Source of the DNA: a virus
Lineage: Duplodnaviria; Caudoviricetes
IMG/VR virus record: IMGVR_UViG_3300032373_000013
Location: 1-53,778 of that record
Length of the DNA: 53,778 bases
Strand: one strand, 5' to 3'
In this document: piece by piece, positions 1 through 53,778 of the stretch
How the letters are laid out: each line of letters begins with the position of its first letter
How positions within the stretch are numbered: position 1 is the first letter of the stretch
Position numbers and translations under genes: made by a program
Notes under the pieces: model-generated
Seen by the model: the letters and a program-made list of their open reading frames with translations, nothing else
Databases searched by the model: none
Told to the model about the DNA's origin: nothing

Positions 1-130
1 GAATGGCCAGCTCGAGAAGCTCGCGAACGGCTACGGCCGCAACGAGCCGAAGGACGCGATGGTCCACGTCTGGGTTGCGAGGCTCCGTGAGTCGCGTGTG
101 AAGCCCAAGGAGCTAGAGGCCGCCGCGGAC
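1..130. repeat. Terminal direct repeat (left copy); assembly overlap indicating a circular genome
   Basis: 1-130 equals 53649-53778 except position 4 (t vs c, AAT/AAC synonymous Asn). Confidence 0.97.
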
Positions 131-466
131 TACGTGCTCGACACACTCGATCGGTTCCCTAGCGTGGCGCAGCTCCTAGCCGCCGTGCAGGCCGTTCGCT
201 CCGCCTCTTTCGTGAAGCGCGAAGCCAAGCGCGACGAAGAGCGCAAGGAGTGGGAGATCGAAGAGCCGGAGCGCTACGAGGAGTGGCGCCAATGGTTCAA
301 GCGCCAGCACAACATCGGCGTTGAGACGCCCGAGAAGGTGCGCCGCTACGGGTTCGCGATCAAGCCGACCAAGTGGGCGCCGAGCATCGTGCGCGACATC
401 ACCGCGCCCTCCTGCCAACCCGAACTTGAACTCACCCGAGGTGGCGGACCGCGCCGCGCTTTCTAA
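1..466 (+). CDS. 3' part of a 170-aa ORF spanning the circular junction (starts 53602); putative helicase-loader-like replication accessory protein
   Basis: The frame is continuous across the overlap. It follows the initiator by a TGATG overlap and has a short helical FPSVAQLL motif typical of genes at this position. Function is inferred from synteny. Confidence 0.55.
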   Translation, partial: NGQLEKLANGYGRNEPKDAMVHVWVARLRESRVKPKELEAAADYVLDTLDRFPSVAQLLAAVQAVRSASFVKREAKRDEERKEWEIEEPERYEEWRQWFKRQHNIGVETPEKVRRYGFAIKPTKWAPSIVRDITAPSCQPELELTRGGGPRRAF

Positions 467-481
467 CCACAACCCAAACCC

Positions 482-715
482 ATGCAGAGCGAACGCAAAC
501 ACCACCCCGCCATCGCCCACGTCCTCAGCTTCTTCGCCTACGAGCATCTACCCGATCGCCTTCAGCAGATCAGCGCGCCATTCGGTGAGCTCGCGCACGA
601 CTGCGCAGATCGAGCGCCTCAATCAGCAGAGACGACCGTGGCACTGCGCAAGCTCCTCGAAGCGAAGGACGCGGCCGTGCGTGCGGCGTTGACTGTCAGT
701 GGGGGTGCAGCGTGA
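482..715 (+). CDS. Small conserved phage helical-hairpin protein (FFAYEHLP...ALRKLLEAKDAAVRA), possibly Acb2/Tad1-like
   Basis: 77 aa with a recognisable widespread phage motif; the sponge-like function is inference only. Confidence 0.6.
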   Translation: MQSERKHHPAIAHVLSFFAYEHLPDRLQQISAPFGELAHDCADRAPQSAETTVALRKLLEAKDAAVRAALTVSGGAA

Positions 716-1242
716 AGCTCGTTCAAGGCGAAGGCTCCCCGACCACCGGCGCGTGCTGGATGTCTGTGATCCAGTACTACCAATCCGGATGCGATCCGAA
801 GGCATGGAGCGACCAACCTGAATGCGTTGACCCCGTTATCCGAGCCCTCGCGATCAGGCTGAACGACGCATGCAGGAGCGACGCGGAGCGCGAGGCCCTC
901 ATCGGCCCATACTTGTTCGATCCACTCGGGACGAACGAAGGTGAGGGGCTATCACGCCGCCGGGCATTCCGGTGCGCGGATCAAGCCTGTCGGGTATGGG
1001 CGCCAAGGGCACTGCGTAGAGCGGGGCGTGAGAGTGACGCGGTGCAACTAGAGGAGCTAGACGCGGTGGTTGATCGCAAGACTGCGCGAGCCGCCGCCCA
1101 CGCCTACTGCGCTGCCAACGCCGCCGCCTACGCCAGGAAGGACCTCCGCGACTTCATCGTCGAACTCTGCGCGATGTCCGAACGTCCCGAACTCGATGAG
1201 ATGCGTAAGGCGCAGACGCTGAGGGAGGCGTGCAAGGTATGA
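712..1242 (+). CDS. Conserved phage hypothetical protein
   Basis: GTGA overlap with the upstream gene; GACWM...SDQPECVDPVIR...RLND motif. Confidence 0.7.
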   Translation: MKLVQGEGSPTTGACWMSVIQYYQSGCDPKAWSDQPECVDPVIRALAIRLNDACRSDAEREALIGPYLFDPLGTNEGEGLSRRRAFRCADQACRVWAPRALRRAGRESDAVQLEELDAVVDRKTARAAAHAYCAANAAAYARKDLRDFIVELCAMSERPELDEMRKAQTLREACKV

Positions 1243-1772
1243 GCGACGAATTCGAAGTCGGCGACGTCGTGCGGCTCAAGAGCGGGGGTGATTCGTGGAC
1301 GATCAACTGTGTAGGTAGCGTCCGCGTCCGCGTCGTGCGAATAGTGGCAGGGAGGTGCGAGCGCGACTGCCTCCCGACAGAGTGCTTCGATCTTGTGGAG
1401 CCCGACGAGGGTCCGCAGCCCGGAGGTGGCGTACACAACGAAGCGAACTGCACGTACGCCGAGGGAAGCGAGCATTACGGCGACACCACCAACGCGCCGA
1501 ACACTCAACGCATCGGCGTCACAGCGAACTACCGCACCGTGGAGAAGTGGGACGGTAGGAACGGATCACTCACCGTTCCGCGCAACGGGGTCGCTGAAGA
1601 GGTCGTGACGCGGGGAGAGTTGTCGTACGCGCTCGATACGACGATTCGGATTGCACCGAGGGTCGATAGCCACACGTGGCAAGAGCATCACATCAGATGC
1701 CATCGCGCGATGATCGACCGTCTGGATCGCGGCGAGGACGCACGCGGTGCGGAGGTGAGCGATGGAGATTGA
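1239..1772 (+). CDS. YodC/DUF2158-like N-terminal domain protein
   Basis: ATGA overlap; FEVGDVVRLKSGG motif. Confidence 0.6.
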   Translation: MSDEFEVGDVVRLKSGGDSWTINCVGSVRVRVVRIVAGRCERDCLPTECFDLVEPDEGPQPGGGVHNEANCTYAEGSEHYGDTTNAPNTQRIGVTANYRTVEKWDGRNGSLTVPRNGVAEEVVTRGELSYALDTTIRIAPRVDSHTWQEHHIRCHRAMIDRLDRGEDARGAEVSDGD

Positions 1773-1983
1773 ACCAGAGGAGATTGAACCAGAGGAGATC
1801 CACAGGCTCCGTGTGTTACTCGAGCGTGATCGCGGGGAGTCTCCTTGCCCGCATGTCGATCTAAGGCCGCACACTTCCGCTGACGGCTTCAGGCGATGGC
1901 TCTGTATGAGGTGCGATACGCAGGTAGGCCCGGCGATTAGTGATCTCTCAGGCGCTGAGCGAGCGTTGGAGGATCAACCGTGA
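1762..1983 (+). CDS. Small Cys/His hypothetical protein
   Basis: GGAGG upstream; CPH...CMRC; overlaps both neighbours. Confidence 0.6.
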   Translation: MEIEPEEIEPEEIHRLRVLLERDRGESPCPHVDLRPHTSADGFRRWLCMRCDTQVGPAISDLSGAERALEDQP

Positions 1984-2525
1984 TCGTCCTCGGAGTAGAC
2001 CCCGGAACAGACGGCGGCCTAGCGCTCACCGACGCGCACGGACATGTATCAATCCGTCCAATGCCCATGATCGGCAAGGTCGTGGATATCCGCGAGATCG
2101 CACGCTGGATCGACGAAGGGGGATCGCTCAGCCTCGCCGTTCTCGAAGAGCCGCAGATGCGACCACGTGAGCTGGCAGCGGCTGTCTCAACGACACAGCG
2201 AAACTTCGGTCGCATCGAGGGGGCGTTGATGCTCCGCTCCGTCCCGATCGAGATCGTGCAGCCGAAGGACTGGCAGCGCGAACTCGGGCTCGCGATCACG
2301 AAGCCCAAGAAGCTCGAGGATTCAAAGGCGCAAGCCGCTCAGGACCGACGGCATCGCAAGAAGATCAAAGACGGCGTCGCCGCATGGTGTGCGCGTACGT
2401 TCCCCAACGCGAAGATCCGCCCAGAGTCAGGCAAGGGGTCGCAGGGCTATCACGACGGGATGACTGACGCTCTAGCGATCGCAGAGTACGGACGGCGCCT
2501 CTTGGCGCAGAGAGGTGCGGCGTGA
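1980..2525 (+). CDS. RuvC-like Holliday junction resolvase
   Basis: IVLGVDPGTDGGLA, LEEP, FGRIEGAL, PKDWQ and DALAIA motifs. Confidence 0.85.
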   Translation: MIVLGVDPGTDGGLALTDAHGHVSIRPMPMIGKVVDIREIARWIDEGGSLSLAVLEEPQMRPRELAAAVSTTQRNFGRIEGALMLRSVPIEIVQPKDWQRELGLAITKPKKLEDSKAQAAQDRRHRKKIKDGVAAWCARTFPNAKIRPESGKGSQGYHDGMTDALAIAEYGRRLLAQRGAA

Positions 2526-2923
2526 ATGACGACGAAAGGGAACGGCGGGTGAACGTCCTTCGAAAGGTATGGCCCGAGCACGATCTCAACCCGGATTGCG
2601 CCGACCCGCTCGTGCGCTTCGATGTGTGCGGCATCCTCGGTCTCTGCGGGTGCGGGAATCCGGAGGGGGTTGCGCGGCTTCTACTCCGAATCCTCAAGTC
2701 GGCACAGGTCGGCGAAGAGACATGGTTCGACCTGTCTGATGAGTGGAGGGCAGTAGGCGGATTAGGTGAATTCGACCCGCTTTTAGAGCTGTCCTTCCAC
2801 TGGATCGAAGACCACGGTTGGGTAGACCACGGATCGGTCATATACGGGTCGTGGATCAATGAACGCGGACAAGCGGCTGTGTGCGCGCTGGAGTTGCTGC
2901 TGGAGAACTTCGATGAGGAATGA
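2522..2923 (+). CDS. Conserved phage hypothetical protein
   Basis: CGCGNPE and HGSVIYGSWINERG motifs; GTGA overlap. Confidence 0.7.
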   Translation: MNDDERERRVNVLRKVWPEHDLNPDCADPLVRFDVCGILGLCGCGNPEGVARLLLRILKSAQVGEETWFDLSDEWRAVGGLGEFDPLLELSFHWIEDHGWVDHGSVIYGSWINERGQAAVCALELLLENFDEE

Positions 2924-3122
2924 CGACGAATGGGTGTTCATCGAGGAGGTGAGTGAGATTCCCGATGAAGCGATCAAGGCGCTGTCGGACCATCTACGGG
3001 CGTCACCGACCAGCCTCCATCACGGCCCGATGGTCGCGCACGAGGACGGATCGTCCTCACGAACGATCTACATGAACGGAGTCGCGTGCGGCGTGTCGTT
3101 CGAGGGGGGGGCGGGGCGATGA
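2913..3122 (+). CDS. Hypothetical protein
   Basis: Tightly packed in the operon; in-frame ATG at 2913. Confidence 0.5.
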   Translation: MRNDDEWVFIEEVSEIPDEAIKALSDHLRASPTSLHHGPMVAHEDGSSSRTIYMNGVACGVSFEGGAGR

Positions 3123-3391
3123 GTGAGATCAAACCCCGCGAAGGTCCGTGCCGTAACCGTGAAGGTCTCTTCCTTGAGATCCTCGCCGTCGGCTTCGGTA
3201 TGACGGACTTCGACGCACCCATCGGCGACAAGGATTGGCAGCGGCACAAGTGCCTCCGAGCCCTACGTAAAGTCGAAGCCCTCTGGCGCTATGACGCCAA
3301 GGTCCATAGCGACACTATCCGTGATGCGTTGAAGCGCAAGAAAGCCCGCGAAGAGGGGGAGAGCGGGAAAGTACGGGACAGCGCGCAGTGA
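3119..3391 (+). CDS. Hypothetical protein
   Basis: ATGA overlap at 3119; last gene before an AT-rich gap. Confidence 0.55.
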   Translation: MSEIKPREGPCRNREGLFLEILAVGFGMTDFDAPIGDKDWQRHKCLRALRKVEALWRYDAKVHSDTIRDALKRKKAREEGESGKVRDSAQ

Positions 3392-3492
3392 CATTTTTTA
3401 CGAGAAATATCTTGCGCTAGGAGCCAACCTCCACCCGTACACCCCGCTTCGCGTCAGCGGCGGGGCTTGCGACGGACGGAGGACGAAGCCCC

Positions 3493-4101
3493 TTGCGACG
3501 AGTATTGATCATAGCGGCGCTCGCTGCACCGCTTGCACTCAGTGGGTGCGAAGCGGTCGAGCGAGATTACGCGCAAGCAGTTGAGCGCGAGCAGCGGGCC
3601 GAACAGGTCATCGAGGACGTCCTGCTCCTCCCGGACGGGACGCCAGGTCGTGCGGCGCTCATCGCGGACGCACGCGAGGCAGAGGCCGAGGCGGAAGCTC
3701 TCCGGAAGCGCATCGCAGCGGTACGGCGAGACGCGCTCACGGATGCAGCGATCGACGGCGTTGGTGATGCGGCGCGCGGGGATTGGCTTGGACTCATTGA
3801 GGGGCTCGGCGCTCTCGTCGTAGCAGCCGGTACGTATGCGCTCGCACGGAAGTCGGGCAAGAGCGAGTTGGATGCACGGCTCACTGAACTCGAGCGGCGT
3901 CGAGATGAGTCGCGCGAGATGCAGGACATCGCCCCGGCGTACATGCGCAGCGGGAAGCAAGTCCAGAGCCCCGTTGCACGCGCTGCGGCGCGAGAAGAGG
4001 ACGCGCGTCTCGAAGCCGCGATTGATCGACGCATGGGCGTGATGCCTACCGCGGCGAGCTACGGGATCGCGCTGCCGCCGGATGGAGTGGCGAGCAACTG
4101 A
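3493..4101 (+). CDS. Lipoprotein with coiled coil and internal TM helix; candidate unimolecular spanin
   Basis: GGAGGA RBS; MRRVLIIAALAAPLALSG|C lipobox; hydrophobic WLGLIEGLGALVVAAGTYALA. Confidence 0.6.
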   Translation: MRRVLIIAALAAPLALSGCEAVERDYAQAVEREQRAEQVIEDVLLLPDGTPGRAALIADAREAEAEAEALRKRIAAVRRDALTDAAIDGVGDAARGDWLGLIEGLGALVVAAGTYALARKSGKSELDARLTELERRRDESREMQDIAPAYMRSGKQVQSPVARAAAREEDARLEAAIDRRMGVMPTAASYGIALPPDGVASN

Positions 4102-4475
4102 TGGAGGCGGGCATCACTCACCCCAACGGCTGCATGTGTGAAGGATGCGTGCGGGCACGGCGCGAGGGCGTCGATCTAGATGAACGCACTCCCGCGGAAG
4201 CGGAGCGCCTGGCGGGCTGCCCAGCGGCGAACGGGGGCGGATGCTTCTGCACCGGAGCTTGCCGAGGCGAGCGATCACGTCCTCGGGCGTACGGGGTGGA
4301 CTTCGGCAGCACGCCGAGCGTGGGCGTCAAGTGGTACTACACCAACGGGCACGGATTCTGGGACGTGCTTCGAAGGCGCTCCAGTGAGTTCGGGCGCGAC
4401 CTCTATGAAGCGTTGCCTCCCTCCGAGCGACAACCGAGCTACTGGCACGACCGCGCTGCATCGGGGGGCGCCTAA
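4101..4475 (+). CDS. Cys-rich hypothetical protein
   Basis: TGATG coupling; HPNGCMCEGC and GCFCTGAC. Confidence 0.55.
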   Translation: MEAGITHPNGCMCEGCVRARREGVDLDERTPAEAERLAGCPAANGGGCFCTGACRGERSRPRAYGVDFGSTPSVGVKWYYTNGHGFWDVLRRRSSEFGRDLYEALPPSERQPSYWHDRAASGGA

Positions 4476-4478
4476 CGT

Positions 4479-5009
4479 GTGGGTTCCGAAGCCGCTATTT
4501 CAGGTCCGGGCTGGCGTGCATGGGCTGAAGAGAAGCTCGCCGACGGCTTCGACCTCATGCGGGTCTGGAAGCAGCTCGAAACGGACGTCCTCGCAGGGCA
4601 ACCCGTGTTCGACCGGGACGGAAACCAGATCGGACGAAAGCCCGACGCCGCGCTGTACTCGCTCTGGGCGCGGCTGCGCCTCGGGCGCAACGGAACGATG
4701 CCCCTCCCGATCCTCTGCAAGCTCGACCGAGAGCTTCTGGAGAGCGTTGAGGGGTGCTTGGAAGGCGTCATGCTCGTGGCTGAGGCAGAGATGTCTGGAG
4801 CGATCACCGCAGACCAGGCGGACGCGATGCGCAAGACGATCGACCTTGCCCTTCGAGCTCACAACGCACAGAAGGGTGAACGTCTGATGGACGTCCTCAT
4901 GGAAGGCGGCGCGCGGCCCATCTACACCGAAGCGACGATGTCACCCGAAGAGGCTGGCGCGTACGTGGCGGAGCAGATGCGGGCACGGGAGGAGAACGAT
5001 GGCGAGTAA
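4479..5009 (+). CDS. Putative terminase small subunit-like protein
   Basis: Helical 176 aa at the head of the virion operon with a GAITADQA motif; no better terS candidate. Inference. Confidence 0.4.
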   Translation: MGSEAAISGPGWRAWAEEKLADGFDLMRVWKQLETDVLAGQPVFDRDGNQIGRKPDAALYSLWARLRLGRNGTMPLPILCKLDRELLESVEGCLEGVMLVAEAEMSGAITADQADAMRKTIDLALRAHNAQKGERLMDVLMEGGARPIYTEATMSPEEAGAYVAEQMRAREENDGE

Positions 5010-5517
5010 CGCCGACGTCTTCTGGAGCGCGTGGATTCGCGAACGTCCCGGTACGTCCCGCAACGCCGAGGTGCGACGATGCCGTACGTGCCACGAGCCT
5101 GTGCGGAAGTCTTCCCCGGCAGCACTACAGAGTTCGTCCGGCTTCGGGCACGACGCCGATTGCTACAGCTTCGACTACGCGACGGGGCTCGGACTCCCGG
5201 ACCTCCCGACGCCGCCTGGCAACGCGCTGCGTGCGGATGTCTTCTGGCGATCCTTCGTCGACGACCTTGGCGATGAACGCGCCCTGAACGGTATCTGCCG
5301 CGTCTGCGAGGGCGTGGTGCGGTACGCAGAGCCGCTCGAAGACCGCGATACGGGAGACGCGTCCGCGTTCGGGCACGACCCCGACTGTCGCACGCTCACG
5401 TTTGCATCCACGCTCGGGCTCGGTGGTGAGCCTGGCGTTAGCCTCGTCAATCTTGGACGCGCCGACATCACGCTCGCGCGATCCGACATCACGCTAGCGA
5501 CGTTGGTCGCGTCCTGA
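4999..5517 (+). CDS. Protein with two tandem CxxC...HDxDC domains
   Basis: ADVFW...CRxC..VR...FGHDxDC...LGL occurs twice; GGAG RBS. Confidence 0.75.
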   Translation: MASNADVFWSAWIRERPGTSRNAEVRRCRTCHEPVRKSSPAALQSSSGFGHDADCYSFDYATGLGLPDLPTPPGNALRADVFWRSFVDDLGDERALNGICRVCEGVVRYAEPLEDRDTGDASAFGHDPDCRTLTFASTLGLGGEPGVSLVNLGRADITLARSDITLATLVAS

Positions 5518-5518
5518 G

Positions 5519-7822
5519 ATGGCATTCGAGACGTTCGACGCTGCGGACAACCTCCCCGCAGTTGAAACCAAGCTAGATACGAACGCTGCGAAGTCGCAGG
5601 CGCTCCTAAATGGCGTCGGCATCCCGGAGGACGGGACGACTATCGGGACGCTGGCGGGCACGACTGGCGATCTCGCATCGGGTGACACGGTCAAAGAGGG
5701 GCTCGAGAAGACTCACGCGAAGGCTAATGCGGCAATCGCGGGCGAGAAACTCCGCCACGACTCAGACAGCGCCAACCGCGCAAGCCGCGACCTCGGGCAG
5801 GACGTGGACCTCGACGGGCTCACTGACGGCACCGTGGGCACTACTTTCATGCCAGCGGGCGGAACGAACGTCGCGCAGTACCCGCAGGGGAACACGCTCT
5901 ACGAAGTGGACGTGCGGCGATCGGGTGACGTCACTGGCAGTGCGTTCAACGAAGGCGATCTCCTCACCTACACGCTCACCGCCGAGGTTGGCGGCGAGGC
6001 ATACCGTTGGGTGGCAACCGATCTGTCGGGAGGCGGGCGCTCCGATTGGTCGCAGCTCGCCCCCGTGGAGACGATGACCGGCGCAGACGCGAATCGCACG
6101 CTGATCACGCTCGCGAACGATGCAGACTGGCTCGGGTCGATCGCCTCGGGCCACTACCAGGTCACGTACACAGCAGCGAACGCGAACGGCTCAACGATGC
6201 CAGTGCCGTCGCTCACCGAGGCGCGGACGTGGCAGTTCACAATCTTCTACGCGACATCCACGACTGGTTGGGTGATCGCCACGGCAGCGTTCGACCTCGA
6301 CGGGCTCGGCACGAAGCCGCACCGCTACGCCGCGGCGCTCACTCGCTCCGGCGGTGACTGGGCTGCGCCGACGTGGGTGGGCCTCACTGCGGAGGACGTC
6401 GCGGATCGGACGATTAGGCCGAACCAACTCCTCGGCGGTGACTGGACGCTGACGCAGCCCACAGAGGTCACCGCGTCGTTCCTCGGGCTGCCACGGAAAA
6501 CCGCCATGGGGTATGCGTGCACGACGAGCGCGCTCCTGAATCAGCCGACCGTCGCGGCGGGCACTTATTACTGCGACATCGTCAATGGCGACGACGCGAC
6601 GGGTGACGGATCGGACCCCGACACTCCGTACAAAACGCCCCTTGCCGCGCTCGTGGATAACGCCGACTGCGGGACGCTCTATATCGCGCCTGGGCATTAC
6701 GGCTACCCCGAAGGGATCACGAAGGCCGTGGATGACGAGGACGCGGCGGGCGCTTTCGGCTCCTCGCCCATCAGCGCGTTGAAGGTCCTCGCCTGGCAGA
6801 ACCGTCCGGGTGAGGTAATCCTCTCTACGAGCCACTGGAAGCAAGCGGACTGGGTGAAGACGTCCGGTCGAACGTTCGTCTATGAACGCGAGCCGCAGTT
6901 CGCGGCCGACTCAGGCCAGTTCAACGGCGTTGTGGACCTGAACCATCGGGACGGGAACGGTGGGTTCCTGAAGTACGCCGAGGTGGGCTCTATTGGCGAG
7001 GTTGACGATCAGCCCGGCACGTACTTCTGCGACTACACAGATCCGCCCACGAGCGGTACGGGCATCTGCTATGTGCACACCCCGACCGGCGTAGCTCCCA
7101 CGATCGGGAACGGCGACGAGTACGAGCGCATTCTCGGCCTGCGCGGCACACGTGCGCTCGGTGACTCGACGGGAACGAAGGTCATCGACTGGTTCGTGGA
7201 CGGGATGACACTCATCGGTGGAAGCGGCGGTTTCGACTTCAAAAACACCTCCGGCACGCTGGATGGAGTCATCGTGATCCGCCGCACTCGGGCCGTGAAC
7301 TGCGGGTCAGCAGGCTTCAAGATCGAGGGAGCGTTGCCGTCGCTACTGGAGGACTGCGAGGCGCTGAACAACGACGCGGACGGCTTCCAATACTTCGACG
7401 AAGGCGACGCGGGAACGACAGTGACGGAGCTTCGTTGCCGTGGTCTCTGGAACCGAGGCTCTCAGCTCACTACGGGCAACGGCTCGAGTGCTCACGACGA
7501 TGCGCGTGTACTCCGCATCAACGGTGAGTACGCGCATAATACAGGACCACAGATCGCAGATATCAACGATGCGCAGTCGTGGAACGTTGGCTGCATCGTG
7601 GGCCCGGCCGCAGCGGACGACATCTTGGCGAACAACCACGCCGGGATCTTCGTGAACGACGACGCGGTGATGTCCTGTGTGGACTGCATTGCGCAGGGCA
7701 GCTACCGAGACATTGCGGTCGTGGACGCGAACGCACGCATCTACGTCGATGCCTCGACGATCTACACGACTTGGTACGACGACGGCGACGCCGATCGGAT
7801 CCAGGCGTACGTGCAGACCTGA
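5519..7822 (+). CDS. Virion fibre/spike with C-terminal right-handed beta-helix (pectin-lyase-like)
   Basis: GDDATGDGS..TPYKT...LYIAPGHY beta-helix cap followed by N/G/D-rich rungs (NNDADGF, NGSSAH). Confidence 0.7.
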   Translation: MAFETFDAADNLPAVETKLDTNAAKSQALLNGVGIPEDGTTIGTLAGTTGDLASGDTVKEGLEKTHAKANAAIAGEKLRHDSDSANRASRDLGQDVDLDGLTDGTVGTTFMPAGGTNVAQYPQGNTLYEVDVRRSGDVTGSAFNEGDLLTYTLTAEVGGEAYRWVATDLSGGGRSDWSQLAPVETMTGADANRTLITLANDADWLGSIASGHYQVTYTAANANGSTMPVPSLTEARTWQFTIFYATSTTGWVIATAAFDLDGLGTKPHRYAAALTRSGGDWAAPTWVGLTAEDVADRTIRPNQLLGGDWTLTQPTEVTASFLGLPRKTAMGYACTTSALLNQPTVAAGTYYCDIVNGDDATGDGSDPDTPYKTPLAALVDNADCGTLYIAPGHYGYPEGITKAVDDEDAAGAFGSSPISALKVLAWQNRPGEVILSTSHWKQADWVKTSGRTFVYEREPQFAADSGQFNGVVDLNHRDGNGGFLKYAEVGSIGEVDDQPGTYFCDYTDPPTSGTGICYVHTPTGVAPTIGNGDEYERILGLRGTRALGDSTGTKVIDWFVDGMTLIGGSGGFDFKNTSGTLDGVIVIRRTRAVNCGSAGFKIEGALPSLLEDCEALNNDADGFQYFDEGDAGTTVTELRCRGLWNRGSQLTTGNGSSAHDDARVLRINGEYAHNTGPQIADINDAQSWNVGCIVGPAAADDILANNHAGIFVNDDAVMSCVDCIAQGSYRDIAVVDANARIYVDASTIYTTWYDDGDADRIQAYVQT

Positions 7823-7842
7823 CCGACGGGATTCAGCGCAAC

Positions 7843-9387
7843 ATGAGCATGACAAACGATCCGACGGTAGCGGCGCAACGATGGCAGGCGTACGCGGAGA
7901 AGATGGAGGCAGAGCTGAAAGCGGCTCGTCTCGACATCGCAGCGACAGGGGTGGACCTCCTCGCAATGACGACGGCGCGAGACGGCTACGCCCAGACCGT
8001 GCAGCGCCAGCAGGATCAGGTCACTGCGCTCCAGCTACAGGTCCGCGAGTACGAAGCTCGCGTCGATCGCCTGTCCGCGGAATTGGAAGACACGACGGCG
8101 CGGCTCGGGACGCTACAGGCGGCCAATGCTGCGCTACAGACGGAAGTAGATCGCTGGCGTGCAGCCGCGGGCGGGAAAGTGCCTGTCGATCCGGAGCCGG
8201 ACCCCCAGCCGGACCCGGAGCCCGATCCCGACCCGCGGCCACGCCCTGATCCCGGCGGAGATGAGCCGTGGACGTTCGCGTGGTTCGGCAAGTCGGCTGC
8301 GGAGAAGAAGAACGCGCGGCCTCCGGGCTGGGTGGACCAGGAGCGTCCGACGCAGACGAGCGGCTACATCGCAGTCCCGAGTGGCTCCGACATCGACCTT
8401 CGGGACATCGCGTTCGAGCTGCCGACGTACACGCAGAAGGCGATCTCTAACGGCGCTAAGGCGAACGCTGATCACCCCAACGTCAAGTCGTACCTGGAGA
8501 ACCTCTGGATCACAGAAGGTCACGACGGGCTGAAGTGGCTCTCGCGGAAGTACAACCTGAGCGAGTCGGTGATCCGCAACACGGTCGTGATCGGCCGCAT
8601 GACGGAACGCGGTCGGGTGTCTCCGATGGAGCACGACCACTACGACTGCATCCACGGATCAACGCTCGTGGAGGGCAAGTTCGCAAGCGGCCTCGGCGGC
8701 AAGGGTGGGTGCTACTTCGCGTACCGCCCGCTCCCGGCCAAGGGATACCCGGCGCAGAACCTCGAATACACCGAGCGGCCCGAGCACATCGCACGCGGGA
8801 ACGTGGTGATTGACTGCGAGATGGACGCTACGCGCGGGTCGTACTCGTTCAGCTACTTCGACTCGGGCTCGCACGAGTACCCGAGCACGATCTACATGGA
8901 CGACAACGTCATCGTCTCCGAGTGGGACGTTGAGCGCCCGCAAGGTACGAACGACTACCGCGATCCAGGCACGTACCCGGCATCGAAGGGTGCCGTCCGC
9001 ACGTGTGGAGCGTTCATGGCAAGCAACTTCGTCGTGCTAGGCCGCGACGTGCACACGCTCGAGCGCTTCACGATGGTCGATCACTTGATCCACCTGACGC
9101 AGGGGCGGCATCTGATCGGCGGAGTGCGCGACGCGAAGCACGTTGAGTTCCGCGGCTCGGTTGTGGAGACGACCGATCACCTGAACCCGAACATCGACAT
9201 CAACGGTCGGGACGCCTACGCGCGCGGGATGACCCCGCCGGAGTCGGTGACGATCACGAACTGCCTCTCGAACGGCGCGAACCTTCGCGTGTGGGAGGCG
9301 GATGGTACGCCGGTCGTTCAGCCGATCCACACGCCCGGCAAGAGCTACATCTACACCCGCGCGACGCGCCGGTTCATGGAGGTCTGA
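7843..9387 (+). CDS. Virion protein: coiled coil, (PD/PE)n linker, beta-rich C-terminal domain
   Basis: Likely start ATG 7843 just after the upstream stop; heptad region then PVDPEPDPQPDPEPDPDP. Confidence 0.7.
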   Translation: MSMTNDPTVAAQRWQAYAEKMEAELKAARLDIAATGVDLLAMTTARDGYAQTVQRQQDQVTALQLQVREYEARVDRLSAELEDTTARLGTLQAANAALQTEVDRWRAAAGGKVPVDPEPDPQPDPEPDPDPRPRPDPGGDEPWTFAWFGKSAAEKKNARPPGWVDQERPTQTSGYIAVPSGSDIDLRDIAFELPTYTQKAISNGAKANADHPNVKSYLENLWITEGHDGLKWLSRKYNLSESVIRNTVVIGRMTERGRVSPMEHDHYDCIHGSTLVEGKFASGLGGKGGCYFAYRPLPAKGYPAQNLEYTERPEHIARGNVVIDCEMDATRGSYSFSYFDSGSHEYPSTIYMDDNVIVSEWDVERPQGTNDYRDPGTYPASKGAVRTCGAFMASNFVVLGRDVHTLERFTMVDHLIHLTQGRHLIGGVRDAKHVEFRGSVVETTDHLNPNIDINGRDAYARGMTPPESVTITNCLSNGANLRVWEADGTPVVQPIHTPGKSYIYTRATRRFMEV

Positions 9388-9390
9388 ACG

Positions 9391-9816
9391 GTGGGTGCGC
9401 TTGAAAAGAACGGCGACGCATCGCGCGCCAATAATGCGACGGCTCGGGCGGTGCGCGGGGGCAACTTCAAACTACCACTCCGCACACGGCTCGACGTCTC
9501 ATCCACCTCTTGTAGCACTCCAGTCCTGGGGGATGGCGACGTCCTCCCTGTGGGTGTCTCGATCTTCGCGCAGGGGCGCGTGGAAGGCACAGATGCGCCC
9601 ATCCTGACCACCGTCAGATTGATCGAGCTCGGCACCGAGTCGCAGGGGACTAAGTTCCGACTGAAGGTCCTCAACTCCGATCTTGAACGTTGTTTCGACG
9701 AGGGTGCGCATCGCGCCTTCACGATCTTCCTCAGCATCACGGATCTATCCGGTGGACGAGAGCCGTACGGGCGCATCCGTGTAACCGTGGACGACTCGGC
9801 GGCGGGGGCCGCATAA
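9391..9816 (+). CDS. Hypothetical virion-module protein
   Basis: Fills the gap between long co-oriented ORFs. Confidence 0.6.
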   Translation: MGALEKNGDASRANNATARAVRGGNFKLPLRTRLDVSSTSCSTPVLGDGDVLPVGVSIFAQGRVEGTDAPILTTVRLIELGTESQGTKFRLKVLNSDLERCFDEGAHRAFTIFLSITDLSGGREPYGRIRVTVDDSAAGAA

Positions 9817-9817
9817 C

Positions 9818-12800
9818 GTGGTCGATCGGGCGTTCATCGTTGAGGGTGTCACGCGCCGCGCCTTTGTGTACGAGGAGGAAGACTTCGTGCCCGATGACCC
9901 GTCGGGTGGGCCCGGTGATGTCCAACCGTTACTAGTAGGTGCATCCCCTCCGCTTGACATCTACTGCCGCTGGGTCTCACTCAGTGCTGGCACGAACGAG
10001 GGTAACTCGGCACTACTGATTGCCGAACTCTCGCGCCCGCTGGGGATCCCCTCACGCCTTCCGATCACGATCGGACCGGGGACGACAGCGTTAGAGGATG
10101 ACTACGACGTCGATCCACTACTGATCGAGTTCGCACCGGGGGATACGACCGCACGGGTCGTTGTAGACACGACGCCCGCCGCCGCTCAGGGAGGAACGAC
10201 GACGGTCGAGCTGATCCTAGATCCGACGGGCGAGATCCTGATCGACCCTTCAGATGGACCTGTCGTCCTAGAGACGCGCCCGGATCTCCTTACAGACACG
10301 GCGACAGTTCTCATCACGGACGACCAGACAGGCGGAACGCCGGTCTACCGCCTCTCTGTTGATGGCTCCCCCGTCACGCTGCACGAAGGGGCGGGCTCAT
10401 TCGGCGTCGATATCGTCCTCGACCAGAACGCGCCAGAGGACATCACGTTCTCGGTCGTGGGTTCGTCCATCGGTGGCGATTCGCTAGCCGTGAACGGTAC
10501 GGACTACGACTTCAACAATGGAGAGTTCGAGCCGACTGTGATCATTGGCGAAGGTGAATCGCGGGCATCGTTCACCGTCAACCCGATCGACAACAACATT
10601 CCGCGCCCTACAGACGCGGAGTTCACGGTCACGCTCGAGCTACTGAGCGGTGATGCGACCGCAGGATCTCCCACATCGTTCGATGTCACGATCATCGACA
10701 ACGATGCGGACGCAGGCGCTCCGATCCTCTCATTCGACTTCAACGAAGAGCAGATCACCGAGGGAAACACTCGCGAGTTCCGCGCGAGCATCGTGAACAG
10801 CGTCGGGGAGCCAGCGACGTTCGGCGTGGCAACCGACATCCCCATAACACGCGTCTTTTCCGACCCGGACGGCAACGACTTCACGGATTCGCTCAACGCA
10901 AATCCCGAGCTACAGTTCGGTCCGGACAAGTCGTCTGTGACGTTCACGGTGACCTCGGAGATTGATGCGGAGACGGACCCTGGCGATACGGTCACGTACA
11001 CGATCCCGGTAGACACGGGGGATACGTATCGAACGCCCGGCAACGCGCCCAACACCCTCACCATCAGCGCGCGTGAGCGCGTCACGGAGATCAACCTCCG
11101 GGCGACACCAGGGATCGGTGGAACGCGCATCGTCGGGGGGCTGGTCAATATCCCGAATCAGCTTGGGGGCACATTGCCCGCGTACAAGCTCAATGGGCAG
11201 TCGATGCAGGTTGTGTCCCTGGAGAAGAGTGGGCACCCGCAGTTTGACTCCGAGCTCTTCTACAGCGCATACGCGTACGGAGTATTCACAGAGGACGGCT
11301 CGACACCGTACACGTCGAACGCGACGACGATCGAGCTGGACGAGAATGCGACCGGCGTGAGCCCAACGATCGCCGGGGACTTCACGTCCTACCCAACGGT
11401 GCGATTCGAGGCCGCCTATGCGAACTCGGGCGCCACCTTCCGATGCGCTACGGATGGGGACAGCACACAGATCACGCGTGAGGATTGGACGGGCTCATCG
11501 AGCGCGCGTTTCGCACAGGCTGGACCGGAGCTGTTCGAGCAGATATCGCGCCTTCTTCGGCTGATCGACACCGGAGCGGGACCTAGCGCTAGCCCCACGA
11601 ATACAACCTCTGCCAGCGGTGAAGCGTGCGGAGTGATCGATGTGTCGGTCACTCGCTTCGCCGGAGATGCGGATGTGTTCATCGTAGAGGGGCGCTGGCT
11701 CAACGGTGCGATGCGGTTCGAGGACGACCCGTATGCAGAGTCTGAGTGGACGGATGGCGAGGTCAACATGATCGAGCTGACCGTCTCCGCATCCCAGTTC
11801 ACCGTGGTGCTTCCGTGGACGCACCCGGATGAAGGTGACGTTGACGGTTCGACCTTCTCTCTCCTCAATGATCGCGGAGAGGACTACCAGTTCCGTCCTG
11901 GCGATCGAACGGGGTTCCGCTTCGCGCTCGTCCGCGATACCGCCCCCGCGGAGGCAACTGCCCGCGCGGAGATGTATCTGCGCTATCAGAACTGTTTCTT
12001 CGCTATCGGCCCGGATGGTTCAACGCGGAACCCGATTCAGGGACCGGAAGGTCAGTACACGCTCGACTATCGCGACCTGACCAATCAAGGGAGCGGTGGC
12101 CCCCTTACGGGCTACGAGCTCGTGAACTTGATTGGCGATCAGAGCCTCGCGGACATGGAGGGGCGCTGGACGTCCGGTTCACCGGGTATCGACAACCTAC
12201 GCGAGCCGCGTCAGGGCTGGTGGTATCCAGCGGGTAGTCGTGACGGAAGGCAGGGCGGCACGAGTGGGCTATGGCCCGCCTCTGGGATTCTCCCGACTTC
12301 GAGTTTCCTTCAGCGCGCGTGGTTCGTCCATGAGCGGATGGGGCAGGTGCAGTACACGGCACTTCGCGACCTGTCTACGGGCGAGCCTGGCTGGTGGTGG
12401 GACACGGCTCAGGACTTCGGTTCTGGCTTCCGGGTTCCGCAACAGTCGCACGCTGGGTACTTCCGCGATGGCCTCATGCGCCCGTACTGGTGCAACCCGC
12501 CGTACATCACGGACTCGCAGCTCTCGAATCCTCCGAACGATGGGCGGAGTCGCAGGAACGCACCGACCTCGCGACCCTGGAACAACCCGGATGTGGAGGA
12601 CACGTCACGCGCCGAGAGGCTCGACTATCAGAACAAGTACGCGTCGCACGTGAGCTTCGTTCGCGGCGGCTGGAACGAGCTCTGGTGGGGAGCGCGCTCG
12701 TACAACGCCTACCGCGACTGGGAGGAGGTCGCGGCGAGCTTGACGCGAATCTATCCGGCCGCGCTCTGCGAGGACGACTTCGACAAGACCGCACGCCAGC

Positions 12801-13834
12801 GGTTCAACTTGGAGTTCATCTGGTCCAACATGGGCGCGGAGTCGTACCAGACCGGCGAGATATGGAACACGTCGTCTAACAACGGAAGCAACGGACGCAC
12901 GGAGTTGAGTGGGCCGCGCACGATCGTCTGGCCGATGGCGATCATCGCCGGTTTCTACGGCATCGCTTCACGAGAGACGCGTCTGGGGCTGCGAGGCTTC
13001 GGCCCTGCAACGGGGAAGGGCGGCGATGCAACAGAGGGCGATCAACTCGGGTACATGTGGGACCTGGTCGAGTGGTACACATCGCCCGCGGGGATCGTCG
13101 GAAGGAACACTGGGCCGAACTATGTGCCTAATCCTTTCAGTGAGAGCGACTTCGGCCCCACGGGCGATCTAGCAACCCGATTCGGCGCGTTCCCTGATCC
13201 GAACTCCGCGAGCCCCGCGACTCCAGTGACGGGAGTCGGTCTTGAGTTTCAGATGACCTACGCGGTGAACGCAGTTCGCACGATGATGCGAAAGGTGTTC
13301 AACCCGATTGACCCGCGTCAATCCACGATCGATCGGCTGTGGCGTTACCCGACGAACTACGCGGAGGGTGCGCGCGTCCATACGAGCGATCCGAGATTCA
13401 CGGTCCCGTACACACCAGCTCTGGGCTTCGGCCAGACGCCGCGTGGCGACTTCACGATACCGCAGCCTGCGGACGTTGCCACAGAGGCGGAGATGCGTGC
13501 CGGAGACGTCTATTGGGGCCAAGAGTACCTGGTGAGCTACCCGGACGTTTCGTTCGGATTCTTCCTGCACGGCGTAGAGCGCGGTTGGTGGGACGCGTGG
13601 GCGGCGGAGGCATTGAACGACGACAGCCTCGCCGAGAACTTTTTCTCGACGTGGAGTGTTGATGACCTCGACGACGCTGGCCGCTTCAACCACTTCTTTC
13701 GGGCCACGAGTCCTATCTCGCTCAACTCCGTGGAGGAGCTCCTGACGGGAAACACGTCGAGGATCGTCCTCTACAACAAGTACCAGTTCGTCTACCCGGC
13801 GCTCTGCCGACTGCAACGGAGACTTGACCCGTGA
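9818..13834 (+). CDS. Large Calx-beta/Ig-like repeat virion protein (1338 aa)
   Basis: About three repeats with IEFAPGDTTARVVV, ATVLITDD and IGEGESRASFTVNPIDN...EFTVTL...VTIIDND motifs. Confidence 0.75.
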   Translation: MVDRAFIVEGVTRRAFVYEEEDFVPDDPSGGPGDVQPLLVGASPPLDIYCRWVSLSAGTNEGNSALLIAELSRPLGIPSRLPITIGPGTTALEDDYDVDPLLIEFAPGDTTARVVVDTTPAAAQGGTTTVELILDPTGEILIDPSDGPVVLETRPDLLTDTATVLITDDQTGGTPVYRLSVDGSPVTLHEGAGSFGVDIVLDQNAPEDITFSVVGSSIGGDSLAVNGTDYDFNNGEFEPTVIIGEGESRASFTVNPIDNNIPRPTDAEFTVTLELLSGDATAGSPTSFDVTIIDNDADAGAPILSFDFNEEQITEGNTREFRASIVNSVGEPATFGVATDIPITRVFSDPDGNDFTDSLNANPELQFGPDKSSVTFTVTSEIDAETDPGDTVTYTIPVDTGDTYRTPGNAPNTLTISARERVTEINLRATPGIGGTRIVGGLVNIPNQLGGTLPAYKLNGQSMQVVSLEKSGHPQFDSELFYSAYAYGVFTEDGSTPYTSNATTIELDENATGVSPTIAGDFTSYPTVRFEAAYANSGATFRCATDGDSTQITREDWTGSSSARFAQAGPELFEQISRLLRLIDTGAGPSASPTNTTSASGEACGVIDVSVTRFAGDADVFIVEGRWLNGAMRFEDDPYAESEWTDGEVNMIELTVSASQFTVVLPWTHPDEGDVDGSTFSLLNDRGEDYQFRPGDRTGFRFALVRDTAPAEATARAEMYLRYQNCFFAIGPDGSTRNPIQGPEGQYTLDYRDLTNQGSGGPLTGYELVNLIGDQSLADMEGRWTSGSPGIDNLREPRQGWWYPAGSRDGRQGGTSGLWPASGILPTSSFLQRAWFVHERMGQVQYTALRDLSTGEPGWWWDTAQDFGSGFRVPQQSHAGYFRDGLMRPYWCNPPYITDSQLSNPPNDGRSRRNAPTSRPWNNPDVEDTSRAERLDYQNKYASHVSFVRGGWNELWWGARSYNAYRDWEEVAASLTRIYPAALCEDDFDKTARQRFNLEFIWSNMGAESYQTGEIWNTSSNNGSNGRTELSGPRTIVWPMAIIAGFYGIASRETRLGLRGFGPATGKGGDATEGDQLGYMWDLVEWYTSPAGIVGRNTGPNYVPNPFSESDFGPTGDLATRFGAFPDPNSASPATPVTGVGLEFQMTYAVNAVRTMMRKVFNPIDPRQSTIDRLWRYPTNYAEGARVHTSDPRFTVPYTPALGFGQTPRGDFTIPQPADVATEAEMRAGDVYWGQEYLVSYPDVSFGFFLHGVERGWWDAWAAEALNDDSLAENFFSTWSVDDLDDAGRFNHFFRATSPISLNSVEELLTGNTSRIVLYNKYQFVYPALCRLQRRLDP

Positions 13835-14730
13835 CGGCCGTACTTACGACAGCGGGCGCCGCGCATCTCGTGGAACTCGCGCAGGGCGACATCCCGACGA
13901 ACGCATTCGACGCTCTCGTGTTCGGCAAGGGCAACGATGCCCCGGCGATCACCGACACGCTCGAGCAGATCACGGAGCGTACGCAGATCGTCGCACGCCT
14001 CGCGACCGGCTTCCCCAAGCAGGGAGACGATGACGACCGCAACAGTGGTGCGGGCGCGTCCGTGTGGACATGGCGCTTCGAGCTTGAAGCGGGCACACCG
14101 TTCGTTGCGTCGAACTGCGCCATCACGAACTACAGCGGTGGCGCGTTCGTGTCGGATGCGCCCCTTGCCGTGCACGCGAAACAGACCGTCGCGCAACGCC
14201 ATGACGAGCGCCTGATCGTCTGGCTAAACGCGGTAGCGAATGATGAACCGACAGTCTTCACGGCGGTCGAGCAGTCCTTCGAGAACGGCGTGCAGCGTGT
14301 GCATGGCTACGTCGCGCGGAATCGTGCGCTCGCAGGGCATCCGAATGGCGTCTCGCGGAGCACGACGGAGGTATTCACCCGTCCTCAGCCGGGGCAGCGC
14401 GTTTGGTCGTTCGCTGATGTCTCCGGGCCTGATGGCCGCTCGCTACGGCTCGAAGACGTTGAGCGGTTCACGGTGACCCGTGAGCGCCTCAAGGCGAGCG
14501 AGGGTGTGTATGTTCCGGAGAGCATCGAAGACCCCGTCGAGTGCCACGGGCACGTACTAGGCGCGCTCGTGCACTACGACGCGCGCTCGCCGCACATTTC
14601 CTACAACGTCATGCACGGCTACGAGCTTCCGCGTGGAACGTCGGAGGGCACGTACCGACTGACGTACAAGCTCGAGCTGTGCGACGGCGACTTGCGGGGC
14701 TGGACGCATATCGCGGAGGTTGGGCCCTAG
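13831..14730 (+). CDS. Hypothetical structural protein
   Basis: GTGA overlap; N-terminus (LTTAG...LVFGKGN) resembles fibre-collar-type domains. Confidence 0.65.
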   Translation: MTAVLTTAGAAHLVELAQGDIPTNAFDALVFGKGNDAPAITDTLEQITERTQIVARLATGFPKQGDDDDRNSGAGASVWTWRFELEAGTPFVASNCAITNYSGGAFVSDAPLAVHAKQTVAQRHDERLIVWLNAVANDEPTVFTAVEQSFENGVQRVHGYVARNRALAGHPNGVSRSTTEVFTRPQPGQRVWSFADVSGPDGRSLRLEDVERFTVTRERLKASEGVYVPESIEDPVECHGHVLGALVHYDARSPHISYNVMHGYELPRGTSEGTYRLTYKLELCDGDLRGWTHIAEVGP

Positions 14731-16289
14731 TGGTTGCGATTGCCGCAAAAATGCGCGGGGTGGTGCCGTCTCTACAGTTTCAGGGGCAGCTCTATACACG
14801 ACTCATGCGCCCCTTCTTCGAGGAGCGCTTCGACGAGCTAGACGACGAGTATCTAGTCGAAGGGCCGACCGGCACAGGTAAGTCGATCGGGATCGGTGCA
14901 CTGTACCGCTACATGCTGCGGGAGTACCCGGGCTGCAACCTTCTCGTGATGCGTCAGGTAAAGGCTGACCTCTCGGGTTCGTTCATGCAGATGTGGGAAG
15001 AGGAGGTGCTCGAGACGGGGGATGTGTGGGACGAATGGATGCTCCACGGGGGCACAGGCAAGATCCCGGCGCATCAATCAAGGTCGATCTACCGCTACCC
15101 GAACGGTTCGAAGCTCTGGTGCCTGGGGATGAACCAGTGGGCGCGCTTCAAGTCGAAGGCGTTCGACGCCATCTGGCCAATGGAGATGACGGAGTTCATC
15201 GAGGAGCAGATCGAGGGACTCCACACGCGCCTTCGCGCCCGCCGTGGGTCACCGTTCCCGAAGCGGATGATGATCGGGGACGTGAACCCGGAGTATCCGG
15301 ACCATTGGGCGAACCAGCGGGCGATTCGGGGCATCTCGACGCGAATCGAAACGACCCTGAAGGACAACCCCGGGTACTACGACCTAGAAAGGCGTGAGTT
15401 CCGCGAGGAGGGTTCCGACTACCTGTCTCGCCTAGAGCGCACGATGCGCGACCCCGTGCGTCGATCGAAATACATCGACGGGGTTTGGACGGCGAACGCG
15501 GGCCAAATTCTCCCATTCGATAGCACTCGGCAGACGTTCGACGGGAAGGTCGAGGCTGTACCGGGAAAGGGCTACCGCATCGTTATCGAAGGCCCGCGTC
15601 ATCCTGTGCTCGGTAGCGAGGTGTGGCTGCGAGGATTCGGCGCGTCGTTCGATTGGGGCTCCGCTCACGCGGGCACGCTTCAGGTGTGGGGGCTCGATGA
15701 GGAGGGGCGGCAGTACCTCATTGAGGAGGTCTACCACTCACGCAAACCGCACTCGTGGTGGGCTGATTGGGCCGTGCAGTTCTGGGAGAAGTACGACCTT
15801 CAGTTCATCGTCTGCGATGGTGCCGGTAACGGCGCACATGACGTGTTCAACGAGCGACTGGAGCAGAAGGCGGGCCCAAAGGCACGGATTGCCCGGCTCT
15901 GCCGCAAGCGCCAAGGTTCGCGTCAGCGCACGAACATCGAGATCCTCCAGGACCTCTACCACGATCAGCCCGACGGAAAGCCGGGCATCTTCATTCGCCG
16001 CGAATCCCTCGCGCACGAGCCGGACTACGAACTCTCAGGCAAGCCGAAGAAGCTCGTCGAGGAGATTCCGCAGTTCGTCTACGCGACGGTGCGGGATACG
16101 GGCGACCGACGCGGACGAGCGGTGGACCGCGCCGAGCAAGGCGTTGCGGACGATGGTCTCGACGCTTGCACCTACTTCCGCGTGCACGTAATCGGGGGCC
16201 GCGGCGTGACGAAGCAGGTCCCTGATGCGCGGAAGACGAAAAACATCCACGAGTTGATGCGCGAGCACTACTGGAAGGACGTGGGATGA
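14730..16289 (+). CDS. terL: Terminase large subunit
   Basis: Walker A EGPTGTGKS, Walker B variant AIWPMEMTE, GDVNP coupling motif, nuclease SFDWG and DDGLDA; start GTG 14730 or ATG 14751. Confidence 0.92.
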   Translation: MVAIAAKMRGVVPSLQFQGQLYTRLMRPFFEERFDELDDEYLVEGPTGTGKSIGIGALYRYMLREYPGCNLLVMRQVKADLSGSFMQMWEEEVLETGDVWDEWMLHGGTGKIPAHQSRSIYRYPNGSKLWCLGMNQWARFKSKAFDAIWPMEMTEFIEEQIEGLHTRLRARRGSPFPKRMMIGDVNPEYPDHWANQRAIRGISTRIETTLKDNPGYYDLERREFREEGSDYLSRLERTMRDPVRRSKYIDGVWTANAGQILPFDSTRQTFDGKVEAVPGKGYRIVIEGPRHPVLGSEVWLRGFGASFDWGSAHAGTLQVWGLDEEGRQYLIEEVYHSRKPHSWWADWAVQFWEKYDLQFIVCDGAGNGAHDVFNERLEQKAGPKARIARLCRKRQGSRQRTNIEILQDLYHDQPDGKPGIFIRRESLAHEPDYELSGKPKKLVEEIPQFVYATVRDTGDRRGRAVDRAEQGVADDGLDACTYFRVHVIGGRGVTKQVPDARKTKNIHELMREHYWKDVG

Positions 16290-18250
16290 ACTCATTGATT
16301 TGTAGCGCGGAGAACCTCTGCGACGTCGTCCGTACCTCCGAGGCGGAGCACAAGAAGCGACGCGACGCGATCAAGTCGCGCCAAGACATCGCGATGGGCG
16401 CGATGGCGGAGGAGATGGACCGTGCACCGTCGCCGGAGAACCTGGCATTCGGCGTCTTCTCCATCTTCGTCCCGTCGATGGTGACGTCGTCGCCCGCTGG
16501 GCACTTTGCTTCCAGCGGCGGCTACAAGGAAAGTGTGGCCGCGGCCGGACTGGCAAACGGCACTACGCAAATGGCGCGCGCGCAGAAGATGCACCGTTCG
16601 CTCGAGCCGTGTGCGTGGGACTTCTTCTTTCAGCCGTACTGCGCGGGCATTGTCGAAACGGGTAGCGCCAACATGAGCGACCTCACCGCTGAAGAGCGGA
16701 AGGTTGCGATGGCACGGCTGCATCCAGGTGTAGAGCGTGATGTCGGCGGAGAGGTGGACGACGAGCCGGGCCCGCGTGGTCACGCTACGCCGTCACCACA
16801 GCTTCCCCCGCAGTGGGCGCGGTTCAAGCACCTGAAACCGAACGAGGCAGGCTGGGACACGCGCATGGGCTCGCGTGACCGCGCACGTTTCACGTATCAC
16901 GTGATGACCGAGGACCGCGCGACATTACAGCAGCGGGCCGAGGAGAACCCGGACGACTGGATCCCGGACGCGTGTGCGATCTGCTCGACCGTGGATAGCT
17001 GGCCGGGACTGAAGGAGCAGTTCGCGGGCGAGGAGAACACGTACTGCCGCTACTACGTCGTGTACGTCCCGGACGGCCGCATTCCGGGGCAGGACCCTAA
17101 GCCGAATCAGCCGGGAGTGATCTACACGATCGGTGGAGAGACACTCGGTCAGGGGGATGGGTCGAAGCTCTCTGGGCTCGAGATTCGCAAGCCGTACTAC
17201 TTCACCGGGCATCCGGATGGTTTGCACATCTTCGAGGGCAACTACACGACGGGTGCGGACTCTCACTTCCTGTCGCTGTTAGCAGCGAACGAGGATTCGC
17301 TGGCGAGGATGGAGGCGGTATCGGCGTCACTGCACGACCGCATCGACGACCACAAGACCGTGTACGCGTACGACTCAACGTCGCAGGAGGCGGCGGAGAC
17401 ACTCGCGAAGGCCCCGAATGGTGCATGGGTATCGGTCCCTGGCCTCCAGGACGGCAGCGGGGCGATTCAGTCGATCGAGAACTCCGCGCCGACACCCGTC
17501 GAGTTCACGACGTACGACCGCGTTCGCTATAACGCGGGGCTGGCGCTAGGGATCGATTCGTCGGGCTTAGGCGTCGCCGACCCGAACGCTACAGCGACAG
17601 CGGTGGGGGTTGCGGCGAACGCGACTCGCACGAAGGTTGAGTACCTACTCGGCCGATGGAACCGATTCGTTGCAGAGGCGTTCGAGCGGATGGCATTCGA
17701 GGCGGGTCACAACTCGTCCATCGTCGTGCGTCTCGATGAGGGTGCTCGAGCCTCGGTCTTGCGGGCGCAACTGAAGCCCTTGATGCAGAGCGGCGCTCTG
17801 CGCGCTGACGACGTCGAGGCGATCGTCGAAGACCAGAAGATGCGGCCGATGCTCTTCTCCGGCGGCGACTTCGCCCCCGACGGCCAGGGCCTCGACTGGC
17901 ATAGCTTGCAACTCACGGTCGTGCCGCACTCCACGGATGGAGCCTTCGGCGACGCACAGGTCGCACGCCAGATGCAGTGGAACCAGGCGCTTGCGTTCTT
18001 CGGTGACGTGATGGTCCGCCAGCCGCATGTCCGATGGGTGGACCGCATCCGCGAGACCGGGCGATCCATGGGGATGACAGACGCGGACATGGCTGTTGAT
18101 ATCGACAAGGCCATGGAAGTGGCGCAGATCCAACTCGCTCAGGGCTCACCGCAGGCCACTACGAGCTCGACGGCGAATCAGTACGAGGACTCCGGACCGG
18201 CGCTTGCGACTGGCGGAGGCGGGCAGGCCCCAGTGGGGATGGAAGCATGA
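16286..18250 (+). CDS. Portal protein
   Basis: 654 aa directly after terL; ATATAV motif; helical with a Q/P-rich tail. Confidence 0.8.
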   Translation: MNSLICSAENLCDVVRTSEAEHKKRRDAIKSRQDIAMGAMAEEMDRAPSPENLAFGVFSIFVPSMVTSSPAGHFASSGGYKESVAAAGLANGTTQMARAQKMHRSLEPCAWDFFFQPYCAGIVETGSANMSDLTAEERKVAMARLHPGVERDVGGEVDDEPGPRGHATPSPQLPPQWARFKHLKPNEAGWDTRMGSRDRARFTYHVMTEDRATLQQRAEENPDDWIPDACAICSTVDSWPGLKEQFAGEENTYCRYYVVYVPDGRIPGQDPKPNQPGVIYTIGGETLGQGDGSKLSGLEIRKPYYFTGHPDGLHIFEGNYTTGADSHFLSLLAANEDSLARMEAVSASLHDRIDDHKTVYAYDSTSQEAAETLAKAPNGAWVSVPGLQDGSGAIQSIENSAPTPVEFTTYDRVRYNAGLALGIDSSGLGVADPNATATAVGVAANATRTKVEYLLGRWNRFVAEAFERMAFEAGHNSSIVVRLDEGARASVLRAQLKPLMQSGALRADDVEAIVEDQKMRPMLFSGGDFAPDGQGLDWHSLQLTVVPHSTDGAFGDAQVARQMQWNQALAFFGDVMVRQPHVRWVDRIRETGRSMGMTDADMAVDIDKAMEVAQIQLAQGSPQATTSSTANQYEDSGPALATGGGGQAPVGMEA

Positions 18251-18600
18251 GACTCACGACGATCATCGCCCGTGACGAGCAGGGCGATACAACCGAGGTC
18301 CTGTACGAGGGCGCGGAAATTCCGCCGTTCGGAGCGGACTTCGAGCAAGACGGCGTGCGCTACACGCGCGTCGTGAGCGCGCCATCGGTGCGCGTGAAGA
18401 CTTACGACCAGATCATCGGCTACACGCTCCCTCGCAGGGAGCAAGCGATGAAGAGCGGGCAAACGCTCGCGAAACACTACGACGCGCGGGGACGCGCCGT
18501 GTTCACCGGCCGCAGACAGATCGACGAGTACCTGTCTGCGAGCAACGATAACCCGAACAACAAGTACAAGCGTGCCTGGGACCCTGATGGAAACGAGTGA
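18247..18600 (+). CDS. Hypothetical head-module protein
   Basis: ATGA overlap; lies between portal and scaffold. Confidence 0.65.
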   Translation: MRLTTIIARDEQGDTTEVLYEGAEIPPFGADFEQDGVRYTRVVSAPSVRVKTYDQIIGYTLPRREQAMKSGQTLAKHYDARGRAVFTGRRQIDEYLSASNDNPNNKYKRAWDPDGNE

Positions 18601-19684
18601 CGAGACGAACGGCGATCCGATGCGGGCAGTCTTCGACGATGTAATGGCGTCGGAGAGGGCCGCCGCGCCGGAAGAGCCGCAAACGGCTTTCGGTGAGACG
18701 CTGAAGGACGCGGGCGTCGATGTGACGGTTTCGCCTAAGCCGGAGCCCGTGCTCGAGCAAGGCGCGCCACAGAGCGAACAGGCGCCCGAAGTCGCTCCGG
18801 AGGCAGCCCCGGCCGCCCCTGAGGCGACGCAGCAAGTCGAGGATCCCTTCACTGAAGACGGCTTCGACGCTCTGACGCGCAATGAAGCACCGGGAGAATT
18901 CCGTACCGCGGCAATGGCCGAGTCGGAGTCCATCGAGCAACAAGCGAAGGAACTGGGTTTAGCGCCCGGACTCGCGCGAGCTTTGGCAAGGAATACGCCG
19001 CGAAAAGAGGCGCAGGAATTCCTTCAGCAGCAACGTGACCGGCTACAATCTGCCCCGGCGGGTCAGTCCGTCGATCCGGTCTCCGCTCCCACGGGATACG
19101 AGGCTCCGCGATTCGACGCGTCTGAGGTTCTGCGAGCGGTTGAAGCCGAGGCAGGAGAGGCAACCGCGAAAGCTGTGGCTGACCTCTACGCGAGTGTTCA
19201 AGCCGACGCGGCGGAGGCGAAGCGGATTGCGACGGCAACTGCACACGACATCGCAGCGCGGCAGGATCGCGAGCAATGGCGAGCAGCCGCGGACGGGCTC
19301 ACGGGGCGGTTCCCTGGGCTCGTACGGGATGGACGGTTGAACCCCGACCAGAGCCTCATCCAATCGGCGCTCGCGCTGAAGATGCACGGCCCGGACGGTA
19401 TTCGCGGGAACCATGCGGCGTCGCTCGAAGCAGCAGCGCGCATGCAGTTCGGCGAGGCGCCTCCTTCTCGGCAATCGACGACCGCGACCCCAACGCCGCA
19501 GACGCCTACGCCGGGAGCAACGCCCCAGCCGGTCGGTTCGCAGCCGTTGACGGGGAAGGACGCCGTGGAACGCATGCTTAGTATCGAGCGCGAGCACCGC
19601 AACAACCCCGCCGCGCGCGACAAGGCATATGACGCCGAGGTGCGCCTTCAGAAAGCGCACACGGTGGACATCCGCAAGAGGTAG
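18587..19684 (+). CDS. Capsid scaffolding protein
   Basis: Acidic, low-complexity E/P/A-rich and helical; directly before the capsid gene. Confidence 0.7.
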   Translation: METSDETNGDPMRAVFDDVMASERAAAPEEPQTAFGETLKDAGVDVTVSPKPEPVLEQGAPQSEQAPEVAPEAAPAAPEATQQVEDPFTEDGFDALTRNEAPGEFRTAAMAESESIEQQAKELGLAPGLARALARNTPRKEAQEFLQQQRDRLQSAPAGQSVDPVSAPTGYEAPRFDASEVLRAVEAEAGEATAKAVADLYASVQADAAEAKRIATATAHDIAARQDREQWRAAADGLTGRFPGLVRDGRLNPDQSLIQSALALKMHGPDGIRGNHAASLEAAARMQFGEAPPSRQSTTATPTPQTPTPGATPQPVGSQPLTGKDAVERMLSIEREHRNNPAARDKAYDAEVRLQKAHTVDIRKR

Positions 19685-19727
19685 TTCGTCGAGCTGACGG
19701 GTCGCACCACTCAAGGAACGACCCGAA

Positions 19728-21008
19728 ATGAACGGAGCGATGGATGTCTTTGCGCGGGTGGCGAGCCGATTCTCGGACGCCGCTCAGGGCAAAGCGTACC
19801 CCCGAGGGGCGGTTATCCCCCTCAACTTGGCAAGACCGAAGACCCTCAACGGTCTGGCCATGTTCTTGCAATCAGGCAATCAACAGGAGCGCCTGACTGC
19901 GTCCGACACAATCAGCACGCCGTACAACTACGAGATCACGGACGCAGCGTTCGGTCCGAAGGTTCCGGCGGCGCCACACCGGACGAGTGAGGGCGGTCGG
20001 ATCGCCTTCATGGAGAGCAAGCTCACCGAGTACGAGTGGGCGAAACAGATCTCGTGGCACGAGATCAACCTCCAGTCAGACAGCATCCTGAGCCCCGAAA
20101 ACAGTCAGAAGCTGTACTCGGTGCTTCGGAAGACGGAGGAGGACTTTGTCCTTAAACCGCTCCTTGACCTTGAACGTGACCTCTTCGCCGCTCCGTCGGC
20201 AGAGATGTTCTCGGGCAACGCTCAGGGCCAGTACCCGCTGAAGTCCATCTTCACGGGCATGAATATCTGGGACACGACTCACGGCGTCGCCGCTGAGGGC
20301 TTGTTCCCCGGCATGACAGATCAGCAGGGCCTTGATCCCTCAGACACGCGGTTCGCGCGACAGGACATCTACAGCGGGTCGCAGCTTGCGCCCACGAAGG
20401 TCACGTACACGCAGGGCGCGAACAACGCCACGACGGACGGCCACATCCTCGACCGGATGGACTTCTTGCTCGACACGATCGGGTGGGAGAACGTCCCGCT
20501 CGCGGGCGAGTTCGGCGCGGAACGCATGGTGTCACCGAAGGTGGGTCTGTGCTCACCGGAGGCGCTCCAGTACTTCAAGCGAACCAACCGCGCGCATGGC
20601 GAACTCTTCGCCACCATCGCGCCGATTGGGAACGCGAAGCAGACCGATGCCGCGTACGGCGACATCGCGCTGATGTCGTGCCACAGCCTCCGTAATGCAG
20701 CGGTGTACCCGGACATCACGACCGGCGGCAACGCTCTTGGCGCGGTGGACGAAACGCCCGTGACGGAGTTCGACCCGAACGGCAACCCGGGCCCTGTCTT
20801 CTACTTCATGGATCCCGAAACGGTGAACCTCTGGTTCCATCGCGACCGCGCGTGGGAGCAAGGCCCTTGGAAGTCCATGGAGCCGGTCAACGAAGACATT
20901 CGCCGTCGCCTCGGTAAGTCGATCATGCAACTCCACTTCGAGAGTTTCATGACCAACGGAATCCTTCACCCGTCCGCCACGATCACGGGCTACTCGGAGC
21001 TGGTCTGA
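19728..21008 (+). CDS. Major capsid protein
   Basis: 426 aa after the scaffold; AAGGA RBS; position and composition fit an HK97-fold MCP. Confidence 0.8.
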   Translation: MNGAMDVFARVASRFSDAAQGKAYPRGAVIPLNLARPKTLNGLAMFLQSGNQQERLTASDTISTPYNYEITDAAFGPKVPAAPHRTSEGGRIAFMESKLTEYEWAKQISWHEINLQSDSILSPENSQKLYSVLRKTEEDFVLKPLLDLERDLFAAPSAEMFSGNAQGQYPLKSIFTGMNIWDTTHGVAAEGLFPGMTDQQGLDPSDTRFARQDIYSGSQLAPTKVTYTQGANNATTDGHILDRMDFLLDTIGWENVPLAGEFGAERMVSPKVGLCSPEALQYFKRTNRAHGELFATIAPIGNAKQTDAAYGDIALMSCHSLRNAAVYPDITTGGNALGAVDETPVTEFDPNGNPGPVFYFMDPETVNLWFHRDRAWEQGPWKSMEPVNEDIRRRLGKSIMQLHFESFMTNGILHPSATITGYSELV

Positions 21009-21535
21009 TGCTAGAGAGCAATTACGACTTCAACATCCCTAGCGGCGCACCCGTCGTCCAGTCTTCGGCTGGCCGGAAAGTGAAGCTACTCGGAAGCACC
21101 GATGCCCCCAAGGGTTCGGTGGTCATTGCAGGGTTCGACGACTCGGACGACCTTCTCGACGCGGGCATTGCTATCGGTGTGAACAGCCCCGTGACGCGTT
21201 GCCAGATTCCGATCGCGGGGGACGCCACTGTCTACGGTGACTACGGCATCTTCGGCATCGTGAAGTCCGACCCGCACATCGCGGGCGAAGAGGGCTTCAT
21301 TGCGGTCGGTAACGAGCTGGTCGAGGCGAACGTGCAGGTAGCGGCCAGCACTACGCTGGACGCGTGGACGCCGCTCATGGTGGACTTCGCCGACGCCAAC
21401 CTCGAGCTGGCGGACGGCACTACGAAGTGCATCGCGGTACTGGCGACGAAGGTCGTCAACTCAACGGGCTCGCCTGTCGTGGCGTCTGCGCTCGTGTACG
21501 TGTCCGGGACCTACGGGTTCGGCTCCGCCTCGTGA
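21008..21535 (+). CDS. Capsid decoration/cement protein
   Basis: Small G/A/V-rich beta protein coupled (TGATG) to the MCP. Confidence 0.6.
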   Translation: MLESNYDFNIPSGAPVVQSSAGRKVKLLGSTDAPKGSVVIAGFDDSDDLLDAGIAIGVNSPVTRCQIPIAGDATVYGDYGIFGIVKSDPHIAGEEGFIAVGNELVEANVQVAASTTLDAWTPLMVDFADANLELADGTTKCIAVLATKVVNSTGSPVVASALVYVSGTYGFGSAS

Positions 21536-22278
21536 AGCTGACCCTCGCTTCCCTGAAGGAAACCGTTCAGGAGGAACTCGGCCGTGGTCCCGCGCGGTCC
21601 ACTTCCGAGGCCCTCGTGAACGAGGCGGGGGAGGCGTGGGTCAACGCACACGAGTGGAGGTATCTGCGGGATCGTTCGCAGGACCTCAACATCGAAGTCG
21701 GGGTCGAGTCGTACAGGCTCGGCCTCGGCGTGCGCAGCGTAGAGGCGGTCTACCGCCCAGACAGTCACTACTGCGAGGTTCCGATTATCGACTTCGCTGC
21801 GTTCGAGGGAGAACGTCAGCAGTTCCTCGCACGCTCGCAGTACCTCCAGGACCCCATTGGGACGGTGCGCTGGGATACGAAGGAGGGCGACGAACGTCCG
21901 CGGCTGTACCTCGAACTTTTCCCGATTGAGTTTGCGGAGCGATTCGTCATCCGCTTCCACGCAGGCTGGCTACCGCTCGACGAAATGGAGGACGTGGCGG
22001 ACATCCCCGGGCCACTCTCCACGGCGTTTCTGCATTGGCTTCGCATGTATGCGAACCATCGCGAGTTCCCCGACCAGTACGGCCTTGGGGCGCTGGATAC
22101 GCTCATGCGCTCCAACGTGTTCCGCAAGGCTATGTCGATCGACGGCGAAGCTGCGGGCCGCATTATCCCCGCTCCGGGCGGCGCGGGCGCTTACTACAAC
22201 CGTCACCGTGCCAGTCAACGCTTCGGCTCTACGGTCTGGACGCCCGACACCATTCGGCGGGAGCTTGACGCTCTGTGA
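21532..22278 (+). CDS. Head-tail adaptor (podovirus-type)
   Basis: GTG 21532; LVNEAGEAWVNAHEWRYL...LELFP motifs and position. Confidence 0.7.
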   Translation: MKLTLASLKETVQEELGRGPARSTSEALVNEAGEAWVNAHEWRYLRDRSQDLNIEVGVESYRLGLGVRSVEAVYRPDSHYCEVPIIDFAAFEGERQQFLARSQYLQDPIGTVRWDTKEGDERPRLYLELFPIEFAERFVIRFHAGWLPLDEMEDVADIPGPLSTAFLHWLRMYANHREFPDQYGLGALDTLMRSNVFRKAMSIDGEAAGRIIPAPGGAGAYYNRHRASQRFGSTVWTPDTIRRELDAL

Positions 22279-25200
22279 ATGGTCGTCCGCTAGCACCTAT
22301 CACGGGCGGCCTCGTCGAAAGCCGGGCGCCGGGGGATCAACCGGTCGGCACCGCTCGGGAGTCGCGCAACGTGCGCGCGATCGACCCTCGCACCGGACGC
22401 CTAGTTTGGGCGGCTCAACGCGCAGGGCTGACGAGTATGGGGGAGCCGCTGACGTCGTACGCGCGTCGGTTCTTCGCGGCGTCAAAGCTCGTGCCAGCGC
22501 GCGAACTCATTTCCCTGGCGATCGAAGCGACAGAGAACACGCAGCCCGCACAGGTCCAGATTGATTGGACGACGGACCTAGACGACTTCGCGCTCGACGT
22601 CTCGACCGGCATCGACCGCCAGGGGTACTACCTACTGCGCAACGGGGCAGTGGCGATCGTGAACCGCAAGGGTCGCGAGGTGGACCGCATCCCGTCGGAA
22701 GCACCCATCGACTTCACTGTCGTTCCACGTGTTTACGCTGGCGAGGATGGCGCGGTCTACACGGCGCACACTCGGGACGAGCCGTTGACGGATGACGAGT
22801 CCGGCGAGAAGGGTGCAGGTCGCATCGTTCGCTGGATCAAGAAGGAGGAGGGGCAGTGGGAGAAGGCGTGGACCGCGGTGATTCCCGAGCGGATCTCCAC
22901 GTTCACGTTCAGGCTGCAATTCCTCTGGTGGGCAGAAGACCCCCGGAGGATTGATGAGGAGCTTGGGCGACTCCCTGCGGCCGTTGGGCGCCTTTCGAAC
23001 CCTCTGCTCTCTGGTGCGATCGGGACGCGCCAGGACATCGCGCCGCGACCGATCTTCGACATCGCGATCAGCGACAACGGCGCCGCATTCATCTCTGCGC
23101 CGGAGAACCCCGATCGTGGCACTAGGGACGGGATCGCGTTTACGCAGCGCAGCGTGGGTTTCACGCCGCCAGAGCTTGAGTCATGGGAGTTCAACGGCCT
23201 CTTTTGGGTTGATGCCACGTCGCTAGGCGAGGAGGGCGACACGCCGATCGACGGCGATGCGATCACGCTCCTGCGCGACAAGCGCAAGGACCCGACGGAC
23301 TTCCCGGCCGTCGATGAAGACGAGCCTGATCGAACGATCATGGCACGCGACGCGGAGGGTCTCTTCACGTCCCCGTCCTTTGACCAGTCGGCCTTCGGCG
23401 GCTTCGGCGGAATCGCGTTTTCTGAGTTCGCGATGATGCACTCGGGGCCGAATGAGGATGTAGACGACACGACGAAACAACTGGCGGTCTTCCCCGGATC
23501 GTCGGATGCGTGGATGGTCATGTTCGCGATCCAGTTGACCGAGGACCAGATCGCCGCCACGGGTGAGGTGCGGCAGATCATGTCCCAGGTCAACTACGAC
23601 ACGGCCGAGGGGTCGTGGCAGTTGCGAGTGGATGGGAACGAACTGACGTTCATCGACCTCAACACATCGCTAGCGACGGTCGGCCCTGCCCCGATCGACT
23701 CCGTGAGTGGCGCAGCGGTTGTGGCGATCGAGCATCAGGGCGCGGGGAACGTGCTCTCGATGTATGTCAACGGGGAGCGGTTCCTGGGCACGACGCCTAG
23801 CACGAACCCGAACTCTGGTGGCGAGCACAGCCTGGACCCGCTGTCTAGCGGGATCGAGCCGGGTCCACGCACGACGATTGGCGGCGGGATCTACAACACG
23901 ATCAACCTCCTCTTAGACGGGGACGTTGACATCTTCGGTTTCGCGGAGAGTCGTGTACGCGACCAGGACGAGAACACGAAGACGAAGAATCGGCGGAGTC
24001 GCGTCACCGTCAACTGCGACTTTGGGGCCAGCTTCGTGCCGTCTATCGATGCGCTGTACCTCAACTTTCGCGTGGGGACGGCAGATGACATCGACATCAC
24101 GCTCCGGATGTCGAGCAACATCATCGGCGACGGGTTCCCTGATCCGGAGGTGCGCCGGGGGTACAGGCTCGAGCTCACAGAGGATCGAAAGTACAAAGTC
24201 GATCTCGCGGTCAATGAGGACGGGTCGCCCGAAGCGTACCGATACCTCCAGATCGAGATGGACGCGGATCGAGCGCGCGAGAACACGCAGTGGACGCTAC
24301 GCACGATTCACGCGCGCTTCTACGCGGCGTCCTTTGAGAGCGCCGAGTTCTTCCTCAGCGAGATCATCTCACGGCAGCACACGCCGATCGGAGACATCGG
24401 GAACCGCCAGACGTTCGAGGGGTACCTAGCCCACAAGGTCGGGATTGCGCACGAGCTGAAGAACGAGAGCGGCGACTTGCTCCTACCCGAGAATGGCGGA
24501 CACCCGTTCAACGGTCCCGGCAACTTCCCAGGCGCGATCGGGGACCCCTCTATTGACGGCGCTGTACTGGGCAAGATCCGGTCGCCCGACCCGCTGATCG
24601 TCAAGTACAACGCGGACGGCAGTCCAGTTGCCGCATACTCCGGTGCAGGCGTTGGGCTTGGCGCCGCTGTGGACGGGCGGAAGGTCTACACGTACGGCGA
24701 TCCGACGAACGATCTGGATCCACTGACGACCGGGACGATTATCAATCGTCTGCGCGACAAGGGGAGGATCGTAGAGCGGGAAGCGGGCATTCCCGCTGGC
24801 AGTGACATCCCATTCGAGCGCCCCACGCCGCTGCACGTTGGTCCCGGTTCGAGCCTGTTCGTCAACTACTCCCCGACGACGGGGCTCGTAGCGCAGAACC
24901 AGGTGCGGCGTTACGACGGTATCGACATGTCTCTCGTGTGGAGTCTGAATGCAGCCCCGAGGATGGTTGCGATCGACGTAGCGGGAAGGCAACTCGACGC
25001 GCGTGAGATCGGCGGCGACTTCGGGCCGGAGTTCCTGTACGCAGCACGGGACAACATCGTCTCGGCGCAGCGCGTGGATGTACTTGGTCTGCGCGATAAC
25101 GGCGTGGAGGAGACGCGGGACGTAGCGACGCTCGCGGTGTGCAGGAACGGCGACGTTGCGCGTCTAGATGGAGAGGCGTGGACGATCCTGGAGGCTGGGG

Positions 25201-26381
25201 CTCTGCCGGGCCCCATGGTCGGCACAGCGACGCTTAGCGGACGCACGATCATCGCGGACGGGGTTGGTTACCGCGTCTACGACCACAACCTTCAGACGCT
25301 TCGCGACTTCGAGGAGTCGGCACGTGGCGACTTCCCGCCGCGGTGCAAGCTCGTGGCGGCGTACCGTGGGCGACTGGTCCTCGCGCGAGGGGATGAGGCG
25401 TTCACGGTCTACCAGTCCGCCGTGGGTGACGCGTTCAACTTCGACTTCGGACCAGAGGTTCTCTCGATCGCTCAGGCGATTGCGGGGACCACGGCGAGCA
25501 ATGGACAGTCCCCCGAGCCGATCACTGCGCTCATTCCGTTCCGAGACGACCTTCTGTTCATCGGAACGACGGAGAGCCTGTTCGTTATCACGGGCGACCT
25601 TGCCGACGGTGGGCGACTTGATCAGATCGACAAGTCCCAAGGCGTTGCGTTCGGCTATGCCTGGTGCGAGACGCCGCAGGGGATCTACTACTTCACCTCA
25701 CGCGGCGGCGTGATGTACCTCGCGCCGAACGGCGGCTTGCGGTTGGTCTCCGATCCGAGCGTTCAGCGGCGCATGGAGGAAGTGGACCTCAACCGCGCGC
25801 GCGTCGAGTTGGCCTACAACTGGATTGACAAGGCGGTCCACATCTACGTGATCCCCTTCGATCTCGGCGGCGACGTCGAACACTTCGTCTATGAAGAGCG
25901 AACGGGTTCGTGGCAGATCGACACGTACGGCAACGGCTTTGGTAGCGCGATCACGACGGCGGCGTCGCTTGTTGGCGACACACCGGAGGAACGCACGGTA
26001 GTCCTTGGCACGGGCGACGGGCGAGCGTTGCGGTGGGATCAGTACGCCGTCGATGACGACGGGCAACCTGTTGCTAGCTACGTGTCGATTGGGCCGGTGG
26101 TTCCCGAGAACGAAGGCGCCGAAGTGAATATCGCGGGCATCTACGGAGTGCTCGCGACGGATCAAGAGGGCGTCGAAGTCGGAGTGCGTGGCTCGAATAC
26201 GCCGGACGCCCCGGGTCCCCCTGGACAGTTCTCCGACCTTGGTCCTGGGCGCACGCTCGGTGTGCAGTGCAACGTCACCGCGCCCTCGGTGTTCATCGAC
26301 GTTCGCGGCAAGGGCCGAGCGTGGTCGGCTCACCAGATGCGGGCAGACGTCCGGATGCGCGGGAGGGCGCGACGGGTATGA
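22275..26381 (+). CDS. Tail nozzle/stabilisation beta-propeller protein (P22 gp10/T7 gp12-like) with large insertions
   Basis: YRGRLVLA...YQSAVGD..FDF...PITALIPFRDDLLFIGT propeller motifs; LamG-like segment (AVVAIEH...SMYVNG); 1368 aa. Confidence 0.75.
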   Translation: MNGRPLAPITGGLVESRAPGDQPVGTARESRNVRAIDPRTGRLVWAAQRAGLTSMGEPLTSYARRFFAASKLVPARELISLAIEATENTQPAQVQIDWTTDLDDFALDVSTGIDRQGYYLLRNGAVAIVNRKGREVDRIPSEAPIDFTVVPRVYAGEDGAVYTAHTRDEPLTDDESGEKGAGRIVRWIKKEEGQWEKAWTAVIPERISTFTFRLQFLWWAEDPRRIDEELGRLPAAVGRLSNPLLSGAIGTRQDIAPRPIFDIAISDNGAAFISAPENPDRGTRDGIAFTQRSVGFTPPELESWEFNGLFWVDATSLGEEGDTPIDGDAITLLRDKRKDPTDFPAVDEDEPDRTIMARDAEGLFTSPSFDQSAFGGFGGIAFSEFAMMHSGPNEDVDDTTKQLAVFPGSSDAWMVMFAIQLTEDQIAATGEVRQIMSQVNYDTAEGSWQLRVDGNELTFIDLNTSLATVGPAPIDSVSGAAVVAIEHQGAGNVLSMYVNGERFLGTTPSTNPNSGGEHSLDPLSSGIEPGPRTTIGGGIYNTINLLLDGDVDIFGFAESRVRDQDENTKTKNRRSRVTVNCDFGASFVPSIDALYLNFRVGTADDIDITLRMSSNIIGDGFPDPEVRRGYRLELTEDRKYKVDLAVNEDGSPEAYRYLQIEMDADRARENTQWTLRTIHARFYAASFESAEFFLSEIISRQHTPIGDIGNRQTFEGYLAHKVGIAHELKNESGDLLLPENGGHPFNGPGNFPGAIGDPSIDGAVLGKIRSPDPLIVKYNADGSPVAAYSGAGVGLGAAVDGRKVYTYGDPTNDLDPLTTGTIINRLRDKGRIVEREAGIPAGSDIPFERPTPLHVGPGSSLFVNYSPTTGLVAQNQVRRYDGIDMSLVWSLNAAPRMVAIDVAGRQLDAREIGGDFGPEFLYAARDNIVSAQRVDVLGLRDNGVEETRDVATLAVCRNGDVARLDGEAWTILEAGALPGPMVGTATLSGRTIIADGVGYRVYDHNLQTLRDFEESARGDFPPRCKLVAAYRGRLVLARGDEAFTVYQSAVGDAFNFDFGPEVLSIAQAIAGTTASNGQSPEPITALIPFRDDLLFIGTTESLFVITGDLADGGRLDQIDKSQGVAFGYAWCETPQGIYYFTSRGGVMYLAPNGGLRLVSDPSVQRRMEEVDLNRARVELAYNWIDKAVHIYVIPFDLGGDVEHFVYEERTGSWQIDTYGNGFGSAITTAASLVGDTPEERTVVLGTGDGRALRWDQYAVDDDGQPVASYVSIGPVVPENEGAEVNIAGIYGVLATDQEGVEVGVRGSNTPDAPGPPGQFSDLGPGRTLGVQCNVTAPSVFIDVRGKGRAWSAHQMRADVRMRGRARRV

Positions 26382-26608
26382 AGACGCCGCAGCGAGCAGG
26401 TGGAGGCGTCGCCTCGAAGCGCAAGGGGCAACGTGCCGTCGATCAGACACGCGAGCTGGCGATGGAGACAGATCGCCGCCAGGAGAGCTACGCGACGTTC
26501 ACGGACGACCGAATTGCAAAGCTCGAGCGCACGGTGAAGGCCCTCACGTCTCGCGTCGCCGACCTTGAGGCGATCGACTTCAACGGTGTTGATGGAGGCG
26601 GGGGATGA
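26378..26608 (+). CDS. Small coiled-coil virion protein
   Basis: ATGA overlaps at both ends; RIAKLE...RVADLE. Confidence 0.65.
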
Positions 26609-27585
26609 CAATTCGACGAGGACCGGTCAGTGGACCCGTTCGACCCCGTCGCCGCACGACTTCGGAGTGGGCTTCTGGCTTCATCCTTGGACAGGGTGAG
26701 ATCGGGGCCGACACGGATACCGGCGAGGTCAAGCTGGGAGACGGCGAGAGCCTCTTCGCAGACTTGCCTGGTGGCGCAGAGGGACCGGAGGGGCCTGCCG
26801 GAGCAGATGGAGCAGATGGTGCAACCGGAGCACAGGGCCCACAGGGTGACACGGGGCCGATTGGAGCAACGGGGCCGCAAGGTCCGGCGGGCAACGACGG
26901 CGCAACCGGCGACACGGGTCCTACTGGAGCAACCGGCCCTCAAGGGGATGCAGGGGCGACAGGGGCCACTGGTCCCCAAGGTGCCACTGGTCCGGCGGGT
27001 GCGGATGGCGCCGACGGAGCTACCGGTGCAACAGGGGCGACCGGAGCAACGGGAGCGACCGGCCCACAGGGACCCGCGGGTGACGATGGCGCAGACGGCG
27101 CCGATGGAGCGGACGGTTCGAGTCTTGGGCGTTTCATGGCGCGCAAGACGAACGGTGGATCATGGGCCGTTGATACCACTGGGGATGTCGATCCCACCAC
27201 AGTCGCCGTCTTCAACGTCGAAGATCGTGCGACGTCTGGATTCACCTACAGCACGTCCACGGGCATCCTCACGATCGGCGTCGATCTCGACGGCACCGAC
27301 GTCGTCTTCAACGTGCATCTCGGTTTTGACGATGGCGACAACCGGATCACGCCCGTCGTCGCTCTTCAGCAAGATACAGGCGGCGGATACACAACGATCG
27401 CAGAGGACGGGGGCTATGAGGCTCGCAGCTCTGCGCATCACCGCGGCCGCGCGTTCATCAATGGGTACATGGCCGTGAGTGTCAGCGACGGCGACACGTT
27501 CCGCGTCATTCAGGCGAGCCATCCCGACGGCACCACGCCGACATTTCAGGACGATGGCTGCTGGTGGTCGGCCGTCGCACACTAG
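26605..27585 (+). CDS. Collagen-like fibre with Mtd/hyaluronidase-type N-terminal domain
   Basis: [21 protein letters not shown]; about 39 Gly-X-Y triplets; beta-rich tip. Confidence 0.85.
26773..27123 (+). repeat. Collagen Gly-X-Y coding repeat
   Basis: Continuous [12 protein letters not shown] triplets. Confidence 0.9.
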
Positions 27586-27596
27586 AGGTACATGAC

Positions 27597-28316
27597 ATGG
27601 TCTTCGTAACAGCGGCCCTCGGGCTCGTTTCCGCAGGCGCGGGACTCTACAGCTCGTTCCAGAACGACAAGAATCAGAAGGAGGCGTACGAGGCGAATCT
27701 GCGACAGCAGAACCGCGCGCGTAAGCAGCTCCGTGCGGGCCTTCGGGATAACGAGATCGCAAAGGCTGAGGCACTCGCGGAGCTAGACGCCGCGGATGAG
27801 ATCCTCGCTCAGATCGAACCTGATCTCCTGGAATCGCTCGACGAGCAATCGCGCATCCGGATTGCCGCGCGGATTCGGCAGGAGCAGGAACAGAACGAGA
27901 TGATGAACTCTCGCCTCATGGCGCAGGGACTCGACTCGTCCACGGTCAGCGGAACGGTGACGCGCGGCCAAAACTTCGGGCAAGCGCAGTCGATGTCGGA
28001 ACTCTCAGCGGGTTTCGCGGGGAGGCGAACGCAGGTGCAACTGCAAGCGCGGCAGCTCCAAGCGTCCGCTGTGCAGCGTCGCGCGGGTGTCATTCAGAAC
28101 TTCGCGGCCCAGCGAAGTGGGCTTCAGCAGAACTTCGCCGGGTTCGAGTCAGGGATTCAGTTTCAGCCCGCGTACGACGGTACGGCTGAGGCGGTCGGCA
28201 ACTTCGCAGGCGCGCTCGCGAACGCATATGCGGCCTTCGATAGCACGAGTGCGCCGCGAACGTACGGCGACGAGTACGGCTCCGCTGCTGGTGGCTGGGG
28301 GAGCCTTCGTATCTAA
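27597..28316 (+). CDS. Internal virion/ejection protein 1
   Basis: Hydrophobic G/A-rich N-terminus (AALGLVSAGAGLYSS); Q-rich coiled coil; GLDSST motif. Confidence 0.7.
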   Translation: MVFVTAALGLVSAGAGLYSSFQNDKNQKEAYEANLRQQNRARKQLRAGLRDNEIAKAEALAELDAADEILAQIEPDLLESLDEQSRIRIAARIRQEQEQNEMMNSRLMAQGLDSSTVSGTVTRGQNFGQAQSMSELSAGFAGRRTQVQLQARQLQASAVQRRAGVIQNFAAQRSGLQQNFAGFESGIQFQPAYDGTAEAVGNFAGALANAYAAFDSTSAPRTYGDEYGSAAGGWGSLRI

Positions 28317-28319
28317 GCC

Positions 28320-29630
28320 ATGCCGATCATCCAAATGCCCGGCGGGAACAACCCGCTCATTGGGGCCGGAGCCGCCGCCGCGGCGTTCGATGACCGGACA
28401 CGCGGGTTGCGTGAACGCAAGTTTCGCCAAGAGGAGCGTGCGCAGGTTGCGCAGCAGCGGCGAGCCCTCACGGAGATCGAGCTCGCGCACCGTGCGCAGC
28501 AGGAGTACGCGCGGCGTGCTCAGCAGGACCGCGAGTACGAGCTCGACGTCATGCGCGAGCAGGGGCGGGATCGACGCTTCTGGCAAGGCAAGGCGGTGGG
28601 CGCCGGTATCTCCCCAGAGATCAGCGGCGCAAACATCATCCAGATGGGGGCACGCCTCGAAGAACTCGACCCTGCGCGATATCAGGAGTTCCTCGCATGG
28701 GCGCGTGACGCGCACGGGATTGACTTCGGCGAAGGCGAGGGGCAAGTGATGCCCACACCGGAGCTAATGGAATCACTTCCAGGTGCCCCGGCGATGTTTG
28801 CGCGACTCACGCAAGCGCTCATTCCGCTCGAAGACGCGAACGATGAAGAACGTATCGGCGAGGCGTTCACCGGAGCGCTCGAGTCGGTGGGCTCCATGGA
28901 CCCCCAATGGCTCGAGACCCAAGAGGGACAGCGCTGGGCCCGCGACCTAGAGTCGTCACTTCTACGCGAGGATATGACGCCTGTCGAGGCGCAGCGTCGG
29001 CGGAACCTCGCAGAGAGCGACGCAATGCAGCGCGTCGGATTGAAGCGCGATCGCACACGGTACTCGCAGAAGATCGAGGACCTCGTCGCCGAGCACAAGC
29101 TAGGCGACCCCCTTGATGATGACGCGGCGAGCCAGCTTCGCCGTATCCGCGAGATCCAAGCTCGTATCTACAACAGTCGGACTCCGCGAGAGTCGTACAT
29201 CCGTGCGCTCGCGATTGCAGACCCCGACGTGAACCTAGCGTCGCGCATGGCGCACGAGGACGGAATGCGGCAGGGTCAGGCCGCGCGTGCGGTTCAGTCT
29301 GAGCAGGCAGCGCAAGCCGCGGCGCAACCTCTGCCCGAGGGCGAGCTGCCTGGAGCGACGCGTACTCCGTCGCGGGCGGACATAACCGGCGAACCAACTC
29401 GCATGACGATCGATCCGGAGCTAATGCCCGGAGCGGCTGCGGTCAACGGGGGCGGATCCGAGTCCAAGATCGGGCGCCTTCGCAAGGGCCTCCAGTCCGC
29501 CGGAATCGACATCAAGGACAAGCCTGCGGTTCGAGCGTATCTGGAGCGCGAGGCCCGTGCGGGAAACATGGAAGCCGCTGAAGCCCTTGGATGGCACGTG
29601 CACCAGGTAGGTGAAGATGGAGACGTTTGA
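28320..29630 (+). CDS. Internal virion/ejection protein 2
   Basis: Helical R/Q/E-rich; position. Confidence 0.65.
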   Translation: MPIIQMPGGNNPLIGAGAAAAAFDDRTRGLRERKFRQEERAQVAQQRRALTEIELAHRAQQEYARRAQQDREYELDVMREQGRDRRFWQGKAVGAGISPEISGANIIQMGARLEELDPARYQEFLAWARDAHGIDFGEGEGQVMPTPELMESLPGAPAMFARLTQALIPLEDANDEERIGEAFTGALESVGSMDPQWLETQEGQRWARDLESSLLREDMTPVEAQRRRNLAESDAMQRVGLKRDRTRYSQKIEDLVAEHKLGDPLDDDAASQLRRIREIQARIYNSRTPRESYIRALAIADPDVNLASRMAHEDGMRQGQAARAVQSEQAAQAAAQPLPEGELPGATRTPSRADITGEPTRMTIDPELMPGAAAVNGGGSESKIGRLRKGLQSAGIDIKDKPAVRAYLEREARAGNMEAAEALGWHVHQVGEDGDV

Positions 29631-32600
29631 CGCCACCTTTGAAGCGTTGAACGCTCGCGCGAATGAACCGTTCGATGCGACATTCGAAGCGCTTCAGGCG
29701 CCGCCGGAGCGTGTGGATCCGACACGGAACGGGTACACGAAACTGACGGTCGGCGATTGGGCAGTGATCGATTCGATCGCGACCGACACGCGCACCTTGG
29801 GAGACGTCGGTGCCGAGTACGACTTCCTGGGAGGCAAGGACACCCCATTCTTTGGCGCAGCGGTTCGCCTGCGCGACCTCTACCAGTTGACGCGTGACAC
29901 GGCAGCGATGATCTCGGGTGAGGCCGACCGCGATGCACAGATGCGCGTTGCGGCGGCACGCGCGCGATCACTTCAGGACTCGACATTCGCGGCGAAAGTC
30001 GGAGGCATCCTCGGCTCGATGGCCACGACCGGTGTCGAGTTCGGCTTGACCGCGGGCGCCGGAAGCGCGATGAAGCTCGGCGCATCTGCGAGCCTGAAGG
30101 TAGCCAAAGGCGAGGTGCTCGATGAGCTCGCATCACGTGCGAGGGAGAGTGCTGTCTCGGCCGTCGTGAAGAAGATCCCCCCGAAGCTGCTCGCTGGAGC
30201 GTCGACAGCTGTCGGGGTCACGGCTGCACAAGAGGCGGTGCCCCGCGTCTTCGGGATGGGCGGCGGTGCTTGGACGCTGGCTGCGAGCCAGCGTGCCTTC
30301 GCGGACTGGAAGCCTGACGTTGAGGAGGCGAAGCATGTGGCGGCCCTTGCCAACGAGGGGATGGCTGAGTTCGTCAACGCGAAGCACCCGCTCTGGAAGG
30401 GCATGGTCGAAAAGCTGATCGAGAACGGCTTCGAGCAATCAGGGTCCGGGATCGCGCGACTCCCAGGTTTCTCATACCTGGCAGCGATTCAAACTAAGGC
30501 CCTCGGAAAAGTCGCTGGCGGCGCGGCAGGACGCGAGGGCATGGACAAGCTCGCCGAGTTTGCGCGCAAAGGGTTCGCGTACGACGGTCCGCTCCAGGAA
30601 GTGCTAGAGGAAGTCATCGGCGGCATGGCTGTCGAGGCTTGGGGCCAACAGGATGCATCGGCCTTCGTTGACGGTCTCCCGAAGGACATCGAGGAGTTGG
30701 CGGCGCTGTTCGTGGCGACGCTCATCCCCGGCCTCGGCGGCGCCGCGATCGTGCGCACTAGGAACGCGGTTCGCTCGCAGAAGCGCGCCGAGTTGAGGGG
30801 AGAGGATCAACAGAGCAACGGGGACGAGCAGGCCCCGGAGCAAAGGAAGGAAGAAACCCCCGCAGGGGGTGACGCAATTTCGCCGGGTGAAGCGACCGTT
30901 GAGAGCTCGGTCGTGGAGCCCGGCGTTTCTTCGGAGCCTGAGTCCGTGGCGGCATTCGCGGTGGCGGCCGAGCTCCAAGATGCTCAGCACGTAGAGCCAG
31001 GCGACGAGCGTGAGGCCGCCGCAGCGCAACTCGCCGTTAACTTCGGGCGAGAGATCATCCTGGTCTCAGGCAAGGGCAAGCCTCGTCAGTCGGGGATGAT
31101 TGACGAGCAGGGCCGGATGTTCGTGCATGCAGAAACGGCGTCACCGCTGGCTGTGGCTGTGCATGAACTCGGACACAAGGTTGCCGACACTCTTGGACCC
31201 GACCGGTTCCGGTCCGAGGTCGCGAAGATCGAAGAGGTCGCCCCCGGATTCGTTGCTCGCTACACGGAGCAATGGCGGCGCAGGGCCGAACGGGCGGATC
31301 CGGGCTCGTCAGGCGTTGACCCGGACACCGAGCTACAGGAAGGATTCGCGACGCTTGCAGAAGAGCACGCTGCGCTGATCGCTCACGCGACGACCGAGCA
31401 AGGGGCGGCGGATCTCGAGATAGTCGCGAGGCAAGCACCGACGCTCTTCCGGTCGATCGTAGACGCGGTCAAAGACCTATTCGGGCGACTGCCGAAGGAC
31501 TCCCTACGCGCCGCTCGGCAGCGCATCGAGAGCATCACTGGCACCGCCCCAGACCAGCAGGCCGCACAGCTCTCGCAAGCTCTCTCAGACCTCTACACGC
31601 GCACGCTGAATCCGGAGGCGAAGCAAGAGGCCCAGGGGGCCACGGACGCCGTCCGTGCGCGATCGGGCGCTGACTCCAGTCCGCAGCCAGAGGATGGCAC
31701 TGCGGCGCTCCTGGGGGAGCTACAGCAGGAGGCGGACCGTCTCGGCGTCGCGCGCGTCCGAATCGTCCCACGGGGACCTGGAGCGGATCCTGCGCTACGT
31801 GAACCGACGCCGGGTCCGAGCCTAGAACCCTCCCCGCGCACCCAGTCCGATAGCGGTGACGGGGTGGTCGAAGCTCCGCCGCGAGATGAGTACGCATCGG
31901 GGTCACGACCGCCGCGTCCGGACCGGAATAACCCCCTGGTGACGGCAGAGGGTCGTGCAGCCCTGGACGCTGTCGATCGCGGGAGGAACGAGCAGGGGCT
32001 CCCCGAGGTGATGCCGAGAGCGGACTCAATGCGCACCGCGCGCGAGCGGCTCCGTGAGGACTACTCAGGCACCCGGATCGAGATCGAGAAGAAGTTGGCT
32101 GCGGGGGACCAACTCTCGTCCTGGGAGACGCATGCCGTCGTGGACATCATGGACGGCCTCTCACTTGAGGCGTTGCGTGGTGTTCCTGGTGCGATGGGGG
32201 ACTTCGTCGAGATCGGTGAGGCATACCGCGCGGTACGCGGAGAAACGGCGCGAGCTCTCGCAACGATTGCGGGCCGCGGTCGCCCTGGAGCAGACGGCAA
32301 GTCCGCACGGGAGATGGTTCTCGACATGCTCTCGGTCCCGACCCGCGCGAACCGTCGCAAGCTGCGAGAGATTGAGCGCGAGGCGGGGGACATCATCCGC
32401 AGGGTCGGGAAGTTCAAGGGCGACAAGGCCCGCTTCCTCACGACCAGATTCCAGCGCGAGTACACCGAGCGGACGAGTAGGCGGTTCGCACCGACGTCTG
32501 ATCTCCGGTTTGCGCCGAACGACTTCAATGATCGTGGGCAACCGATCTCGGAAGAGCGTCTCGAGCACCTCGCAGAGCAGAAGGAGAAGATCAAGGCCGA

Positions 32601-34581
32601 CGAGGCGAAGCGCATGGAACGCGCGGCGGAGGCCCTACAGCGAGCAGGGTTCGACCCCTCAGATATGTCCGCCGAGCGGATGCTCGATCCGAACGACGGC
32701 TGGAAGATCAAGAACATCATCTCCGCCGCCAAGGCGACTAAGACGGAGAAGCTCCTGGAGTATCGCTACGCATCGATGCTGTCTGGCGTACGAACGCACG
32801 TGCGCAACATGACGGGCAACGGCGTACAGCTCTTCCTCGAAGGCCCAGCGCAGAAGGGCGCCGAGGCTCTCGTGAACCTGGCTATCAAGGACCCGAACAG
32901 TCCGGCTGGTTCAGAACTCGCGTGGTGGTCTCGTGGGTTCTTCGCACATTTGCGCCCGGCGTTTAGGAATCTCGTCAATGCCTACCGCACAGAGGGCCCG
33001 ACGTGGGAACTCGACCTCCAGCGCAAGGGTGTCGAGATGGGTGAGTACGGATCGCGGCTCGATGCCATTCACGGCGTCAAGAGCGCGAATCCGATGATGA
33101 AGGCCCTGCGTCATCTGTCGCTCAACACCCTTCAGGCTGGAGATGAGTTCATCAAGACGCTCTCGGGCGGAGCTGAGGCATGGTCGCTCGCGTTCCGGAA
33201 CGCGCACAACGAGAAGTTGCGTGGCAAGGAGCGGGAGGTGCGAGCCATGGAGATGCTCGCGGACGCCAACGATCCGCTATGGACGCAGTCGCTCTACAAG
33301 GCTCGAGCGGTCACGTTCCAGGACGAAGGCGGTGTAGCTTCGCAGAAGGCGAATGAGATCCTGAACAAGTTCGTCGGTTCGCTCGATGAGCTTGGAGAGA
33401 ACACCGTCCGCATTCCGATCGGGACGCTTCTCATTCCGTTCAGGCGTACGCCTATCCGAATCGCCGCGACTGCGCTTCGCCGCACGCCGCTCCAATCGCT
33501 CGTCCTGCCGTCGCGCTGGATCAATGGCGTCTACAAAGGGGATCGAAACGCGCTCGTCCGGGATCTGGCGGATGCGATGATCGCTTGGGGCCTGACGCTT
33601 GCCGTCCTTGAGCTCGTGGACAAGGAGGACGAAGACGGGCTCCCCTTCATCACGGGCTCGCGATCGGACAGCAGCGGGGAGAACGCGCTCTCGTATCGAA
33701 CCGCGCCGCCAATGTCGATCCGCGTCGGCGACGAGTATCGCGACTACAGCAGCGTAGAGCCGTTCTCAACGTCCGTTGCGATGCTCATTGCAGGAGCGAC
33801 CAAGTTCAAGGAGACGGGCGACATCGAGGTATTCCAGGCGCTCCTCGCAGCAGCAGCTTCGCAGACGAAGGACAAGACGTTCATGCGGACGATCGGGGAC
33901 CTCATGGAACTTGCGGACGGTCAGCGCGTCGGCAAGGATCGGTTCCCGGCGTTCTTGCGCAGCACACTCGTTACGCCGATGGTGCCGAACGCAATCCGCC
34001 AGGTCGCTCGAGAGTCTGATGACGTGCTTCGAGAGCGCCGCACTTCCGATCAAGGGAAGCTCGCGTTCTGGACGGATGGGATCATGTCCACGAGCGCGGA
34101 CCCCATCGCCCGACTTACGGGCGCAGAGCCCAAGCGACCGAAGTACGACCTATGGGGGCGGGTGATCGAGCGGCCCCATGTACGCCACCAGGCGACGGAC
34201 CTGGTGTTCCGCTTGCTTGACCCGCTACCGCCGCGGCAGTCACTCGACGAAGTGTCACGCATCGATATCGCTCTGCGCAGGTGGAGGCAGAAGGTGGACA
34301 CCGGAGAGGTCACGGAGGGGCGCTACTCTCTGCCCGGTCGGCCTGCTACCGGATTCTCGATCGACGGCGTGAAGTACACGATGACGCCGAGCGAGTATGA
34401 GCGCTACGCCCGCGATTCCGGCCAGGCTGCGTCGGCGTCGATCTTGGGCAACACATCAATCAAACTCGACGATCCCTCTCAGAAGGATCACGACGCGATT
34501 CACAAAGCGATCAGAAGCGCCCGGTCGGCCGTCCTCAAGGAGATCAAAGCAGAGCGGCGCAGCCTGGCGAGCACGAGATGA
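29617..34581 (+). CDS. Large ejection/polyvalent-type protein with zincin HExxH motif
   Basis: About 1654 aa; AVHELGH...EGFA; C-terminal IPFRRTP, YSSVEPF and YDLWG motifs typical of large podovirus internal proteins. Confidence 0.8.
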   Translation: METFDATFEALNARANEPFDATFEALQAPPERVDPTRNGYTKLTVGDWAVIDSIATDTRTLGDVGAEYDFLGGKDTPFFGAAVRLRDLYQLTRDTAAMISGEADRDAQMRVAAARARSLQDSTFAAKVGGILGSMATTGVEFGLTAGAGSAMKLGASASLKVAKGEVLDELASRARESAVSAVVKKIPPKLLAGASTAVGVTAAQEAVPRVFGMGGGAWTLAASQRAFADWKPDVEEAKHVAALANEGMAEFVNAKHPLWKGMVEKLIENGFEQSGSGIARLPGFSYLAAIQTKALGKVAGGAAGREGMDKLAEFARKGFAYDGPLQEVLEEVIGGMAVEAWGQQDASAFVDGLPKDIEELAALFVATLIPGLGGAAIVRTRNAVRSQKRAELRGEDQQSNGDEQAPEQRKEETPAGGDAISPGEATVESSVVEPGVSSEPESVAAFAVAAELQDAQHVEPGDEREAAAAQLAVNFGREIILVSGKGKPRQSGMIDEQGRMFVHAETASPLAVAVHELGHKVADTLGPDRFRSEVAKIEEVAPGFVARYTEQWRRRAERADPGSSGVDPDTELQEGFATLAEEHAALIAHATTEQGAADLEIVARQAPTLFRSIVDAVKDLFGRLPKDSLRAARQRIESITGTAPDQQAAQLSQALSDLYTRTLNPEAKQEAQGATDAVRARSGADSSPQPEDGTAALLGELQQEADRLGVARVRIVPRGPGADPALREPTPGPSLEPSPRTQSDSGDGVVEAPPRDEYASGSRPPRPDRNNPLVTAEGRAALDAVDRGRNEQGLPEVMPRADSMRTARERLREDYSGTRIEIEKKLAAGDQLSSWETHAVVDIMDGLSLEALRGVPGAMGDFVEIGEAYRAVRGETARALATIAGRGRPGADGKSAREMVLDMLSVPTRANRRKLREIEREAGDIIRRVGKFKGDKARFLTTRFQREYTERTSRRFAPTSDLRFAPNDFNDRGQPISEERLEHLAEQKEKIKADEAKRMERAAEALQRAGFDPSDMSAERMLDPNDGWKIKNIISAAKATKTEKLLEYRYASMLSGVRTHVRNMTGNGVQLFLEGPAQKGAEALVNLAIKDPNSPAGSELAWWSRGFFAHLRPAFRNLVNAYRTEGPTWELDLQRKGVEMGEYGSRLDAIHGVKSANPMMKALRHLSLNTLQAGDEFIKTLSGGAEAWSLAFRNAHNEKLRGKEREVRAMEMLADANDPLWTQSLYKARAVTFQDEGGVASQKANEILNKFVGSLDELGENTVRIPIGTLLIPFRRTPIRIAATALRRTPLQSLVLPSRWINGVYKGDRNALVRDLADAMIAWGLTLAVLELVDKEDEDGLPFITGSRSDSSGENALSYRTAPPMSIRVGDEYRDYSSVEPFSTSVAMLIAGATKFKETGDIEVFQALLAAAASQTKDKTFMRTIGDLMELADGQRVGKDRFPAFLRSTLVTPMVPNAIRQVARESDDVLRERRTSDQGKLAFWTDGIMSTSADPIARLTGAEPKRPKYDLWGRVIERPHVRHQATDLVFRLLDPLPPRQSLDEVSRIDIALRRWRQKVDTGEVTEGRYSLPGRPATGFSIDGVKYTMTPSEYERYARDSGQAASASILGNTSIKLDDPSQKDHDAIHKAIRSARSAVLKEIKAERRSLASTR

Positions 34582-34767
34582 GCCAGAGCACGAAGACGGC
34601 ATACGCCCAGAGCGCGAGCGTGCGCAGTACCTCCTTGCGATCCTCGGTCATTCGTATCACTCCCCAACCCTACACGACCCCGCGCATTCCTACTGCCACG
34701 CGCGAGGCCGCACTGCCCCCCTTGGAATCGAATCACCCAACACCGCCCGTAGCCCCAAGGGGACGCA

Positions 34768-35205
34768 ATGGACATCCACGACCTCGCCGAGATCACATCG
34801 CTGGTTCTCACTACTCCGACCATCTTTCTATCTGTAGCGGTGGTGTGGCTCTGGGCACCATCGGCGGTTAGGGCAGTGCGAGCGGGACTCGCAAGCGGGG
34901 ATGACTGGTTCATCCTCGGCGTAACGCTCGGGTTCGTGGGCTCGTCGGTAGATAACCTGTACTGGTCGCTCCCGTGGACCGCGTCGTTCCTGTCGCATCC
35001 GTGGGCGGACCCGCTGTTCGAGAGCGGGGTGTACATCAACGTCCCGTTCCGCCAGGGCTTCGGGATCTGCGCCGCGTACTGCCACCTTCGAGCCGCCGAG
35101 GTATCGCTCAAGGGCCCGGCGCGCATCCTGAACAAGCTCCTCGTGGCCTCATACGTCCTCTCGTTCGCGTTACTCGCGGCGCTCCTCTCAGCCAAGTTCA
35201 TGTAG
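34768..35205 (+). CDS. Multi-pass membrane protein, holin candidate
   Basis: Three to four hydrophobic segments in 145 aa, after the virion genes. Confidence 0.6.
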   Translation: MDIHDLAEITSLVLTTPTIFLSVAVVWLWAPSAVRAVRAGLASGDDWFILGVTLGFVGSSVDNLYWSLPWTASFLSHPWADPLFESGVYINVPFRQGFGICAAYCHLRAAEVSLKGPARILNKLLVASYVLSFALLAALLSAKFM

Positions 35206-35480
35206 TGCAGACATCCGGTGTAGACGTGACGGTGGTCGTAGCGGCCGGGACAGCAATGGGGGGCGCGATTGCGTTCCTCTTCAAGATCGTGATCGAGTTG
35301 TCACGTGAGCAGTCCCAGACGCGCGAGGAGGTAGGTGAGTTCCGTGGGCGACACGAGGGCATCAAGCACCTGTCCGCGCAAGTGCTCCAGACCGTGCACG
35401 ACGCTACAACTACAGCCGCGAGCCAGCCGCGCGAGGAGCCAATCCCGGAAGCTCGAGTAGAGCCGAGCCCGGACACCTAG
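35205..35480 (+). CDS. Single-TM coiled-coil protein (lysis-module candidate)
   Basis: TAGTG coupling; VVVAAGTAMGGAIAFLFKIVI then helix. Confidence 0.6.
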   Translation: MQTSGVDVTVVVAAGTAMGGAIAFLFKIVIELSREQSQTREEVGEFRGRHEGIKHLSAQVLQTVHDATTTAASQPREEPIPEARVEPSPDT

Positions 35481-35563
35481 CGCCACCTACGCCAGAGCAG
35501 GAGCGTGAGCAGCACCAGCAGGAGGGCCAGCGCTACGCCGAGTTCGTGGCCGGGGAGGGTCAC
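35477..35563 (-). CDS. 28-aa membrane peptide MTLPGHELGVALALLLVLLTLLLWRRWR (not in ORF track)
   Basis: GTG overlaps the upstream TGA (GTGA); one TM helix with a basic tail. Confidence 0.6.
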   Translation of the reverse strand: MTLPGHELGVALALLLVLLTLLLWRRWR

Positions 35564-36486
35564 GGGGAGTCGATGGACTTCGGCTCCATTGCACGGTCGC
35601 GCCGTGCGTCCCAGCCTTCCGGCGCGCACAGCTTGAGGAAGGACTCGTCATCGCCCTCGTGGAATCCAGCGACGTTGACTTCTCGCAGCAGTCCCCGCAA
35701 CCCCTCGGCCTCGGCGCGGGCGGCGTTCCGTTCACGAAGTAGGCGCGCGGCGTAGGATCGCTCAGAGCCGTCTTCCGGAACTCTGTCGTTTGGTTCGGGG
35801 ATGGATTCCGCATCCATCGCCAGGGGTCCTCTTCGCCTCGCGACTTGCTCGAGGATCTCCCCGCGCCACTCGCTCCATCCATCGCCCGGAAGGTCGAGAT
35901 TGAGGAAAGCCTCAGCGACGTCCGGGAAGCGGATGAGTAGATCGACGCACCGGAGGGCGTCCGAGTTGTCACGCGGCGCAACCGGGGATAGAGAACGCGG
36001 AAGGGGCAGTGACGGGTCGAATGCCGTCAAGATCGCCAGCGCGCTATAGCCCGCTTCCGGCCCTAGCATCCATTCGAGGTACTCGACGCGCCGCTCGGCT
36101 TCCCGCCGCTCGTAGCGCTCCTCAACGGCTTGCTCGTTCAGCCCCCGTGATTCGTCCTTCTCGCGGGCGAGTGCAGCCTCCAACTCGGCGACGCGGGCGC
36201 GGAGGGCGTTCAAGTTCGAGCGCTCGATACAGACCTCGACACCTTCTTCAAACCAGTCCTCGCTATCGTCGTCGTACAGAACGCGGTACGCGGGGCCTGG
36301 GTCACCCTCAAGGACGTCACCCTGGTGAGACGCTGGCGGGTCGTACCTGTCGACGCGGTAGACCACACCTTGCACGACGCGATCCCCGTTGCGCAGGTCT
36401 TCGATGCGGACGTAGCCGGCATCGTCGACACGCGGCTCGGCCGCGGGCTCCACGGCGCCGGAGTCGATGGGCGGATCAATTCCCAT
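35560..36486 (-). CDS. Hypothetical mosaic early protein
   Basis: Likely ATG 36486 with GAGG upstream; LRARVAELE coiled coils. Confidence 0.65.
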   Translation of the reverse strand: MGIDPPIDSGAVEPAAEPRVDDAGYVRIEDLRNGDRVVQGVVYRVDRYDPPASHQGDVLEGDPGPAYRVLYDDDSEDWFEEGVEVCIERSNLNALRARVAELEAALAREKDESRGLNEQAVEERYERREAERRVEYLEWMLGPEAGYSALAILTAFDPSLPLPRSLSPVAPRDNSDALRCVDLLIRFPDVAEAFLNLDLPGDGWSEWRGEILEQVARRRGPLAMDAESIPEPNDRVPEDGSERSYAARLLRERNAARAEAEGLRGLLREVNVAGFHEGDDESFLKLCAPEGWDARRDRAMEPKSIDSP

Positions 36487-36832
36487 CGCCCTCGTCCTCC
36501 TCGATGAACGTGAGCGCTCGACGCACGTACTCGTCCTGCCGGTCGCAGAGGGGGCAGACTTCGATGTACCCGGCAGCGTTGAACGTCCTTCGCAGTGCGA
36601 ACCTGTAACGCAGGCCGTTCCACCCATCGGTCGCCGCTTCTGCGATCTCGATTAGCCGCGCCGACGTCTCGAGATCGGGCGGCACGCCTTCAGTGTTGAC
36701 GTAGATCGGCTGGCACGGTCCCGCGTGACAATTTTCGTCGTCGCTGCAAGCTGTCAGCGCGAGCGATGTGACTGCGGCGAGTGCAAGGGTTCGGAGAGCT
36801 GCGATGGATCGCGGTTCTTGTGACTCAGGCAT
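36476..36832 (-). CDS. Hypothetical protein, possible lipoprotein
   Basis: GGAGG RBS; LALAAVTSLALTA|C. Confidence 0.55.
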   Translation of the reverse strand: MPESQEPRSIAALRTLALAAVTSLALTACSDDENCHAGPCQPIYVNTEGVPPDLETSARLIEIAEAATDGWNGLRYRFALRRTFNAAGYIEVCPLCDRQDEYVRRALTFIEEDEGDGN

Positions 36833-37304
36833 TCGCGCCACCTCCGCCGAGTAGCAGTTGCGGCTTCTCGCCGGACTCGATCGAGAGCACGAGGTTGTGC
36901 CCGATCGCTTCGTAGACGGTTCGACCGGCACCGGGCACTACGGTCCAAGCTAGGAACTCCTCTTCGATCGTCGAGATGCCGACCTCGCACGCTTCGAGCT
37001 TCGCCTTCACGACGAGCAGCAGAGCGCGCCAGCGCGAACGGCACGCTTGTTCCCAAGCCTTCTCGGCTGCATCCGCGGCCCGCTTCTGGCCCTTCGAGGG
37101 CGTGTGCGTGAACTCGCGCGACTCTGGGTCGGGGAGTTGAAGCTCCATGCGGATCGCTCTATCGCCGAACACGAACCCGATCGCCGCCACGTCGCCGTTC
37201 CATCCGGCGATGAACTGCGACGCGCCGTACCGGTGTAGGAGCGCTTCGATCTCCGCGCGCGACTTCGCGACGCTGACGCTCGTCTGTGAGGCGTACGCCA
37301 TCAC
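36825..37304 (-). CDS. Conserved phage hypothetical protein
   Basis: YASQTSVS..KSRAEIE...WRALLLVVKAKLE...EEEFL family motif. Confidence 0.8.
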   Translation of the reverse strand: MMAYASQTSVSVAKSRAEIEALLHRYGASQFIAGWNGDVAAIGFVFGDRAIRMELQLPDPESREFTHTPSKGQKRAADAAEKAWEQACRSRWRALLLVVKAKLEACEVGISTIEEEFLAWTVVPGAGRTVYEAIGHNLVLSIESGEKPQLLLGGGGANA

Positions 37305-37344
37305 TCGACCTCCGTGGGGTTCATGGATCGCGATTCCTGCCCAC

Positions 37345-38100
37345 TCATGACGCGCTCCTGCGCCACTCCAGGGCGCTAACGGTCCGACCGGGCTCGTCGA
37401 GCACGTTGAGGCGCGCGAACGAGCCGTGAAGCTCTAGGGCGGCCTCGTTGTACGCAGACGCGGCTTCACGTTCGGTCACGTAGCTTCCCAAGTGACGATG
37501 CTTGCCGTTCGTGCTGATGAGTGCGGTCCAGCGCTTCGACGGTCCTGATTGCGTGACACCCCGGTACGCGCTCTTCGTTCGCTTGTTCGGCCCAACGTTG
37601 CGAGCGTTCTCGCTGCGCGAGCATGCGCGTAGGTTCCCTGACGCGTTGTTCGATGAGTTGCCGTCGATATGATCGACTTCGAGCGGCCAGGCGTCCGCGC
37701 CGTGAGCGATCGCGTAGACGACGCGGTGGGCGTAGTACTGGGCGCCCTTGAAGCCCACCATCCAGCGACCACGCGGAAGGATGCGCCCAGCAGGATCTCC
37801 GGGTCGTCGGCTGCCGCACTTGTATCGAAAGCGGAGCCCTGATGGCACAGAGCCATCGAGCGAGTACTGCGCACGCAGCTTCTCGACATCCGGGAGTCGA
37901 CGAATTCGGGTGCCGCGGCGTGTCGGTTCGATGGATTGCAAATCTCCCGCCTCACCCTCGCTCACCGGGTCTCCCGACCCCGCGTCGCCAGGCGCTTGTC
38001 CGCGCAACTCCCAGCACGTCCCAACGCCGGTAGATTTTGTGGGCTCCGCTACGGGCTCCACGCCTTCGGGAGTGGATGGATTTTTGGGGTGCTCAGGCAT
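37345..38100 (-). CDS. HNH homing endonuclease with C-terminal AP2 domain
   Basis: AHRVVY...VDHIDGNSSNNASGNLR..S.SEN; YRGV...WTALI...LGSY.TEREAASAYN. Confidence 0.92.
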   Translation of the reverse strand: MPEHPKNPSTPEGVEPVAEPTKSTGVGTCWELRGQAPGDAGSGDPVSEGEAGDLQSIEPTRRGTRIRRLPDVEKLRAQYSLDGSVPSGLRFRYKCGSRRPGDPAGRILPRGRWMVGFKGAQYYAHRVVYAIAHGADAWPLEVDHIDGNSSNNASGNLRACSRSENARNVGPNKRTKSAYRGVTQSGPSKRWTALISTNGKHRHLGSYVTEREAASAYNEAALELHGSFARLNVLDEPGRTVSALEWRRSAS

Positions 38101-38311
38101 CGGATTCCTCCTCGCCGAGGGCTTTGGCGAGGGCGACGTTCTCCTCCATCAGCGCAATCAACCGATCGAGACGCGCGCAAATCGCTTCGGCTCTATGGTT
38201 CGCGCAGTCATTGAATTGCCGGATCGGAGCCGTGGTGAAGTCACCGACTCCGGCGTAGGTATCGCGCATGTTCGCCCACGGGGCGAGCAGCTCCTCGTCG
38301 TGCGCGCTCAT
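38093..38311 (-). CDS. Hypothetical protein
   Basis: ATGA overlap; GGAGG RBS. Confidence 0.6.
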   Translation of the reverse strand: MSAHDEELLAPWANMRDTYAGVGDFTTAPIRQFNDCANHRAEAICARLDRLIALMEENVALAKALGEEESDA

Positions 38312-38520
38312 GCGTCCGCCTCCGCATCTCGCTCCTTCAGCGTGTCGAGCTTCGCGTCGAGCCAGGTAAGGGCGTCGGACGGACGGTTGAACGTCTTCAC
38401 GATCTCCTCGTCGCGAACGAGTACACAGCCCGACGACGTCGCGGACTTGTAGAGATCGACGAGGTATCCCTGGGCTTCCAGGCGATCGAGGAGCGCTGCG
38501 GTCTTGGTTCGTTCAGTCAT
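38308..38520 (-). CDS. Hypothetical protein
   Basis: First ORF after the tRNA cluster; coupled to the next gene. Confidence 0.6.
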   Translation of the reverse strand: MTERTKTAALLDRLEAQGYLVDLYKSATSSGCVLVRDEEIVKTFNRPSDALTWLDAKLDTLKERDAEADA

Positions 38521-38608
38521 GGGTTCGTGTGTGAGTAGGGCCGCGCCCGACCTTCCGTGAGGAAGGCTGCTCCGCCCCCTCCGAGGGGCATCCGGGCGCG
38601 GCTGTGAG

Positions 38609-38684
38609 TGGCGTAGACGGAGGGACTCGAACCCCCAACCGCTCCGTTAACAGCGGAGCGCTCTGCCAGTTGAGCTACGTCTAC
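38609..38684 (-). tRNA. trnN: tRNA-Asn(GTT)
   Basis: 76 nt: acceptor GTAGACG/CGTCTAC, D arm GCTC/GAGC, anticodon arm CTCCG-CTGTTAA-CGGAG, TTCGAGT loop, G73, encoded CCA. Confidence 0.96.
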
Positions 38685-38687
38685 GTG

Positions 38688-38765
38688 TGGCGCCCCTCCC
38701 GGGAATCGAACCCGGTCCCATCTCGAACCCGTCGGATCGAGTGTGCTCGCGTACACCATCGGGGC
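38688..38765 (-). tRNA. Aberrant tRNA-like gene (10-nt anticodon loop; pseudo-tRNA or mimic)
   Basis: Perfect T arm CCGGG-TTCGATT-CCCGG, CCA end, anticodon stem CTCGA/TCGAG; loop TCCGACGGGT, two acceptor mismatches, D loop lacks GG. Confidence 0.75.
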
Positions 38766-38875
38766 CTAGTTGCGGGCCTTCCACCCGCTCGGCTTGCGCT
38801 TGCTACCCGCGCCCTTCTCCCTTCTCGAAAAGTGTGAAAGGTGATGACTCTTTCCCTACGGCGCGGGCGTGCTCG

Positions 38876-39283
38876 TTAGTCCGCTACGCGCGCGATGAAC
38901 TCTTGCTCTAGGTCGCGCTCGTACGTGACGGCCCACGCGCCTTCAGGCAACGCGTAGTGCCGATGCTCTGGATGCGTGACCGTGCATCCACCCTTGCCGA
39001 CGATGAGCAGTGGGCCAGTGAGTGCGTCGCCGCGCCTGGCGTGAACCGTCACGTCTCCCTCGACGATGTGCCGTGAGCCTTGCGTGTTCCCAGGCGCGAG
39101 TTGTCGCTGCTCCGTGACCTCGCCGCGGTCCACTTTCGGGTCGCAGAACGTCAGGAGGATATCCCCCTGGCGTACATGTGATCCGATAGAGCAGATGGCG
39201 GGGATGATCTCGGTCTTGCGCTCGTGTTGAGACGCCTTACGGCCCGACGCGCGGACCTCATCAATTGCTTCTGTGATGTTCAT
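38876..39283 (-). CDS. RQGD-motif protein, usual partner of DUF6745 proteins
   Basis: RQGDILL...LAPGNTQGSRH...HPEH..LPEG. Confidence 0.8.
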   Translation of the reverse strand: MNITEAIDEVRASGRKASQHERKTEIIPAICSIGSHVRQGDILLTFCDPKVDRGEVTEQRQLAPGNTQGSRHIVEGDVTVHARRGDALTGPLLIVGKGGCTVTHPEHRHYALPEGAWAVTYERDLEQEFIARVAD

Positions 39284-39287
39284 GGTG

Positions 39288-40937
39288 CTAACCCTGGGCT
39301 AGACAGGTCGATGAAGAAACTCCGGTGATCGCCACGTAGGCGTCCTCCGGAGTGGTTGCATTAGCCGGGGCGCGCATCGTGTACGTGCGGTCCGTGCTCC
39401 CGTCGCTTGCTACGAGGTACTTGTCACCGTTTGGCATCTGGACAAGTGCGCGCGAGATAGAGCCCGCGGATTCGTTCCATGATTCGATCAGCACTGAGTC
39501 AATCGACAGGAGACGTGCGTCCGCGTCGACTAGGTATCGCTCCCATCCATATCGCTCGATCATGATGCGGCGCACCTCCGCATGGCCCTCGCCAGCGATC
39601 ATCGCGACCGTGATTGACTCGGGTTTCTCGACGACATCGCGCGGTACACGCACGCCCTCGATCGAGTAGATCGCAAAGCCATCCGACCAGCGCATTGCGG
39701 GTCCATCGAGGCAGTGCAGAACGGGTTCCCCGGCGCGATTCACGCCGCGATGCACCTCGATAGGAGCGTCCGAGGCTACGGCGAACTCCTTACAGCCCCA
39801 CCAATGCCCAAGCTCCCAACATTCATCGCGCCATGCCAGTGCTGCGGCATGTGCAGGACCGTCGAGTACAAGGCCGCACACTTCGATGTAGAAGAGCCGC
39901 CAGGCGCACCAGGCCGACCAGTTACGGGCGCCCATGTAGAAATGCCAGTTTGAACGCACCTGGGCGCGCACCTGGTCGTGCACCTGGTCGTACACCTGGG
40001 CGTGCACCTGGGCGCGCACCTGGTTGTACACCTGGGCGCGCACCTGGGCGTCCACCTGGGCGTCCACCTGGTCGTACACCTGGGCGTGCACCTGGGCGCG
40101 CACCTGGTCGTACACCTGGGCGTCCACCTGGGCGTCCACCTGGGCGTCCACCTGGGCGTGCACCTGGGCGTCCACCTGGGCGTCCACCTGGTCGTACACC
40201 TGGGCGTCCACCTGGTCGTGCACCTGGTCGTACACCTGGTCGCGCACCTGGTCGCGCACCTGGGCGTCCACCTGGTCGTGCACCTGGTCGTGCACCTGGT
40301 CGTACACCTGGTCGCGCACCTGGTCGTCCACCTGGGCGTCCACCTGGGCGCGCACCTGGTCGCGCACCTGGGCGTGCACCTGGTCGTACACCTGGTAGTG
40401 CACCTGGGCGCGCACCTGGGCGTGCACCTGGTCGCGCACCTGGGCGCGCACCTGGTCGTCCACCTGGTCGCGCACCTGGTCGCGCACCTGGGCGTCCACC
40501 TGGTCGTACACCTGGGCGCGCACCTGGTCGTACACCTGGGCGTGCACCTGGGCGCGCACCTGGTCGTCCACCTGGGCGTGCACCTGGTCGCGCACCTGGT
40601 CGCGCACCTGGGCGTGCACCTGGTCGCGCACCTGGTCGCGCACCTGGGCGTCCACCTGGTCGTACACCTGGGCGTACACCTGGGCGTGCACCTGGGCGCC
40701 GCTCTTCCTACGCATGTAAGCAACGGCTGGACCAGAGGTCAAAGCGGCGTATGGAGATGGGACGAACACTACAGCCCGAGGGGGCGCTAGACCTGCCGCA
40801 ACGTACTTGCGGTGCAATGCATCTCGCGCGGCATCATGGTCGATCGGCTCCGTGGAATACGCACGGTCAATCCACTTCTGCGCGTAGCCCGGGAGCTGCG
40901 CTTCCTGACCCGGTGTCAGTTTCCCGATGTACTTCAT
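39288..40937 (-). CDS. DUF6745-type protein with about 62 QVxx tetrapeptide repeats
   Basis: Start MKYIGKLTP at 40937; C-terminal LHCLDGPAMRWSDGFAIY..EGVRVP...EVRRIMIERYG. Confidence 0.8.
   Translation of the reverse strand: MKYIGKLTPGQEAQLPGYAQKWIDRAYSTEPIDHDAARDALHRKYVAAGLAPPRAVVFVPSPYAALTSGPAVAYMRRKSGAQVHAQVYAQVYDQVDAQVRDQVRDQVHAQVRDQVRDQVHAQVDDQVRAQVHAQVYDQVRAQVYDQVDAQVRDQVRDQVDDQVRAQVRDQVHAQVRAQVHYQVYDQVHAQVRDQVRAQVDAQVDDQVRDQVYDQVHDQVHDQVDAQVRDQVRDQVYDQVHDQVDAQVYDQVDAQVDAQVHAQVDAQVDAQVDAQVYDQVRAQVHAQVYDQVDAQVDAQVRAQVYNQVRAQVHAQVYDQVHDQVRAQVRSNWHFYMGARNWSAWCAWRLFYIEVCGLVLDGPAHAAALAWRDECWELGHWWGCKEFAVASDAPIEVHRGVNRAGEPVLHCLDGPAMRWSDGFAIYSIEGVRVPRDVVEKPESITVAMIAGEGHAEVRRIMIERYGWERYLVDADARLLSIDSVLIESWNESAGSISRALVQMPNGDKYLVASDGSTDRTYTMRAPANATTPEDAYVAITGVSSSTCLAQG
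39954..40697 (-). repeat. 12-bp tandem repeat CAGGTG-NNC-NNC, about 62 units
   Basis: Uninterrupted cacctg-spaced array on the + strand. Confidence 0.97.
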
Positions 40938-40939
40938 GA

Positions 40940-41377
40940 TCAGAACGGCGTGTCGTTCGGGTCGTTGTAGCTGCCGCCCGTGTCCCCGTACCCGGAGTCG
41001 CCGCCGCCGTACATCGAGCCCTGCTGACGTTGCTGTGGGGGAGAGGTCTCGCGTGACTGCTCGCGGTCGGACTTCGCACCAACGAACGTCCAACGGAACG
41101 CTTTGAAGACGATCCGGGAACGCTTCTGCCCGTCCTTCTCCCAGCGCTGTTGTTCGGGCTCACCCACGACGAACGCCAAGTCACCCTTGCTGTGGTACTT
41201 CGCGAAGTTCGTCGCCTGGTCGCCAAATATGACGCAGTCGAAGAAGCTCGGCACGTCCTCGCCCTTGCTCTTCCTGTTCACGGCGATGGCGAACTGGCAC
41301 ACGACCGTTCCGCGCGCGTCTTTGATCTCGGGGTCACGGACAAGGCGTCCGCCAATCTGGAATGCTGAGAAGTTCAT
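40940..41377 (-). CDS. ssb: Single-stranded DNA-binding protein
   Basis: GRLVRDPE...FAIAVNR...FFDC..FG..A; acidic DTPF tail. Confidence 0.95.
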   Translation of the reverse strand: MNFSAFQIGGRLVRDPEIKDARGTVVCQFAIAVNRKSKGEDVPSFFDCVIFGDQATNFAKYHSKGDLAFVVGEPEQQRWEKDGQKRSRIVFKAFRWTFVGAKSDREQSRETSPPQQRQQGSMYGGGDSGYGDTGGSYNDPNDTPF

Positions 41378-42135
41378 TGAGCCGGTCCTTCGATCTGGGG
41401 CGTGGGGGATTGGATAAGTGCCTGAGCCGCGGCGCCGAATACGGCGTGAGGCTCCTCTCCCTTCTTGAGGCGGGCCATTGCGGCGTTCAGGTGCGCCACT
41501 GCGGGTTCAGGTAGAGCGGCGAGTGGGGTGCCGTTCAACTCCGCAACGAGTGCCGCCTCTCCAACGCCGTACGGCGCGAAGGCGGCGATAACCTTCTCCG
41601 GTGCGGGCGGAGCGAGGGCGCGCCGCCCGTTACCGTTGCCTTGCCCGTTGCGCGGCGCTTGGCGAGCCTCTCGACTGTCGTGGCGTTGCTGCTGGCGCGC
41701 ACCATCGTCGTCATCGTCAGGCGCGAGGCCCAGGATGCCGAGCAGTGCGTATCGGCGGCAGTACGTGATGACTGAGCCGATGTCCTGCGGTCCGCTCTTA
41801 GCGAGAGGGAACATGACGCGGACATGGAGTTCCCAGTCCTTCTCGGGCGAGGCGAGGATAGTCTCCGCGCCCGCACGTTTGCCGTCCACGATCGGGGGTT
41901 GCATCAAGAGGATCTTGTGCGTCTCGAGCGCGGGACGGATTGCATCGAGAACCGTGGGGAGTCCGGCGTACGTGTACTTACCCCGACCTGAGTCCCCCTG
42001 GGAGTCCTTCAAGATCGGCTTGAGGTCCTTGACGACGTCGAGGAGTTGCGAGTACATCGCGGCCGTGTTGCCCAATGGCTCGAACGACAATGCATCCGAC
42101 GTTTGCGCGGCTGCGCTTCCGTTGTGCTCACTCAT
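41374..42135 (-). CDS. erf: ERF-family single-strand annealing protein
   Basis: YAGL...PQDIGSVITYCRRYALLGILGLAPDDDDDG. Confidence 0.93.
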   Translation of the reverse strand: MSEHNGSAAAQTSDALSFEPLGNTAAMYSQLLDVVKDLKPILKDSQGDSGRGKYTYAGLPTVLDAIRPALETHKILLMQPPIVDGKRAGAETILASPEKDWELHVRVMFPLAKSGPQDIGSVITYCRRYALLGILGLAPDDDDDGARQQQRHDSREARQAPRNGQGNGNGRRALAPPAPEKVIAAFAPYGVGEAALVAELNGTPLAALPEPAVAHLNAAMARLKKGEEPHAVFGAAAQALIQSPTPQIEGPAQ

Positions 42136-43058
42136 GACGCCTTCACCTCCGGGCTCGGTGCCGCCTTCGGCAGTTGCGGGATCGCGCGGAGAGATCGGAC
42201 GCCGCGCTTATTCGTCCTGAACGAGAACGCATGCGCACCGTCCTCGGTAGAGCCCCAAGCGGCGGAGCCCATGCGTTGAATCAGGCGCGCTTTCGCCGCC
42301 TTCTCGGCGTCCTTAGCTGTGTCGGCTTGGGTCTTCGCCGCGACGTATGCGCCCGCCTCTTCGATGGGCAGCGTGACCGTGCGCGGTTCGTCGTCTGGGT
42401 GCAGCTCACGTAGGAACGACTCGTCGCGACTGACCGCGACAGGCTCCACTTCGTCGATGATGTGGCGTTGCCACCACGAGCGCACAGCGTCCTCGATCTC
42501 GCGTCGCCGTTCGTCGGTGACGATTACTTCCGTCGATTGCGTAAGGTCGTCCTCACGCGCAGCGGGCGGCATCAGTGCACAGACGAATCCGCGCCGCAAT
42601 CCGCAGATGGCAAGGTATGCCTCGACCTGGTGGATGTAATGCTCTGGGCACACGCCTGGCGCCCACTGGTCACGCGTGTAGAAGCTAGGCGCCTTGCCCT
42701 CCCAGATGCAGACCTCGCCCGTCATTGGATCCGTGACGAAGCCGTCGGGAGAACCCATGAGGTAGGGGATATCGGGATGGATCGCGAGGCGACTGTTCAG
42801 ATCCACGGGCATACCCGTTGCAACCTCGAACTGCTGCGCCGCGACGGGCTCCATTACGTTTCCCCAGCGCATGAACGCGTTCTCCTCGTCCACTCGACCG
42901 CCACCGAGTTCCAACACTCGGTAGTAGATATCGAGCGCGGTGCGGTACGCGGGGAGGCCAAGGACTGCGGCGAGGTCGGTGCCGGTGATGGCCTTGCGCC
43001 GGATGTCGTGCCACTCGGCGGAACCGTGCACGATGTCGGTGAGGTTGAAGTCACTCAC
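42132..43058 (-). CDS. YqaJ-like viral recombinase/exonuclease
   Basis: W...RRKAITGTD, MRWGNVMEP, GSPDG, WEGK, HYIHQV..YL. Confidence 0.92.
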   Translation of the reverse strand: MSDFNLTDIVHGSAEWHDIRRKAITGTDLAAVLGLPAYRTALDIYYRVLELGGGRVDEENAFMRWGNVMEPVAAQQFEVATGMPVDLNSRLAIHPDIPYLMGSPDGFVTDPMTGEVCIWEGKAPSFYTRDQWAPGVCPEHYIHQVEAYLAICGLRRGFVCALMPPAAREDDLTQSTEVIVTDERRREIEDAVRSWWQRHIIDEVEPVAVSRDESFLRELHPDDEPRTVTLPIEEAGAYVAAKTQADTAKDAEKAAKARLIQRMGSAAWGSTEDGAHAFSFRTNKRGVRSLRAIPQLPKAAPSPEVKAS

Positions 43059-43348
43059 GACGCCACCCTCCCCTCACGCTTCGCTGCCTCGAACGTCAGG
43101 CGGCCGAGGTATGCAAAGTGGACGAGCCTGTTGTGCGACAGGATCGCCTCACGATCGAGTAGTTCGTCGTAGCTGGAGCCGTCAGTCTCGCCCGCTTCAA
43201 TCGCGCGATCCGCAGACACGCACGCGTACTCGCATCGGTAGCCGCATGCGGAGCACGCGACTTGAAGCAGCTTGTGACTGCCCCTGCCCGTGTTGATGCC
43301 GCACGCCTCGTTGCACAGCGGGCACGGCTCGATCTGCGGGAAGTTCAT
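43055..43348 (-). CDS. Small Zn-ribbon protein (Lar-like pattern)
   Basis: PCPLC...VACSACG...AI..HN. Confidence 0.55.
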   Translation of the reverse strand: MNFPQIEPCPLCNEACGINTGRGSHKLLQVACSACGYRCEYACVSADRAIEAGETDGSSYDELLDREAILSHNRLVHFAYLGRLTFEAAKREGRVAS

Positions 43349-43734
43349 GCCGCCCTCCCAACTTCGTAAGCGGCATCCTGGAGGTCACTTTCCAGCAACA
43401 CGTAGAACGCGTGCGCAATGTTGCGGGGGATGCAACGGCCCGGTGCGGGCTCGATGAGTTCCGAGAACACGAGTAGCCCGAGGCTACGATCGCGCTCCCA
43501 GTCTTCGACGGCGTCCGCGATGAACGTGAACCACGAGGCCACGCCATCGCAGTCAGCCCACTCCGCATCGTCCGTCTTGAAGTCGTACGACTCAGGCGTG
43601 CCTTCGCAGCCGAAGGTGATATCCACCGGCCACCGGATCCCCGCGTACGTGACGACGGTTTGCAGTGGCGATTCATTGATCGTGAACCGCCGCTCGAAGG
43701 CCGCGAGGTCTACAGCGTCAACGATGTTCGTCAC
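43345..43734 (-). CDS. Hypothetical protein
   Basis: GTGA/ATGA coupling. Confidence 0.6.
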   Translation of the reverse strand: MTNIVDAVDLAAFERRFTINESPLQTVVTYAGIRWPVDITFGCEGTPESYDFKTDDAEWADCDGVASWFTFIADAVEDWERDRSLGLLVFSELIEPAPGRCIPRNIAHAFYVLLESDLQDAAYEVGRAA

Positions 43735-43970
43735 AGCGACACCTCCGACGCGAGCTGGAGGAGGATGAACAGCGTCGCTTCGATCGCGACCAGAAGCGCA
43801 GCGCCGATCAGCGCCGCCGCAGCGAGAATGCAGACGTCCCCGAAGGTCAGTCCACGTCGCGCGTTACTGGAGTCGCCCGACTGTAACAGCGCCCACGAAG
43901 GCGCAGCCGTTCGCGCACTTTGCGCAACGGCGGTGGGGGCGGTAGCCGCCCCGGAGGAGGGTTTGAGCAT
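43731..43970 (-). CDS. Small membrane protein, first gene of the leftward arm
   Basis: C-terminal hydrophobic helix. Confidence 0.5.
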   Translation of the reverse strand: MLKPSSGAATAPTAVAQSARTAAPSWALLQSGDSSNARRGLTFGDVCILAAAALIGAALLVAIEATLFILLQLASEVSL

Positions 43971-44348
43971 AGGTCATCACGTAGTAGTGCCCGAGTGATT
44001 AGCTCGAGCGGACACCCACACCTTCGGCTGCGGGGCTTCCGCAGTCAACGTCAATCCCGAAAATGCGGGAGAGTTGCGCACGTCGTTACTACCCTGCGCG
44101 GCACGCGGGGCTGGACCGAGCATTGGTCACACGGGTCCCGCGAGGGCTTCGGTCCGGCTAGAACCCCCATCGCGCCGTTGAAGCGGGGCTGATTACCCCG
44201 TGGAGGGGCGGTGGGGGCGACGGCTTCGGTTGCAATTCGGTGCTGCTCAGGTCGAGTCGAGTGCAGCTACGGGCTACATTTCTACCCACCGCTAGGTCGA
44301 TGGTTGATGCAGACTGGAGCGCACTGGCAGACCAAGTGGCCCCCGACG

Positions 44349-44594
44349 ATGAATGAACTTGACGACATGAAGCGCGTCTTCGACGCCCACCGGGCGGAGT
44401 GGATCGAGCAAGGCCGAACGGGCCAGTGGGCGCTGATCGGACCGGACGGCCCGGTTGACTTCTTCGTTGAGTACGTCGAGATCGTCAAAGCTGCCGCTCG
44501 ACTGTTTGGCAATGGCCCCTGCCTGATCCAGCAAGTGCTCCCTGAGGATCCCATCGAGATCATTCAGCGCGTGGACTTCAGCGCGTTCGCGTGA
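44349..44594 (+). CDS. DUF5678-like small protein
   Basis: Likely ATG 44349; F..HR.EW....GQWALI....V.FF..Y.E....A...FG..P.LI.QV pattern. Confidence 0.7.
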   Translation: MNELDDMKRVFDAHRAEWIEQGRTGQWALIGPDGPVDFFVEYVEIVKAAARLFGNGPCLIQQVLPEDPIEIIQRVDFSAFA

Positions 44595-45112
44595 CCGGAA
44601 ACCCTCAGCAGCGCCGATTGGGTGGAAAGAGGGGCGGCAAGGGTAAGAAGCCCCCCAAGGTGCCCGACGCTCTCAGGATCGGCGGAAAGATCGAGAATGA
44701 CGCGTGCTCGATCAAGCTCCACATCTTCAACCCGCTCGAGGCTGGGGGCGTGAAGGGCCAGCAGCCGCCTCGACTCTTCAAGGTCAAGGCCATCATCGAC
44801 ACGGGGGCGACCTCGACGACGATCAGCGCTCGTTTGGCTCAAAAGATCGGCATCACCGGACACACCCGTATCCGTGTGGGGACTGCCGCTGGCGAGGTCG
44901 ATGGTTGGCAGGCACCGGTCGGTATCGCGTTCCTCGACCTCGAGACAGGGCGGACCGTCTCGCGCGTGCAGCCGATGGCGATCATGCCGATGCACGACGA
45001 CGTCCTATTCGGCATGTCGGACATCGCGCAGGGACGGCTCGTGGTGAACGGTGAGGCTGGCGAATGGAAGTGGATCTTGCCCGGCGGCAGTGTCGGCAAC
45101 CCGAAACCGTAG
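44591..45112 (+). CDS. Retropepsin-like (clan AA) aspartyl protease
   Basis: AIIDTGATSTTIS catalytic motif, TAAG flap, DVLFGMSDI; GTGA-coupled to the upstream gene. Confidence 0.88.
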   Translation: MTGNPQQRRLGGKRGGKGKKPPKVPDALRIGGKIENDACSIKLHIFNPLEAGGVKGQQPPRLFKVKAIIDTGATSTTISARLAQKIGITGHTRIRVGTAAGEVDGWQAPVGIAFLDLETGRTVSRVQPMAIMPMHDDVLFGMSDIAQGRLVVNGEAGEWKWILPGGSVGNPKP

Positions 45113-45331
45113 TCACGAGAAGCGGCCGACGATGAGCGGCCCCCAGCGCGCGATGCGCCGAGGGCCTGGGCGTTCGGGAAGAACGGCGAGCGGCGGTTGA
45201 CGCCACCGCACGCAGCGCCCAGATGAGAGGCGCCCCCGCTTGAAGTCTGCCGAACCACGCCAGTGAACGTCACGGTTTCGACGTAAGCGTGTAGCGTGAG
45301 GCGGCACCCAAACTCTCACGAAGCGCCTGCC

Positions 45332-45838
45332 ATGGTTCGACCCCTTGCTATCGCGTGCCTCCTTCTGGCGGCGTGCACTACGACTGGTTCCGTTCTCGAG
45401 ATCGGCCGCGATACCTTCACGGTGTCGGGTCGAAGTGAGTGGGGTTCAGGCAAGGCGCGAAGCGCGGCGATCAACGCCGCCAACCGATACGCCGCGGAGC
45501 GGGGGATGCGTATGAAGGTCGTGACGATGCAGCCCGGGTGGGACCGTGACGCTCTCGGGGATCGGTGGTACACGATGGATCTAACCTTTCGTGTGATCCC
45601 GCAGGATGACCCCGAGTATCAAACGCGTCCAAACCTCATCCCGAGCCAGCGGACGGTGATTACGCACGAGAACGCGCCTCCTGCGGCGCCGCCACAGGCT
45701 GCTCAATCGACCCCGAAGCCTGGAGGGGATGTTGACGCCTACCTCCGGGGACTACTGGAGCGCGGTGAGATCACTCCAGAGCAGTACGGGCGCCTCGTTG
45801 CCGAGCGCCTCGGTGTGACGGGCGACGACGGCGAATAG
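45332..45838 (+). CDS. Lipoprotein with C-terminal SHOCT-like motif
   Basis: MVRPLAIACLLLAA|C lipobox; IGRDTFTVS; LLERGEITPEQY. Confidence 0.75.
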   Translation: MVRPLAIACLLLAACTTTGSVLEIGRDTFTVSGRSEWGSGKARSAAINAANRYAAERGMRMKVVTMQPGWDRDALGDRWYTMDLTFRVIPQDDPEYQTRPNLIPSQRTVITHENAPPAAPPQAAQSTPKPGGDVDAYLRGLLERGEITPEQYGRLVAERLGVTGDDGE

Positions 45839-46054
45839 GCGTCCGCGAGGTTTCCTCCGAAAACCGTGACGGGTCGTCGCAGGCCATACGTTCGGCTCGG
45901 TGCCCCCGGGTAGACGGGCCGCGGCGCTCCCGTGGAGAGACGACGCCGCGGCCCTAGTGGCATTCCTAGGAATGGCGACGAACGTGTGAGACCGCCGCCG
46001 CAAGCGTCCAATGAAAGGCGCCTCCGCGCCAATTGTTCCACTTGTGCTCATACC

Positions 46055-46079
46055 TGGAAAGATAAGCACGGAGTATCTA
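46055..46079. promoter_or_regulatory. Repeated quasi-palindromic site, copy A: TGGAAAGATAAGCACG-gag-TATCTA
   Basis: 22/25 identical to 52250-52274; AGATA...TATCT arms; about 40 bp upstream of ORF 46117. Confidence 0.7.
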
Positions 46080-46116
46080 CTCCCCAGGAGCGCAAACAGT
46101 CGGTATCACCAGGCTT

Positions 46117-46812
46117 GTGATGGATCACGAATGCAACATGCCACTGTCGGGTCTGTTCACAGAGGATCGCCAGCTACTTAGGCTGGCTGCCGGAGACCCG
46201 GTGCGGGCCCTTGCGTACATCGACTCGGTGCGGTGGGTAGAGGGCGCTGATTGCCCCTCGTGCGGCAGCGAGGACACCTACGCCATTACCGGCCGGAGTG
46301 GGACGGCGCGCAAGACGGTGGCATGTCGAACCTGTCGACACCAGTTTGGATGGCGAATTGCGACCCCATTCGCCGGAACGCGCGTTCAGCCGGAGCACGT
46401 CCTATACGCCGTTGCGGGTCTCCTCGATGGGGACCGACCCGAAGTTGTCGCGGTAGACGTAGAGCGCGAGTTTGGCTGTGGGGTGCGTATGGCGCGACTG
46501 GTCCTGAATCGTGTCCTCATGCTCCGCGCAAGCCTCAATGGCCTTGGAGCGGACGACGAAATCGACCAGAAGGAAGTCGTACGGTGGCTGCCGGTGGCTG
46601 CGATTGCAGCAACTGCGACCATCCTCGTTTGCACTGCGTTCTTCGCGCCGAGCGCCCGCGCCGTAAACGAGCTTAATACGCACTGGACTTTCAACGGCGA
46701 CACCATGTCCCATCGAACCATCGCGTTCGTAGAGGAGTCATACTGGGACCTCACGCGCCGCCACGCTCGCGAGGTGGCGCAGATCAAGGGCCACCTCAAC
46801 AGCAGAGATTAG
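46117..46812 (+). CDS. IS1595-transposase-like Zn-ribbon/HTH fused to a TM helix and an unrecognised C-terminal domain (no DDE domain)
   Basis: ALAYIDSVRW..G..CPSCG...CRTCRHQF...TPFAGTR...VEREFG....ARLVLNRV, then WLPVAAIAATATILVCTAFFA. Confidence 0.78.
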   Translation: MMDHECNMPLSGLFTEDRQLLRLAAGDPVRALAYIDSVRWVEGADCPSCGSEDTYAITGRSGTARKTVACRTCRHQFGWRIATPFAGTRVQPEHVLYAVAGLLDGDRPEVVAVDVEREFGCGVRMARLVLNRVLMLRASLNGLGADDEIDQKEVVRWLPVAAIAATATILVCTAFFAPSARAVNELNTHWTFNGDTMSHRTIAFVEESYWDLTRRHAREVAQIKGHLNSRD

Positions 46813-46814
46813 TC

Positions 46815-47099
46815 ATGTCTGGAGTCCTCTCCACGCAATTCGACTGCAACGGAACACGTACCACATGGGCAACCGCTCGGGGGAAGAACCCCCTAGAGCC
46901 CATTCTTGACTTTGCCGACCGTCACAGCGACGAAGTGAAGGACGCCAAGCTCGATTGCAGCAGCAACGTCATCGCGCTCCCGTCGATCACCTCAACGTGG
47001 GAGAGCGACATCGGCACGACGACGTATGGCTCGGATGACGGTCAAGCACAGCACGATTTGGACGTCATCGAGATCCAGAAGGAAATTCCCCCTGCGTAG
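46815..47099 (+). CDS. Small acidic protein paralogous to the C-terminal domain of ORF 46117
   Basis: Starts 2 bp after the upstream stop; shares LxT..NG....T...E...D...RH..EV...K. Confidence 0.7.
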   Translation: MSGVLSTQFDCNGTRTTWATARGKNPLEPILDFADRHSDEVKDAKLDCSSNVIALPSITSTWESDIGTTTYGSDDGQAQHDLDVIEIQKEIPPA

Positions 47100-47325
47100 C
47101 TAACTCAGTGACGGGTAGGTGTTTGAGCCTCGCGCGATCCCCCGTTGATCAAGGATTTGCGCTACGGCGGGTAGCGTGCCCGTGCGCCGCTTTCTACGTT
47201 GCGGATGTCGAGACCTACTCGGAGTGAGATCCGACTCGGCGTCCAATGAAAACCGCTCTGCCCAAAGCGGCAGCCCCGTATCGCACGGGTTCTCCGCACT
47301 CCGACCGTCGTCGGCCCACGCTCGC

Positions 47326-47586
47326 ATGAGTGGGGTCGACGGCAACTCGTCTGCGCCCGAGGCGGCGACGATCGACGCGAAAGAGATCGCGTCCATCATC
47401 GGTATGACCGTGGCGACCGTCCGCGAGTGGCGGAAGCGCACGTGGATTCGAGAGCCGATCGACCGTCCGGCGAAGGGGTTCGCGTGGTGGCGCGTCGAAA
47501 TCTACGAGGACCTTGGCCGCCGTGGGTATGGACCGTGGGCGCACAAGTACGCGCCTAGTTCATCTGACCAGCGGGGGACGTCATGA
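47326..47586 (+). CDS. Excisionase/AlpA-like HTH protein
   Basis: IDAKEIASIIGMTVATVREWRKR...P; ATGA overlap with the integrase. Confidence 0.7.
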   Translation: MSGVDGNSSAPEAATIDAKEIASIIGMTVATVREWRKRTWIREPIDRPAKGFAWWRVEIYEDLGRRGYGPWAHKYAPSSSDQRGTS

Positions 47587-48935
47587 CTCCTCCGCGCGGG
47601 CTCGATCAGGGCATCCTGAAGAAGGTCAACGGGGTATGGATCTTCACATACACCGCCATCGACAAGGCTGGAAAGCGTTCGCGCGGCTCTCACACCCTCG
47701 GGCCGTCTAAGCGCATCGCTGAGGCCGAAGCCAGGAAGCTGATCGATAAGCGCAACGAGCGCCTGTACGGAGTCGGTCCCGACGAGCGGCCTAACGAACC
47801 GTGGCGCCCGTGGCTTGAGCGTTGGCGCACTTCCTATGCCAAGGAGCGCGGCGATCTCAATGCACGCAGGTCCGCGGCACGCCTGGAGCGTGTGCTCGAT
47901 GGAGTCGACGCCGTCAGCTTCGGCGACATAACGATCGGAGCGGTGACGCTCTACCTGGACGAGCTGAGCGATCGTTTCAGCGCCTCCACCGTGAACGACT
48001 ACATCGCGAGTCTCCGCGTGTTCCTCTCATGGTGCGTGCAGCGCGAGGTCATCCCCGAGGAGAACGCAATCCGGCCGAAGTACCTCAGCGTGAGCGGTGC
48101 TCTCGAGCGTCCTGAGTTCACAGAAGAGCAGGTTGCAGCGATCTTCGCCGCTGGACGGGCGCGAGACGCTGCGGCTCGGCGGAACTGGGGCGCGTTTGGC
48201 TCCGGCAGTCATGGCCGACTGAAGTACGCGCAGCCGTTCCCACGGATGCACACGATCGAGTTCCTAACGCTGACCATCAGTCGGCCGGGGGCCGCGCGGC
48301 AGGTGCGAAACTGCGATGTCTACCGTGAGCCGGAGAAGCGCTTCGTGCACTTCCGCGCGGCGACGATGAAGGCGAAGAACGACGTCTACGTGCCGATTGA
48401 GGGAGCGCTCGAAGAGCTGATCGATCGCATCGACGCGACCCACCTTGAGATCACTGGGCGCGTAGGGCGCCCGGAGGAGACTCTGCTCCGCTCACCGGCG
48501 GGTCTCCCGTGGACGAAGAACTCCCATCCGCTCGTGAAGTGGTTCCAGTCCGCGATGAAGGACGCGGGGATCGAGAAGGAGGTCCCGGGGTTCAAGGATC
48601 GCGACGTGTACTGCCTTCGCGGCTTTGGCGTGACGCGGATGTTGCGTGCCACACGCGATCCCGTGCTCGTGGCGAAGATCGGCGGCTGGACGGACCCGAA
48701 GGTCATGCTGAGGCACTACGAGAAGCTGAACCTCGGTGACACACGCGAAGCCATCGGCGCGATGCAGTTGCCGACGGGAATCACGGAACAAATCGCTGGC
48801 GAGGCTCCGGACGCCGGGTCGGGAGGCGCACGCGCACCCCCTAAGTTCTGCCGACGTCTCGGCTTGCGACGGCGGTTGCACTCACGGCGCAGCATGACAA
48901 GTGCCGAGAGAATATCTCCTTCGCCTCCCCATTGA
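47583..48935 (+). CDS. int: Tyrosine recombinase (integrase)
   Basis: SASTVNDYIASLRVFLSW core-binding region; catalytic R (SRPG), K (MKAK), YCLR, GGW...RHY. Confidence 0.9.
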   Translation: MTPPRGLDQGILKKVNGVWIFTYTAIDKAGKRSRGSHTLGPSKRIAEAEARKLIDKRNERLYGVGPDERPNEPWRPWLERWRTSYAKERGDLNARRSAARLERVLDGVDAVSFGDITIGAVTLYLDELSDRFSASTVNDYIASLRVFLSWCVQREVIPEENAIRPKYLSVSGALERPEFTEEQVAAIFAAGRARDAAARRNWGAFGSGSHGRLKYAQPFPRMHTIEFLTLTISRPGAARQVRNCDVYREPEKRFVHFRAATMKAKNDVYVPIEGALEELIDRIDATHLEITGRVGRPEETLLRSPAGLPWTKNSHPLVKWFQSAMKDAGIEKEVPGFKDRDVYCLRGFGVTRMLRATRDPVLVAKIGGWTDPKVMLRHYEKLNLGDTREAIGAMQLPTGITEQIAGEAPDAGSGGARAPPKFCRRLGLRRRLHSRRSMTSAERISPSPPH

Positions 48936-49191
48936 CCTCCTAGCTATGTCAATGCGAGACAGAGGTAAACCGCGCCATGTCGAGGTAAGTGAAGCGGAAC
49001 GTCGCCATACCGCGGCGTTTAGGTCGGACCGGACAGCGCTAAACCGCTGCATCTAGATCGACGTCGATGCAAACGCCTGTGAGCGTTTCAACGAACAAAT
49101 CGGCCTGAGACCAGGTCGCCACCGCACCGCGTGACTGGGGCCGCACCCCTAGTCGCGCACCCCACACCACGTGCCATCCCGAGGGGAAGGT

Positions 49192-49683
49192 ATGCCCACA
49201 AAGAAGGACAAGAAAAAGGACCGAAAGCTCCGCCAGGCCGCGCGGCTCTACCGCCAGGCGGAGATCACTCTCGAAGAGGCGGCGCAGCTCTGCGGCGTCA
49301 AGCCCTCGACGCTGCATAAGTCAATGGCGGACGGGGGGGAGCAGCTCCGCCCGCGCGGATGGACGCGGAAGCTAACCGACGCCGACGAGAAGGAGATCCT
49401 CAAGCTCTCGCGAGCCGGGAAGACCGTCGCTGAGATCGCCGAGGCTACGGGCTGGGCGTCGTCCACGATCAGCCGCGTTCGCTCGCGCCATGGATTCGAG
49501 CGTCCCAAGTCGCGGACGCGGATCTACGACGCCGACGGGGAGCTTCTCAAGAAGCGGTGCCCTGCGTGTGACCGTCTCCGCCTGGCGAAGTTCTGGGCGA
49601 TGAACGCGGCGTCGAGTGACGGGCGTCAGGGCTACTGCAAGAGCTGCACGAAGGAGCGCAGGGACGCGGGGAGGGCGGCGTGA
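49192..49683 (+). CDS. HTH DNA-binding protein with C-terminal Zn finger
   Basis: Two HTH-like segments (LEEAAQLCGVKPSTL; VAEIAEATGWASSTISR); CPAC...CKSC. Confidence 0.75.
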   Translation: MPTKKDKKKDRKLRQAARLYRQAEITLEEAAQLCGVKPSTLHKSMADGGEQLRPRGWTRKLTDADEKEILKLSRAGKTVAEIAEATGWASSTISRVRSRHGFERPKSRTRIYDADGELLKKRCPACDRLRLAKFWAMNAASSDGRQGYCKSCTKERRDAGRAA

Positions 49684-49898
49684 TCAAGCGCTTCGCCCGC
49701 AAGGGCGTTGAGTTCTCCGCGACCGACATCTGGCGCGCGATGAAAGGCAAGCCCGACCCGTCGCAACGACGGCGCATTGGCTGCCTGTTCCGTGAGGCGA
49801 AGGACGCGGGCGTCATCGAGCACGCGGACATCCGGCGCACCAAATCCCCGACCCGCAAAGGCGGTCTCGAACACGTGTGGCGCGGAGTGCGCCGCTAG
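49680..49898 (+). CDS. Small basic winged-helix-like protein
   Basis: FSATDIW...IGCLF..A...GVI...VWR; GTGA overlap. Confidence 0.6.
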   Translation: MIKRFARKGVEFSATDIWRAMKGKPDPSQRRRIGCLFREAKDAGVIEHADIRRTKSPTRKGGLEHVWRGVRR

Positions 49899-49994
49899 CA
49901 ATCAAACACGTCCGGCGTCGTGTTCGCGAGATGTGCTCGCGATGACGCCGGACGCTGAACGGGGCGCAGTTTCGCCCCACCCCACAGTAACGAC

Positions 49995-50321
49995 ATGCAG
50001 ATCATTCTGGACGACGACGACATTCAGCTCTTCAACTCTTCGATGGCACGCCTGGAGCGCAATGGGAAGGGCAAGAACTGGTTCGCGACAGGCGAGTTCG
50101 CACGTGAAGTCAGGCGTGCAACTCGGGACGAGTTGTTGGCGAAGGGCGTGAAGCTCAAGACGCGCGGCTGTGCCCGAACACTGAGCCGCGCACAGGCGAT
50201 CGAGGCGTTCAAGTTGCGCCGTGACGGCTTCACGTGGAAGGAGTTGTCCGAGCACTTCGATTGCTCTGAGTCGGCAGTCAGGACGGCCTACCTCGCACAC
50301 GTCGAATCGATCCTCCTCTGA
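49995..50321 (+). CDS. Small protein with C-terminal HTH
   Basis: LRRDGFTWKELSEHFDCSESAVR. Confidence 0.7.
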   Translation: MQIILDDDDIQLFNSSMARLERNGKGKNWFATGEFAREVRRATRDELLAKGVKLKTRGCARTLSRAQAIEAFKLRRDGFTWKELSEHFDCSESAVRTAYLAHVESILL

Positions 50322-50358
50322 TCCCACCCACCCCCTCAACCCCAACCCCTGAACTGAC

Positions 50359-50571
50359 ATGAGACCTCTCGAACTCGACACGGAACCGAAGGGCTGCTCA
50401 CAGAAGCGATCCGGGCGCAAGCTCGAGGAATCTGAATGCAACCGCATCGTAGCGGAGTACCTGGAGGGCGACGAAGACGCGGCGACGATCGCAGTGCGGC
50501 ACTCGGTGCGTCGCGCGGTCGTCGAGCAACTCGTCGGCCGCCACTACTTCCGCCAACGGAGGTCAGCGTGA
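50359..50571 (+). CDS. Small HTH-like hypothetical protein
   Basis: IVAEYLEG...TIAVRHSVRRAVVEQLV. Confidence 0.55.
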   Translation: MRPLELDTEPKGCSQKRSGRKLEESECNRIVAEYLEGDEDAATIAVRHSVRRAVVEQLVGRHYFRQRRSA

Positions 50572-50774
50572 GCGACATCAAGGTGACGTGCCGCGGCTGC
50601 CAGGAGCGGAAGTGCGCGGAGACGGCGTACGAGTACGAGCGTGGTCAACGCCGACCTGAGTGCAAGGCGTGCGAACGCCAAGGTGAGCGAGAGCGCAAGG
50701 CGCGTGCGACGCATGGGCTGGCCGCGCGTCTCGACTCCCGGAACATCGCCTTTTGGGTGGGGAGTGTGGGGTGA
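50568..50774 (+). CDS. Small Zn-finger protein
   Basis: GGAGG RBS; CRGC...CKAC. Confidence 0.6.
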   Translation: MSDIKVTCRGCQERKCAETAYEYERGQRRPECKACERQGERERKARATHGLAARLDSRNIAFWVGSVG

Positions 50775-50777
50775 GCG

Positions 50778-51311
50778 ATGAGTCTCCAGACACGCTACCA
50801 GCTAACGCGGCACTTCGACGGACCGGACGATGGAACGACGATGGCATTCGTCATGCTCAACCCGTCCACAGCGGACGAGCATGTCGATGACCCGACGATC
50901 CGCCGATGCGTTGGGTTCGCGAAGCGTGAGGGGTTCTGCGGCATCCGCGTCGCGAACCTGTTCCCATTTCGATCGACCGACCCGAAGGGTCTGTTGGACT
51001 GCGGTGTAAGTGGCCTCTGCTCCACAGAAGAGGAGATGAGCGCATGGCGCGGCGTGACCTATGGGCCTCGAACGTGTACGACCGTCGTCGCTTGGGGCTC
51101 GCCGCGCTCAGGATCGCTGCGCACGTTGATCGAGAACAAGGCGCGGCTGTTCACCGCATGGGCTCACACGTTCGACATTGCGCTGCACTGCCTCGGCACG
51201 ACGAAGGATGGACACCCACGGCATCCGCTCATGCTTCCAAGGGGCGCAGAGCTGCGCCCCTGGGACGCGACCGGCATTGGGTGCCCGGCGCAGGAGTCCC
51301 CCGATGCCTGA
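50778..51311 (+). CDS. DUF1643 family protein
   Basis: FVMLNPSTAD...DDPTIRRC..FA...NLF..RSTDP...VAWG...HPRHPL. Confidence 0.92.
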   Translation: MSLQTRYQLTRHFDGPDDGTTMAFVMLNPSTADEHVDDPTIRRCVGFAKREGFCGIRVANLFPFRSTDPKGLLDCGVSGLCSTEEEMSAWRGVTYGPRTCTTVVAWGSPRSGSLRTLIENKARLFTAWAHTFDIALHCLGTTKDGHPRHPLMLPRGAELRPWDATGIGCPAQESPDA

Positions 51312-51522
51312 CGGCATCAATCTCCAGCGCTGGTACCCGGTGCTCTCCGGAGGGCGCGCACGTCTCGGCCGACGTAATGCGGAAGGCGATCGCCGCTTCG
51401 CGAACTCTCAGTCGGTCTACCTGGCGCGCGATGTGGACTTGGTCTTCCGGTTGCTCGTTGAACAACTCGCAGAGGCTCGCGGTTCGAAGGACGCGGGGCG
51501 GGGGGTGAAGACCGATGTCTGA
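51304..51522 (+). CDS. Hypothetical protein
   Basis: AGGAG RBS; in-frame ATG 51304. Confidence 0.5.
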   Translation: MPDGINLQRWYPVLSGGRARLGRRNAEGDRRFANSQSVYLARDVDLVFRLLVEQLAEARGSKDAGRGVKTDV

Positions 51523-51892
51523 CCCGACCGAACGCGAGACGTGCCCCCGGTACGACTGGGGCTACGACGGCATGGAGCAGGATGCCGATGGGCTCTACGT
51601 CGATGCCGAAGAGGTTGTGAGCCGCGACGAGAAAATCGCGGAGCTGGAGCACCAGCTTGAAGTCGTGCGTATCTACAGCCGAGACATGGAATGGCTGTCG
51701 GTCGAGCTGATAGCAGAACGCGACGAAGCCCAAGCGAAGCTCGCGGAGGTAATCAAGGACCGCGACCTCACATCAGGAGGACCAGCCTTGCATCGAGGTG
51801 GGCCGGACCACGTCATTAAGGTGACGCCGGATTGGTTCGATCGATGCGACGCACTCTTGGCGCGTCCTACACGGGAGGCTGACCATGGGTAA
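51515..51892 (+). CDS. Hypothetical coiled-coil protein
   Basis: MEQDADGLYV motif; operon packing. Confidence 0.65.
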   Translation: MSDPTERETCPRYDWGYDGMEQDADGLYVDAEEVVSRDEKIAELEHQLEVVRIYSRDMEWLSVELIAERDEAQAKLAEVIKDRDLTSGGPALHRGGPDHVIKVTPDWFDRCDALLARPTREADHG

Positions 51893-52166
51893 CGTCCTCG
51901 GCCCCGACCCCGTCGTACAGCTCGTCATGCACGGATGCTGGTTCTGCGCGGACACCGCCAGAGTCTGCATCCACTGCGCCCACCCCGCGGACACCTTTCC
52001 ATGCGGGAAGTACAACCGGAAGCTCGGCACGTGTCCTGAGTGCAGCGGCAAGCGCCAGCCGCGCCCGAACGTCTCACGCTTCCTCGCGGACGTCTACGCG
52101 CCGAACAAGCGGTACGCCGGGATGAAGCGCCCGACAACCGACAGCCGCAAGGGGAGGGCGTCGTGA
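51885..52166 (+). CDS. Cys-rich hypothetical protein
   Basis: GGAGG RBS; CWFC, CIHC, CPEC. Confidence 0.6.
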   Translation: MGNVLGPDPVVQLVMHGCWFCADTARVCIHCAHPADTFPCGKYNRKLGTCPECSGKRQPRPNVSRFLADVYAPNKRYAGMKRPTTDSRKGRAS

Positions 52167-52249
52167 CGATCGCAGTCCTCATCGGATTCGGGGCATTGAT
52201 CGCCATCGCTCTTGACGCGGCGGAGGCGGAGGTGAGTGACGCTCTATCG

Positions 52250-52274
52250 TGGAAAGATAAGCACGTGCTATCTA
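52250..52274. promoter_or_regulatory. Repeated quasi-palindromic site, copy B: TGGAAAGATAAGCACG-tgc-TATCTA
   Basis: AGATA(A)GCACGTGCTATCT is a near-perfect palindrome; matches 46055-46079. Confidence 0.7.
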
Positions 52275-52561
52275 TACGACCGATCGGTTTACTAACCGAT
52301 ACGAGATCCGGGTTTTGCTTGCAATCTGGACACGGACACGTATCAATCGTGGTGCGCAGAAAAGCGCGCACCCCGCACCCGGCGACAACCGGGGTACGGG
52401 GTACTTCGACACCTGGAACTAACAGGGGCCGCGAATGCGGTCAATATCATGGCTGAGAGACATGACGGGCTCAACCGCGAGCCCGAGACTACGCGCACGG
52501 TCCGTCTAGGGGAAGACCCCGAACGGATGGCTAACGCCCATGTAGTCCAGGAGCTTCATTC

Positions 52562-53602
52562 GTGAGCACCTGCTCCTGCGCCTCCAAGGGCCGCCCAGAG
52601 TGGTTCCCGTTCCACGCGGCGGACTTCCTGAATTCAGACACCTGCGCCGATGTGAACGGCGTGGAGCGCGCCCTCTACGCGCTGATGCTCGTCCTGGCCT
52701 GGAATGGCCCCGGGCTCCCCGCGGACCGCAGACGCCTCGCGAACCGCCTCGGTGTGGACCGCGAGCAGGTGGACGACCTCCTCGATGGCCCAGTCGGCGA
52801 GAACTGGTTCGAGTGCTGTGGAAAGCTCTGGAACGAGCGCATGGAGGAGCAGCGGGTGAAGGCTGAAGCGCGCTCCAAAGCGGGGGCGAAAGGGGGCAAA
52901 GCGAGCGCCGAAAAGCGCCGTCAGAAGGCTTCCAGGAAAGCCTCGGATCCAACGACCGTTCAACGACCGTTTAGAACGACCGTTGAACGACCGTTGAACG
53001 ATCGTTTAGAACGACCGTTGAACGACCGTTCAACGACCGTTGAACGACCGTTCGAACAGATAAGAGGAGAGGAGATAAGAGAAGAGACACTCCCTAGCGG
53101 GAGTGTAGGCGCGCACGCGCCCGCGGAAGGCCAATCCAAGCTCGGGAAGGCACTGGGGGAGGCGCTGGAGCCGATACCGCCCGAGGCCGAGGATGCGCTA
53201 CGGCTCTGGGCCGAGCACCTGACCGAGCGTGTCGGGGCGTCGAGGGGCGTCGCGTACTGGCGTGGCGAACTCAAATCCGCAGGACGCGACCCAGCGGTGT
53301 ACGCCCAGCGTGTGGCGTTCTCGATCTCGAAGGACGCGAAGTCCGTGCTGGCGCCGAAGTCGGACGAGCTAGCGGCGTTCCTCGGCGAGCAGGATTCCAC
53401 GGCACTCGCGGCGCCGGGCACAGGCGGCGTCGAAGCCAAGCATCTCCCGTTCAACGCGAAGTCGGACATCTGGGAGGCCAAGCAACGCGAGGATCGCCGA
53501 CGTCGCCTAGCGGCAATCGACGCCGCCGAAGCCGCTGCGGCCGAGCCGCGCCTCGTCAACGTCGAGCCTCCCCGTCCACGTCTCGCCGGGGGTGACCGCT
53601 GA
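52562..53602 (+). CDS. Replication initiator, DUF1376/YdaU-type N-terminus (lambda O analogue)
   Basis: PEWFPFHAADFL...ERALY..ML..AW...LP....LA...KLWNERM; AGGAG RBS; internal iterons. Confidence 0.85.
   Translation: MSTCSCASKGRPEWFPFHAADFLNSDTCADVNGVERALYALMLVLAWNGPGLPADRRRLANRLGVDREQVDDLLDGPVGENWFECCGKLWNERMEEQRVKAEARSKAGAKGGKASAEKRRQKASRKASDPTTVQRPFRTTVERPLNDRLERPLNDRSTTVERPFEQIRGEEIREETLPSGSVGAHAPAEGQSKLGKALGEALEPIPPEAEDALRLWAEHLTERVGASRGVAYWRGELKSAGRDPAVYAQRVAFSISKDAKSVLAPKSDELAAFLGEQDSTALAAPGTGGVEAKHLPFNAKSDIWEAKQREDRRRRLAAIDAAEAAAAEPRLVNVEPPRPRLAGGDR
52951..53052. repeat. Nine iterons AACGA(C/T)CGTT; probable replication origin
   Basis: Copies at 52951, 52962, 52975, 52986, 52997, 53010, 53021, 53032 and 53043, followed by a purine-rich tract. 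Confidence 0.85.
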
Positions 53603-53778
53603 TGGGTGCCCATAACGACCCGCTGAACGCGCTGGGATTCACCGACGTGAACGGCCAGCTCGAGAAGCTCGCGAACGGCTACGGCCGCAACGAGCCGAAG
53701 GACGCGATGGTCCACGTCTGGGTTGCGAGGCTCCGTGAGTCGCGTGTGAAGCCCAAGGAGCTAGAGGCCGCCGCGGAC
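53602..53778 (+). CDS. 5' part of the junction-spanning ORF (continues at 1-466)
   Basis: MGAHNDPLNALGFTDVNGQLEKLANGYG reads into the repeat. Confidence 0.7.
   Translation, partial: MGAHNDPLNALGFTDVNGQLEKLANGYGRNEPKDAMVHVWVARLRESRVKPKELEAAAD
53649..53778. repeat. Terminal direct repeat (right copy)
   Basis: Matches 1-130. Confidence 0.97.

Follow-up and report, generated by a model that had tools for sequence, protein, structure and literature searches.

Gene Content of the Integrase-Proximal Region

The window analysed here, the whole stretch of 53,778 nucleotides, is a complete phage genome whose ends overlap by 130 nt. According to the ORF map, all genes from the main divergence point to the excisionase-integrase pair (xis-int) share one orientation and follow the order small ORF with a coupled retropepsin-like aspartyl protease, lipoprotein, P4, P5, xis-int (Table 1), with gaps of 219, 278 and 226 nt between the units. 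The integrase thus lies next to the P4-P5 gene pair in a complete temperate phage genome. This order had been proposed from the sequence alone and is real, as seen from the ORF map, the Pfam and PHROG matches and the translations.

Table 1. Features of the integrase-proximal region and of the replication module in the window
Feature	Position	Strand	Basis or remark
Divergent intergenic region, leftward recombination operon vs rightward genes	43971..44348	.	ORF map
Small protein, 81 aa from ATG	44349..44594	+	ORF open from 44211; codon-position GC
Retropepsin-like (clan AA) aspartyl protease	44591..45112	+	PF13975, PF13650, DTGA motif
Lipoprotein	45332..45838	+	Signal peptide with lipobox LLAAC, from translation
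Candidate terminator, 11-bp G+C stem, 17-nt loop	45916..45954	+	Sequence; inverted 10-mers
Perfect 14-nt palindrome CATTCCTAGGAATG	45961..45974	.	Sequence
13-mer GCGTCCAATGAAA then G+C hairpin, copy 1	46004..46030	+	Sequence
Box 1, 25-nt, with 16-mer TGGAAAGATAAGCACG	46046..46079	+	Ends 38 nt before P4 start
P4, membrane-anchored protein	46117..46812	+	Zn_ribbon_IS1595 Pfam match, one hydrophobic helix, AF2 model
P5, 94 aa	46815..47099	+	Family C-domain profile match; MAFFT
13-mer GCGTCCAATGAAA then hairpin, copy 2, upstream of xis	47239..47271	+	Sequence
Excisionase-like HTH protein (xis)	47326..47586	+	phrog_66 3.5e-4, phrog_2474 1.7e-3
Probable tyrosine integrase (int)	47583..48935	+	phrog_1 2.1e-24
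Double-HTH protein (HTH_31 + HTH_23), C-terminal Cys-rich ribbon	49171..49683	+	Pfam
Box 2, second 25-nt copy	52241..52274	+	In 395-nt gap preceding replication gene
DUF1376-type replication-module gene	52562..53602	+	PF07120 9.4e-7

The small ORF has a codon-position GC of 0.68/0.37/0.77, as is typical for coding sequence here, and its last 4 nt are also the first of the protease gene. Its product had no match in Pfam, NCBIfam, PHROG or PADLOC. It had been labelled DUF5678-like; PF18929 matched neither the 81-aa form (E<=10) nor the 127-aa form (E<=0.1), and all that backs this label, which is without Pfam support, is an Atlas lead (score 0.86) pointing to a cluster in which 17% of the proteins have DUF5678. 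The call of an aspartyl protease, by contrast, was confirmed by matches to PF13975 (2.1e-11, 44.7 bits vs a cut-off of 28.2) and PF13650 (5.6e-11) and by the catalytic D-T/S-G motif, found in the translation as DTGA; the NCBIfam models TIGR02281 (3.9e-7) and TIGR03698 matched under their cut-offs. The protease has a basic N-terminal tail and neither TM segment nor signal peptide. A word-index protein search (83 candidates) returned no homologue but the protease itself, and tblastn vs 50,697 phage records gave no match. The lipoprotein call also holds: the signal peptide MVRPLAIACLLLAAC closes, by eye, with the lipobox Cys, and the C-terminus is weakly SHOCT-like (E 0.023, under the cut-off). 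At the far end of the region, the start of xis was placed at the ATG just 5' of the HTH; the protein has weak MerR and other HTH matches in Pfam, and xis and int share 4 nt where the one stops and the other starts. The PF00589 match of int (17.4 bits) is under the cut-off of 27.1, and the PF07120 match of the replication gene (29.6 bits) is just short of 30.1.

Profile searches found no XRE-type HTH and no S24 gene among the five module genes of the interval, in agreement with the sequence-only reading. Six-frame searches of the complete genome at E<=1 gave 0 matches for Peptidase_S24, for which the control search had matches in 12 of 14 genomes, and 0 for Peptidase_M78 (ImmA). The search for a missed CI cut both ways: the absence of S24 speaks for the earlier reading, and an XRE-type HTH gene directly past int speaks against it. 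This gene accounts for every HTH_3 and HTH_31 match of the six-frame genome search; it encodes a double-HTH protein (HTH_23, 3e-12; HTH_31, 4.4e-7, 30.6 bits, 31.2 summed, vs a cut-off of 27), the candidate for a conventional repressor or regulator. Another HTH gene is at 49995. With the single XRE-type HTH gene of this genome located immediately beyond int, the claim that the phage is CI-less is not established.

The divergent intergenic region has an RNA fold z of -2.16 (an equally good fold in 4 of 100 shuffles), and clear operator-like repeats were not found in it. The leaders between the genes had been described as folded; with z of -0.35 (45113-45331), -1.50 (45839-46116) and 0.01 (47100-47325) they fold no better than shuffles. 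No sigma-70-like promoter was found across 43000-53778.

P4, a Membrane-Anchored Protein with an IS1595-Type Zinc Ribbon

P4 matches Zn_ribbon_IS1595 (1.5e-9, 38.1 bits vs a cut-off of 25.4; 40.6 bits in the six-frame search) and has one hydrophobic helix, which bears out its description as a transposase-like, membrane-anchored protein of DNA-binding type. Eight Pfam families were matched at E<=0.1; none of them was DDE, DDE_Tnp_IS1595 being absent, and the OmpR-type winged helix (Trans_reg_C) was not among them. By HMMER, homology to IS1595-type N-termini runs to about residue 135, and in the Atlas structure search residues 15-166 aligned to IS1595 transposase clusters with TM 0.45-0.49. The nearest Atlas feature clusters consist of stand-alone Zn_ribbon_IS1595 proteins of 127-150 aa, and some of these clusters are mostly viral. 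The AF2 model (pLDDT 86.7) comprises the four-Cys ribbon, three helices (91-141), the TM helix (150-175) and, over residues 184-225, a beta-hairpin with a helix; the C-terminus lies 55 residues past the TM helix. In fold searches, no DNA-binding relative stood out from the noise (top values: Foldseek E 0.38, VIA Z 5.4), and PADLOC had no match for P4, P5 or the lipoprotein.

P4 fits a family of its own, with a four-Cys ribbon, a TM helix and a C-domain W...T.R...E...RH. The search produced 299 HMMER matches and, among the 150 listed, 30 have both the TM segment and the C-domain. These members are 20-31% identical to P4 in the alignment, in which W39, C45, C48, C69, W189, E206 and R214 are invariant. 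The possibility that P4 is a broken insertion sequence was rejected, since 30 divergent members keep the same architecture. In the 15-residue flanks of the TM segment the 30 members have 108 K+R on the N-side vs 45 on the C-side, with an N-side excess in 24 of them; P4 alone has a weak bias (2 vs 1). P4 looks like a single-pass protein with the Zn-ribbon/helical domain predicted to be cytoplasmic and a domain of ~45 aa outside. It is apparently a member of a rare, undescribed family that combines a Zn ribbon, a TM helix and a conserved outer domain of about this size. The sole named member comes from a Planctomycetota MAG, where it is annotated simply as 'transposase'; the family is thus not necessarily limited to phages or to regulation. 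This one named homologue suggests Planctomycetota as the likely host phylum; the biology of Planctomycetota phages is, to our knowledge, almost unknown.

P5, a Paralogue of the P4 Outer Domain

P5 starts 2 nt past the P4 stop, and residues 5-47, its N-half, are a copy of the outer domain of the P4 family. A C-domain profile, built from 29 homologues with the window's own P4 left out and searched against the 1047 window ORFs, matched P4 (4.6e-7) and P5 (3.9e-5), the next ORF having 0.65. MAFFT independently aligned the same P5 residues with the C-terminal domain of the family, so that the paralogy of P5 to the P4 outer domain, proposed earlier, stands. Similarity between P4 and P5 was not detected by BLASTP, and their Smith-Waterman score of 30 was equalled by 33 of 2000 shuffles. 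The C-half of P5 is of low confidence and dissimilar to the outer domain (its score was matched by 1382 of 2000 shuffles). P5 has neither signal peptide nor TM segment and is therefore expected across the membrane from the P4 domain that it resembles.

Conservation in a Relative

Contigs of a close relative from another study match the window from 45843 to 47344, that is, over P4-P5 with the intergenic regions on either side, and diverge at both edges; they are low-depth contigs only (depth 2-6) from that one study, with unmatched tails of 13 and 27 letters. Matching pieces begin at 45843, 5 nt past the lipoprotein stop, in two runs; one contig of 1414 nt spans 46275-47344 with 6 differences and then breaks, and a joint of 47344 to 47481 occurs in contigs of two runs. 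Given the divergence on both sides, P4-P5 with its flanking intergenic regions looks like a self-contained unit, apart from the protease pair and the lipoprotein and conserved in the manner of a cassette.

Intergenic Elements and the Repeated Box

The P4-P5 control region has its own hairpin, palindrome and box, and a candidate terminator sits 3' of the lipoprotein gene. The 10-mer core of GCGTCCAATGAAA (<=1 mismatch) occurs twice; at least two occurrences were also seen in 27 of 100 shuffles. The 16-mer TGGAAAGATAAGCACG has two exact copies and no more, at 46055 and 52250. With the terminal overlap and one tandem-repeat gene left out, just two 16-mers are repeated exactly >200 nt apart, of which TGGAAAGATAAGCACG is the only A+T-rich one; a repeated 16-mer with <=7 G+C appeared in 0 of 100 Markov simulations. 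The two boxes are identical at 22 of 25 positions, each with the dyad AGATA-N9-TATCT, and are intergenic, on one strand and in different frames; the ORF that spans box 2 loses its coding signal past the box (GC3 0.51). The repeated site pointed out previously is thus real and non-random, and lies upstream of both P4 and the replication module. Alternatively, it could serve as a promoter or as an operator for a protein other than P4.

Dyad-bearing direct repeats that flank xis-int might also be att-like ends of an inserted 6.2-kb integrase-bearing cassette (46055-52274) and not operators. This is very improbable: the two copies have 3 differences in the dyad spacer, int is 1.5 kb and 3.3 kb from the repeats, the relative breaks at 45843, away from the box, and there is no composition shift. 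Another function for the box would be the tethering of phage DNA to the membrane during replication or segregation, for which p16.7 of phi29 is a precedent. P4, which combines a DNA-binding-type domain with a membrane anchor, would bind the box near the origin region and the copy at its own gene; the replication gene, with 11-nt iterons in its body (52951-53066), begins ~300 nt past box 2. We consider it unlikely, as there are just two sites, the conserved outer domain and P5 are left unexplained, fold searches gave no homology to known membrane replication organisers, and a MAG contig described simply as bacterial likewise encodes a member of the P4 family.

A Possible Tethered Regulator among Accessory Units

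The sequence-only reading joined the five genes into one CI-less switch; spelled out, the protease (checked by the small protein) or P5 would release or inactivate P4, which would be the sole immunity repressor. This model has in its favour a complete genome without S24 or M78 peptidase, the co-orientation of the genes between the divergence point and xis-int, a protease gene <1 kb from the gene of a tethered DNA-binding-type protein, and a box preceding the replication module. However, the XRE-type HTH gene stands directly past int, the leaders fold ordinarily, and the gaps part the units, one of them with the 11-bp-stem hairpin. In the relative, the match to the window breaks off between the lipoprotein and P4 and again at 47344, which speaks against a single integrated module. 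Proteolytic control of the tethered regulator found no support either: the protease, without TM segment or signal peptide, is cytoplasmic, and no link between it and P4 was found. What survives of the proposed regulation at the repeated site is a tethered DNA-binding-type protein, its paralogous partner and a real site; the five-gene switch is not supported, and we regard it as quite unlikely.

The reading that we prefer, tentatively, is that the 3.6-kb stretch would be three units, not one module, in the integrase-proximal arm of the genome, and that P4 is possibly a tethered regulator acting at the shared 25-nt box. The first unit would be the small protein with the translationally coupled, cytoplasmic retropepsin-like protease, the second the lipoprotein on its own, and the third the P4-P5 operon with its own control region. 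The first two are most likely exchangeable accessory cargo; P4-P5 is the part that bears the hallmarks of a regulator. With its N-terminus inside the cell, P4 would present a cytoplasmic IS1595-type module of Zn ribbon and helices, without a DDE domain, and would bind the box, which occurs solely ahead of the P4-P5 operon and of the replication module. P4 might then, much like ToxR or CadC, tie transcription of both to an envelope signal received through the outer domain; P4-P5 may represent a regulator type new to phages. P5, presumably a soluble, cytoplasmic copy of that domain, may modulate P4 action, and P4 would act alongside, not in place of, the XRE-type HTH protein. The data themselves show which genes are present, the P4 family, its topology signal, the P5 paralogy, the repeated site and the cassette-like conservation; DNA binding by P4, its target site and any role in lysis or lysogeny are what we infer from these features.

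Doubtful, though still to be taken seriously, is that the lipoprotein and P4 (with P5) are 'moron' cargo serving superinfection exclusion or another envelope function, while HTH proteins encoded at 49.2-50.3 kb run immunity and the box is a shared promoter or the operator of one of them. In many temperate phages, lipoproteins and membrane proteins for exclusion, such as Ltp of TP-J34, are encoded between the switch region and int, which is where the lipoprotein and P4 lie; the mosaic flanks in the relative, an intergenic region for each unit and the HTH genes at 49171 and 49995 agree with this. Exclusion, however, needs no conserved four-Cys ribbon and helical domain akin to the DNA-binding end of a transposase, the presence of the box at the replication module as well points to co-regulation with a core function, and PADLOC was blank for all three proteins.

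A bolder form of the tethered-regulator reading, which we hold to be rather unlikely, makes P4 the first of a new class of transposase-derived, membrane-tethered transcription factors, a sensor that would set lysogeny vs replication: its outer domain would read an envelope or extracellular cue, its Zn-ribbon/helical domain would act at the box to repress both the P4-P5 operon and the replication module, and the cytoplasmic P5 would be a decoy or chaperone for the same fold.

Should P4 bind the shared box, it would show cleanly how a transposase can be domesticated into an envelope-coupled regulator, and would offer a compact test system of two genes and two sites; if it does not, the stretch is ordinary accessory cargo.

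Comparison with Known Systems

The N-terminal ~135 residues of P4 are homologous to IS1595-family transposases; unlike these, P4 has a TM helix and a conserved 45-aa domain where DDE stands. Its N-domain is also like the stand-alone phage Zn_ribbon_IS1595 proteins (Atlas clusters, several mostly viral; phrog_25593), but those are soluble, whereas P4 has a TM helix and an outer domain in addition. Full-text literature searches found nothing in print on a regulator family derived from the DNA-binding end of IS1595 transposases.

With ImmR/ImmA of ICEBs1 and lambda CI/LexA the stretch shares its place in the lysogeny-side block and the idea of proteolytic control. The genome, however, has neither an M78 metalloprotease nor an S24 domain and, unlike in ImmR/ImmA, the protease here is a clan AA aspartyl enzyme and the candidate regulator is membrane-bound. 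We know of no phage lysis/lysogeny circuit run by a membrane-bound one-component regulator, and a related full-text literature search had nothing relevant on such a circuit among the papers listed.

In bacteria, ToxR/ToxS, TcpP/TcpH and CadC are membrane-bound one-component transcription regulators. Like these, P4 is predicted to join a cytoplasmic DNA-binding-type domain through one TM helix to a small domain outside, and the gene of a partner, here P5, follows immediately downstream. The DNA-binding-type part differs, being an OmpR-type winged helix in those regulators and an IS1595-type Zn ribbon with helices in P4. A further difference is that P5 has neither TM segment nor signal peptide and is itself a paralogue of the P4 outer domain, and that the P4-P5 genes are phage-borne.

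Genome organization

In the window, an IMG/VR virus record of 53,778 nt, positions 1-130 repeat positions 53649-53778 except for a mismatch at position 4. This overlap shows the genome to be complete, about 53,648 nt long and circular or terminally redundant, despite the record being classed as linear and 53% complete. The phage is tailed, with a large terminase gene. One operon is transcribed leftward, and all remaining genes are rightward, from about 44.2 kb through the ends to 34.6 kb (Table). Leftward from the divergence point, the first gene (43731-43970, minus strand) has a product of 79 aa whose C-terminal segment is hydrophobic; this product has no family match and is not an HTH protein. 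A 601-aa ORF of the minus strand (39288-41093) contains, in its middle ~240 residues, a near-perfect four-residue repeat, Q-V-[RHYD]-[AD], with a DNA period of 12 nt, at which the Logan assembly of the source run is broken. The tRNA gene was the sole Rfam match above the gathering threshold.

No close relative of the window was found by megablast among 50,697 phage records, and neither the membrane protein P4 nor the retropepsin-like protease had a match in this collection by megablast or tblastn. Relatives of the P4 and int loci were not found in viral contigs, and a search with the YqaJ exonuclease returned one locus, 26% identical.

Table. Positions of the genes and control elements discussed
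Feature	Position	Strand	Properties
Holliday-junction resolvase	1980-2525		
Large terminase	14541-16289		phrog_2, 6.2e-24
Leftward operon	43970 down to ~34500	-	YqaJ exonuclease, ERF, SSB, HNH-AP2 endonuclease
HNH_3 + AP2 endonuclease	37345-38100	-	3.6e-13 and 8.1e-7; early region
tRNA-Asn (GTT)	38609-38684	-	inside leftward early operon
Small ORF	44349-44594	+	81 aa; ends 4 nt inside protease gene
Retropepsin-like protease	44591-45112	+	173 aa; PF13975, 2.1e-11; DTGA motif
Lipoprotein	45332-45838	+	219 nt after protease; lipobox LLAAC; weak SHOCT-like tail
Box 1	46046-46079		
P4	46117-46812	+	231 aa; 278 nt after lipoprotein gene
P5	46815-47099	+	94 aa; 2 nt after P4
Excisionase-like HTH protein (xis)	47326-47586	+	226 nt after P5; overlaps int
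Tyrosine integrase (int)	47583-48935	+	
Double-HTH protein	49171-49683	+	
DUF1643 protein	50778-51311	+	5.1e-30; early region
Box 2	52241-52274		
DUF1376-type replication gene	52562-53602		

Genes from the small ORF to the integrase

The ORF map and profile matches bear out the gene list of the sequence-only reading for the segment from 44349 to int, namely small ORF, protease, lipoprotein, P4, P5, xis and int. Two of its descriptions are not borne out: the label DUF5678 for the small ORF has no Pfam support, only a weak Atlas lead, and the supposed folded leaders, i.e., the three intergenic regions, fold no better than their shuffled versions (z = -0.35, -1.50 and 0.01) and match no Rfam leader family at E<=1. 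A word-index protein search with the protease recovered only the protease itself.

P4 family and P5

An exhaustive HMMER search with P4 yielded 299 matches at E<=1e-3, mostly to N-terminal parts of IS1595-type proteins; one distinct architecture was common to 30 of the 150 representatives among the matches listed, P4 counted. It comprises a four-Cys ribbon with a helical region (~135 residues), a variable linker, one TM helix and a conserved C-terminal domain of ~45 residues (C-domain), and the alignment has the invariant residues W39, C45, C48, C69, W189, E206 and R214. Lys and Arg residues flanking the TM helix number 108 on the N-side versus 45 on the C-side, with an N-side excess in 24 of the 30 members, from which the DNA-binding-type domain is predicted to be cytoplasmic and the C-domain to lie outside. 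An AlphaFold2 model of P4 from the family alignment (pLDDT 86.7) has the ribbon, then three helices, the TM helix and, on the outer side, a beta-hairpin with a helix; neither Foldseek nor a wide structural search found a convincing solved relative or anything above noise.

Of ten family members looked up, a single one was named ('MAG: transposase [Planctomycetota bacterium]'), and full-text searches of the published literature found no description of a P4-type family. Word-index protein searches recovered only P4 itself with P4 as the query, and four proteins, three of them already known, with A1, the profile of the P4-family alignment. Contigs that encode family members include those of P0002 (43.8 kb), P0008 (48.1 kb, a Planctomycetota MAG), P0113 (43.2 kb) and P0014 (29.3 kb). 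Family member P0008 found no relatives in genome contigs; degenerate ribbon-motif patterns matched 17 loci in viral, genome and metagenome contigs, none with the C-domain.

P5 was described in the sequence-only reading as a paralogous partner of P4, and this is right, because both a C-domain profile and a MAFFT alignment place P5 on the domain. BLASTP detected no similarity between the two proteins; the profile, built without P4 and run against the 1047 window ORFs, matched exactly two of them, P4 (4.6e-7) and P5 (3.9e-5), the next ORF scoring 0.65. Independently, MAFFT aligned P5 residues 5-47 to the C-domain with E, R-H and T kept. A model of P5 from this alignment has the same hairpin-plus-helix fold (pLDDT ~90), an outcome favoured by the alignment and hence not independent evidence. 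The C-terminal half of P5 has no relation to the domain and low model confidence; two tandem domain copies were considered and rejected, as this half is not similar to the domain. P5 lacks a signal peptide and should therefore be located in the cytoplasm, across the membrane from the outer domain that it copies. Prediction of a P4-P5 complex scored 0.01 against a mark of 0.32.

Repeated box and other control elements

The sequence TGGAAAGATAAGCACG occurs exactly twice in the genome, at 46055 and 52250, and the match widens to a 25-nt box (22 of 25 positions identical) whose two copies each contain the dyad AGATA-N9-TATCT. When the terminal overlap and one tandem-repeat gene are left out, the genome has only two distant exact 16-mer repeats, of which TGGAAAGATAAGCACG is the sole A+T-rich one; such a repeat appeared in none of 100 Markov simulations. 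The two boxes share a strand and lie between genes, box 1 ending 38 nt before the P4 start. Their reading frames differ and the ORFs overlapping them have no coding signal, so it is at the level of DNA or RNA that the box is conserved. Viral contigs contained no match to the 25-nt box, and the sequencing runs listed for the window include none of RNA. Short ORFs beginning at the TCCAATGAAA motif were rejected as genes for want of coding signal (GC3 0.46 and 0.61).

We tentatively consider P4 a tethered regulator that would act at this shared box. A rather unlikely alternative, ranked second, makes the envelope proteins accessory cargo and the box either a promoter or another protein's operator. 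Box 2 lies within a 395-nt gap upstream of the iteron-bearing DUF1376 replication gene, and membrane tethering of replicating DNA is our third, improbable reading. That the boxes are att-like ends of a cassette comes fifth and seems very improbable.

Several further elements were seen. In the gap between the lipoprotein gene and P4, an 11-bp G+C stem-loop (45916-45954) is closely followed by a perfect 14-nt palindrome, CATTCCTAGGAATG (45961-45974), possibly a second operator. Copies of the 13-mer GCGTCCAATGAAA, each with a short G+C hairpin after it, are present before P4 (46004-46030) and before xis (47239-47271); the 10-mer core alone had at least two matches in 27 of 100 shuffles, i.e., chance gives such repetition not infrequently. 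Inside the DUF1376-type gene, at 52951-53066, an array of about nine iterons of 11 nt (AACGACCGTTG with its variants) is a likely replication origin; ARAGORN miscalls this array as tRNA-Pyl.

Comparison with a relative

Sequencing runs of a second study contain a relative of the window, 95-99% identical and at low depth, whose contigs cover the recombination genes. In two runs, X2 and X3, the contigs resume matching exactly at 45843, 5 nt past the lipoprotein stop, with unmatched tails of 27 and 13 letters; region 43260-45842 is almost uncovered, as would be expected if the segment were replaced, though this does not count as evidence of replacement. One contig of 1414 nt spans 46275-47344, shows 6 differences there and breaks off 18 nt inside xis, and the joint 47344->47481 is present in both runs. 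Within the excisionase gene of the relative, 136 nt (47344-47481) are skipped or replaced in the two runs, and nearby bases are densely substituted. The segment of xis and int is mosaic. Because the contig matches start at 45843 and break at 47344, P4 and P5 with the adjoining intergenic regions tentatively form a conserved block with mosaic edges, as seen in one study at low depth.

The sequence-only reading had joined the genes at 43971-47586 into one protease-controlled lysis/lysogeny switch without CI. The mosaic edges, from the same single low-depth study, set the P4-P5 block apart from the lipoprotein and the protease pair and speak against their functional coupling; we rank this integrated switch fourth and regard it as quite improbable.

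Repressor candidate and proposed role of P4

Six-frame searches of the complete genome found neither Peptidase_S24 nor Peptidase_M78, so the absence of an S24 repressor stands; however, a conventional repressor candidate exists, and the genome cannot simply be termed CI-less. XRE-type HTH matches were confined to one gene, that of the double-HTH protein directly past int, with HTH_31 scoring 30.6 bits in hmmscan and, summed over six frames, 31.2 bits (cut-off 27). The protein also contains HTH_23 (3e-12) and, at its C-terminus, a Cys ribbon. Its architecture is unusual, an XRE-type HTH being combined with a second, homeodomain-like HTH and a Cys-rich ribbon with Lar-like or HNH-like PHROG matches. 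The 235-nt gap between int and this gene may hold attP, and a second HTH_23 protein comes next, at 49995.

P4 would work beside the double-HTH protein, and the reading that we rank first, as possible though short of probable, combines this protein with a membrane-tethered regulator at the shared box.

Follow-up and report, generated by a model that had tools for sequence, protein, structure and literature searches.

A paired 34-bp site ahead of the integration and replication modules of an uncultured phage: a candidate shared control element

Why does one short sequence stand before both the integration/excision genes and the replication initiator of the same phage? Two copies of a 34-base site, GCTC-N5-TGGAAAGATAAGCACG-N3-TATCTA, lie on the plus strand of the window (the whole 53,778-nt stretch of viral DNA analysed), upstream of ORF 46117 and of the initiator leader, as a preliminary description had reported (Table 1). 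The copies are identical at 27 of 34 positions in an ungapped comparison. The 16-mer TGGAAAGATAAGCACG has exactly two matches in the genome at up to three mismatches, two forward and none reverse; shuffled sequences gave a mean of 0.21, with at least two matches in 2 of 100. The pattern AGATA-N9-TATCT has three matches at up to one mismatch, the two exact ones being sites 1 and 2 (0.21 expected; three reached in 0 of 100 shuffles). The quasi-palindromic character once ascribed to the site holds for these AGATA and TATCT arms but not for longer palindromes, which differ between the copies (GGAGTATCTACTCC in site 1, AGCACGTGCT in site 2). The open frames that cross the sites read the two copies in different frames, which rules out a shared peptide as the cause of the repeat.

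Table 1. Positions in the window of the paired site and of the features that surround it.
Feature	Position	Strand	Basis or remark
GC-rich hairpin, 11-bp stem GGGCCGCGGCG/CGCCGCGGCCC	45916..45954	+	Sequence reading and fold; after ORF 45296-45838, just upstream of site 1
Site 1	46046..46079	+	GCTC ATACC TGGAAAGATAAGCACG GAG TATCTA
ORF 46117, 231 aa, first gene of module	46117..46812	+	Domain, helix and alignment evidence
ORF 46815, 94 aa small protein	46815..47099	+	Fits C-terminal-domain profile of ORF 46117 family
Xis/regulator-like ORF 47176, 136 aa	47176..47586	+	phrog_66, E 3.5e-4; position before integrase
Tyrosine integrase, 450 aa	47583..48935	+	phrog_1, E 2.1e-24
Probable attP region	48936..49170	.	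Synteny with integrated G001 element only
Site 2	52241..52274	+	GCTC TATCG TGGAAAGATAAGCACG TGC TATCTA
Structured leader	52275..52561	+	Between site 2 and initiator; fold z -4.19
Replication initiator, 346 aa	52562..53602	+	DUF1376 and primosomal-protein PHROGs
Origin-like region inside initiator gene	52951..53106	+	Iterons, purine/AT-rich stretch, hairpin

Between site 1 and the GTG start of ORF 46117 lie 37 nt. The hairpin upstream of the site looks like a terminator of the preceding gene, and a position between a strong hairpin closing one gene and the opening gene of a module speaks for a control site. ORF 46117 carries Zn_ribbon_IS1595 (PF12760, E 1.5e-9, residues 31-76) within an IS1595-type zinc-ribbon and helical N-terminal region spanning residues ~10-140, followed by a membrane helix (~151-176) and a conserved small C-terminal domain (~181-228). 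Pfam finds no DDE_Tnp_IS1595 domain (PF12762) in it, bearing out its earlier description as transposase-like and domesticated. The relatives found carry PF12760, PF12762 is present in just 3 of 38 scanned, and the membrane helix recurs in 21 of 22 aligned family sequences, ORF 46117 counted. Structure comparisons pair residues 15-166 with IS1595 transposases in Atlas rows (TM 0.45-0.49); among solved structures there is no match, the best reaching Z 5.4 over 50 residues. The protein is membrane-anchored, and its conserved family keeps company with xis-int: family members adjoin xis and int at all three loci of the Planctomycetota genome G001.

The remainder of the module is annotated with varying firmness. 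ORF 46815 is second among all six-frame ORFs, behind ORF 46117, in its match to the C-terminal-domain profile (E 5.3e-5); BLASTP between the two proteins gives no match. The Xis-like ORF 47176 has no Pfam match and its annotation is weak, and the integrase matches Pfam Phage_integrase below the Pfam cut-off (E 0.0038). In the integrated element G001:C6, int ends directly against the att repeat, which is part of tRNA-Cys, and this places attP by synteny directly after the phage integrase gene.

Site 2 lies 287 nt upstream of the initiator GTG, inside an open frame (52040-52456) whose GC3 coding signal fades at about 52230. That the site sits where this signal collapses, opening a strongly folding leader, is again an observation in favour of control; none of 100 shuffles folds as well as the leader. 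An upstream ORF of 38 codons (52449-52565) ends with a stop that overlaps the initiator start (GTGA). The initiator matches phrog_9327 (E 2e-13) and PF07120 (E 9.4e-7; 29.6 bits, just below the 30.1 cut-off); these DUF1376/primosomal-type matches, together with iterons within the gene, agree with its earlier identification as a replication initiator. Nine 10-nt iterons occupy 52951-53052, eight AACGACCGTT and one AACGATCGTT, spaced ~11 bp apart within each cluster. Past them come a purine/AT-rich stretch with two AGATAAG motifs, at 53058 and 53073, and a hairpin (53087-53106) that ends the origin-like region. Lambda O-type initiators likewise have the origin inside their own gene, and iteron plasmids offer a second parallel in the promoters of their Rep genes; the iterons followed by an AT-rich stretch resemble both. 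Site 2, however, is no iteron itself. The ACGACCG just past it is a common heptamer, with 24 copies outside the iterons, so autoregulation of the initiator via ACGACCG would be speculative. Relatives from two other runs (X2 and X4) part from the window past 52116; the replication block, beginning close to site 2, thus behaves as a separate module, a break that also speaks for shared control.

Taken in aggregate, these data favour, by a little, a reading of the 34-bp element as a shared operator/promoter that couples excision with replication. The element would act in cis on transcription as double-stranded DNA, as an operator or activator site overlapping or beside a promoter. One copy would head the integration/excision module (ORF 46117, ORF 46815, xis-like gene and int), and the other the replication module (leader, upstream ORF and DUF1376 initiator, whose gene holds the iteron origin). 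A single sequence-specific protein may read the site, which is in two parts and largely asymmetric: a block of 16 bp, 3 free bp, then a block of 6 bp. This would switch excision and replication together, keeping both off in the lysogen and turning them on at induction. We infer the binding of a protein, its control of transcription and the direction of that control. The site is repeated, appears non-coding, and lies upstream of and co-oriented with operons; because both copies are upstream of genes, on the same strand and in AT-rich, non-coding-looking DNA, the cis-regulatory role proposed earlier is the best reading. Several DNA-binding proteins are encoded in the interval, an observation on the same side, and candidate binders there are ORF 46117, the Xis-like ORF 47176, the double-HTH ORF 49171 and the HTH ORF 49995.

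Some observations pull the other way. The AGATA and TATCT arms are 14 bp apart centre to centre, which counts against a shared operator; dimeric HTH repressors seldom have sites with arms so spaced. An immunity repressor would be expected to work from the divergent intergenic region 43971-44210, yet no third copy is present there. A consensus scan of 43000-53778 gave no sigma-70-type promoter, and the bases common to sites 1 and 2 accommodate no sigma-70-type -35/-10 pair. The two-site layout is also missing in G001:C6, the one complete related element examined.

Shared control sites are familiar in phages: lambda CII sites at pI, pRE and paQ; P2-type Cox boxes; and the stoperators of cluster A mycobacteriophages. 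As in these systems, a short repeated sequence heads linked operons for integration and another early function, and, as with stoperators, the site is asymmetric and always oriented with transcription. Unlike them, it has two copies only, an unrelated sequence, no recognisable -35/-10 and candidate binders only, and the divergent early control region of the phage is without a copy.

A special case of shared control names the binder. The DDE-less N-terminal region of ORF 46117 would bind IS1595/ISSod11-like sites and so regulate its own operon and the initiator. That ORF 46117 binds the site in any form is unlikely, and its doing so by way of insertion-sequence-like ends slightly more so. The whole N-terminal region that precedes DDE in IS1595 transposases is present, site 1 lies directly before the gene, and the asymmetric 16-bp block would suit a monomeric two-part region of transposase type over a symmetric dimer. 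There is also a precedent: InsA of IS1, a zinc-finger/HTH N-terminal product, binds the IS1 ends and represses, and ORF 46117 similarly pairs an IS1595-type zinc ribbon with a helical region and no catalytic domain. Unlike InsA, it has a membrane helix, as do nearly all its aligned relatives, and an extra C-terminal domain; the helix counts against this version.

The proposed likeness of the half-site to insertion-sequence ends is not supported. The minus strand of the site, CGTGCTTATC, fits the ISSod11-type end consensus, which we take to be nnnGcnTATC. The window, however, contains 11 copies of GCNTATC where 18 are expected, no commoner than chance, so this fit lends the argument from ends no weight. 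IS1595-family elements with ...TG(G/C)GTATCGG... ends do occur in Planctomycetota, and TATC-type ends were defined for three of them (G065, G265 and G253); only TGCnTATC is common to these ends and the site. ORF 46117 is closer to other IS1595 transposases than to those of these three elements. Its best phmmer scores (39-34 bits) fall on transposases of G134, G137 and G248, whose ends were looked for and not found, whereas one TATC-type element scores 23 bits and two go unreported at E <=10. The phage sites are direct repeats 6195 nt apart, not inverted ones, and no 8-bp target duplications surround ORF 46117; the real insertion sequence in G065 has five copies, inverted ends and 8-bp target duplications. 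The site is absent at the G001 paralogue loci, and the upstream DNA of the complete, distantly related G001:C6 element has no comparable distal copy within it. A link between the site and insertion-sequence ends is therefore not supported by the sequence comparisons.

A further version, which we hold to be doubtful, is that a membrane-tethered, catalytically dead IS1595 N-terminal region binds the asymmetric site at its own and the initiator promoters as a lysis-lysogeny regulator. A signal at the envelope, or the domain coming free of the membrane, could then switch excision and replication together. ToxR and CadC are membrane-tethered one-component transcription factors, and anti-sigma factors stand alongside them. 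ORF 46117 shares their plan of a cytoplasmic N-terminal region of nucleic-acid-binding type, a single membrane helix and, on the far side of the membrane, a small domain; unlike theirs, its folds are unrelated and match no solved structure. If this version is true, a domesticated module for binding transposase ends has been reused for lysis-lysogeny control.

It is similarly improbable that the element is a promoter for a non-sigma-70 holoenzyme, with an ECF-type or phage-directed factor and no dedicated repressor. Near-identical promoters of 20-25 bp are typical of phage-specific transcription, and the near-identical short copies recall them. TGGAAAG in the site loosely resembles ECF -35 boxes, presumably GGAAC, but the 15 nt from GGAAA to TCTA fall below the spacing we associate with ECF promoters, and GG-N8-GC misfits sigma-54 spacing, which we take to be GG-N10-GC. 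ORF 49171 and ORF 49995 give sub-threshold or borderline matches to Sigma70_r4_2 (E 8.2e-6 and 4.9e-4), yet these lie beneath stronger generic HTH matches, and neither sigma region 2 nor an RNA polymerase was found by Pfam on 44 window ORFs or PHROGs on 48.

The repeat could also have arisen by chance in two AT-rich patches and have no function of its own, which we judge very unlikely. The genome holds five exact 16-mer pairs and no 17-mer pair (outside the tandem array at ~39.8-40.7 kb), and a second pair, GC-rich and coding, also scores 27/34. With 1 of 22 shuffles that preserve local composition reaching at least 27/34, the pair is by identity alone barely beyond chance. Identity at the edge of chance and a total of two copies count against shared control and for coincidence. 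The case for a non-chance repeat is made by AT-rich composition and placement, not by identity. The genome is 64% GC and has only six 40-nt patches at or below 42.5% GC, two of them occupied by sites 1 and 2. Among 34-nt windows at GC <=50% (1779 windows), a restriction picked after the data were seen, the best real pair scores 27/34, as compared with 22-24 in 104 shuffles, none of which exceeds 24; this contrast favours shared control. The two copies moreover share the strand of the genes downstream and both stand at module heads. In a near-identical strain contig, the sole differences over 45843-46123 are at 46052 and 46072, within spacers of site 1 that also vary between the two sites, and every position shared by the copies is kept. 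This pattern, too, is on the side of shared control and against coincidence; depth here is 3.8, and either difference may be an error.

Still less probable is that the copies are att-like direct-repeat recombination sites bounding a 6.2-kb interval that was inserted or can be deleted. Direct repeats with an identical 16-bp core do flank the integrase gene, and the lowest GC content in the genome (0.605) is at 46-47 kb. Similarity, however, runs on past the core on both sides over non-identical spacers, unlike attL/attR. The interval contains core early genes, attP is placed elsewhere by synteny, and no joint across 46.0-52.3 kb was seen in contigs of four runs, which cannot show rare forms.

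Equally remote is action as RNA in nut/put-like antitermination, with GCTC as boxA and AGAUA...UAUCU as boxB: two copies do lie on the transcribed strand, site 2 precedes a hairpin-rich leader, and CGCTCTAT in site 2 and TGCTCATA in site 1 resemble what we take to be boxA, but the common stem has just five weak pairs around a 9-nt loop, the fold of site 2 is no better than that of shuffles (z -0.31), no Rfam family matches at the sites, and the minimum-free-energy folds differ: site 1 leaves the 16-mer unpaired, whereas site 2 pairs part of it. Together with the different reading frames, these different folds indicate recognition as DNA.

The 34-bp site is in itself an ordinary kind of feature. 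If it is a shared operator, a single sequence links excision to the onset of replication in this uncultured, high-GC temperate phage, and its 34 bp are a defined probe with which to look for the regulator. Wider use may come from a by-product: a DDE-less IS1595 zinc-ribbon membrane protein, then a small paralogous protein, placed before xis-int. This unstudied accessory of integration modules thereby becomes testable. The gene order (ORF 46117-type, ORF 46815-type, xis, int) is seen in the phage and at three of three loci of G001, a genome that has no detectable protein in common with the phage outside this module.

Both copies of the 34-nt AT-rich element, sites 1 and 2, lie where the preliminary description had placed them, and they agree at 27/34 positions without a gap. 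Their common layout is: GCTC; five free bases; an identical 16-mer, TGGAAAGATAAGCACG; three free bases; and TATCTA. The window contains no third copy of the 16-mer at up to three mismatches. The reduced pattern TGGAAAG-N12-TATCTA matches exactly at the two sites only and has no other match in the window with fewer than two mismatches; at up to three mismatches, it gives 7 matches against 2.62 expected. The element had also been termed quasi-palindromic, which holds weakly: the dyad AGATA-N9-TATCT is all that is shared, since the longer palindromes differ between the copies.

Coordinates of the two sites and of the genes and structures discussed with them
Feature	Position	Strand	Description
Large terminase	14541-16289		
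11-bp GC stem	45916-45954		3' of ORF 45296-45838, 5' of site 1
Site 1	46046-46079	+	34-nt element
ORF 46117	46117-46812	+	231 aa
ORF 46815	46815-47099	+	94 aa
Xis-like ORF	47176-47586		phrog_66, E 3.5e-4 (weak)
Tyrosine integrase	47583-48935		phrog_1, E 2.1e-24
Site 2	52241-52274	+	34-nt element
Origin	52951-53106		Inside initiator gene; nine iterons (52951-53052), then AT/purine-rich stretch, then hairpin

As a repeat alone, the pair barely exceeds chance. Outside a 12-nt tandem array, the genome holds five exact 16-mer pairs and none longer, one GC-rich coding pair is likewise 27/34 identical, and 1 of 22 shuffles keeping local composition reached at least 27/34. The distinguishing marks of the pair are its composition and its place. 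Window GC content is 61-69%, and just six 40-nt patches in the genome fall at or below 42.5%. Two of these contain sites 1 and 2, and another corresponds to the AT-rich stretch flanking the origin. Among 34-nt segments with GC content of 50% or less, the best real pair is 27/34 and the best in 104 shuffles 22-24. Because this restriction was chosen after the data had been seen, the true significance lies between the unrestricted and the low-GC tests.

A shared peptide is excluded as the cause of the repeat, as the crossing open frames read the copies in different frames. The 16-mer alone matched 49 IMG/VR contigs, each time as a single copy and in 0/49 with TATCTA, and these matches are therefore ascribed to chance. 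AGATAAG also occurs twice beside the iterons, for four occurrences in the genome, a number reached by 6/100 shuffles; its recurrence is regarded as a side effect of AT-rich patches. Two AT-rich patches unrelated to the site in sequence are candidate control regions: 3380-3433, after the minus-strand ORF 3454-3960; and 38814-38854, directly upstream of the minus-strand tRNA-Asn, the one tRNA-Asn of the window. The tandem array (39825-40800) comprises ~60 copies of its 12-nt unit, a four-residue protein repeat, inside the minus-strand ORF 39288-41093, which encodes a 601-aa protein with DUF6745 at its C-terminus.

The two-copy observation is real, and the element is probably functional. Judged from its sequence, an identical 16-bp block joined to a 6-bp block by free spacers would be a reading pattern for a sequence-specific DNA-binding protein. 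No sigma-70-type pair fits the shared bases, either by scan or by hand, and comparison by hand with consensus sequences for sigma-54, sigma-28, sigma-E/ECF, the DnaA box, IHF and parS gave no fit in spacing or sequence. Among the window proteins searched by family, there is no RNA polymerase and no sigma region 2, and the portion of the literature covered held nothing on Planctomycetes promoter motifs. The RNA folds of the two sites differ. Together, the absence of a sigma fit, the differing folds and the block-and-spacer layout lead us narrowly to favor a shared operator or activator site heading the integration/excision module and the replication module. Candidate binders would be: ORF 46117; the Xis-like ORF; ORF 49171, which has two HTH motifs; and ORF 49995. 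The preliminary description had proposed that ORF 46117 binds the sites through their likeness to IS1595/ISSod11 ends, controlling its own operon and the replication initiator. This was right in kind, and such a site is nothing unusual for a phage; the most distinctive part of the proposal, the link to IS ends, is unsupported.

The portion of the literature covered contained nothing on the ISSod11 end consensus, and ends were worked out from genomes carrying IS1595 transposases. An IS present in five copies in G065 is flanked by 8-bp target duplications, and its ends read CATGGGTATCGGG...; single elements have ends reading CCTGGGTATCGGG... (G265) and CTGCGTATCGGCC... (G253). TATC-type ends thus do exist among IS1595-family elements. 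The minus strand of the site, CGTGCTTATCTTTCC, has TGCnTATC alone in common with these ends, and the window contains GCNTATC 11 times, fewer than the 18 expected. The transposases scoring best against ORF 46117 are those of three other genomes, G134, G137 and G248 (39-34 bits); their ends were not found: no inverted repeats appeared, and each element is single-copy in its own genome. Among the TATC-type elements, that of G265 scores 23 bits against ORF 46117 and those of G253 and G065 were not reported. The motif is also absent from the loci of the ORF 46117 paralogues in the Planctomycetota genome G001. In the complete integrated element of that genome (G001:C6), the paralogue's upstream DNA is not repeated distally; its best match (25/30) is to a local duplication at a distance of 232 nt. 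The TGCnTATC-only likeness, the occurrence of GCNTATC no more often than by chance, the nearer kinship to other transposases and the absence of the motif from G001 therefore mean that the IS-end argument adds nothing. The simpler argument that remains, from gene arrangement, is that a protein of apparent DNA-binding type is encoded directly behind site 1.

Sequencing runs with contigs matching the window provide strain variants of this region. Run X1, the probable source, contains the entire stretch; another study's three runs (X2-X4) contain parts of it at high identity. A 308-nt X2 contig over 45843-46123 has two differences, at 46052 and 46072, either of which may be an error at its depth of 3.8; the spacers of site 1, N5 and N3, account for both, leaving every shared position intact. 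X2 and X4 contigs depart from the window after 52116, 5' of site 2, so that other DNA stands there in place of the window's replication module. The contigs of the four runs, in which rare forms are invisible, show no joint across the 6.2-kb interval (46.0-52.3 kb). X2 and X4 have a loose end at 46058 with high depth; from the bin depths, it matches over ~18 nt and was taken as noise. Elsewhere, 136 nt of the Xis-like ORF (47344-47481) are swapped for 145 other letters in X2, X3 and X4, and 378 nt inside a DUF1643 gene (50850-51229) are deleted in X2 and X4.

Site 1 is followed after 37 nt by the GTG/ATG of ORF 46117. ORF 46815 begins two bases past the ORF 46117 stop codon, the Xis-like ORF and the integrase follow in that order, and the integrase start overlaps the Xis-like ORF. 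A Zn_ribbon_IS1595 domain spans residues 31-76 of ORF 46117 (E 1.5e-9), and the DDE domain is absent. An exhaustive search returned 299 representatives at E <=0.001; in the 38 of these that were scanned, the zinc ribbon is present in 38/38 and a DDE domain in 3/38. Full-length alignment with 21 relatives reveals a common plan: an N-terminal region; a variable linker; one hydrophobic helix (Kyte-Doolittle 19-residue mean >=1.6 in 21 of the 22 sequences, ORF 46117 included); and a conserved C-terminal domain of ~50 residues. Three residues do not vary: W190, E207 and R215. AlphaFold models the protein with confidence (mean pLDDT 84.7); against the PDB, the model gave no Foldseek match at E <=0.001 and a best VIA-align Z of 5.4. 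As leads only, the ESM Atlas groups this N-terminal region with the corresponding part of IS1595 transposases and suggests that short DDE-less zinc-ribbon proteins are common, phages included; the portion of the literature covered held nothing on DDE-less PF12760 proteins. GC3 of ORF 46117 is under the cut-off of 0.72, and the gene may have been acquired more recently. The kilobase 46001-47000 has the lowest GC content of the genome (0.605). Two genes before ORF 46117, whose product is membrane-anchored, the early rightward operon encodes a retropepsin-like aspartyl protease (44591-45112; gag-asp_proteas, E 2.1e-11).

A better lead than the site is the conserved cassette to which ORF 46117 belongs: membrane-anchored zinc-ribbon protein, small paralogue, xis and int. 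Of the 20 clusters looked up, just two are named, in both cases as "transposase" from Planctomycetota MAGs. G001, reached via locus L052, encodes three full-length paralogues of ORF 46117. In 3/3 loci, the paralogue is followed by a small ORF matching the section of the profile for the C-terminal domain (E 1.8e-4 to 6.7e-4), and next by a gene with an Xis/AlpA-type HTH seen by eye, with a weak HTH_17 match in two (E 0.0017, 0.0026) and none in the third. A tyrosine integrase then follows; two loci give E 2e-7 and 1.6e-10 for it, and the third gives 0.0078, the gene being cut off there by the boundary of the locus as extracted. Phage ORF 46815 likewise matches the C-terminal-domain profile (E 5.3e-5) and is the best six-frame ORF after ORF 46117. 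The four-gene order of the phage (46117-48935), namely zinc-ribbon/membrane-helix protein, small C-terminal-domain-type protein, Xis-like HTH and tyrosine integrase, is thereby common to 3/3 G001 loci (L093, L094, L095, L052). When 46 phage proteins were compared with 80 kb of G001 (C6:1-60000 and C43:1-20000), ORF 46117 alone matched; the cassette linkage therefore joins otherwise unrelated elements. The family profile is matched at E <=1e-10 in 44 of 301 Planctomycetota genomes, and over its full length in G001 alone; 9/9 other best matches scanned proved to be ordinary DDE-containing IS1595 transposases.

The G001:C6 element (~1585-40490; L101-L103) is a 38.8-kb integrated element with its integrase at one end. 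At both boundaries stands a direct repeat, 37 nt or longer, that belongs to tRNA-Cys(GCA). The paralogue lies at the element's end, and the repeat abuts the end of int. By synteny, the phage attP probably lies at 48936-49170.

The window is a single IMG/VR virus record whose bases 1-130 recur at 53649-53778 with 99% identity; it therefore probably represents a complete genome, assembled as a circle, of ~53.65 kb. By gene content, the phage looks temperate; Erf-like and RecE-like recombination genes lie on the minus strand, and most proteins have no family assignment. DNA and protein searches of GenBank phages found no close relative. No relative appeared in IMG/VR with ORF 46117, the initiator, the integrase or a five-sequence alignment, and JGI metagenome contigs gave no match to ORF 46117 or to the motif of 22 specified bases. 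A terminase search returned two short fragments (11.7 and 13.5 kb), both without the motif, and word-based protein searches returned the window's own proteins and one weak DUF1376 match. The host may be a planctomycete.

Upstream of site 2, the gene 51885-52166 has a very strong GC3 signal; an open frame from GTG 52163 runs through the site, and the signal fades near 52230. The 287 nt after site 2 fold far better than shuffles (z -4.19; 0/100 as good). This leader (52275-52565) contains an ORF of 38 codons, the stop of which overlaps the GTG of the initiator (GTGA). A minus-strand terminator-like hairpin lies within it at 52378-52366. The structured leader, overlapping ORF and minus-strand hairpin suggest that control of the initiator may be antisense or translational. 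ACGACCG, directly after site 2, resembles the iteron core; as a heptamer, however, it is common, with 32 matches where 21.7 are expected, and 24 of the 32 lie outside the iterons. The initiator itself matches DUF1376 (E 9.4e-7) and phrog_9327 (E 2e-13); a DUF1376 search of G001 gave no match, but, since control genomes gave none either, this absence carries no information. The iterons are of AACGACCGTT type, in groups of 2, 3 and 4 with TAG between groups, and the "tRNA-Pyl" called by ARAGORN at 52957-53045 is an artefact of them. The inner inverted ends of the five-copy G065 IS (L088-L092) read (A/G)ACGACCGTA; the 8-mer ACGACCGT is common to the inner ends of this one IS and to the phage iterons, which may be coincidence.

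Follow-up and report, generated by a model that had tools for sequence, protein, structure and literature searches.

Two adjacent genes of a temperate Planctomycetota phage, here called A and B, encode proteins that share a small domain. Judged by a profile of relatives and by predicted structures, the first 48 residues of B are a true copy of the domain of approximately 45 residues that forms the C-terminal tail of A. The window analysed here, 53,778 nucleotides long, is the record of this phage. Below we describe the two proteins and their domain, the cassette that carries them, and the ways in which B may act on A.

The domain shared by A and B

ORF A (46117..46812, plus strand) encodes 231 amino acids if read from the GTG at 46117, or 230 if read from the ATG at 46120. 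Its sequence and its AlphaFold model (mean pLDDT 87.4) describe a predicted single-pass membrane protein, composed of a cytoplasmic N-terminal part of a zinc-ribbon/helical, DNA-binding type, one helix, and the C-terminal tail domain. The zinc ribbon (Zn_ribbon_IS1595, PF12760; CxxC...CxxC) covers residues 31-76 (46207..46344, plus strand) and passes the gathering cut-off, with 38.1 bits against 25.4 (E = 1.5e-9). Among 26 relatives, C46, C49, and C70 never vary, and C73 is kept in at least 90%. In addition, phrog_25593 spans residues 35-154. DNA binding by this N-terminus is suggested by family likeness only. The membrane helix (residues 151-176; 46567..46644, plus strand) is present in the AlphaFold model and apparent from hydrophobicity, with the most hydrophobic 19-mer of A reaching 2.12 on the Kyte-Doolittle scale, and in relatives of A stretches rich in arginine and lysine lie N-terminal to it. 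Given the cytoplasmic zinc ribbon and the single membrane helix, the tail of A should face the periplasm. The tail domain itself occupies residues 185-226 (46669..46794, plus strand) and is modelled with a pLDDT of 85-97; W190, E207, and R215 are invariant across 26 sequences of the A family.

ORF B (46815..47099, plus strand) starts with an ATG located 2 nt past the TAG of A. The encoded protein is acidic (pI 4.3), has 94 amino acids, and displays neither a signal peptide nor a hydrophobic stretch, its most hydrophobic 19-mer scoring 0.47. Both ORFs have the G+C pattern of coding sequences, with GC1/GC2/GC3 values of 0.67/0.49/0.71 for A and 0.55/0.46/0.73 for B (0.67/0.45/0.75 for the terminase, given for comparison). 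B is the sole member of its own 90% cluster. Word-based protein searches with A and with B each retrieved only the query, the ESM Atlas held no usable match for B or for residues 150-231 of A, and no relative was found in viral contigs searched with A or in genome contigs searched with P0010. The first domain copy in B covers residues 4-48 (46824..46958, plus strand), contains Cys11 and Cys48, and is modelled with a pLDDT of 76-91. AlphaFold predicts a strand-strand-helix arrangement in both proteins, at residues 185-192, 195-202, and 209-226 of A and at residues 4-11, 14-21, and 30-50 of B. Compared by the order of secondary structure elements alone, the hairpin followed by a helix is identical in the two models.

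The original prediction had aligned the tail of A with the beginning of B at 12 identities. The coordinates and sequences hold, and Smith-Waterman recovered exactly this alignment: with the tail taken from residue 185 of the 231-residue reading, 41 columns are aligned with 12 identities, one 2-residue gap, and a BLOSUM62 score of 30. Taken by itself this pairwise alignment is not significant, since the same score is attained by 245 of 5000 shuffled B sequences (z = 2.0). When only the N-terminal half of B is used, 119 of 5000 shuffles do so, and BLASTP of A against B yielded no alignment at E <= 100. Significance is reached instead with a profile of relatives. A HMMER search with A returned 299 proteins at E <= 1e-3, and a tail profile was built from the C-terminal tails of 24 HMMER relatives of A, with both A and B excluded. 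This profile gave the tail of A 31 bits and residues 4-46 of B 19-21 bits (E = 4.5e-8 for one sequence). Run against the 1047 six-frame ORFs of at least 30 amino acids in the window, it placed A at E = 1.6e-7 and B at E = 1.8e-5, with the next ORF at 0.29. None of 20,000 shuffled versions of B reached the score of B, the shuffle maximum being 11.4 bits versus 20-22. The profile and the shuffles thus bear out the claim that A and B carry the same domain. A refined profile raised the first copy in B to 28-31 bits; it was partly gathered with an alignment that contained B, so only the score of 19-22 bits is fully independent of B.

The tail of A had also been proposed to be a real domain, which agrees with its confident predicted fold and with its occurrence at the end of 29 of the 149 relatives of A among the matches listed, each time after a hydrophobic stretch. 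The motif of the domain reads approximately L-x-x-x-W-x-x-x-G-x6-T-x-R-x-x-G-E-S-x3-W-x-x-R-H-x3-V, and its E and R are invariant in 23 aligned rows, B among them. The part of B that follows the first 48 residues is probably a decayed second copy. Residues 59-93 (46989..47093, plus strand) match the refined profile collinearly at both ends, with TSTW..G at model positions 3-11 and AQH..V......PP at positions 30-45, and approximately 9 residues are missing from the shortened middle. The total of 6.4 bits is reached by 13 of 20,000 shuffles. This second copy (ITSTWES...QHDLDVIEIQK) had been part of the original prediction. It stands as far as the profile match of its two ends goes; pairwise it does not rise above shuffles, and its AlphaFold model is of low confidence (pLDDT 48-60). 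Two clear copies of the domain are found in relatives of B that are 92-100 amino acids long.

No match covering the domain was found in Pfam, NCBIfam, or the PDB, and the best hit of a PDB sequence search with the domain profile had an E-value of 0.16. Foldseek searches at E <= 0.001 gave no match for the model of A, nor for the model of B against the PDB, and the best Z of the wide VIA-align search with the model of B was 5.2, under the noise level stated for the tool. These fold searches show the fold to be neither new nor known. Likewise, a full-text literature search, judged at the level of listings and abstracts, returned no paper describing the domain or the A-B pair. At the level of sequence, the domain is previously undescribed and makes up a new small family outside Pfam, NCBIfam, and the sequence set of the PDB.

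The A-B cassette and its relatives

The A-B cassette occupies the end of the genome where the integrase is encoded, and has a lipoprotein-like gene (45296-45838) as its neighbour. Non-coding DNA extends on both sides of the two genes, from 45843 to 46116 upstream of A and from 47100 to 47325 on the 3′ side of B (both plus strand). Two exact copies of the 13-mer GCGTCCAATGAAA occur in the window, both on the plus strand and flanking the pair. The copy upstream of A (46004-46016) is followed by a G+C-rich hairpin (46017-46030), and the copy downstream of B (47239-47251), within the second non-coding stretch, by a hairpin at 47252-47271. Next comes an excisionase/AlpA-like HTH gene (47326..47586, plus strand), which matches phrog_66, "excisionase and transcriptional regulator", at E = 3.5e-4 and has weak matches to HTH families of Pfam. 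Its start is uncertain, either the ATG at 47326 (86 amino acids) or a GTG at 47176 (136 amino acids). A tyrosine integrase gene (47583..48935, plus strand; phrog_1 integrase, E = 2.1e-24) lies beyond it.

Contigs from an independent study carry positions 45843-47344 at no less than 99% identity, with one change in A and none in B. The flanks differ on both sides, and upstream the match begins at 45843. The A-B cassette moves as a unit. Its G+C content, 0.605 for positions 46001-47000, is below that of the surroundings. A blastn search with positions 45200-47700 yielded no match among phage records, and public runs listed as holding the sequence included none of RNA. As for a conserved operator, the flanking 13-mer has no evident counterpart in three related loci of the genome G001. 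Two ways of joining A and B into a single product were considered and dropped. Read-through of the TAG of A does not lead into B, as the two frames differ; an ARAGORN call of "tRNA-Pyl(cta)" at 52957-53045, which bears on such read-through, was unconfirmed by Rfam. Fusion by frameshift is at odds with an offset between the frames that varies among loci and with B-like proteins that retain their own ATG and N-terminus.

The Planctomycetota genome G001 contains three A-like genes, each followed by a B-like ORF, an HTH/excisionase-like gene, and a Phage_integrase gene. The alignment of the A family alone was enough to find the three A-like genes and, directly after two of them, small ORFs to which only the tail part of the alignment matched; the third B-like ORF was found with the tail profile. 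The starts of these B-like ORFs overlap the stops of the A-like genes, twice as ATGA and once by 17 nt. A further A-B-like pair, in genome G588, is about 0.9 kb away from an integrase. B-like proteins are 36-50% identical to the B of the window, compared with 31% between B and the tail of its own A, and C[DN]G and a C-terminal Cys are common to all five proteins. In phages and prophages of Planctomycetota, the genes of A and B form a conserved pair with translational coupling, located beside excisionase and integrase genes.

B-like ORFs also follow genes of other kinds. At 18 of 19 assessable loci, a leaderless B-like ORF starts no more than about 20 nt from where an ORF on the same strand that encodes a membrane helix ends, and all eight upstream ORFs of approximately 450 amino acids are Pkinase (Ser/Thr kinase) proteins. 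The domain was undetectable in the tails of these eight kinases and of the partners in G398, G463, and G560, so domain-to-domain pairing cannot be the general rule. B-like proteins are rich in threonine and serine. One or two copies of the domain also occur in seven ORFs that begin with a hydrophobic leader or anchor. Its position behind these leaders and anchors, and after the helix in relatives of A, points to a domain that functions outside the cytoplasm.

How B may act on A

We postulate, as a tentative reading, that B is a soluble partner or decoy that would tune A, and that A is a membrane-tethered DNA-binding regulator whose targets would be its own cassette, the neighbouring excision-integration genes, or both. 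The domain would be too small to stand alone and would work as a pair, which fits the occurrence of both one-copy and two-copy forms. B could either associate with the tail of A or compete with it for the same partner, and in this way tune A. Altogether, the pair would amount to a membrane sensor of the one-component type whose co-factor or decoy is a soluble paralogue of its own sensor domain.

A predicted complex of the tail of A with B scored 0.45, versus 0.23 for the best control, with contact agreement between runs of at least 51% and a partner pLDDT of at least 58. Of 157 solved complexes, 116 reached the mark used for such predictions, as did 2 of 215 mismatched pairs; at scores of 0.60 or less, it was reached by only 18 of the 157 solved complexes and by both passing mismatches. 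These counts hold only roughly here because our own alignments were used. On this calibration, a pass as weak as that of the tail of A and B is likelier to be wrong than right, except where the interaction was probable beforehand. The model gives weak support for direct binding of B by the tail of A. The homotypic pair of the original prediction draws weak backing from this complex, and its strictly homotypic version is partly at odds with the eight kinase tails in which the domain was undetectable. That prediction had further cautioned that B has no signal peptide, a caveat that stands for B and applies to every B-like protein. Compartments seem to be in conflict here because B is leaderless while the tail of A should lie outside the cytoplasmic membrane.

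The leaderless state of B-like proteins would be expected if they were cytoplasmic partners or substrates of single-pass signalling proteins, dealing with those parts of them that lie in the cytoplasm or next to the membrane. Through translational coupling they would arise right beside kinases and A-like regulators, and the tail of A would serve otherwise and never meet B. Start/stop overlaps or gaps of less than about 20 nt, and eight B-like ORFs directly after Pkinase genes whose tails show no sign of the domain, agree with this, and the abundance of Thr and Ser may do so too, as kinase substrates can have such a composition. We nevertheless consider it somewhat unlikely: the domain is found behind leaders or anchors in seven ORFs and, among the 149 relatives of A that were listed, after the helix in 29, the Cys pair kept in B-like proteins near A-like genes would, in so small a domain, more often be a disulfide than a cytoplasmic feature, and a complex between the tail of A and B has some, weak, predicted support.

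The mosaic nature of the cassette, shared at 99% identity or more between different phage backgrounds along with its own non-coding flanks and hairpins, brings to mind a lysogenic-conversion or superinfection-exclusion "moron", in which membrane-anchored A, together with B, would have incoming DNA or the envelope as its target and protect the lysogen. Both the position at the integrase end, next to the lipoprotein-like gene, and the lowered G+C content are compatible with such a role. PADLOC, on the other hand, had no family (E <= 0.01) for A, for B, or for two of the B-like proteins, and the order A-B-excisionase-integrase in 4 loci fits control of excision at least as well, so that we regard this explanation as unlikely.

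Very improbable, in our estimate, is a role of B as a protein signal. Leaderless B, made in infected or induced cells and freed by lysis, would enter the periplasm of neighbouring Planctomycetota cells and bind the outer domain of A there; A would count lysis events and thereby set excision or lysogeny, as a homotypic protein counterpart of arbitrium, and in the cellular pairs linked to kinases the host would have such a signalling pair of its own. Uptake of GFP and of 10-40 kDa dextran into the periplasm of Planctomycetota is reported in PMC5394234, as are genetic tools for Planctopirus limnophila. Finally, that the likeness of A and B is due to chance, or that B is a dead remnant of a duplicated A tail, can hardly be upheld. 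The non-significant pairwise alignment, the empty BLASTP result, and the lack of B relatives at word-search level speak for it, but it is contradicted by the profile and shuffle results, by the B-like ORFs conserved with their own signature in G001 and other genomes, by the coding G+C pattern of B and its unchanged sequence in independent contigs, and by the confident fold predicted for its N-terminal half.

Comparison with known systems

The pair can be compared with several known arrangements. The predicted layout of A resembles that of zinc-binding membrane anti-sigma factors, in which a zinc-binding N-terminal part in the cytoplasm is joined through a single membrane helix to a C-terminal domain on the outside. 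The only trace of that family is the match of one relative to NF052375 (E = 0.025, 14.6 bits versus a cut-off of 100), and no sigma-factor gene was seen beside A. In arbitrium, AimP carries a signal peptide and is processed to a hexapeptide, AimR belongs to the cytoplasmic TPR proteins, and no domain is common to the two. Like AimR and AimP, A and B combine a phage-encoded regulator with a small protein in the vicinity of lysogeny genes, and such a pair could report other infections. Unlike them, they share a domain, B has no hydrophobic leader, and no TPR family is among the Pfam matches of A.

The zinc ribbon links A to the transposases of the IS1595 family, as residues 31-76 pass the PF12760 cut-off. 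A differs from these in its length of 231 amino acids and in having a membrane helix and a tail domain in place of a DDE domain, with no DDE catalytic family among its Pfam matches at E <= 0.1. Matches to the A family in 401 Planctomycetota genomes are mostly ORFs of about 300-350 amino acids that cover only model positions 20-150, approximately. The name "transposase" given by NCBI to two relatives of A looks like an over-annotation, and our finding would correct it for A-like proteins.

A strict neighbourhood rule emerges, in which a leaderless protein, with the domain in one or two copies, is encoded immediately behind a single-pass signalling protein of the membrane. Within Planctomycetota, whose phages and signalling have hardly been studied, it ties the lysogeny cassettes of phages to Ser/Thr kinases of the cell. 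Should the two copies of the domain prove to bind one another, a soluble factor would be coupled in a new way to a phage regulator tethered to the membrane.

ToxR-ToxS, TcpP-TcpH, and CadC provide a further parallel. ToxR, TcpP, and CadC are membrane-bound one-component regulators that bind DNA with a cytoplasmic N-terminus, span the membrane with one helix, and end in a small periplasmic domain, and in ToxRS and TcpPH the gene of a small partner lies directly downstream and its product acts on the periplasmic domain. The three-part layout predicted for A would match theirs, and here too a small gene lies directly downstream. A differs in that its N-terminus has an IS1595-type zinc ribbon and helices rather than an OmpR-type winged helix (neither Trans_reg_C nor another winged-helix family is among its Pfam matches), in that its partner B is a paralogue of its own outer domain, with neither anchor nor signal peptide, and in that A and B sit in a phage cassette adjoining the excisionase and integrase genes.

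A domain common to the ORF A tail and ORF B

ORF A (46117-46812, plus strand) encodes a 231-aa zinc-ribbon protein with one membrane helix and a C-terminal tail, and ORF B (46815-47099, plus strand) encodes its small 94-aa neighbour. Both genes displayed the GC1>GC2<GC3 pattern of the certain genes of the window. The original prediction, which had located both sequences correctly, proposed that the tail and B have a domain in common, based on an alignment with 12 identities. This alignment was reproduced by Smith-Waterman, and by itself it was not significant: its score was matched by 245 of 5000 shuffles of B. BLASTP of A against B returned no alignment at E<=100, and word-based protein searches with A and B retrieved A and B alone. 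Meanwhile, an exhaustive HMMER search with A retrieved 299 proteins at E<=1e-3, most of them matching over the N-terminal 130 residues only. The whole architecture of A, with its C-terminal domain of some 45 residues located behind a strongly hydrophobic stretch, was displayed by 29 of the 149 listed relatives. The consensus of this tail domain is roughly pL.s.W.hgG......T.R.pGES...W..RH...V......fPPD, with W190, E207, and R215 (A numbering) invariant in 26 aligned tail sequences.

The decisive evidence came from a profile of 24 relatives' tails that excluded A and B, as well as four further members that had not been recognised at that stage and the tail of P0047, a relative of A missed by the motif filter. 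This profile assigned 31 bits to the A tail and 19-21 bits to residues 4-46 of B. When run against all 1047 six-frame ORFs of the window, it recovered A (E 1.6e-7) and B (E 1.8e-5), the next best match being no better than E 0.29, and the score of B was reached by none of 20000 shuffles of B (maximum 11.4 bits). Since a profile built without either protein found these two alone, the shared domain is confirmed, and it is highly improbable that the likeness is a product of chance, as the pairwise score might suggest, or that B is a pseudogene.

A refined profile (45 copies, none from the window) raised the N-terminal half of B to 28-31 bits, a figure of lower weight than that of the 24-tail profile since the copies were partly collected using an alignment that included B. 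A weaker second copy had also been proposed in B. In pairwise comparisons, neither this copy nor one half of B against the other scored above shuffles. Both ends of the C-terminal half matched the refined profile in collinear order with about 9 residues absent between them, for a total of 6.4 bits, a score that 13 of 20000 shuffles equalled or exceeded; this is at most a hint of a decayed second copy of the domain.

The AlphaFold model of A, built on the family alignment (mean pLDDT 87.4), displayed N-terminal helices, the zinc ribbon, three helices (92-140), and a long helix (151-176) coinciding with the hydrophobic stretch, followed by a tail formed by a hairpin (185-192, 195-202) and a helix (209-226) at pLDDT 85-97. 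In the model of B, which was based on 8 sequences only, the elements of residues 4-50 came in the same order (pLDDT 76-91), and beyond residue 50 no structure was predicted with confidence. Judged by the order of secondary-structure elements only, the A tail and the N-terminal half of B are predicted to have the same topology. Solved-structure searches returned no significant match for either model, the domain profile found no sequence relative in the PDB, and neither Pfam nor NCBIfam held a family for the domain.

The integrase end of the phage and its mobile cassette

The window is a whole virus record (linear, 53,778 bases, CheckV completeness 53). Its genes include those for a large terminase, collagen-like tail fibres, an Erf-like annealing protein, a RecE-like exonuclease, and an HNH endonuclease. 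Together with a tyrosine integrase (47583-48935) directly preceded by an excisionase-like HTH (xis-like) gene, these genes identify it as a temperate phage. The order at the integrase end is a retropepsin-like protease gene, a lipoprotein-like ORF, ORF A, ORF B, the xis-like gene, and the integrase gene. The aspartyl protease (44591-45112, plus strand; PF13975/PF13650, E about 1e-11) lies within the lysogeny-end cluster of the phage. The lipoprotein-like ORF (45296-45838, plus strand), directly upstream of the A-B cassette, opens with a hydrophobic leader whose last residues are LLAAC, and its C-terminus gives a weak SHOCT match. Elsewhere, ARAGORN called an 89-nt 'tRNA-Pyl' with anticodon CTA (52957-53045, minus strand) inside a primosomal-protein-like ORF. 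The Rfam tRNA model found none there at gathering score, the sole confirmed tRNA being tRNA-Asn (38612-38684), and the call is probably false. Stop codons of window ORFs of at least 200 aa were TGA (39), TAG (17), and TAA (4).

In an independent study, contigs of four runs matched 45843-47344, which holds the A-B cassette, at >=99% identity; they are of low depth and none alone spans the whole segment. Their only change in A was 46687 A>G (Thr191Ala), and B was unchanged. They diverged from the window before 45843, five bases past the stop of the upstream gene, and had 47345-47480 exchanged for 145 other letters. The cassette is a mobile unit, the module shared in this phage mosaicism. Two exact copies of GCGTCCAATGAAA, each directly followed by a G+C-rich hairpin (46004-46030 and 47239-47271), bracket the pair, one about 100 nt ahead of A and the other between B and the xis-like gene. 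On the minus strand these sites read as terminator-like, with the hairpin followed by TTTCATTGGA, and one copy carried an A>G change at 47250 in the independent contigs. They may serve as operators, as terminators, or as boundaries of the cassette.

Recurrence of the gene pair in Planctomycetota

The shared domain extends wider than the original prediction saw. Two relatives of A were named, both as 'MAG: transposase [Planctomycetota bacterium]', and the genome encoding one of them (G001) yielded, with the A-family alignment alone, three full A-like genes, two of them directly followed by short tail-only ORFs. A third B-like ORF was picked up by the tail profile. These B-like proteins have 56, 45, and 95 aa, the last comprising two domain copies, and their starts overlap the A-like stops (ATGA twice, 17 nt once). 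Downstream of each pair come an HTH/excisionase-like gene and a Phage_integrase gene, in the order seen in the window. The presence of three paralogous modules (contigs C43, C5, and C6) suggests three related integrated elements. GCGTCCAATGAAA had no evident counterpart in these three loci. Two prophage loci of the same genome (L002 4477-5781, minus strand; L067 7640-8503, plus strand) also encode, divergent from the A-like gene, a related membrane-anchored protein (MxKDKKxDDPREIAMGC...) with no Pfam family.

A fifth pair was found in genome G588, where the A-like gene passes PF12760 and has a membrane helix, its tail being recognisable by eye only; about 0.9 kb off, on the opposite strand, is a gene related to the window's integrase. 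B-like proteins beside A-like genes displayed 36-50% identity to B, compared to 31% for B against the A tail, and were closer to each other than to their own A tails. All five carry C[DN]G within the hairpin and end the helix with a Cys. They also clustered apart from A tails in a quick tree (45 columns, no support values, indicative only); tail and free protein thus separated long ago.

The tail/B profile matched 26 genomes in a sample of 401 Planctomycetota at E<=0.01 (9 at E<=1e-4 among listed rows) and 17 of 301 genomes of G001's order at E<=1e-4. The whole-A alignment matched 89 of the 401 genomes, nearly always through N-terminal positions of 300-350-aa ORFs, which are ordinary IS1595-type transposases. 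A itself lacks a DDE domain and is therefore no transposase. The domain occurred in three settings: behind the membrane helix of single-pass proteins; as proteins of 45-116 aa that have no leader and comprise one or two copies; and in ORFs that begin with a hydrophobic leader or anchor, as assessed by eye and hydropathy, and likewise carry one or two copies (L038, L044, L045, L046, L047, L084, and L086).

For the leaderless proteins, we surveyed the same-strand upstream ORF at all loci reaching E<=1e-4 and additionally at L064 and L065, leaving out the contig-end loci L039 and L082. In 18 of the 19 assessable loci, L065 being the sole exception, an ORF with a hydrophobic 19-mer (Kyte-Doolittle >=1.6) ended within about 20 nt of the B-like start or overlapped it. 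Eight of these 18 neighbours were ORFs of about 450 aa, all eight of them identified by PF00069 as protein kinases (E 1e-43 to 1e-51), their membrane helix lying 60-90 residues ahead of the C-terminus. The partner's own tail carried the domain by profile in four loci (the window and three times in G001) and by eye only in three more (G588, G200, and G166); none was seen in the kinases, G398, G463, or G560. An integrase was found within 2 kb in six loci (the window, G001 three times, G588, and G398), a count that does not extend to G463, G560, and G166, and none was found among the five surrounding ORFs tested at the G200 locus. At L069 (G241:C14, about 6007-7454), the gene directly after a kinase-linked B-like ORF with two copies encodes a CBASS-type oligonucleotide cyclase (SMODS; E 5.6e-38 to PADLOC Cyclase), and a ResIII helicase-like gene lies nearby. 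This adjacency is a single case and may be a coincidence.

Candidate roles and known systems

The data establish that A and B share a domain, how A is built, and that the pair is tightly coupled, conserved, and located beside xis-int; several roles can be weighed against these facts. By likeness to transposase N-termini, the zinc-ribbon/helical N-terminus of A would bind DNA, while the single helix, the cytoplasmic zinc site, and the N-side basic residues would place the tail in the periplasm. The very small size of the domain and its coexisting one- and two-copy forms suggest that it may act in pairs, and B would therefore bind the A tail or compete with it. That B is a partner or decoy of the tail is the reading we tentatively prefer. 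The predicted complex of the tail with B obtained 'weak support' (0.45, compared to 0.23 for the best control), with at least 51% contact agreement between runs and a partner pLDDT of at least 58. In the calibration of the method, 116 of 157 solved complexes and 2 of 215 mismatches passed the mark, counts that are approximate since custom alignments were used here; scores of 0.60 or under included only 18 of the 157 solved complexes and both passing mismatches. The receptor/ligand idea of the original prediction thus has weak computational support, and the compartment mismatch between the A tail and B is a real obstacle. The kinase-linked pairs, whose kinase tails have no detectable domain, also argue against a partner or decoy.

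A purely cytoplasmic role of B as partner or substrate, in which this leaderless protein would never meet a periplasmic tail, we consider rather unlikely. Slightly less probable still is that the pair is an exclusion 'moron'.

An arbitrium system was rejected for A, and A matched no PADLOC model. A narrow literature search found no description of the domain or of the A-B pair. This is an undescribed small domain, and a conserved gene pair of a membrane protein plus its free domain twin in Planctomycetota and their phages. By architecture, its nearest analogues are regulators of the ToxR-ToxS type, which are membrane regulators having a downstream partner. The A-B pair differs from these in its DNA-binding fold, in the anchor-less partner B, and in the paralogy of partner and sensor domain; the likeness is therefore best regarded as functional analogy, not membership.

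What the first reader, a model, noticed from the sequence alone, without database searches (positions are those of the whole stretch)
46117..46812. Apparently domesticated IS1595 transposase N-terminus fused to a membrane anchor
Seen: the RW..G..CPxCG...CxxCRxQF...T.F.GT Zn ribbon and following HTH characteristic of IS1595 transposases. Where the DDE domain should begin there is an acidic linker, a TM helix (from 46585), an A-R-A motif resembling a signal-peptidase site (46654-46662) and a 49-aa domain. The ORF is intact and I saw no catalytic remnant or flanking IS end pair. Inference: a membrane-tethered one-component regulator whose external domain may be cleaved off. I know of no described phage regulator with this architecture.
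Basis: partly seen in the sequence, partly recalled or inferred. Interest (0 to 1): 0.85.

Follow-up and report, generated by a model that had tools for sequence, protein, structure and literature searches.

The report
Membrane-anchored transposase-derived phage DNA-binding protein
A temperate phage of planctomycete bacteria carries an intact gene that re-uses the DNA-binding head of a jumping-gene enzyme, without its cutting domain, as a membrane-anchored protein that travels with a small partner gene beside the phage's integration genes, which may be a new way of controlling lysogeny.

Summary
ORF 46117-46812 (231 aa) has a Pfam Zn_ribbon_IS1595 match above the family cut-off, an IS1595-type three-helix HTH, an acidic linker, one TM helix and a 49-aa tail. 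It has no DDE domain in any frame and no flanking IS ends.

The fusion is not unique. 31 other cluster representatives share the architecture, and their N-domains form one clade (SH-aLRT 98). The two with public names are Planctomycetota MAG proteins annotated "transposase".

The tail is a conserved, unnamed beta-beta-alpha domain. It also occurs in signal-peptide and membrane-anchored proteins, which fits an N-in/C-out topology.

New findings:
- The next ORF (46815-47099) is a paralogue of that tail domain (hhalign 98.3%).
- It follows the gene in all 5 loci examined.
- It is predicted to bind the tail (ipSAE 0.67, best control 0.00).
- The pair sits beside an excisionase-like HTH gene and a tyrosine integrase in all 5 loci.

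The proposed A-R-A signal-peptidase cleavage is not conserved.

Best reading (about 0.45): an exapted transposase DNA-binding module acting as a membrane-tethered, ToxR-style regulator of the lysogeny/integration module. DNA binding and function are untested.

The parts
46117..46812 (+). Gene A: 231-aa bitopic membrane protein (alternative ATG start at 46120). It combines an IS1595-type Zn ribbon and HTH, a linker, a TM helix and a C-terminal beta-beta-alpha domain.
46231..46350 (+). Zn ribbon (residues 39-78), RW..G..CPxCG...CxxC..QF. W40, C46, C49 and C70 are invariant and C73 is at least 90% conserved in the family alignment.
   Evidence: Pfam PF12760; alignment A1; 32 of 32 members match PF12760
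46390..46536 (+). Three-helix HTH-like bundle (residues 92-140), homologous to the HTH of IS1595 transposases but with a diverged third helix.
46537..46584 (+). Acidic flexible linker (residues 141-156). It is variable in length across the family, from 0 to about 100 residues.
   Evidence: pLDDT 60-69; alignment A1; pairwise identity 0.17
46585..46650 (+). Transmembrane helix (residues 157-178), predicted N-in/C-out.
   Evidence: hydropathy; K+R is greater on the N-flank than the C-flank in 27 of 32 members; model helix 151-176
46663..46809 (+). C-terminal domain (residues 183-231): a beta-hairpin plus helix with family motif W..G......T.R..GES...W..RH...V......PPD. No Pfam family matches it.
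46815..47099 (+). Gene B: 94-aa ORF starting 2 nt after A's stop codon. It holds one clear copy and one degenerate copy of the same domain, two conserved Cys (C11, C48), and no signal peptide or TM.
46004..46030 (+). Upstream copy of the exact 13-nt repeat GCGTCCAATGAAA followed by a GC hairpin, 114 nt before A. It is a candidate regulatory or module-boundary element and is unproven.
47239..47271 (+). Second copy of the 13-nt repeat plus hairpin, between B and the excisionase-like gene.
47326..47586 (+). Excisionase-like HTH gene. The open frame starts at 47176 and the likely ATG is at 47326.
   Evidence: phrog_66 'excisionase and transcriptional regulator' at E 3.5e-4; counterparts in the other loci match Pfam HTH_17; candidate starts
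47583..48935 (+). Tyrosine integrase.
   Evidence: phrog_1 integrase at E 2.1e-24; weak Pfam Phage_integrase match

Best explanation
What it is. Gene A is an exapted ('domesticated') DNA-binding module of an IS1595-family transposase: a Zn ribbon plus a three-helix HTH, with no DDE catalytic domain. It is joined by a flexible linker to a single N-in/C-out transmembrane helix and a small extracytoplasmic beta-beta-alpha domain of a previously unnamed family.

Where it occurs. It belongs to a diverse, single-origin family carried by prophages and integrative elements of Planctomycetota. Gene B, a paralogue of the tail domain, always follows it with overlapping or nearly abutting start and stop codons. 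The pair lies next to an excisionase-like HTH gene and a tyrosine integrase.

Most likely mechanism (inferred, not shown).
- The protein acts as a membrane-tethered, ToxR-style one-component regulator of the element's lysogeny/integration module.
- The cytoplasmic head binds element DNA.
- The tail domain sets the protein's state through pairing with itself or with B, by beta-strand addition plus helix packing.
- It is not an IS remnant, and it is not processed at the A-R-A motif.
For: Shown.
- PF12760 matches above its cut-off in the window protein and in 32 of 32 family members.
- Homology to IS1595 N-termini runs through the HTH.
- No DDE domain occurs in the protein or in any frame of the window. 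No IS ends flank the gene.
- Of the 149 other listed HMMER hits, 31 share Zn ribbon, HTH, TM and tail.
- Their N-domains form one clade: 32 such rows plus 1 truncated row, SH-aLRT 98, out of 145 rows.
- The tail is as conserved as the HTH, at pairwise identity 0.27 against 0.25. Linker and post-TM are each 0.17.

Topology.
- K+R is greater on the N-flank than on the C-flank in 27 of 32 members.
- The tail domain recurs behind Sec signal peptides (G248, G216, G308) and behind an N-terminal anchor in a phage-like region of G399.

Partner gene.
- The tail profile against the B profile gives hhalign probability 98.3%, E 1.9e-14.
- B follows A in 5 of 5 loci examined.
- Predicted complex of tail (178-231) with B (1-55): score 0.67, best of 3 controls 0.00.
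- That mark was reached by 58 of 80 solved complexes and 2 of 110 mismatched pairs. These counts hold only roughly because my own alignments were used.
- The runs agree in at least 93% of contacts and partner pLDDT is at least 82. The model supports binding; it does not show it.

Context.
- A-B-HTH_17-integrase are co-directional in 4 of 5 loci and divergent but adjacent in the fifth.
- A and B are the only window genes of this region that tblastn recovers in all four other loci.

Independent occurrence.
- Contigs of three runs of a second study carry pieces of 45843-47344 with 0-6 differences.
- The longest contig has 1 difference in 823 coding nt of A and B against 5 in 245 intergenic nt (Fisher p 0.003).

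Established knowledge (recalled). Bitopic DNA-binding regulators with a co-encoded partner exist (ToxR/ToxS; abstract of PMC7496328 seen in the listing). Immunity regulators co-transcribed with int exist (ICEBs1 immR-immA-int).
Against: - No DNA-binding or expression data exist.
- The third HTH helix has lost the transposase signature (YKtAWfm.hRIR). It is less basic, with K+R 2.6 against 3.4, and more acidic, with D+E 1.3 against 0.6.
- No operator-like repeat is shared between loci. The 13-nt repeat flanking A-B in the window has no counterpart in the three G001 loci.
- B has no signal peptide or TM in any of the 5 loci, yet it is predicted to bind a domain that should lie outside the cytoplasm. 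The compartments do not obviously match.
- A pass between paralogous domains may only reflect a tendency to homodimerise.
- Synteny rests on 5 loci from 3 sources, and 3 of them come from one genome.
- The 10 neighbouring ORFs tested in the G001 elements have no PHROG match, so those elements are not demonstrably phages.
- Structure searches gave no informative neighbour.
Confidence: 0.45

Rival explanations
1. Superinfection-exclusion or defence moron. A prophage-expressed membrane protein whose cytoplasmic Zn-ribbon/HTH head captures or blocks incoming phage or mobile DNA at the inner membrane. B would act as a modulator.
For: - The gene sits at the prophage edge next to int, a typical moron or exclusion-gene position.
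- It has a membrane anchor.
- In the window it follows other accessory-looking genes, a clan AA aspartic protease and a lipoprotein-like ORF.
- The A-B cassette is found at over 99% identity beside a diverged downstream xis region in another study's contigs, which suggests modular exchange.
Against: - No PADLOC family matches A, B or the 3 upstream ORFs tested (0 of 5 at E<=0.01, apart from one weak hit for the protease).
- Known exclusion proteins, as far as I recall, lack DNA-binding heads.
- In 4 of 5 loci the pair heads the same co-directional gene string as xis and int, which fits a regulator better.
Confidence: 0.2
2. Architectural or recombination accessory. The head binds att or arm-type DNA of the element and holds the integration/excision complex, or the excised circle, at the membrane. 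It would act with the excisionase-like protein and integrase rather than as a transcription factor.
For: - In transposases, the IS1595 N-terminal module presumably recognises element ends (family knowledge, recalled).
- The gene is tightly linked to xis and int in 5 of 5 loci although the integrases themselves are too diverged for tblastn in 3 of 4 comparisons.
Against: - No repeat shared between the A region and the int-proximal region was found in any locus.
- I know of no membrane requirement for tyrosine-recombinase reactions (recalled).
Confidence: 0.12
3. Receptor-ligand pair for communication between phages or cells. B would be released, for example at lysis, and bind the external tail of A on neighbouring lysogens or infected cells. 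That would switch the DNA-binding head and so the lysis-lysogeny or excision decision.
For: - B is a small gene immediately downstream of a predicted sensor-regulator in a lysogeny module.
- B is predicted to dock on the external domain.
- B's two invariant Cys would suit a disulfide in an extracytoplasmic protein.
- Homologous domains are exported in other proteins.
Against: - B has no export signal in any of the 5 loci.
- There is no evidence of release or uptake across the outer membrane.
- The predicted interface could equally reflect homodimerisation of the domain.
Confidence: 0.07
4. Decaying IS1595 copy whose tail is read-through of unrelated sequence, with no function.
For: Public records name family members 'transposase'.
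Against: - The frame is intact.
- 31 other representatives at 19-31% identity keep the same TM and tail motif.
- The fusion has a single origin.
- There is no DDE remnant and there are no IS ends.
- The AlphaFold2 model is confident over the tail, with block mean pLDDT of 83-97 over most of it.
- Very few changes are seen between two studies.
Confidence: 0.01

Closest known systems
IS1595-family transposases (Pfam PF12760 Zn_ribbon_IS1595 + PF12762 DDE_Tnp_IS1595)
   Same: The N-terminal Zn ribbon with the RW..G..CPxCG...CxxC..QF..GT signature and the following three-helix HTH are homologous.
   Different: - There is no DDE catalytic domain and no terminal inverted repeats.
- The C-terminal half is replaced by a linker, a TM helix and a new domain.
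- The recognition helix has diverged.
- The family forms its own clade apart from transposases.
Stand-alone or otherwise fused DDE-less IS1595 N-terminal proteins. These include Atlas clusters of 127-179 aa, some commonest in Uroviricota; phrog_25593; and double-Zn-ribbon proteins such as P0007, P0132 and P0019.
   Same: They re-use the same DNA-binding module without the transposase domain, including in phages.
   Different: - None of those seen has the TM plus tail domain or the paralogous partner gene.
- All are uncharacterised. I found no paper on them.
ToxR/ToxS-type bitopic membrane regulators with a co-encoded partner (also TcpP/TcpH and CadC). ToxR/ToxS was seen as an abstract in the listing (PMC7496328); the others are recalled.
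   Same: - The overall logic matches: a cytoplasmic DNA-binding head, one TM helix and a small external domain.
- A partner gene lies immediately downstream and is expected to bind the external domain.
   Different: - The head is a Zn ribbon plus HTH, not an OmpR-type winged helix. No Trans_reg_C match was found.
- The external domain is unrelated.
- The partner is a paralogue of the external domain and lacks any anchor or signal.
- The system is carried on prophages next to xis and int.
Immunity regulators co-transcribed with integrase, e.g. the ICEBs1 immR-immA-int operon (recalled, not checked here)
   Same: A predicted DNA-binding protein and an accessory gene lead the same gene string as the integrase at the edge of an integrative element.
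   Different: - ImmR is a soluble XRE-type repressor and ImmA is a protease.
- There is no sequence relation.
- A is membrane-anchored.

Membership tests
IS1595-family transposase | N-terminal Zn ribbon (PF12760) | tested here: met
   E 1.5e-9, 38.1 bits against a cut-off of 25.4; 32 of 32 family members match
IS1595-family transposase | HTH following the Zn ribbon | tested here: met
   phrog_25593 aligns residues 35-154. HMMER alignments reach about residue 135. The model has three helices at 92-140. The third helix has diverged.
IS1595-family transposase | DDE catalytic domain (PF12762) | tested here: not met
   No match in the protein. No match in six frames of the whole window at E<=1.
IS1595-family transposase | Terminal inverted repeats flanking the gene | tested here: not met
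   The best flanking pair is 19 nt at 79% and lies inside neighbouring ORFs.
ToxR-like bitopic one-component regulators | OmpR-type winged-helix DNA-binding head | tested here: not met
   Pfam finds only zinc-ribbon families.
ToxR-like bitopic one-component regulators | Single TM helix with N-in/C-out topology | tested here: met
   By prediction only: hydropathy, positive-inside in 27 of 32 members, exported homologues of the tail domain.
ToxR-like bitopic one-component regulators | Membrane-anchored periplasmic partner encoded downstream | tested here: not met
   The downstream gene B is present in 5 of 5 loci but has no TM or signal peptide.
ToxR-like bitopic one-component regulators | Sequence-specific DNA binding and transcriptional control | not testable with these tools
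   Needs EMSA, DAP-seq or reporter assays.
Zinc-binding anti-sigma factors (zf-HC2/ZAS) | HxxxCxxC anti-sigma zinc motif / PF13490 match | tested here: not met
   PF13490 is not among the 25 families shown (35 matched in all) for the 32 members at E<=0.1. The only anti-sigma family listed is CnrY, in 1 of 32 members at E 0.021.
New family defined here (Zn ribbon-HTH-TM-tail domain, with partner B) | All four modules in order, with the tail motif W..G..T.R..GES...W..RH | tested here: met
   The window protein aligns over its full length. W190, E207 and R215 are at least 90% conserved. The protein falls inside the clade.
New family defined here (Zn ribbon-HTH-TM-tail domain, with partner B) | Downstream paralogue of the tail domain, and adjacency to xis-like and tyrosine-integrase genes | tested here: met

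The most novel reading that the evidence does not exclude
A and B form a phage-encoded transmembrane receptor-transcription-factor and its cognate protein ligand. B, a free copy of the receptor's own external domain, is released from infected or lysing cells. It docks by beta-strand addition onto the external tail of A on neighbouring cells. That switches the transposase-derived DNA-binding head and so the excision or lysis-lysogeny decision. This would be a protein-based, membrane-level analogue of arbitrium signalling in Planctomycetota phages.
Probability: 0.07. Interest if true: 0.9.

Novelty: new variant of a known kind. Interest (0 to 1): 0.62.

Why it matters
- It documents an unrecognised protein family that public annotation labels "transposase". 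A transposase DNA-binding module has been exapted once and then kept across deep divergence as a membrane-tethered protein of temperate elements.
- It defines a new small beta-beta-alpha domain found in anchored, secreted and free forms.
- It defines a two-gene cassette tied to excision and integration genes.
- If the regulator reading holds, it would be the first membrane-bound lysogeny or excision regulator I am aware of in phages. It would also be an entry point to lysogeny control in Planctomycetota, whose phages are almost unstudied.
- It is a caution for IS and mobile-element annotation pipelines that count PF12760 as a transposase marker. One such use was seen in PMC13639185, in the passage shown.

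Tried and rejected
Sequence searches for more family members.
- The word-indexed protein search found only the window's own protein. With the family profile it found 3 proteins. The family became visible only in the exhaustive HMMER search.
- tblastn against 50,697 phage records gave no match.
- Viral-contig scans with the window protein, P0002 and the B alignment found nothing.
- The scan with A3 returned three loci that turned out to be ordinary IS1595 transposases.
- The metagenome scan with the B alignment returned one contig identical to the G588 B gene.

Family and structure libraries.
- PADLOC gave no match for A or B. Pfam has no family for the tail.
- PDB sequence searches: the best for the family is E 0.012, a zinc ribbon of an RNA polymerase subunit. 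The best for the tail/B domain is E 0.28.
- Foldseek against PDB gave no match at E<=1e-3.
- VIA-align wide gave a best Z of 5.5 (2il5_A, 48 aligned residues, rmsd 2.3), which is within noise.
- The Atlas search with B gave no usable hit.
- The BFVD viral fold search could not be run.
- The stand-alone structure job for B had not finished after 15 polls, the last, so no B model is reported.

Other tests.
- Frameshift or read-through fusion of A and B is rejected. B lies in the -1 frame in 3 loci and the +1 frame in 2, with overlapping or abutting start and stop codons (coordinates).
- The sigma-70 promoter scan found 0 sites in 43800-49300.
- An operator-like repeat shared across loci was not found.
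- The look-up of sequencing runs listed no RNA holder.
- In the laid contigs of runs X2-X4, the parts 44962-45669 and 47617-48147 of the stretch carry no cover at all. No conclusion is drawn from that.

Full report
OBSERVATION

The window is an IMG/VR virus record of 53,778 bp, classed as linear, with a CheckV completeness estimate of 53%. It encodes:
- an Erf-like annealing protein, a RecE-like exonuclease and an HNH endonuclease;
- a RuvC-like resolvase and a primosomal protein;
- an excisionase-like HTH protein and a tyrosine integrase.

It is therefore a temperate phage.

The ORF at 46117-46812 (+) is intact and 231 aa long, with a GTG start and an ATG one codon later.
- Pfam Zn_ribbon_IS1595 scores 38.1 bits against a cut-off of 25.4 (E 1.5e-9, residues 31-76).
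- Similarity to IS1595-type proteins continues through the HTH (phrog_25593, residues 35-154; HMMER alignments to about residue 135; Atlas structural neighbours over 15-160, TM 0.45-0.49).
- An AlphaFold2 model built on the family alignment is confident (mean pLDDT 87.4). It shows helices 10-39, the ribbon, three helices at 92-140, a low-confidence acidic linker, a long helix at 151-176, and a beta-hairpin (185-202) plus helix (209-227).
- No DDE domain is found in the protein or in any frame of the window.
- No IS-type inverted repeats flank the gene.

THE FUSION IS A FAMILY, NOT AN ACCIDENT

An exhaustive HMMER search of 1.84 billion representatives gave 299 hits at E<=1e-3, of which 150 are listed.
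- Besides the window's own protein, 31 of the listed hits have the same order: Zn ribbon, HTH, variable linker, TM helix, and a ~45-aa tail with the motif W..G......T.R..GES...W..RH...V......PPD.
- They are only 19-31% identical to the window protein.
- All 32 match PF12760, and none of the 25 Pfam families shown (of 35 matched) covers the tail.
- Mean pairwise identity by region: Zn ribbon 0.38, tail 0.27, HTH 0.25, TM 0.22, linker 0.17, post-TM 0.17.

I built a maximum-likelihood tree of the N-terminal domain with 145 rows. Five of the 150 listed hits were left out because their domain match was missing or shorter than 85 profile positions. One extra cluster member, P0151, was included.
- All 32 TM-tail rows, plus one truncated sequence, fall on one side of a branch with SH-aLRT 98.
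- They are separated from 105 rows of IS1595 transposases and short N-terminal proteins.
- The fusion therefore arose once and then diversified. This was a quick IQ-TREE search on 129 columns, so deeper branching is unresolved.

WHO CARRIES IT

Of 20 representatives looked up, 2 carry public names, and both are Planctomycetota MAG proteins called "transposase". Profile searches of held genomes found full-length matches in:
- 1 of 401 genomes sampled across that phylum;
- 2 of 301 in the order;
- 2 of 174 in the family of G001.

The other phylum-level hits match only the N-terminal part, mostly in ~260-400-aa frames, as expected for ordinary IS1595 transposases. This is a rare accessory gene.

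G588's copy lies in a prophage that shares 8 genes with the window phage. This suggests a planctomycete host for the window phage.

A PARTNER GENE AND A FIXED NEIGHBOURHOOD

The ORF immediately downstream (46815-47099, 94 aa) matches the tail part of the family profile (E 8.2e-4). The same holds after each of the three diverged copies in G001 and after the G588 copy.
- A profile of the tails against a profile of these small proteins gives hhalign probability 98.3%, E 1.9e-14.
- B proteins are 45-95 aa and hold one or two domain copies.
- C11, G13, T20, E28, D32, R36, H37, V41 and C48 are invariant among the five.
- None has a signal peptide or TM helix.
- B starts between 17 nt (or more) before and 2 nt after A's stop codon. 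It lies in the -1 frame in 3 loci and the +1 frame in 2. This indicates translational coupling, not a frameshift fusion.

In the window and in all three G001 loci the order is A, B, an HTH_17 or excisionase-like gene, then a tyrosine integrase, all on one strand. In G588 the A-B pair is divergent from an adjacent HTH_17-integrase pair. tblastn with eight window proteins from this region recovers only A and B in all four other loci, plus the integrase in G588. The cassette is therefore conserved while its surroundings are not.

TOPOLOGY AND THE TAIL DOMAIN

K+R residues are more numerous on the N-terminal flank of the TM helix in 27 of 32 members, with 2 ties and 3 reversed. This predicts N-in/C-out.

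A domain-only profile finds the tail domain in 11 of 401 Planctomycetota genomes, in several contexts:
- ~217-238-aa proteins with a Sec-type signal peptide and two tandem copies (G248, G216, G308);
- a 109-aa N-terminally anchored protein in a phage-like region (G399);
- small leaderless one- or two-copy proteins like B.

The exported forms fit an external tail in A.

A predicted complex of the tail (178-231) with B (1-55) passes the tool's mark:
- Score 0.67, best of 3 controls 0.00. The mark was reached by 58 of 80 solved complexes and 2 of 110 mismatched pairs; these counts hold only roughly because my own alignments were used.
- The runs agree in at least 93% of contacts, and partner pLDDT is at least 82.
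- The interface pairs A's second strand (195-202) with B's N-terminal residues 1-9, and packs the two helices.
- The model supports binding but does not show it. Between paralogues it may only reflect a dimerising domain.

How a leaderless B would meet an external tail is unexplained. Three options remain open:
- binding in the cytoplasm before post-translational insertion of the near-C-terminal TM helix;
- release of B at lysis;
- the prediction reflects tail-tail dimers only.

WHAT IS NOT SUPPORTED

The A-R-A motif after the TM helix is not conserved. An AxA near the TM end occurs in 13 of 32 Ala-rich members at varying positions, so signal-peptidase cleavage is not indicated.

The HTH's third helix has lost the transposase signature and is somewhat less basic. 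DNA binding is therefore plausible but could have been retargeted or lost.

INDEPENDENT OCCURRENCE

Besides run X1, which may be the window's own source, contigs of three runs from one other study (labelled aquatic metagenome) carry pieces of 45843-47344 with 0-6 differences.
- The longest is 1,414 nt at depth 5.18.
- It has 1 difference in 823 nt of A and B: 46687 A>G, T191A.
- It has 5 differences in the 245-nt spacer after B.
- It then replaces 136 nt with 145 unlike letters at the start of the excisionase-like gene (Fisher p 0.003).

Depth is low, so single differences may be errors. The pattern fits constraint on A-B and a mosaic junction just downstream.

MECHANISM AND COMPARISON

The best-supported reading is an exapted transposase DNA-binding head working as a membrane-tethered regulator of the lysogeny/integration module, with state set through its tail domain and B. 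In logic this resembles ToxR/ToxS-type bitopic regulators with a downstream partner. It fails membership in that group on the DNA-binding fold and on the partner's anchoring, and it fails membership in the IS1595 transposases on the catalytic domain and IS ends.

Rivals are listed with their tests in the Rival explanations section:
- a superinfection-exclusion moron;
- a membrane tether for the recombination complex;
- a receptor-ligand pair.

Other DDE-less uses of the same N-terminal module exist. Eight of 10 long hits checked lack PF12762, and three of them have two tandem ribbons. Atlas clusters of 127-179-aa ribbon-only proteins also exist, some commonest in Uroviricota. Five literature searches found no description of any of these.

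VERDICT

This is a real, conserved and previously undescribed family, with a two-gene cassette. Its function is inferred only. I rate it a new variant of a known kind, membrane-bound one-component regulators built from an exapted transposase head.

Noticed in passing
window 46004-46030 and 47239-47271: An exact 13-nt direct repeat, GCGTCCAATGAAA, each copy followed by a GC-rich hairpin, brackets the A-B pair. Read on the minus strand, both copies look like intrinsic terminators. No counterpart exists in the three G001 loci. In runs X2 and X3 the second copy carries an A>G change at 47250.
   Followed up: partly
window 47344/47481: Contigs of runs X2 and X3 replace 136 nt at the start of the excisionase-like gene with 145 unlike letters, then continue at about 78% identity. 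This is a mosaic junction immediately downstream of the near-identical A-B cassette.
   Followed up: partly
window 44591-45112 and 45296-45838: A clan AA (retropepsin-like) aspartic protease ORF (Pfam gag-asp_proteas, E 2.1e-11) and a lipoprotein-like ORF with an LLAAC lipobox lie just upstream of A. Neither is conserved in the other loci.
   Followed up: partly
window 52957-53045 (-): ARAGORN calls an 89-nt tRNA-Pyl-like gene with anticodon CTA inside ORF 52562-53602. Rfam's tRNA model does not reach its gathering score there. The tRNA-Asn at 38609-38684 (-) is confirmed by both tools.
   Followed up: no
window 48958-48983 and 49032-49057: A 26-nt direct repeat (77% identity) lies in the spacer after the integrase gene. 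These are candidate integrase arm sites or part of attP.
   Followed up: no
L059 4484-5137 (G248); L066 (G216); L070 (G308): A family of ~217-238-aa Planctomycetota proteins has a Sec-type signal peptide and two tandem copies of the tail domain. Their codon usage is host-like (GC3 0.90 in G248).
   Followed up: partly
L039, L040, L041 (genome G001): One 6.4-Mb Planctomycetota MAG carries three diverged A-B-HTH_17-integrase modules. Their GC3 (0.70-0.83) is lower than that of nearby host genes (0.89-0.98). None of the 10 neighbouring ORFs tested has a PHROG match, so these may be non-phage integrative elements.
   Followed up: partly
proteins P0007, P0132, P0019: These ~380-aa proteins have two tandem Zn_ribbon_IS1595 modules and no DDE domain. 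P0007 and P0132 group nearest the TM-tail clade in the tree, whereas P0019 falls among the other rows. They represent another apparent exaptation of the module.
   Followed up: no
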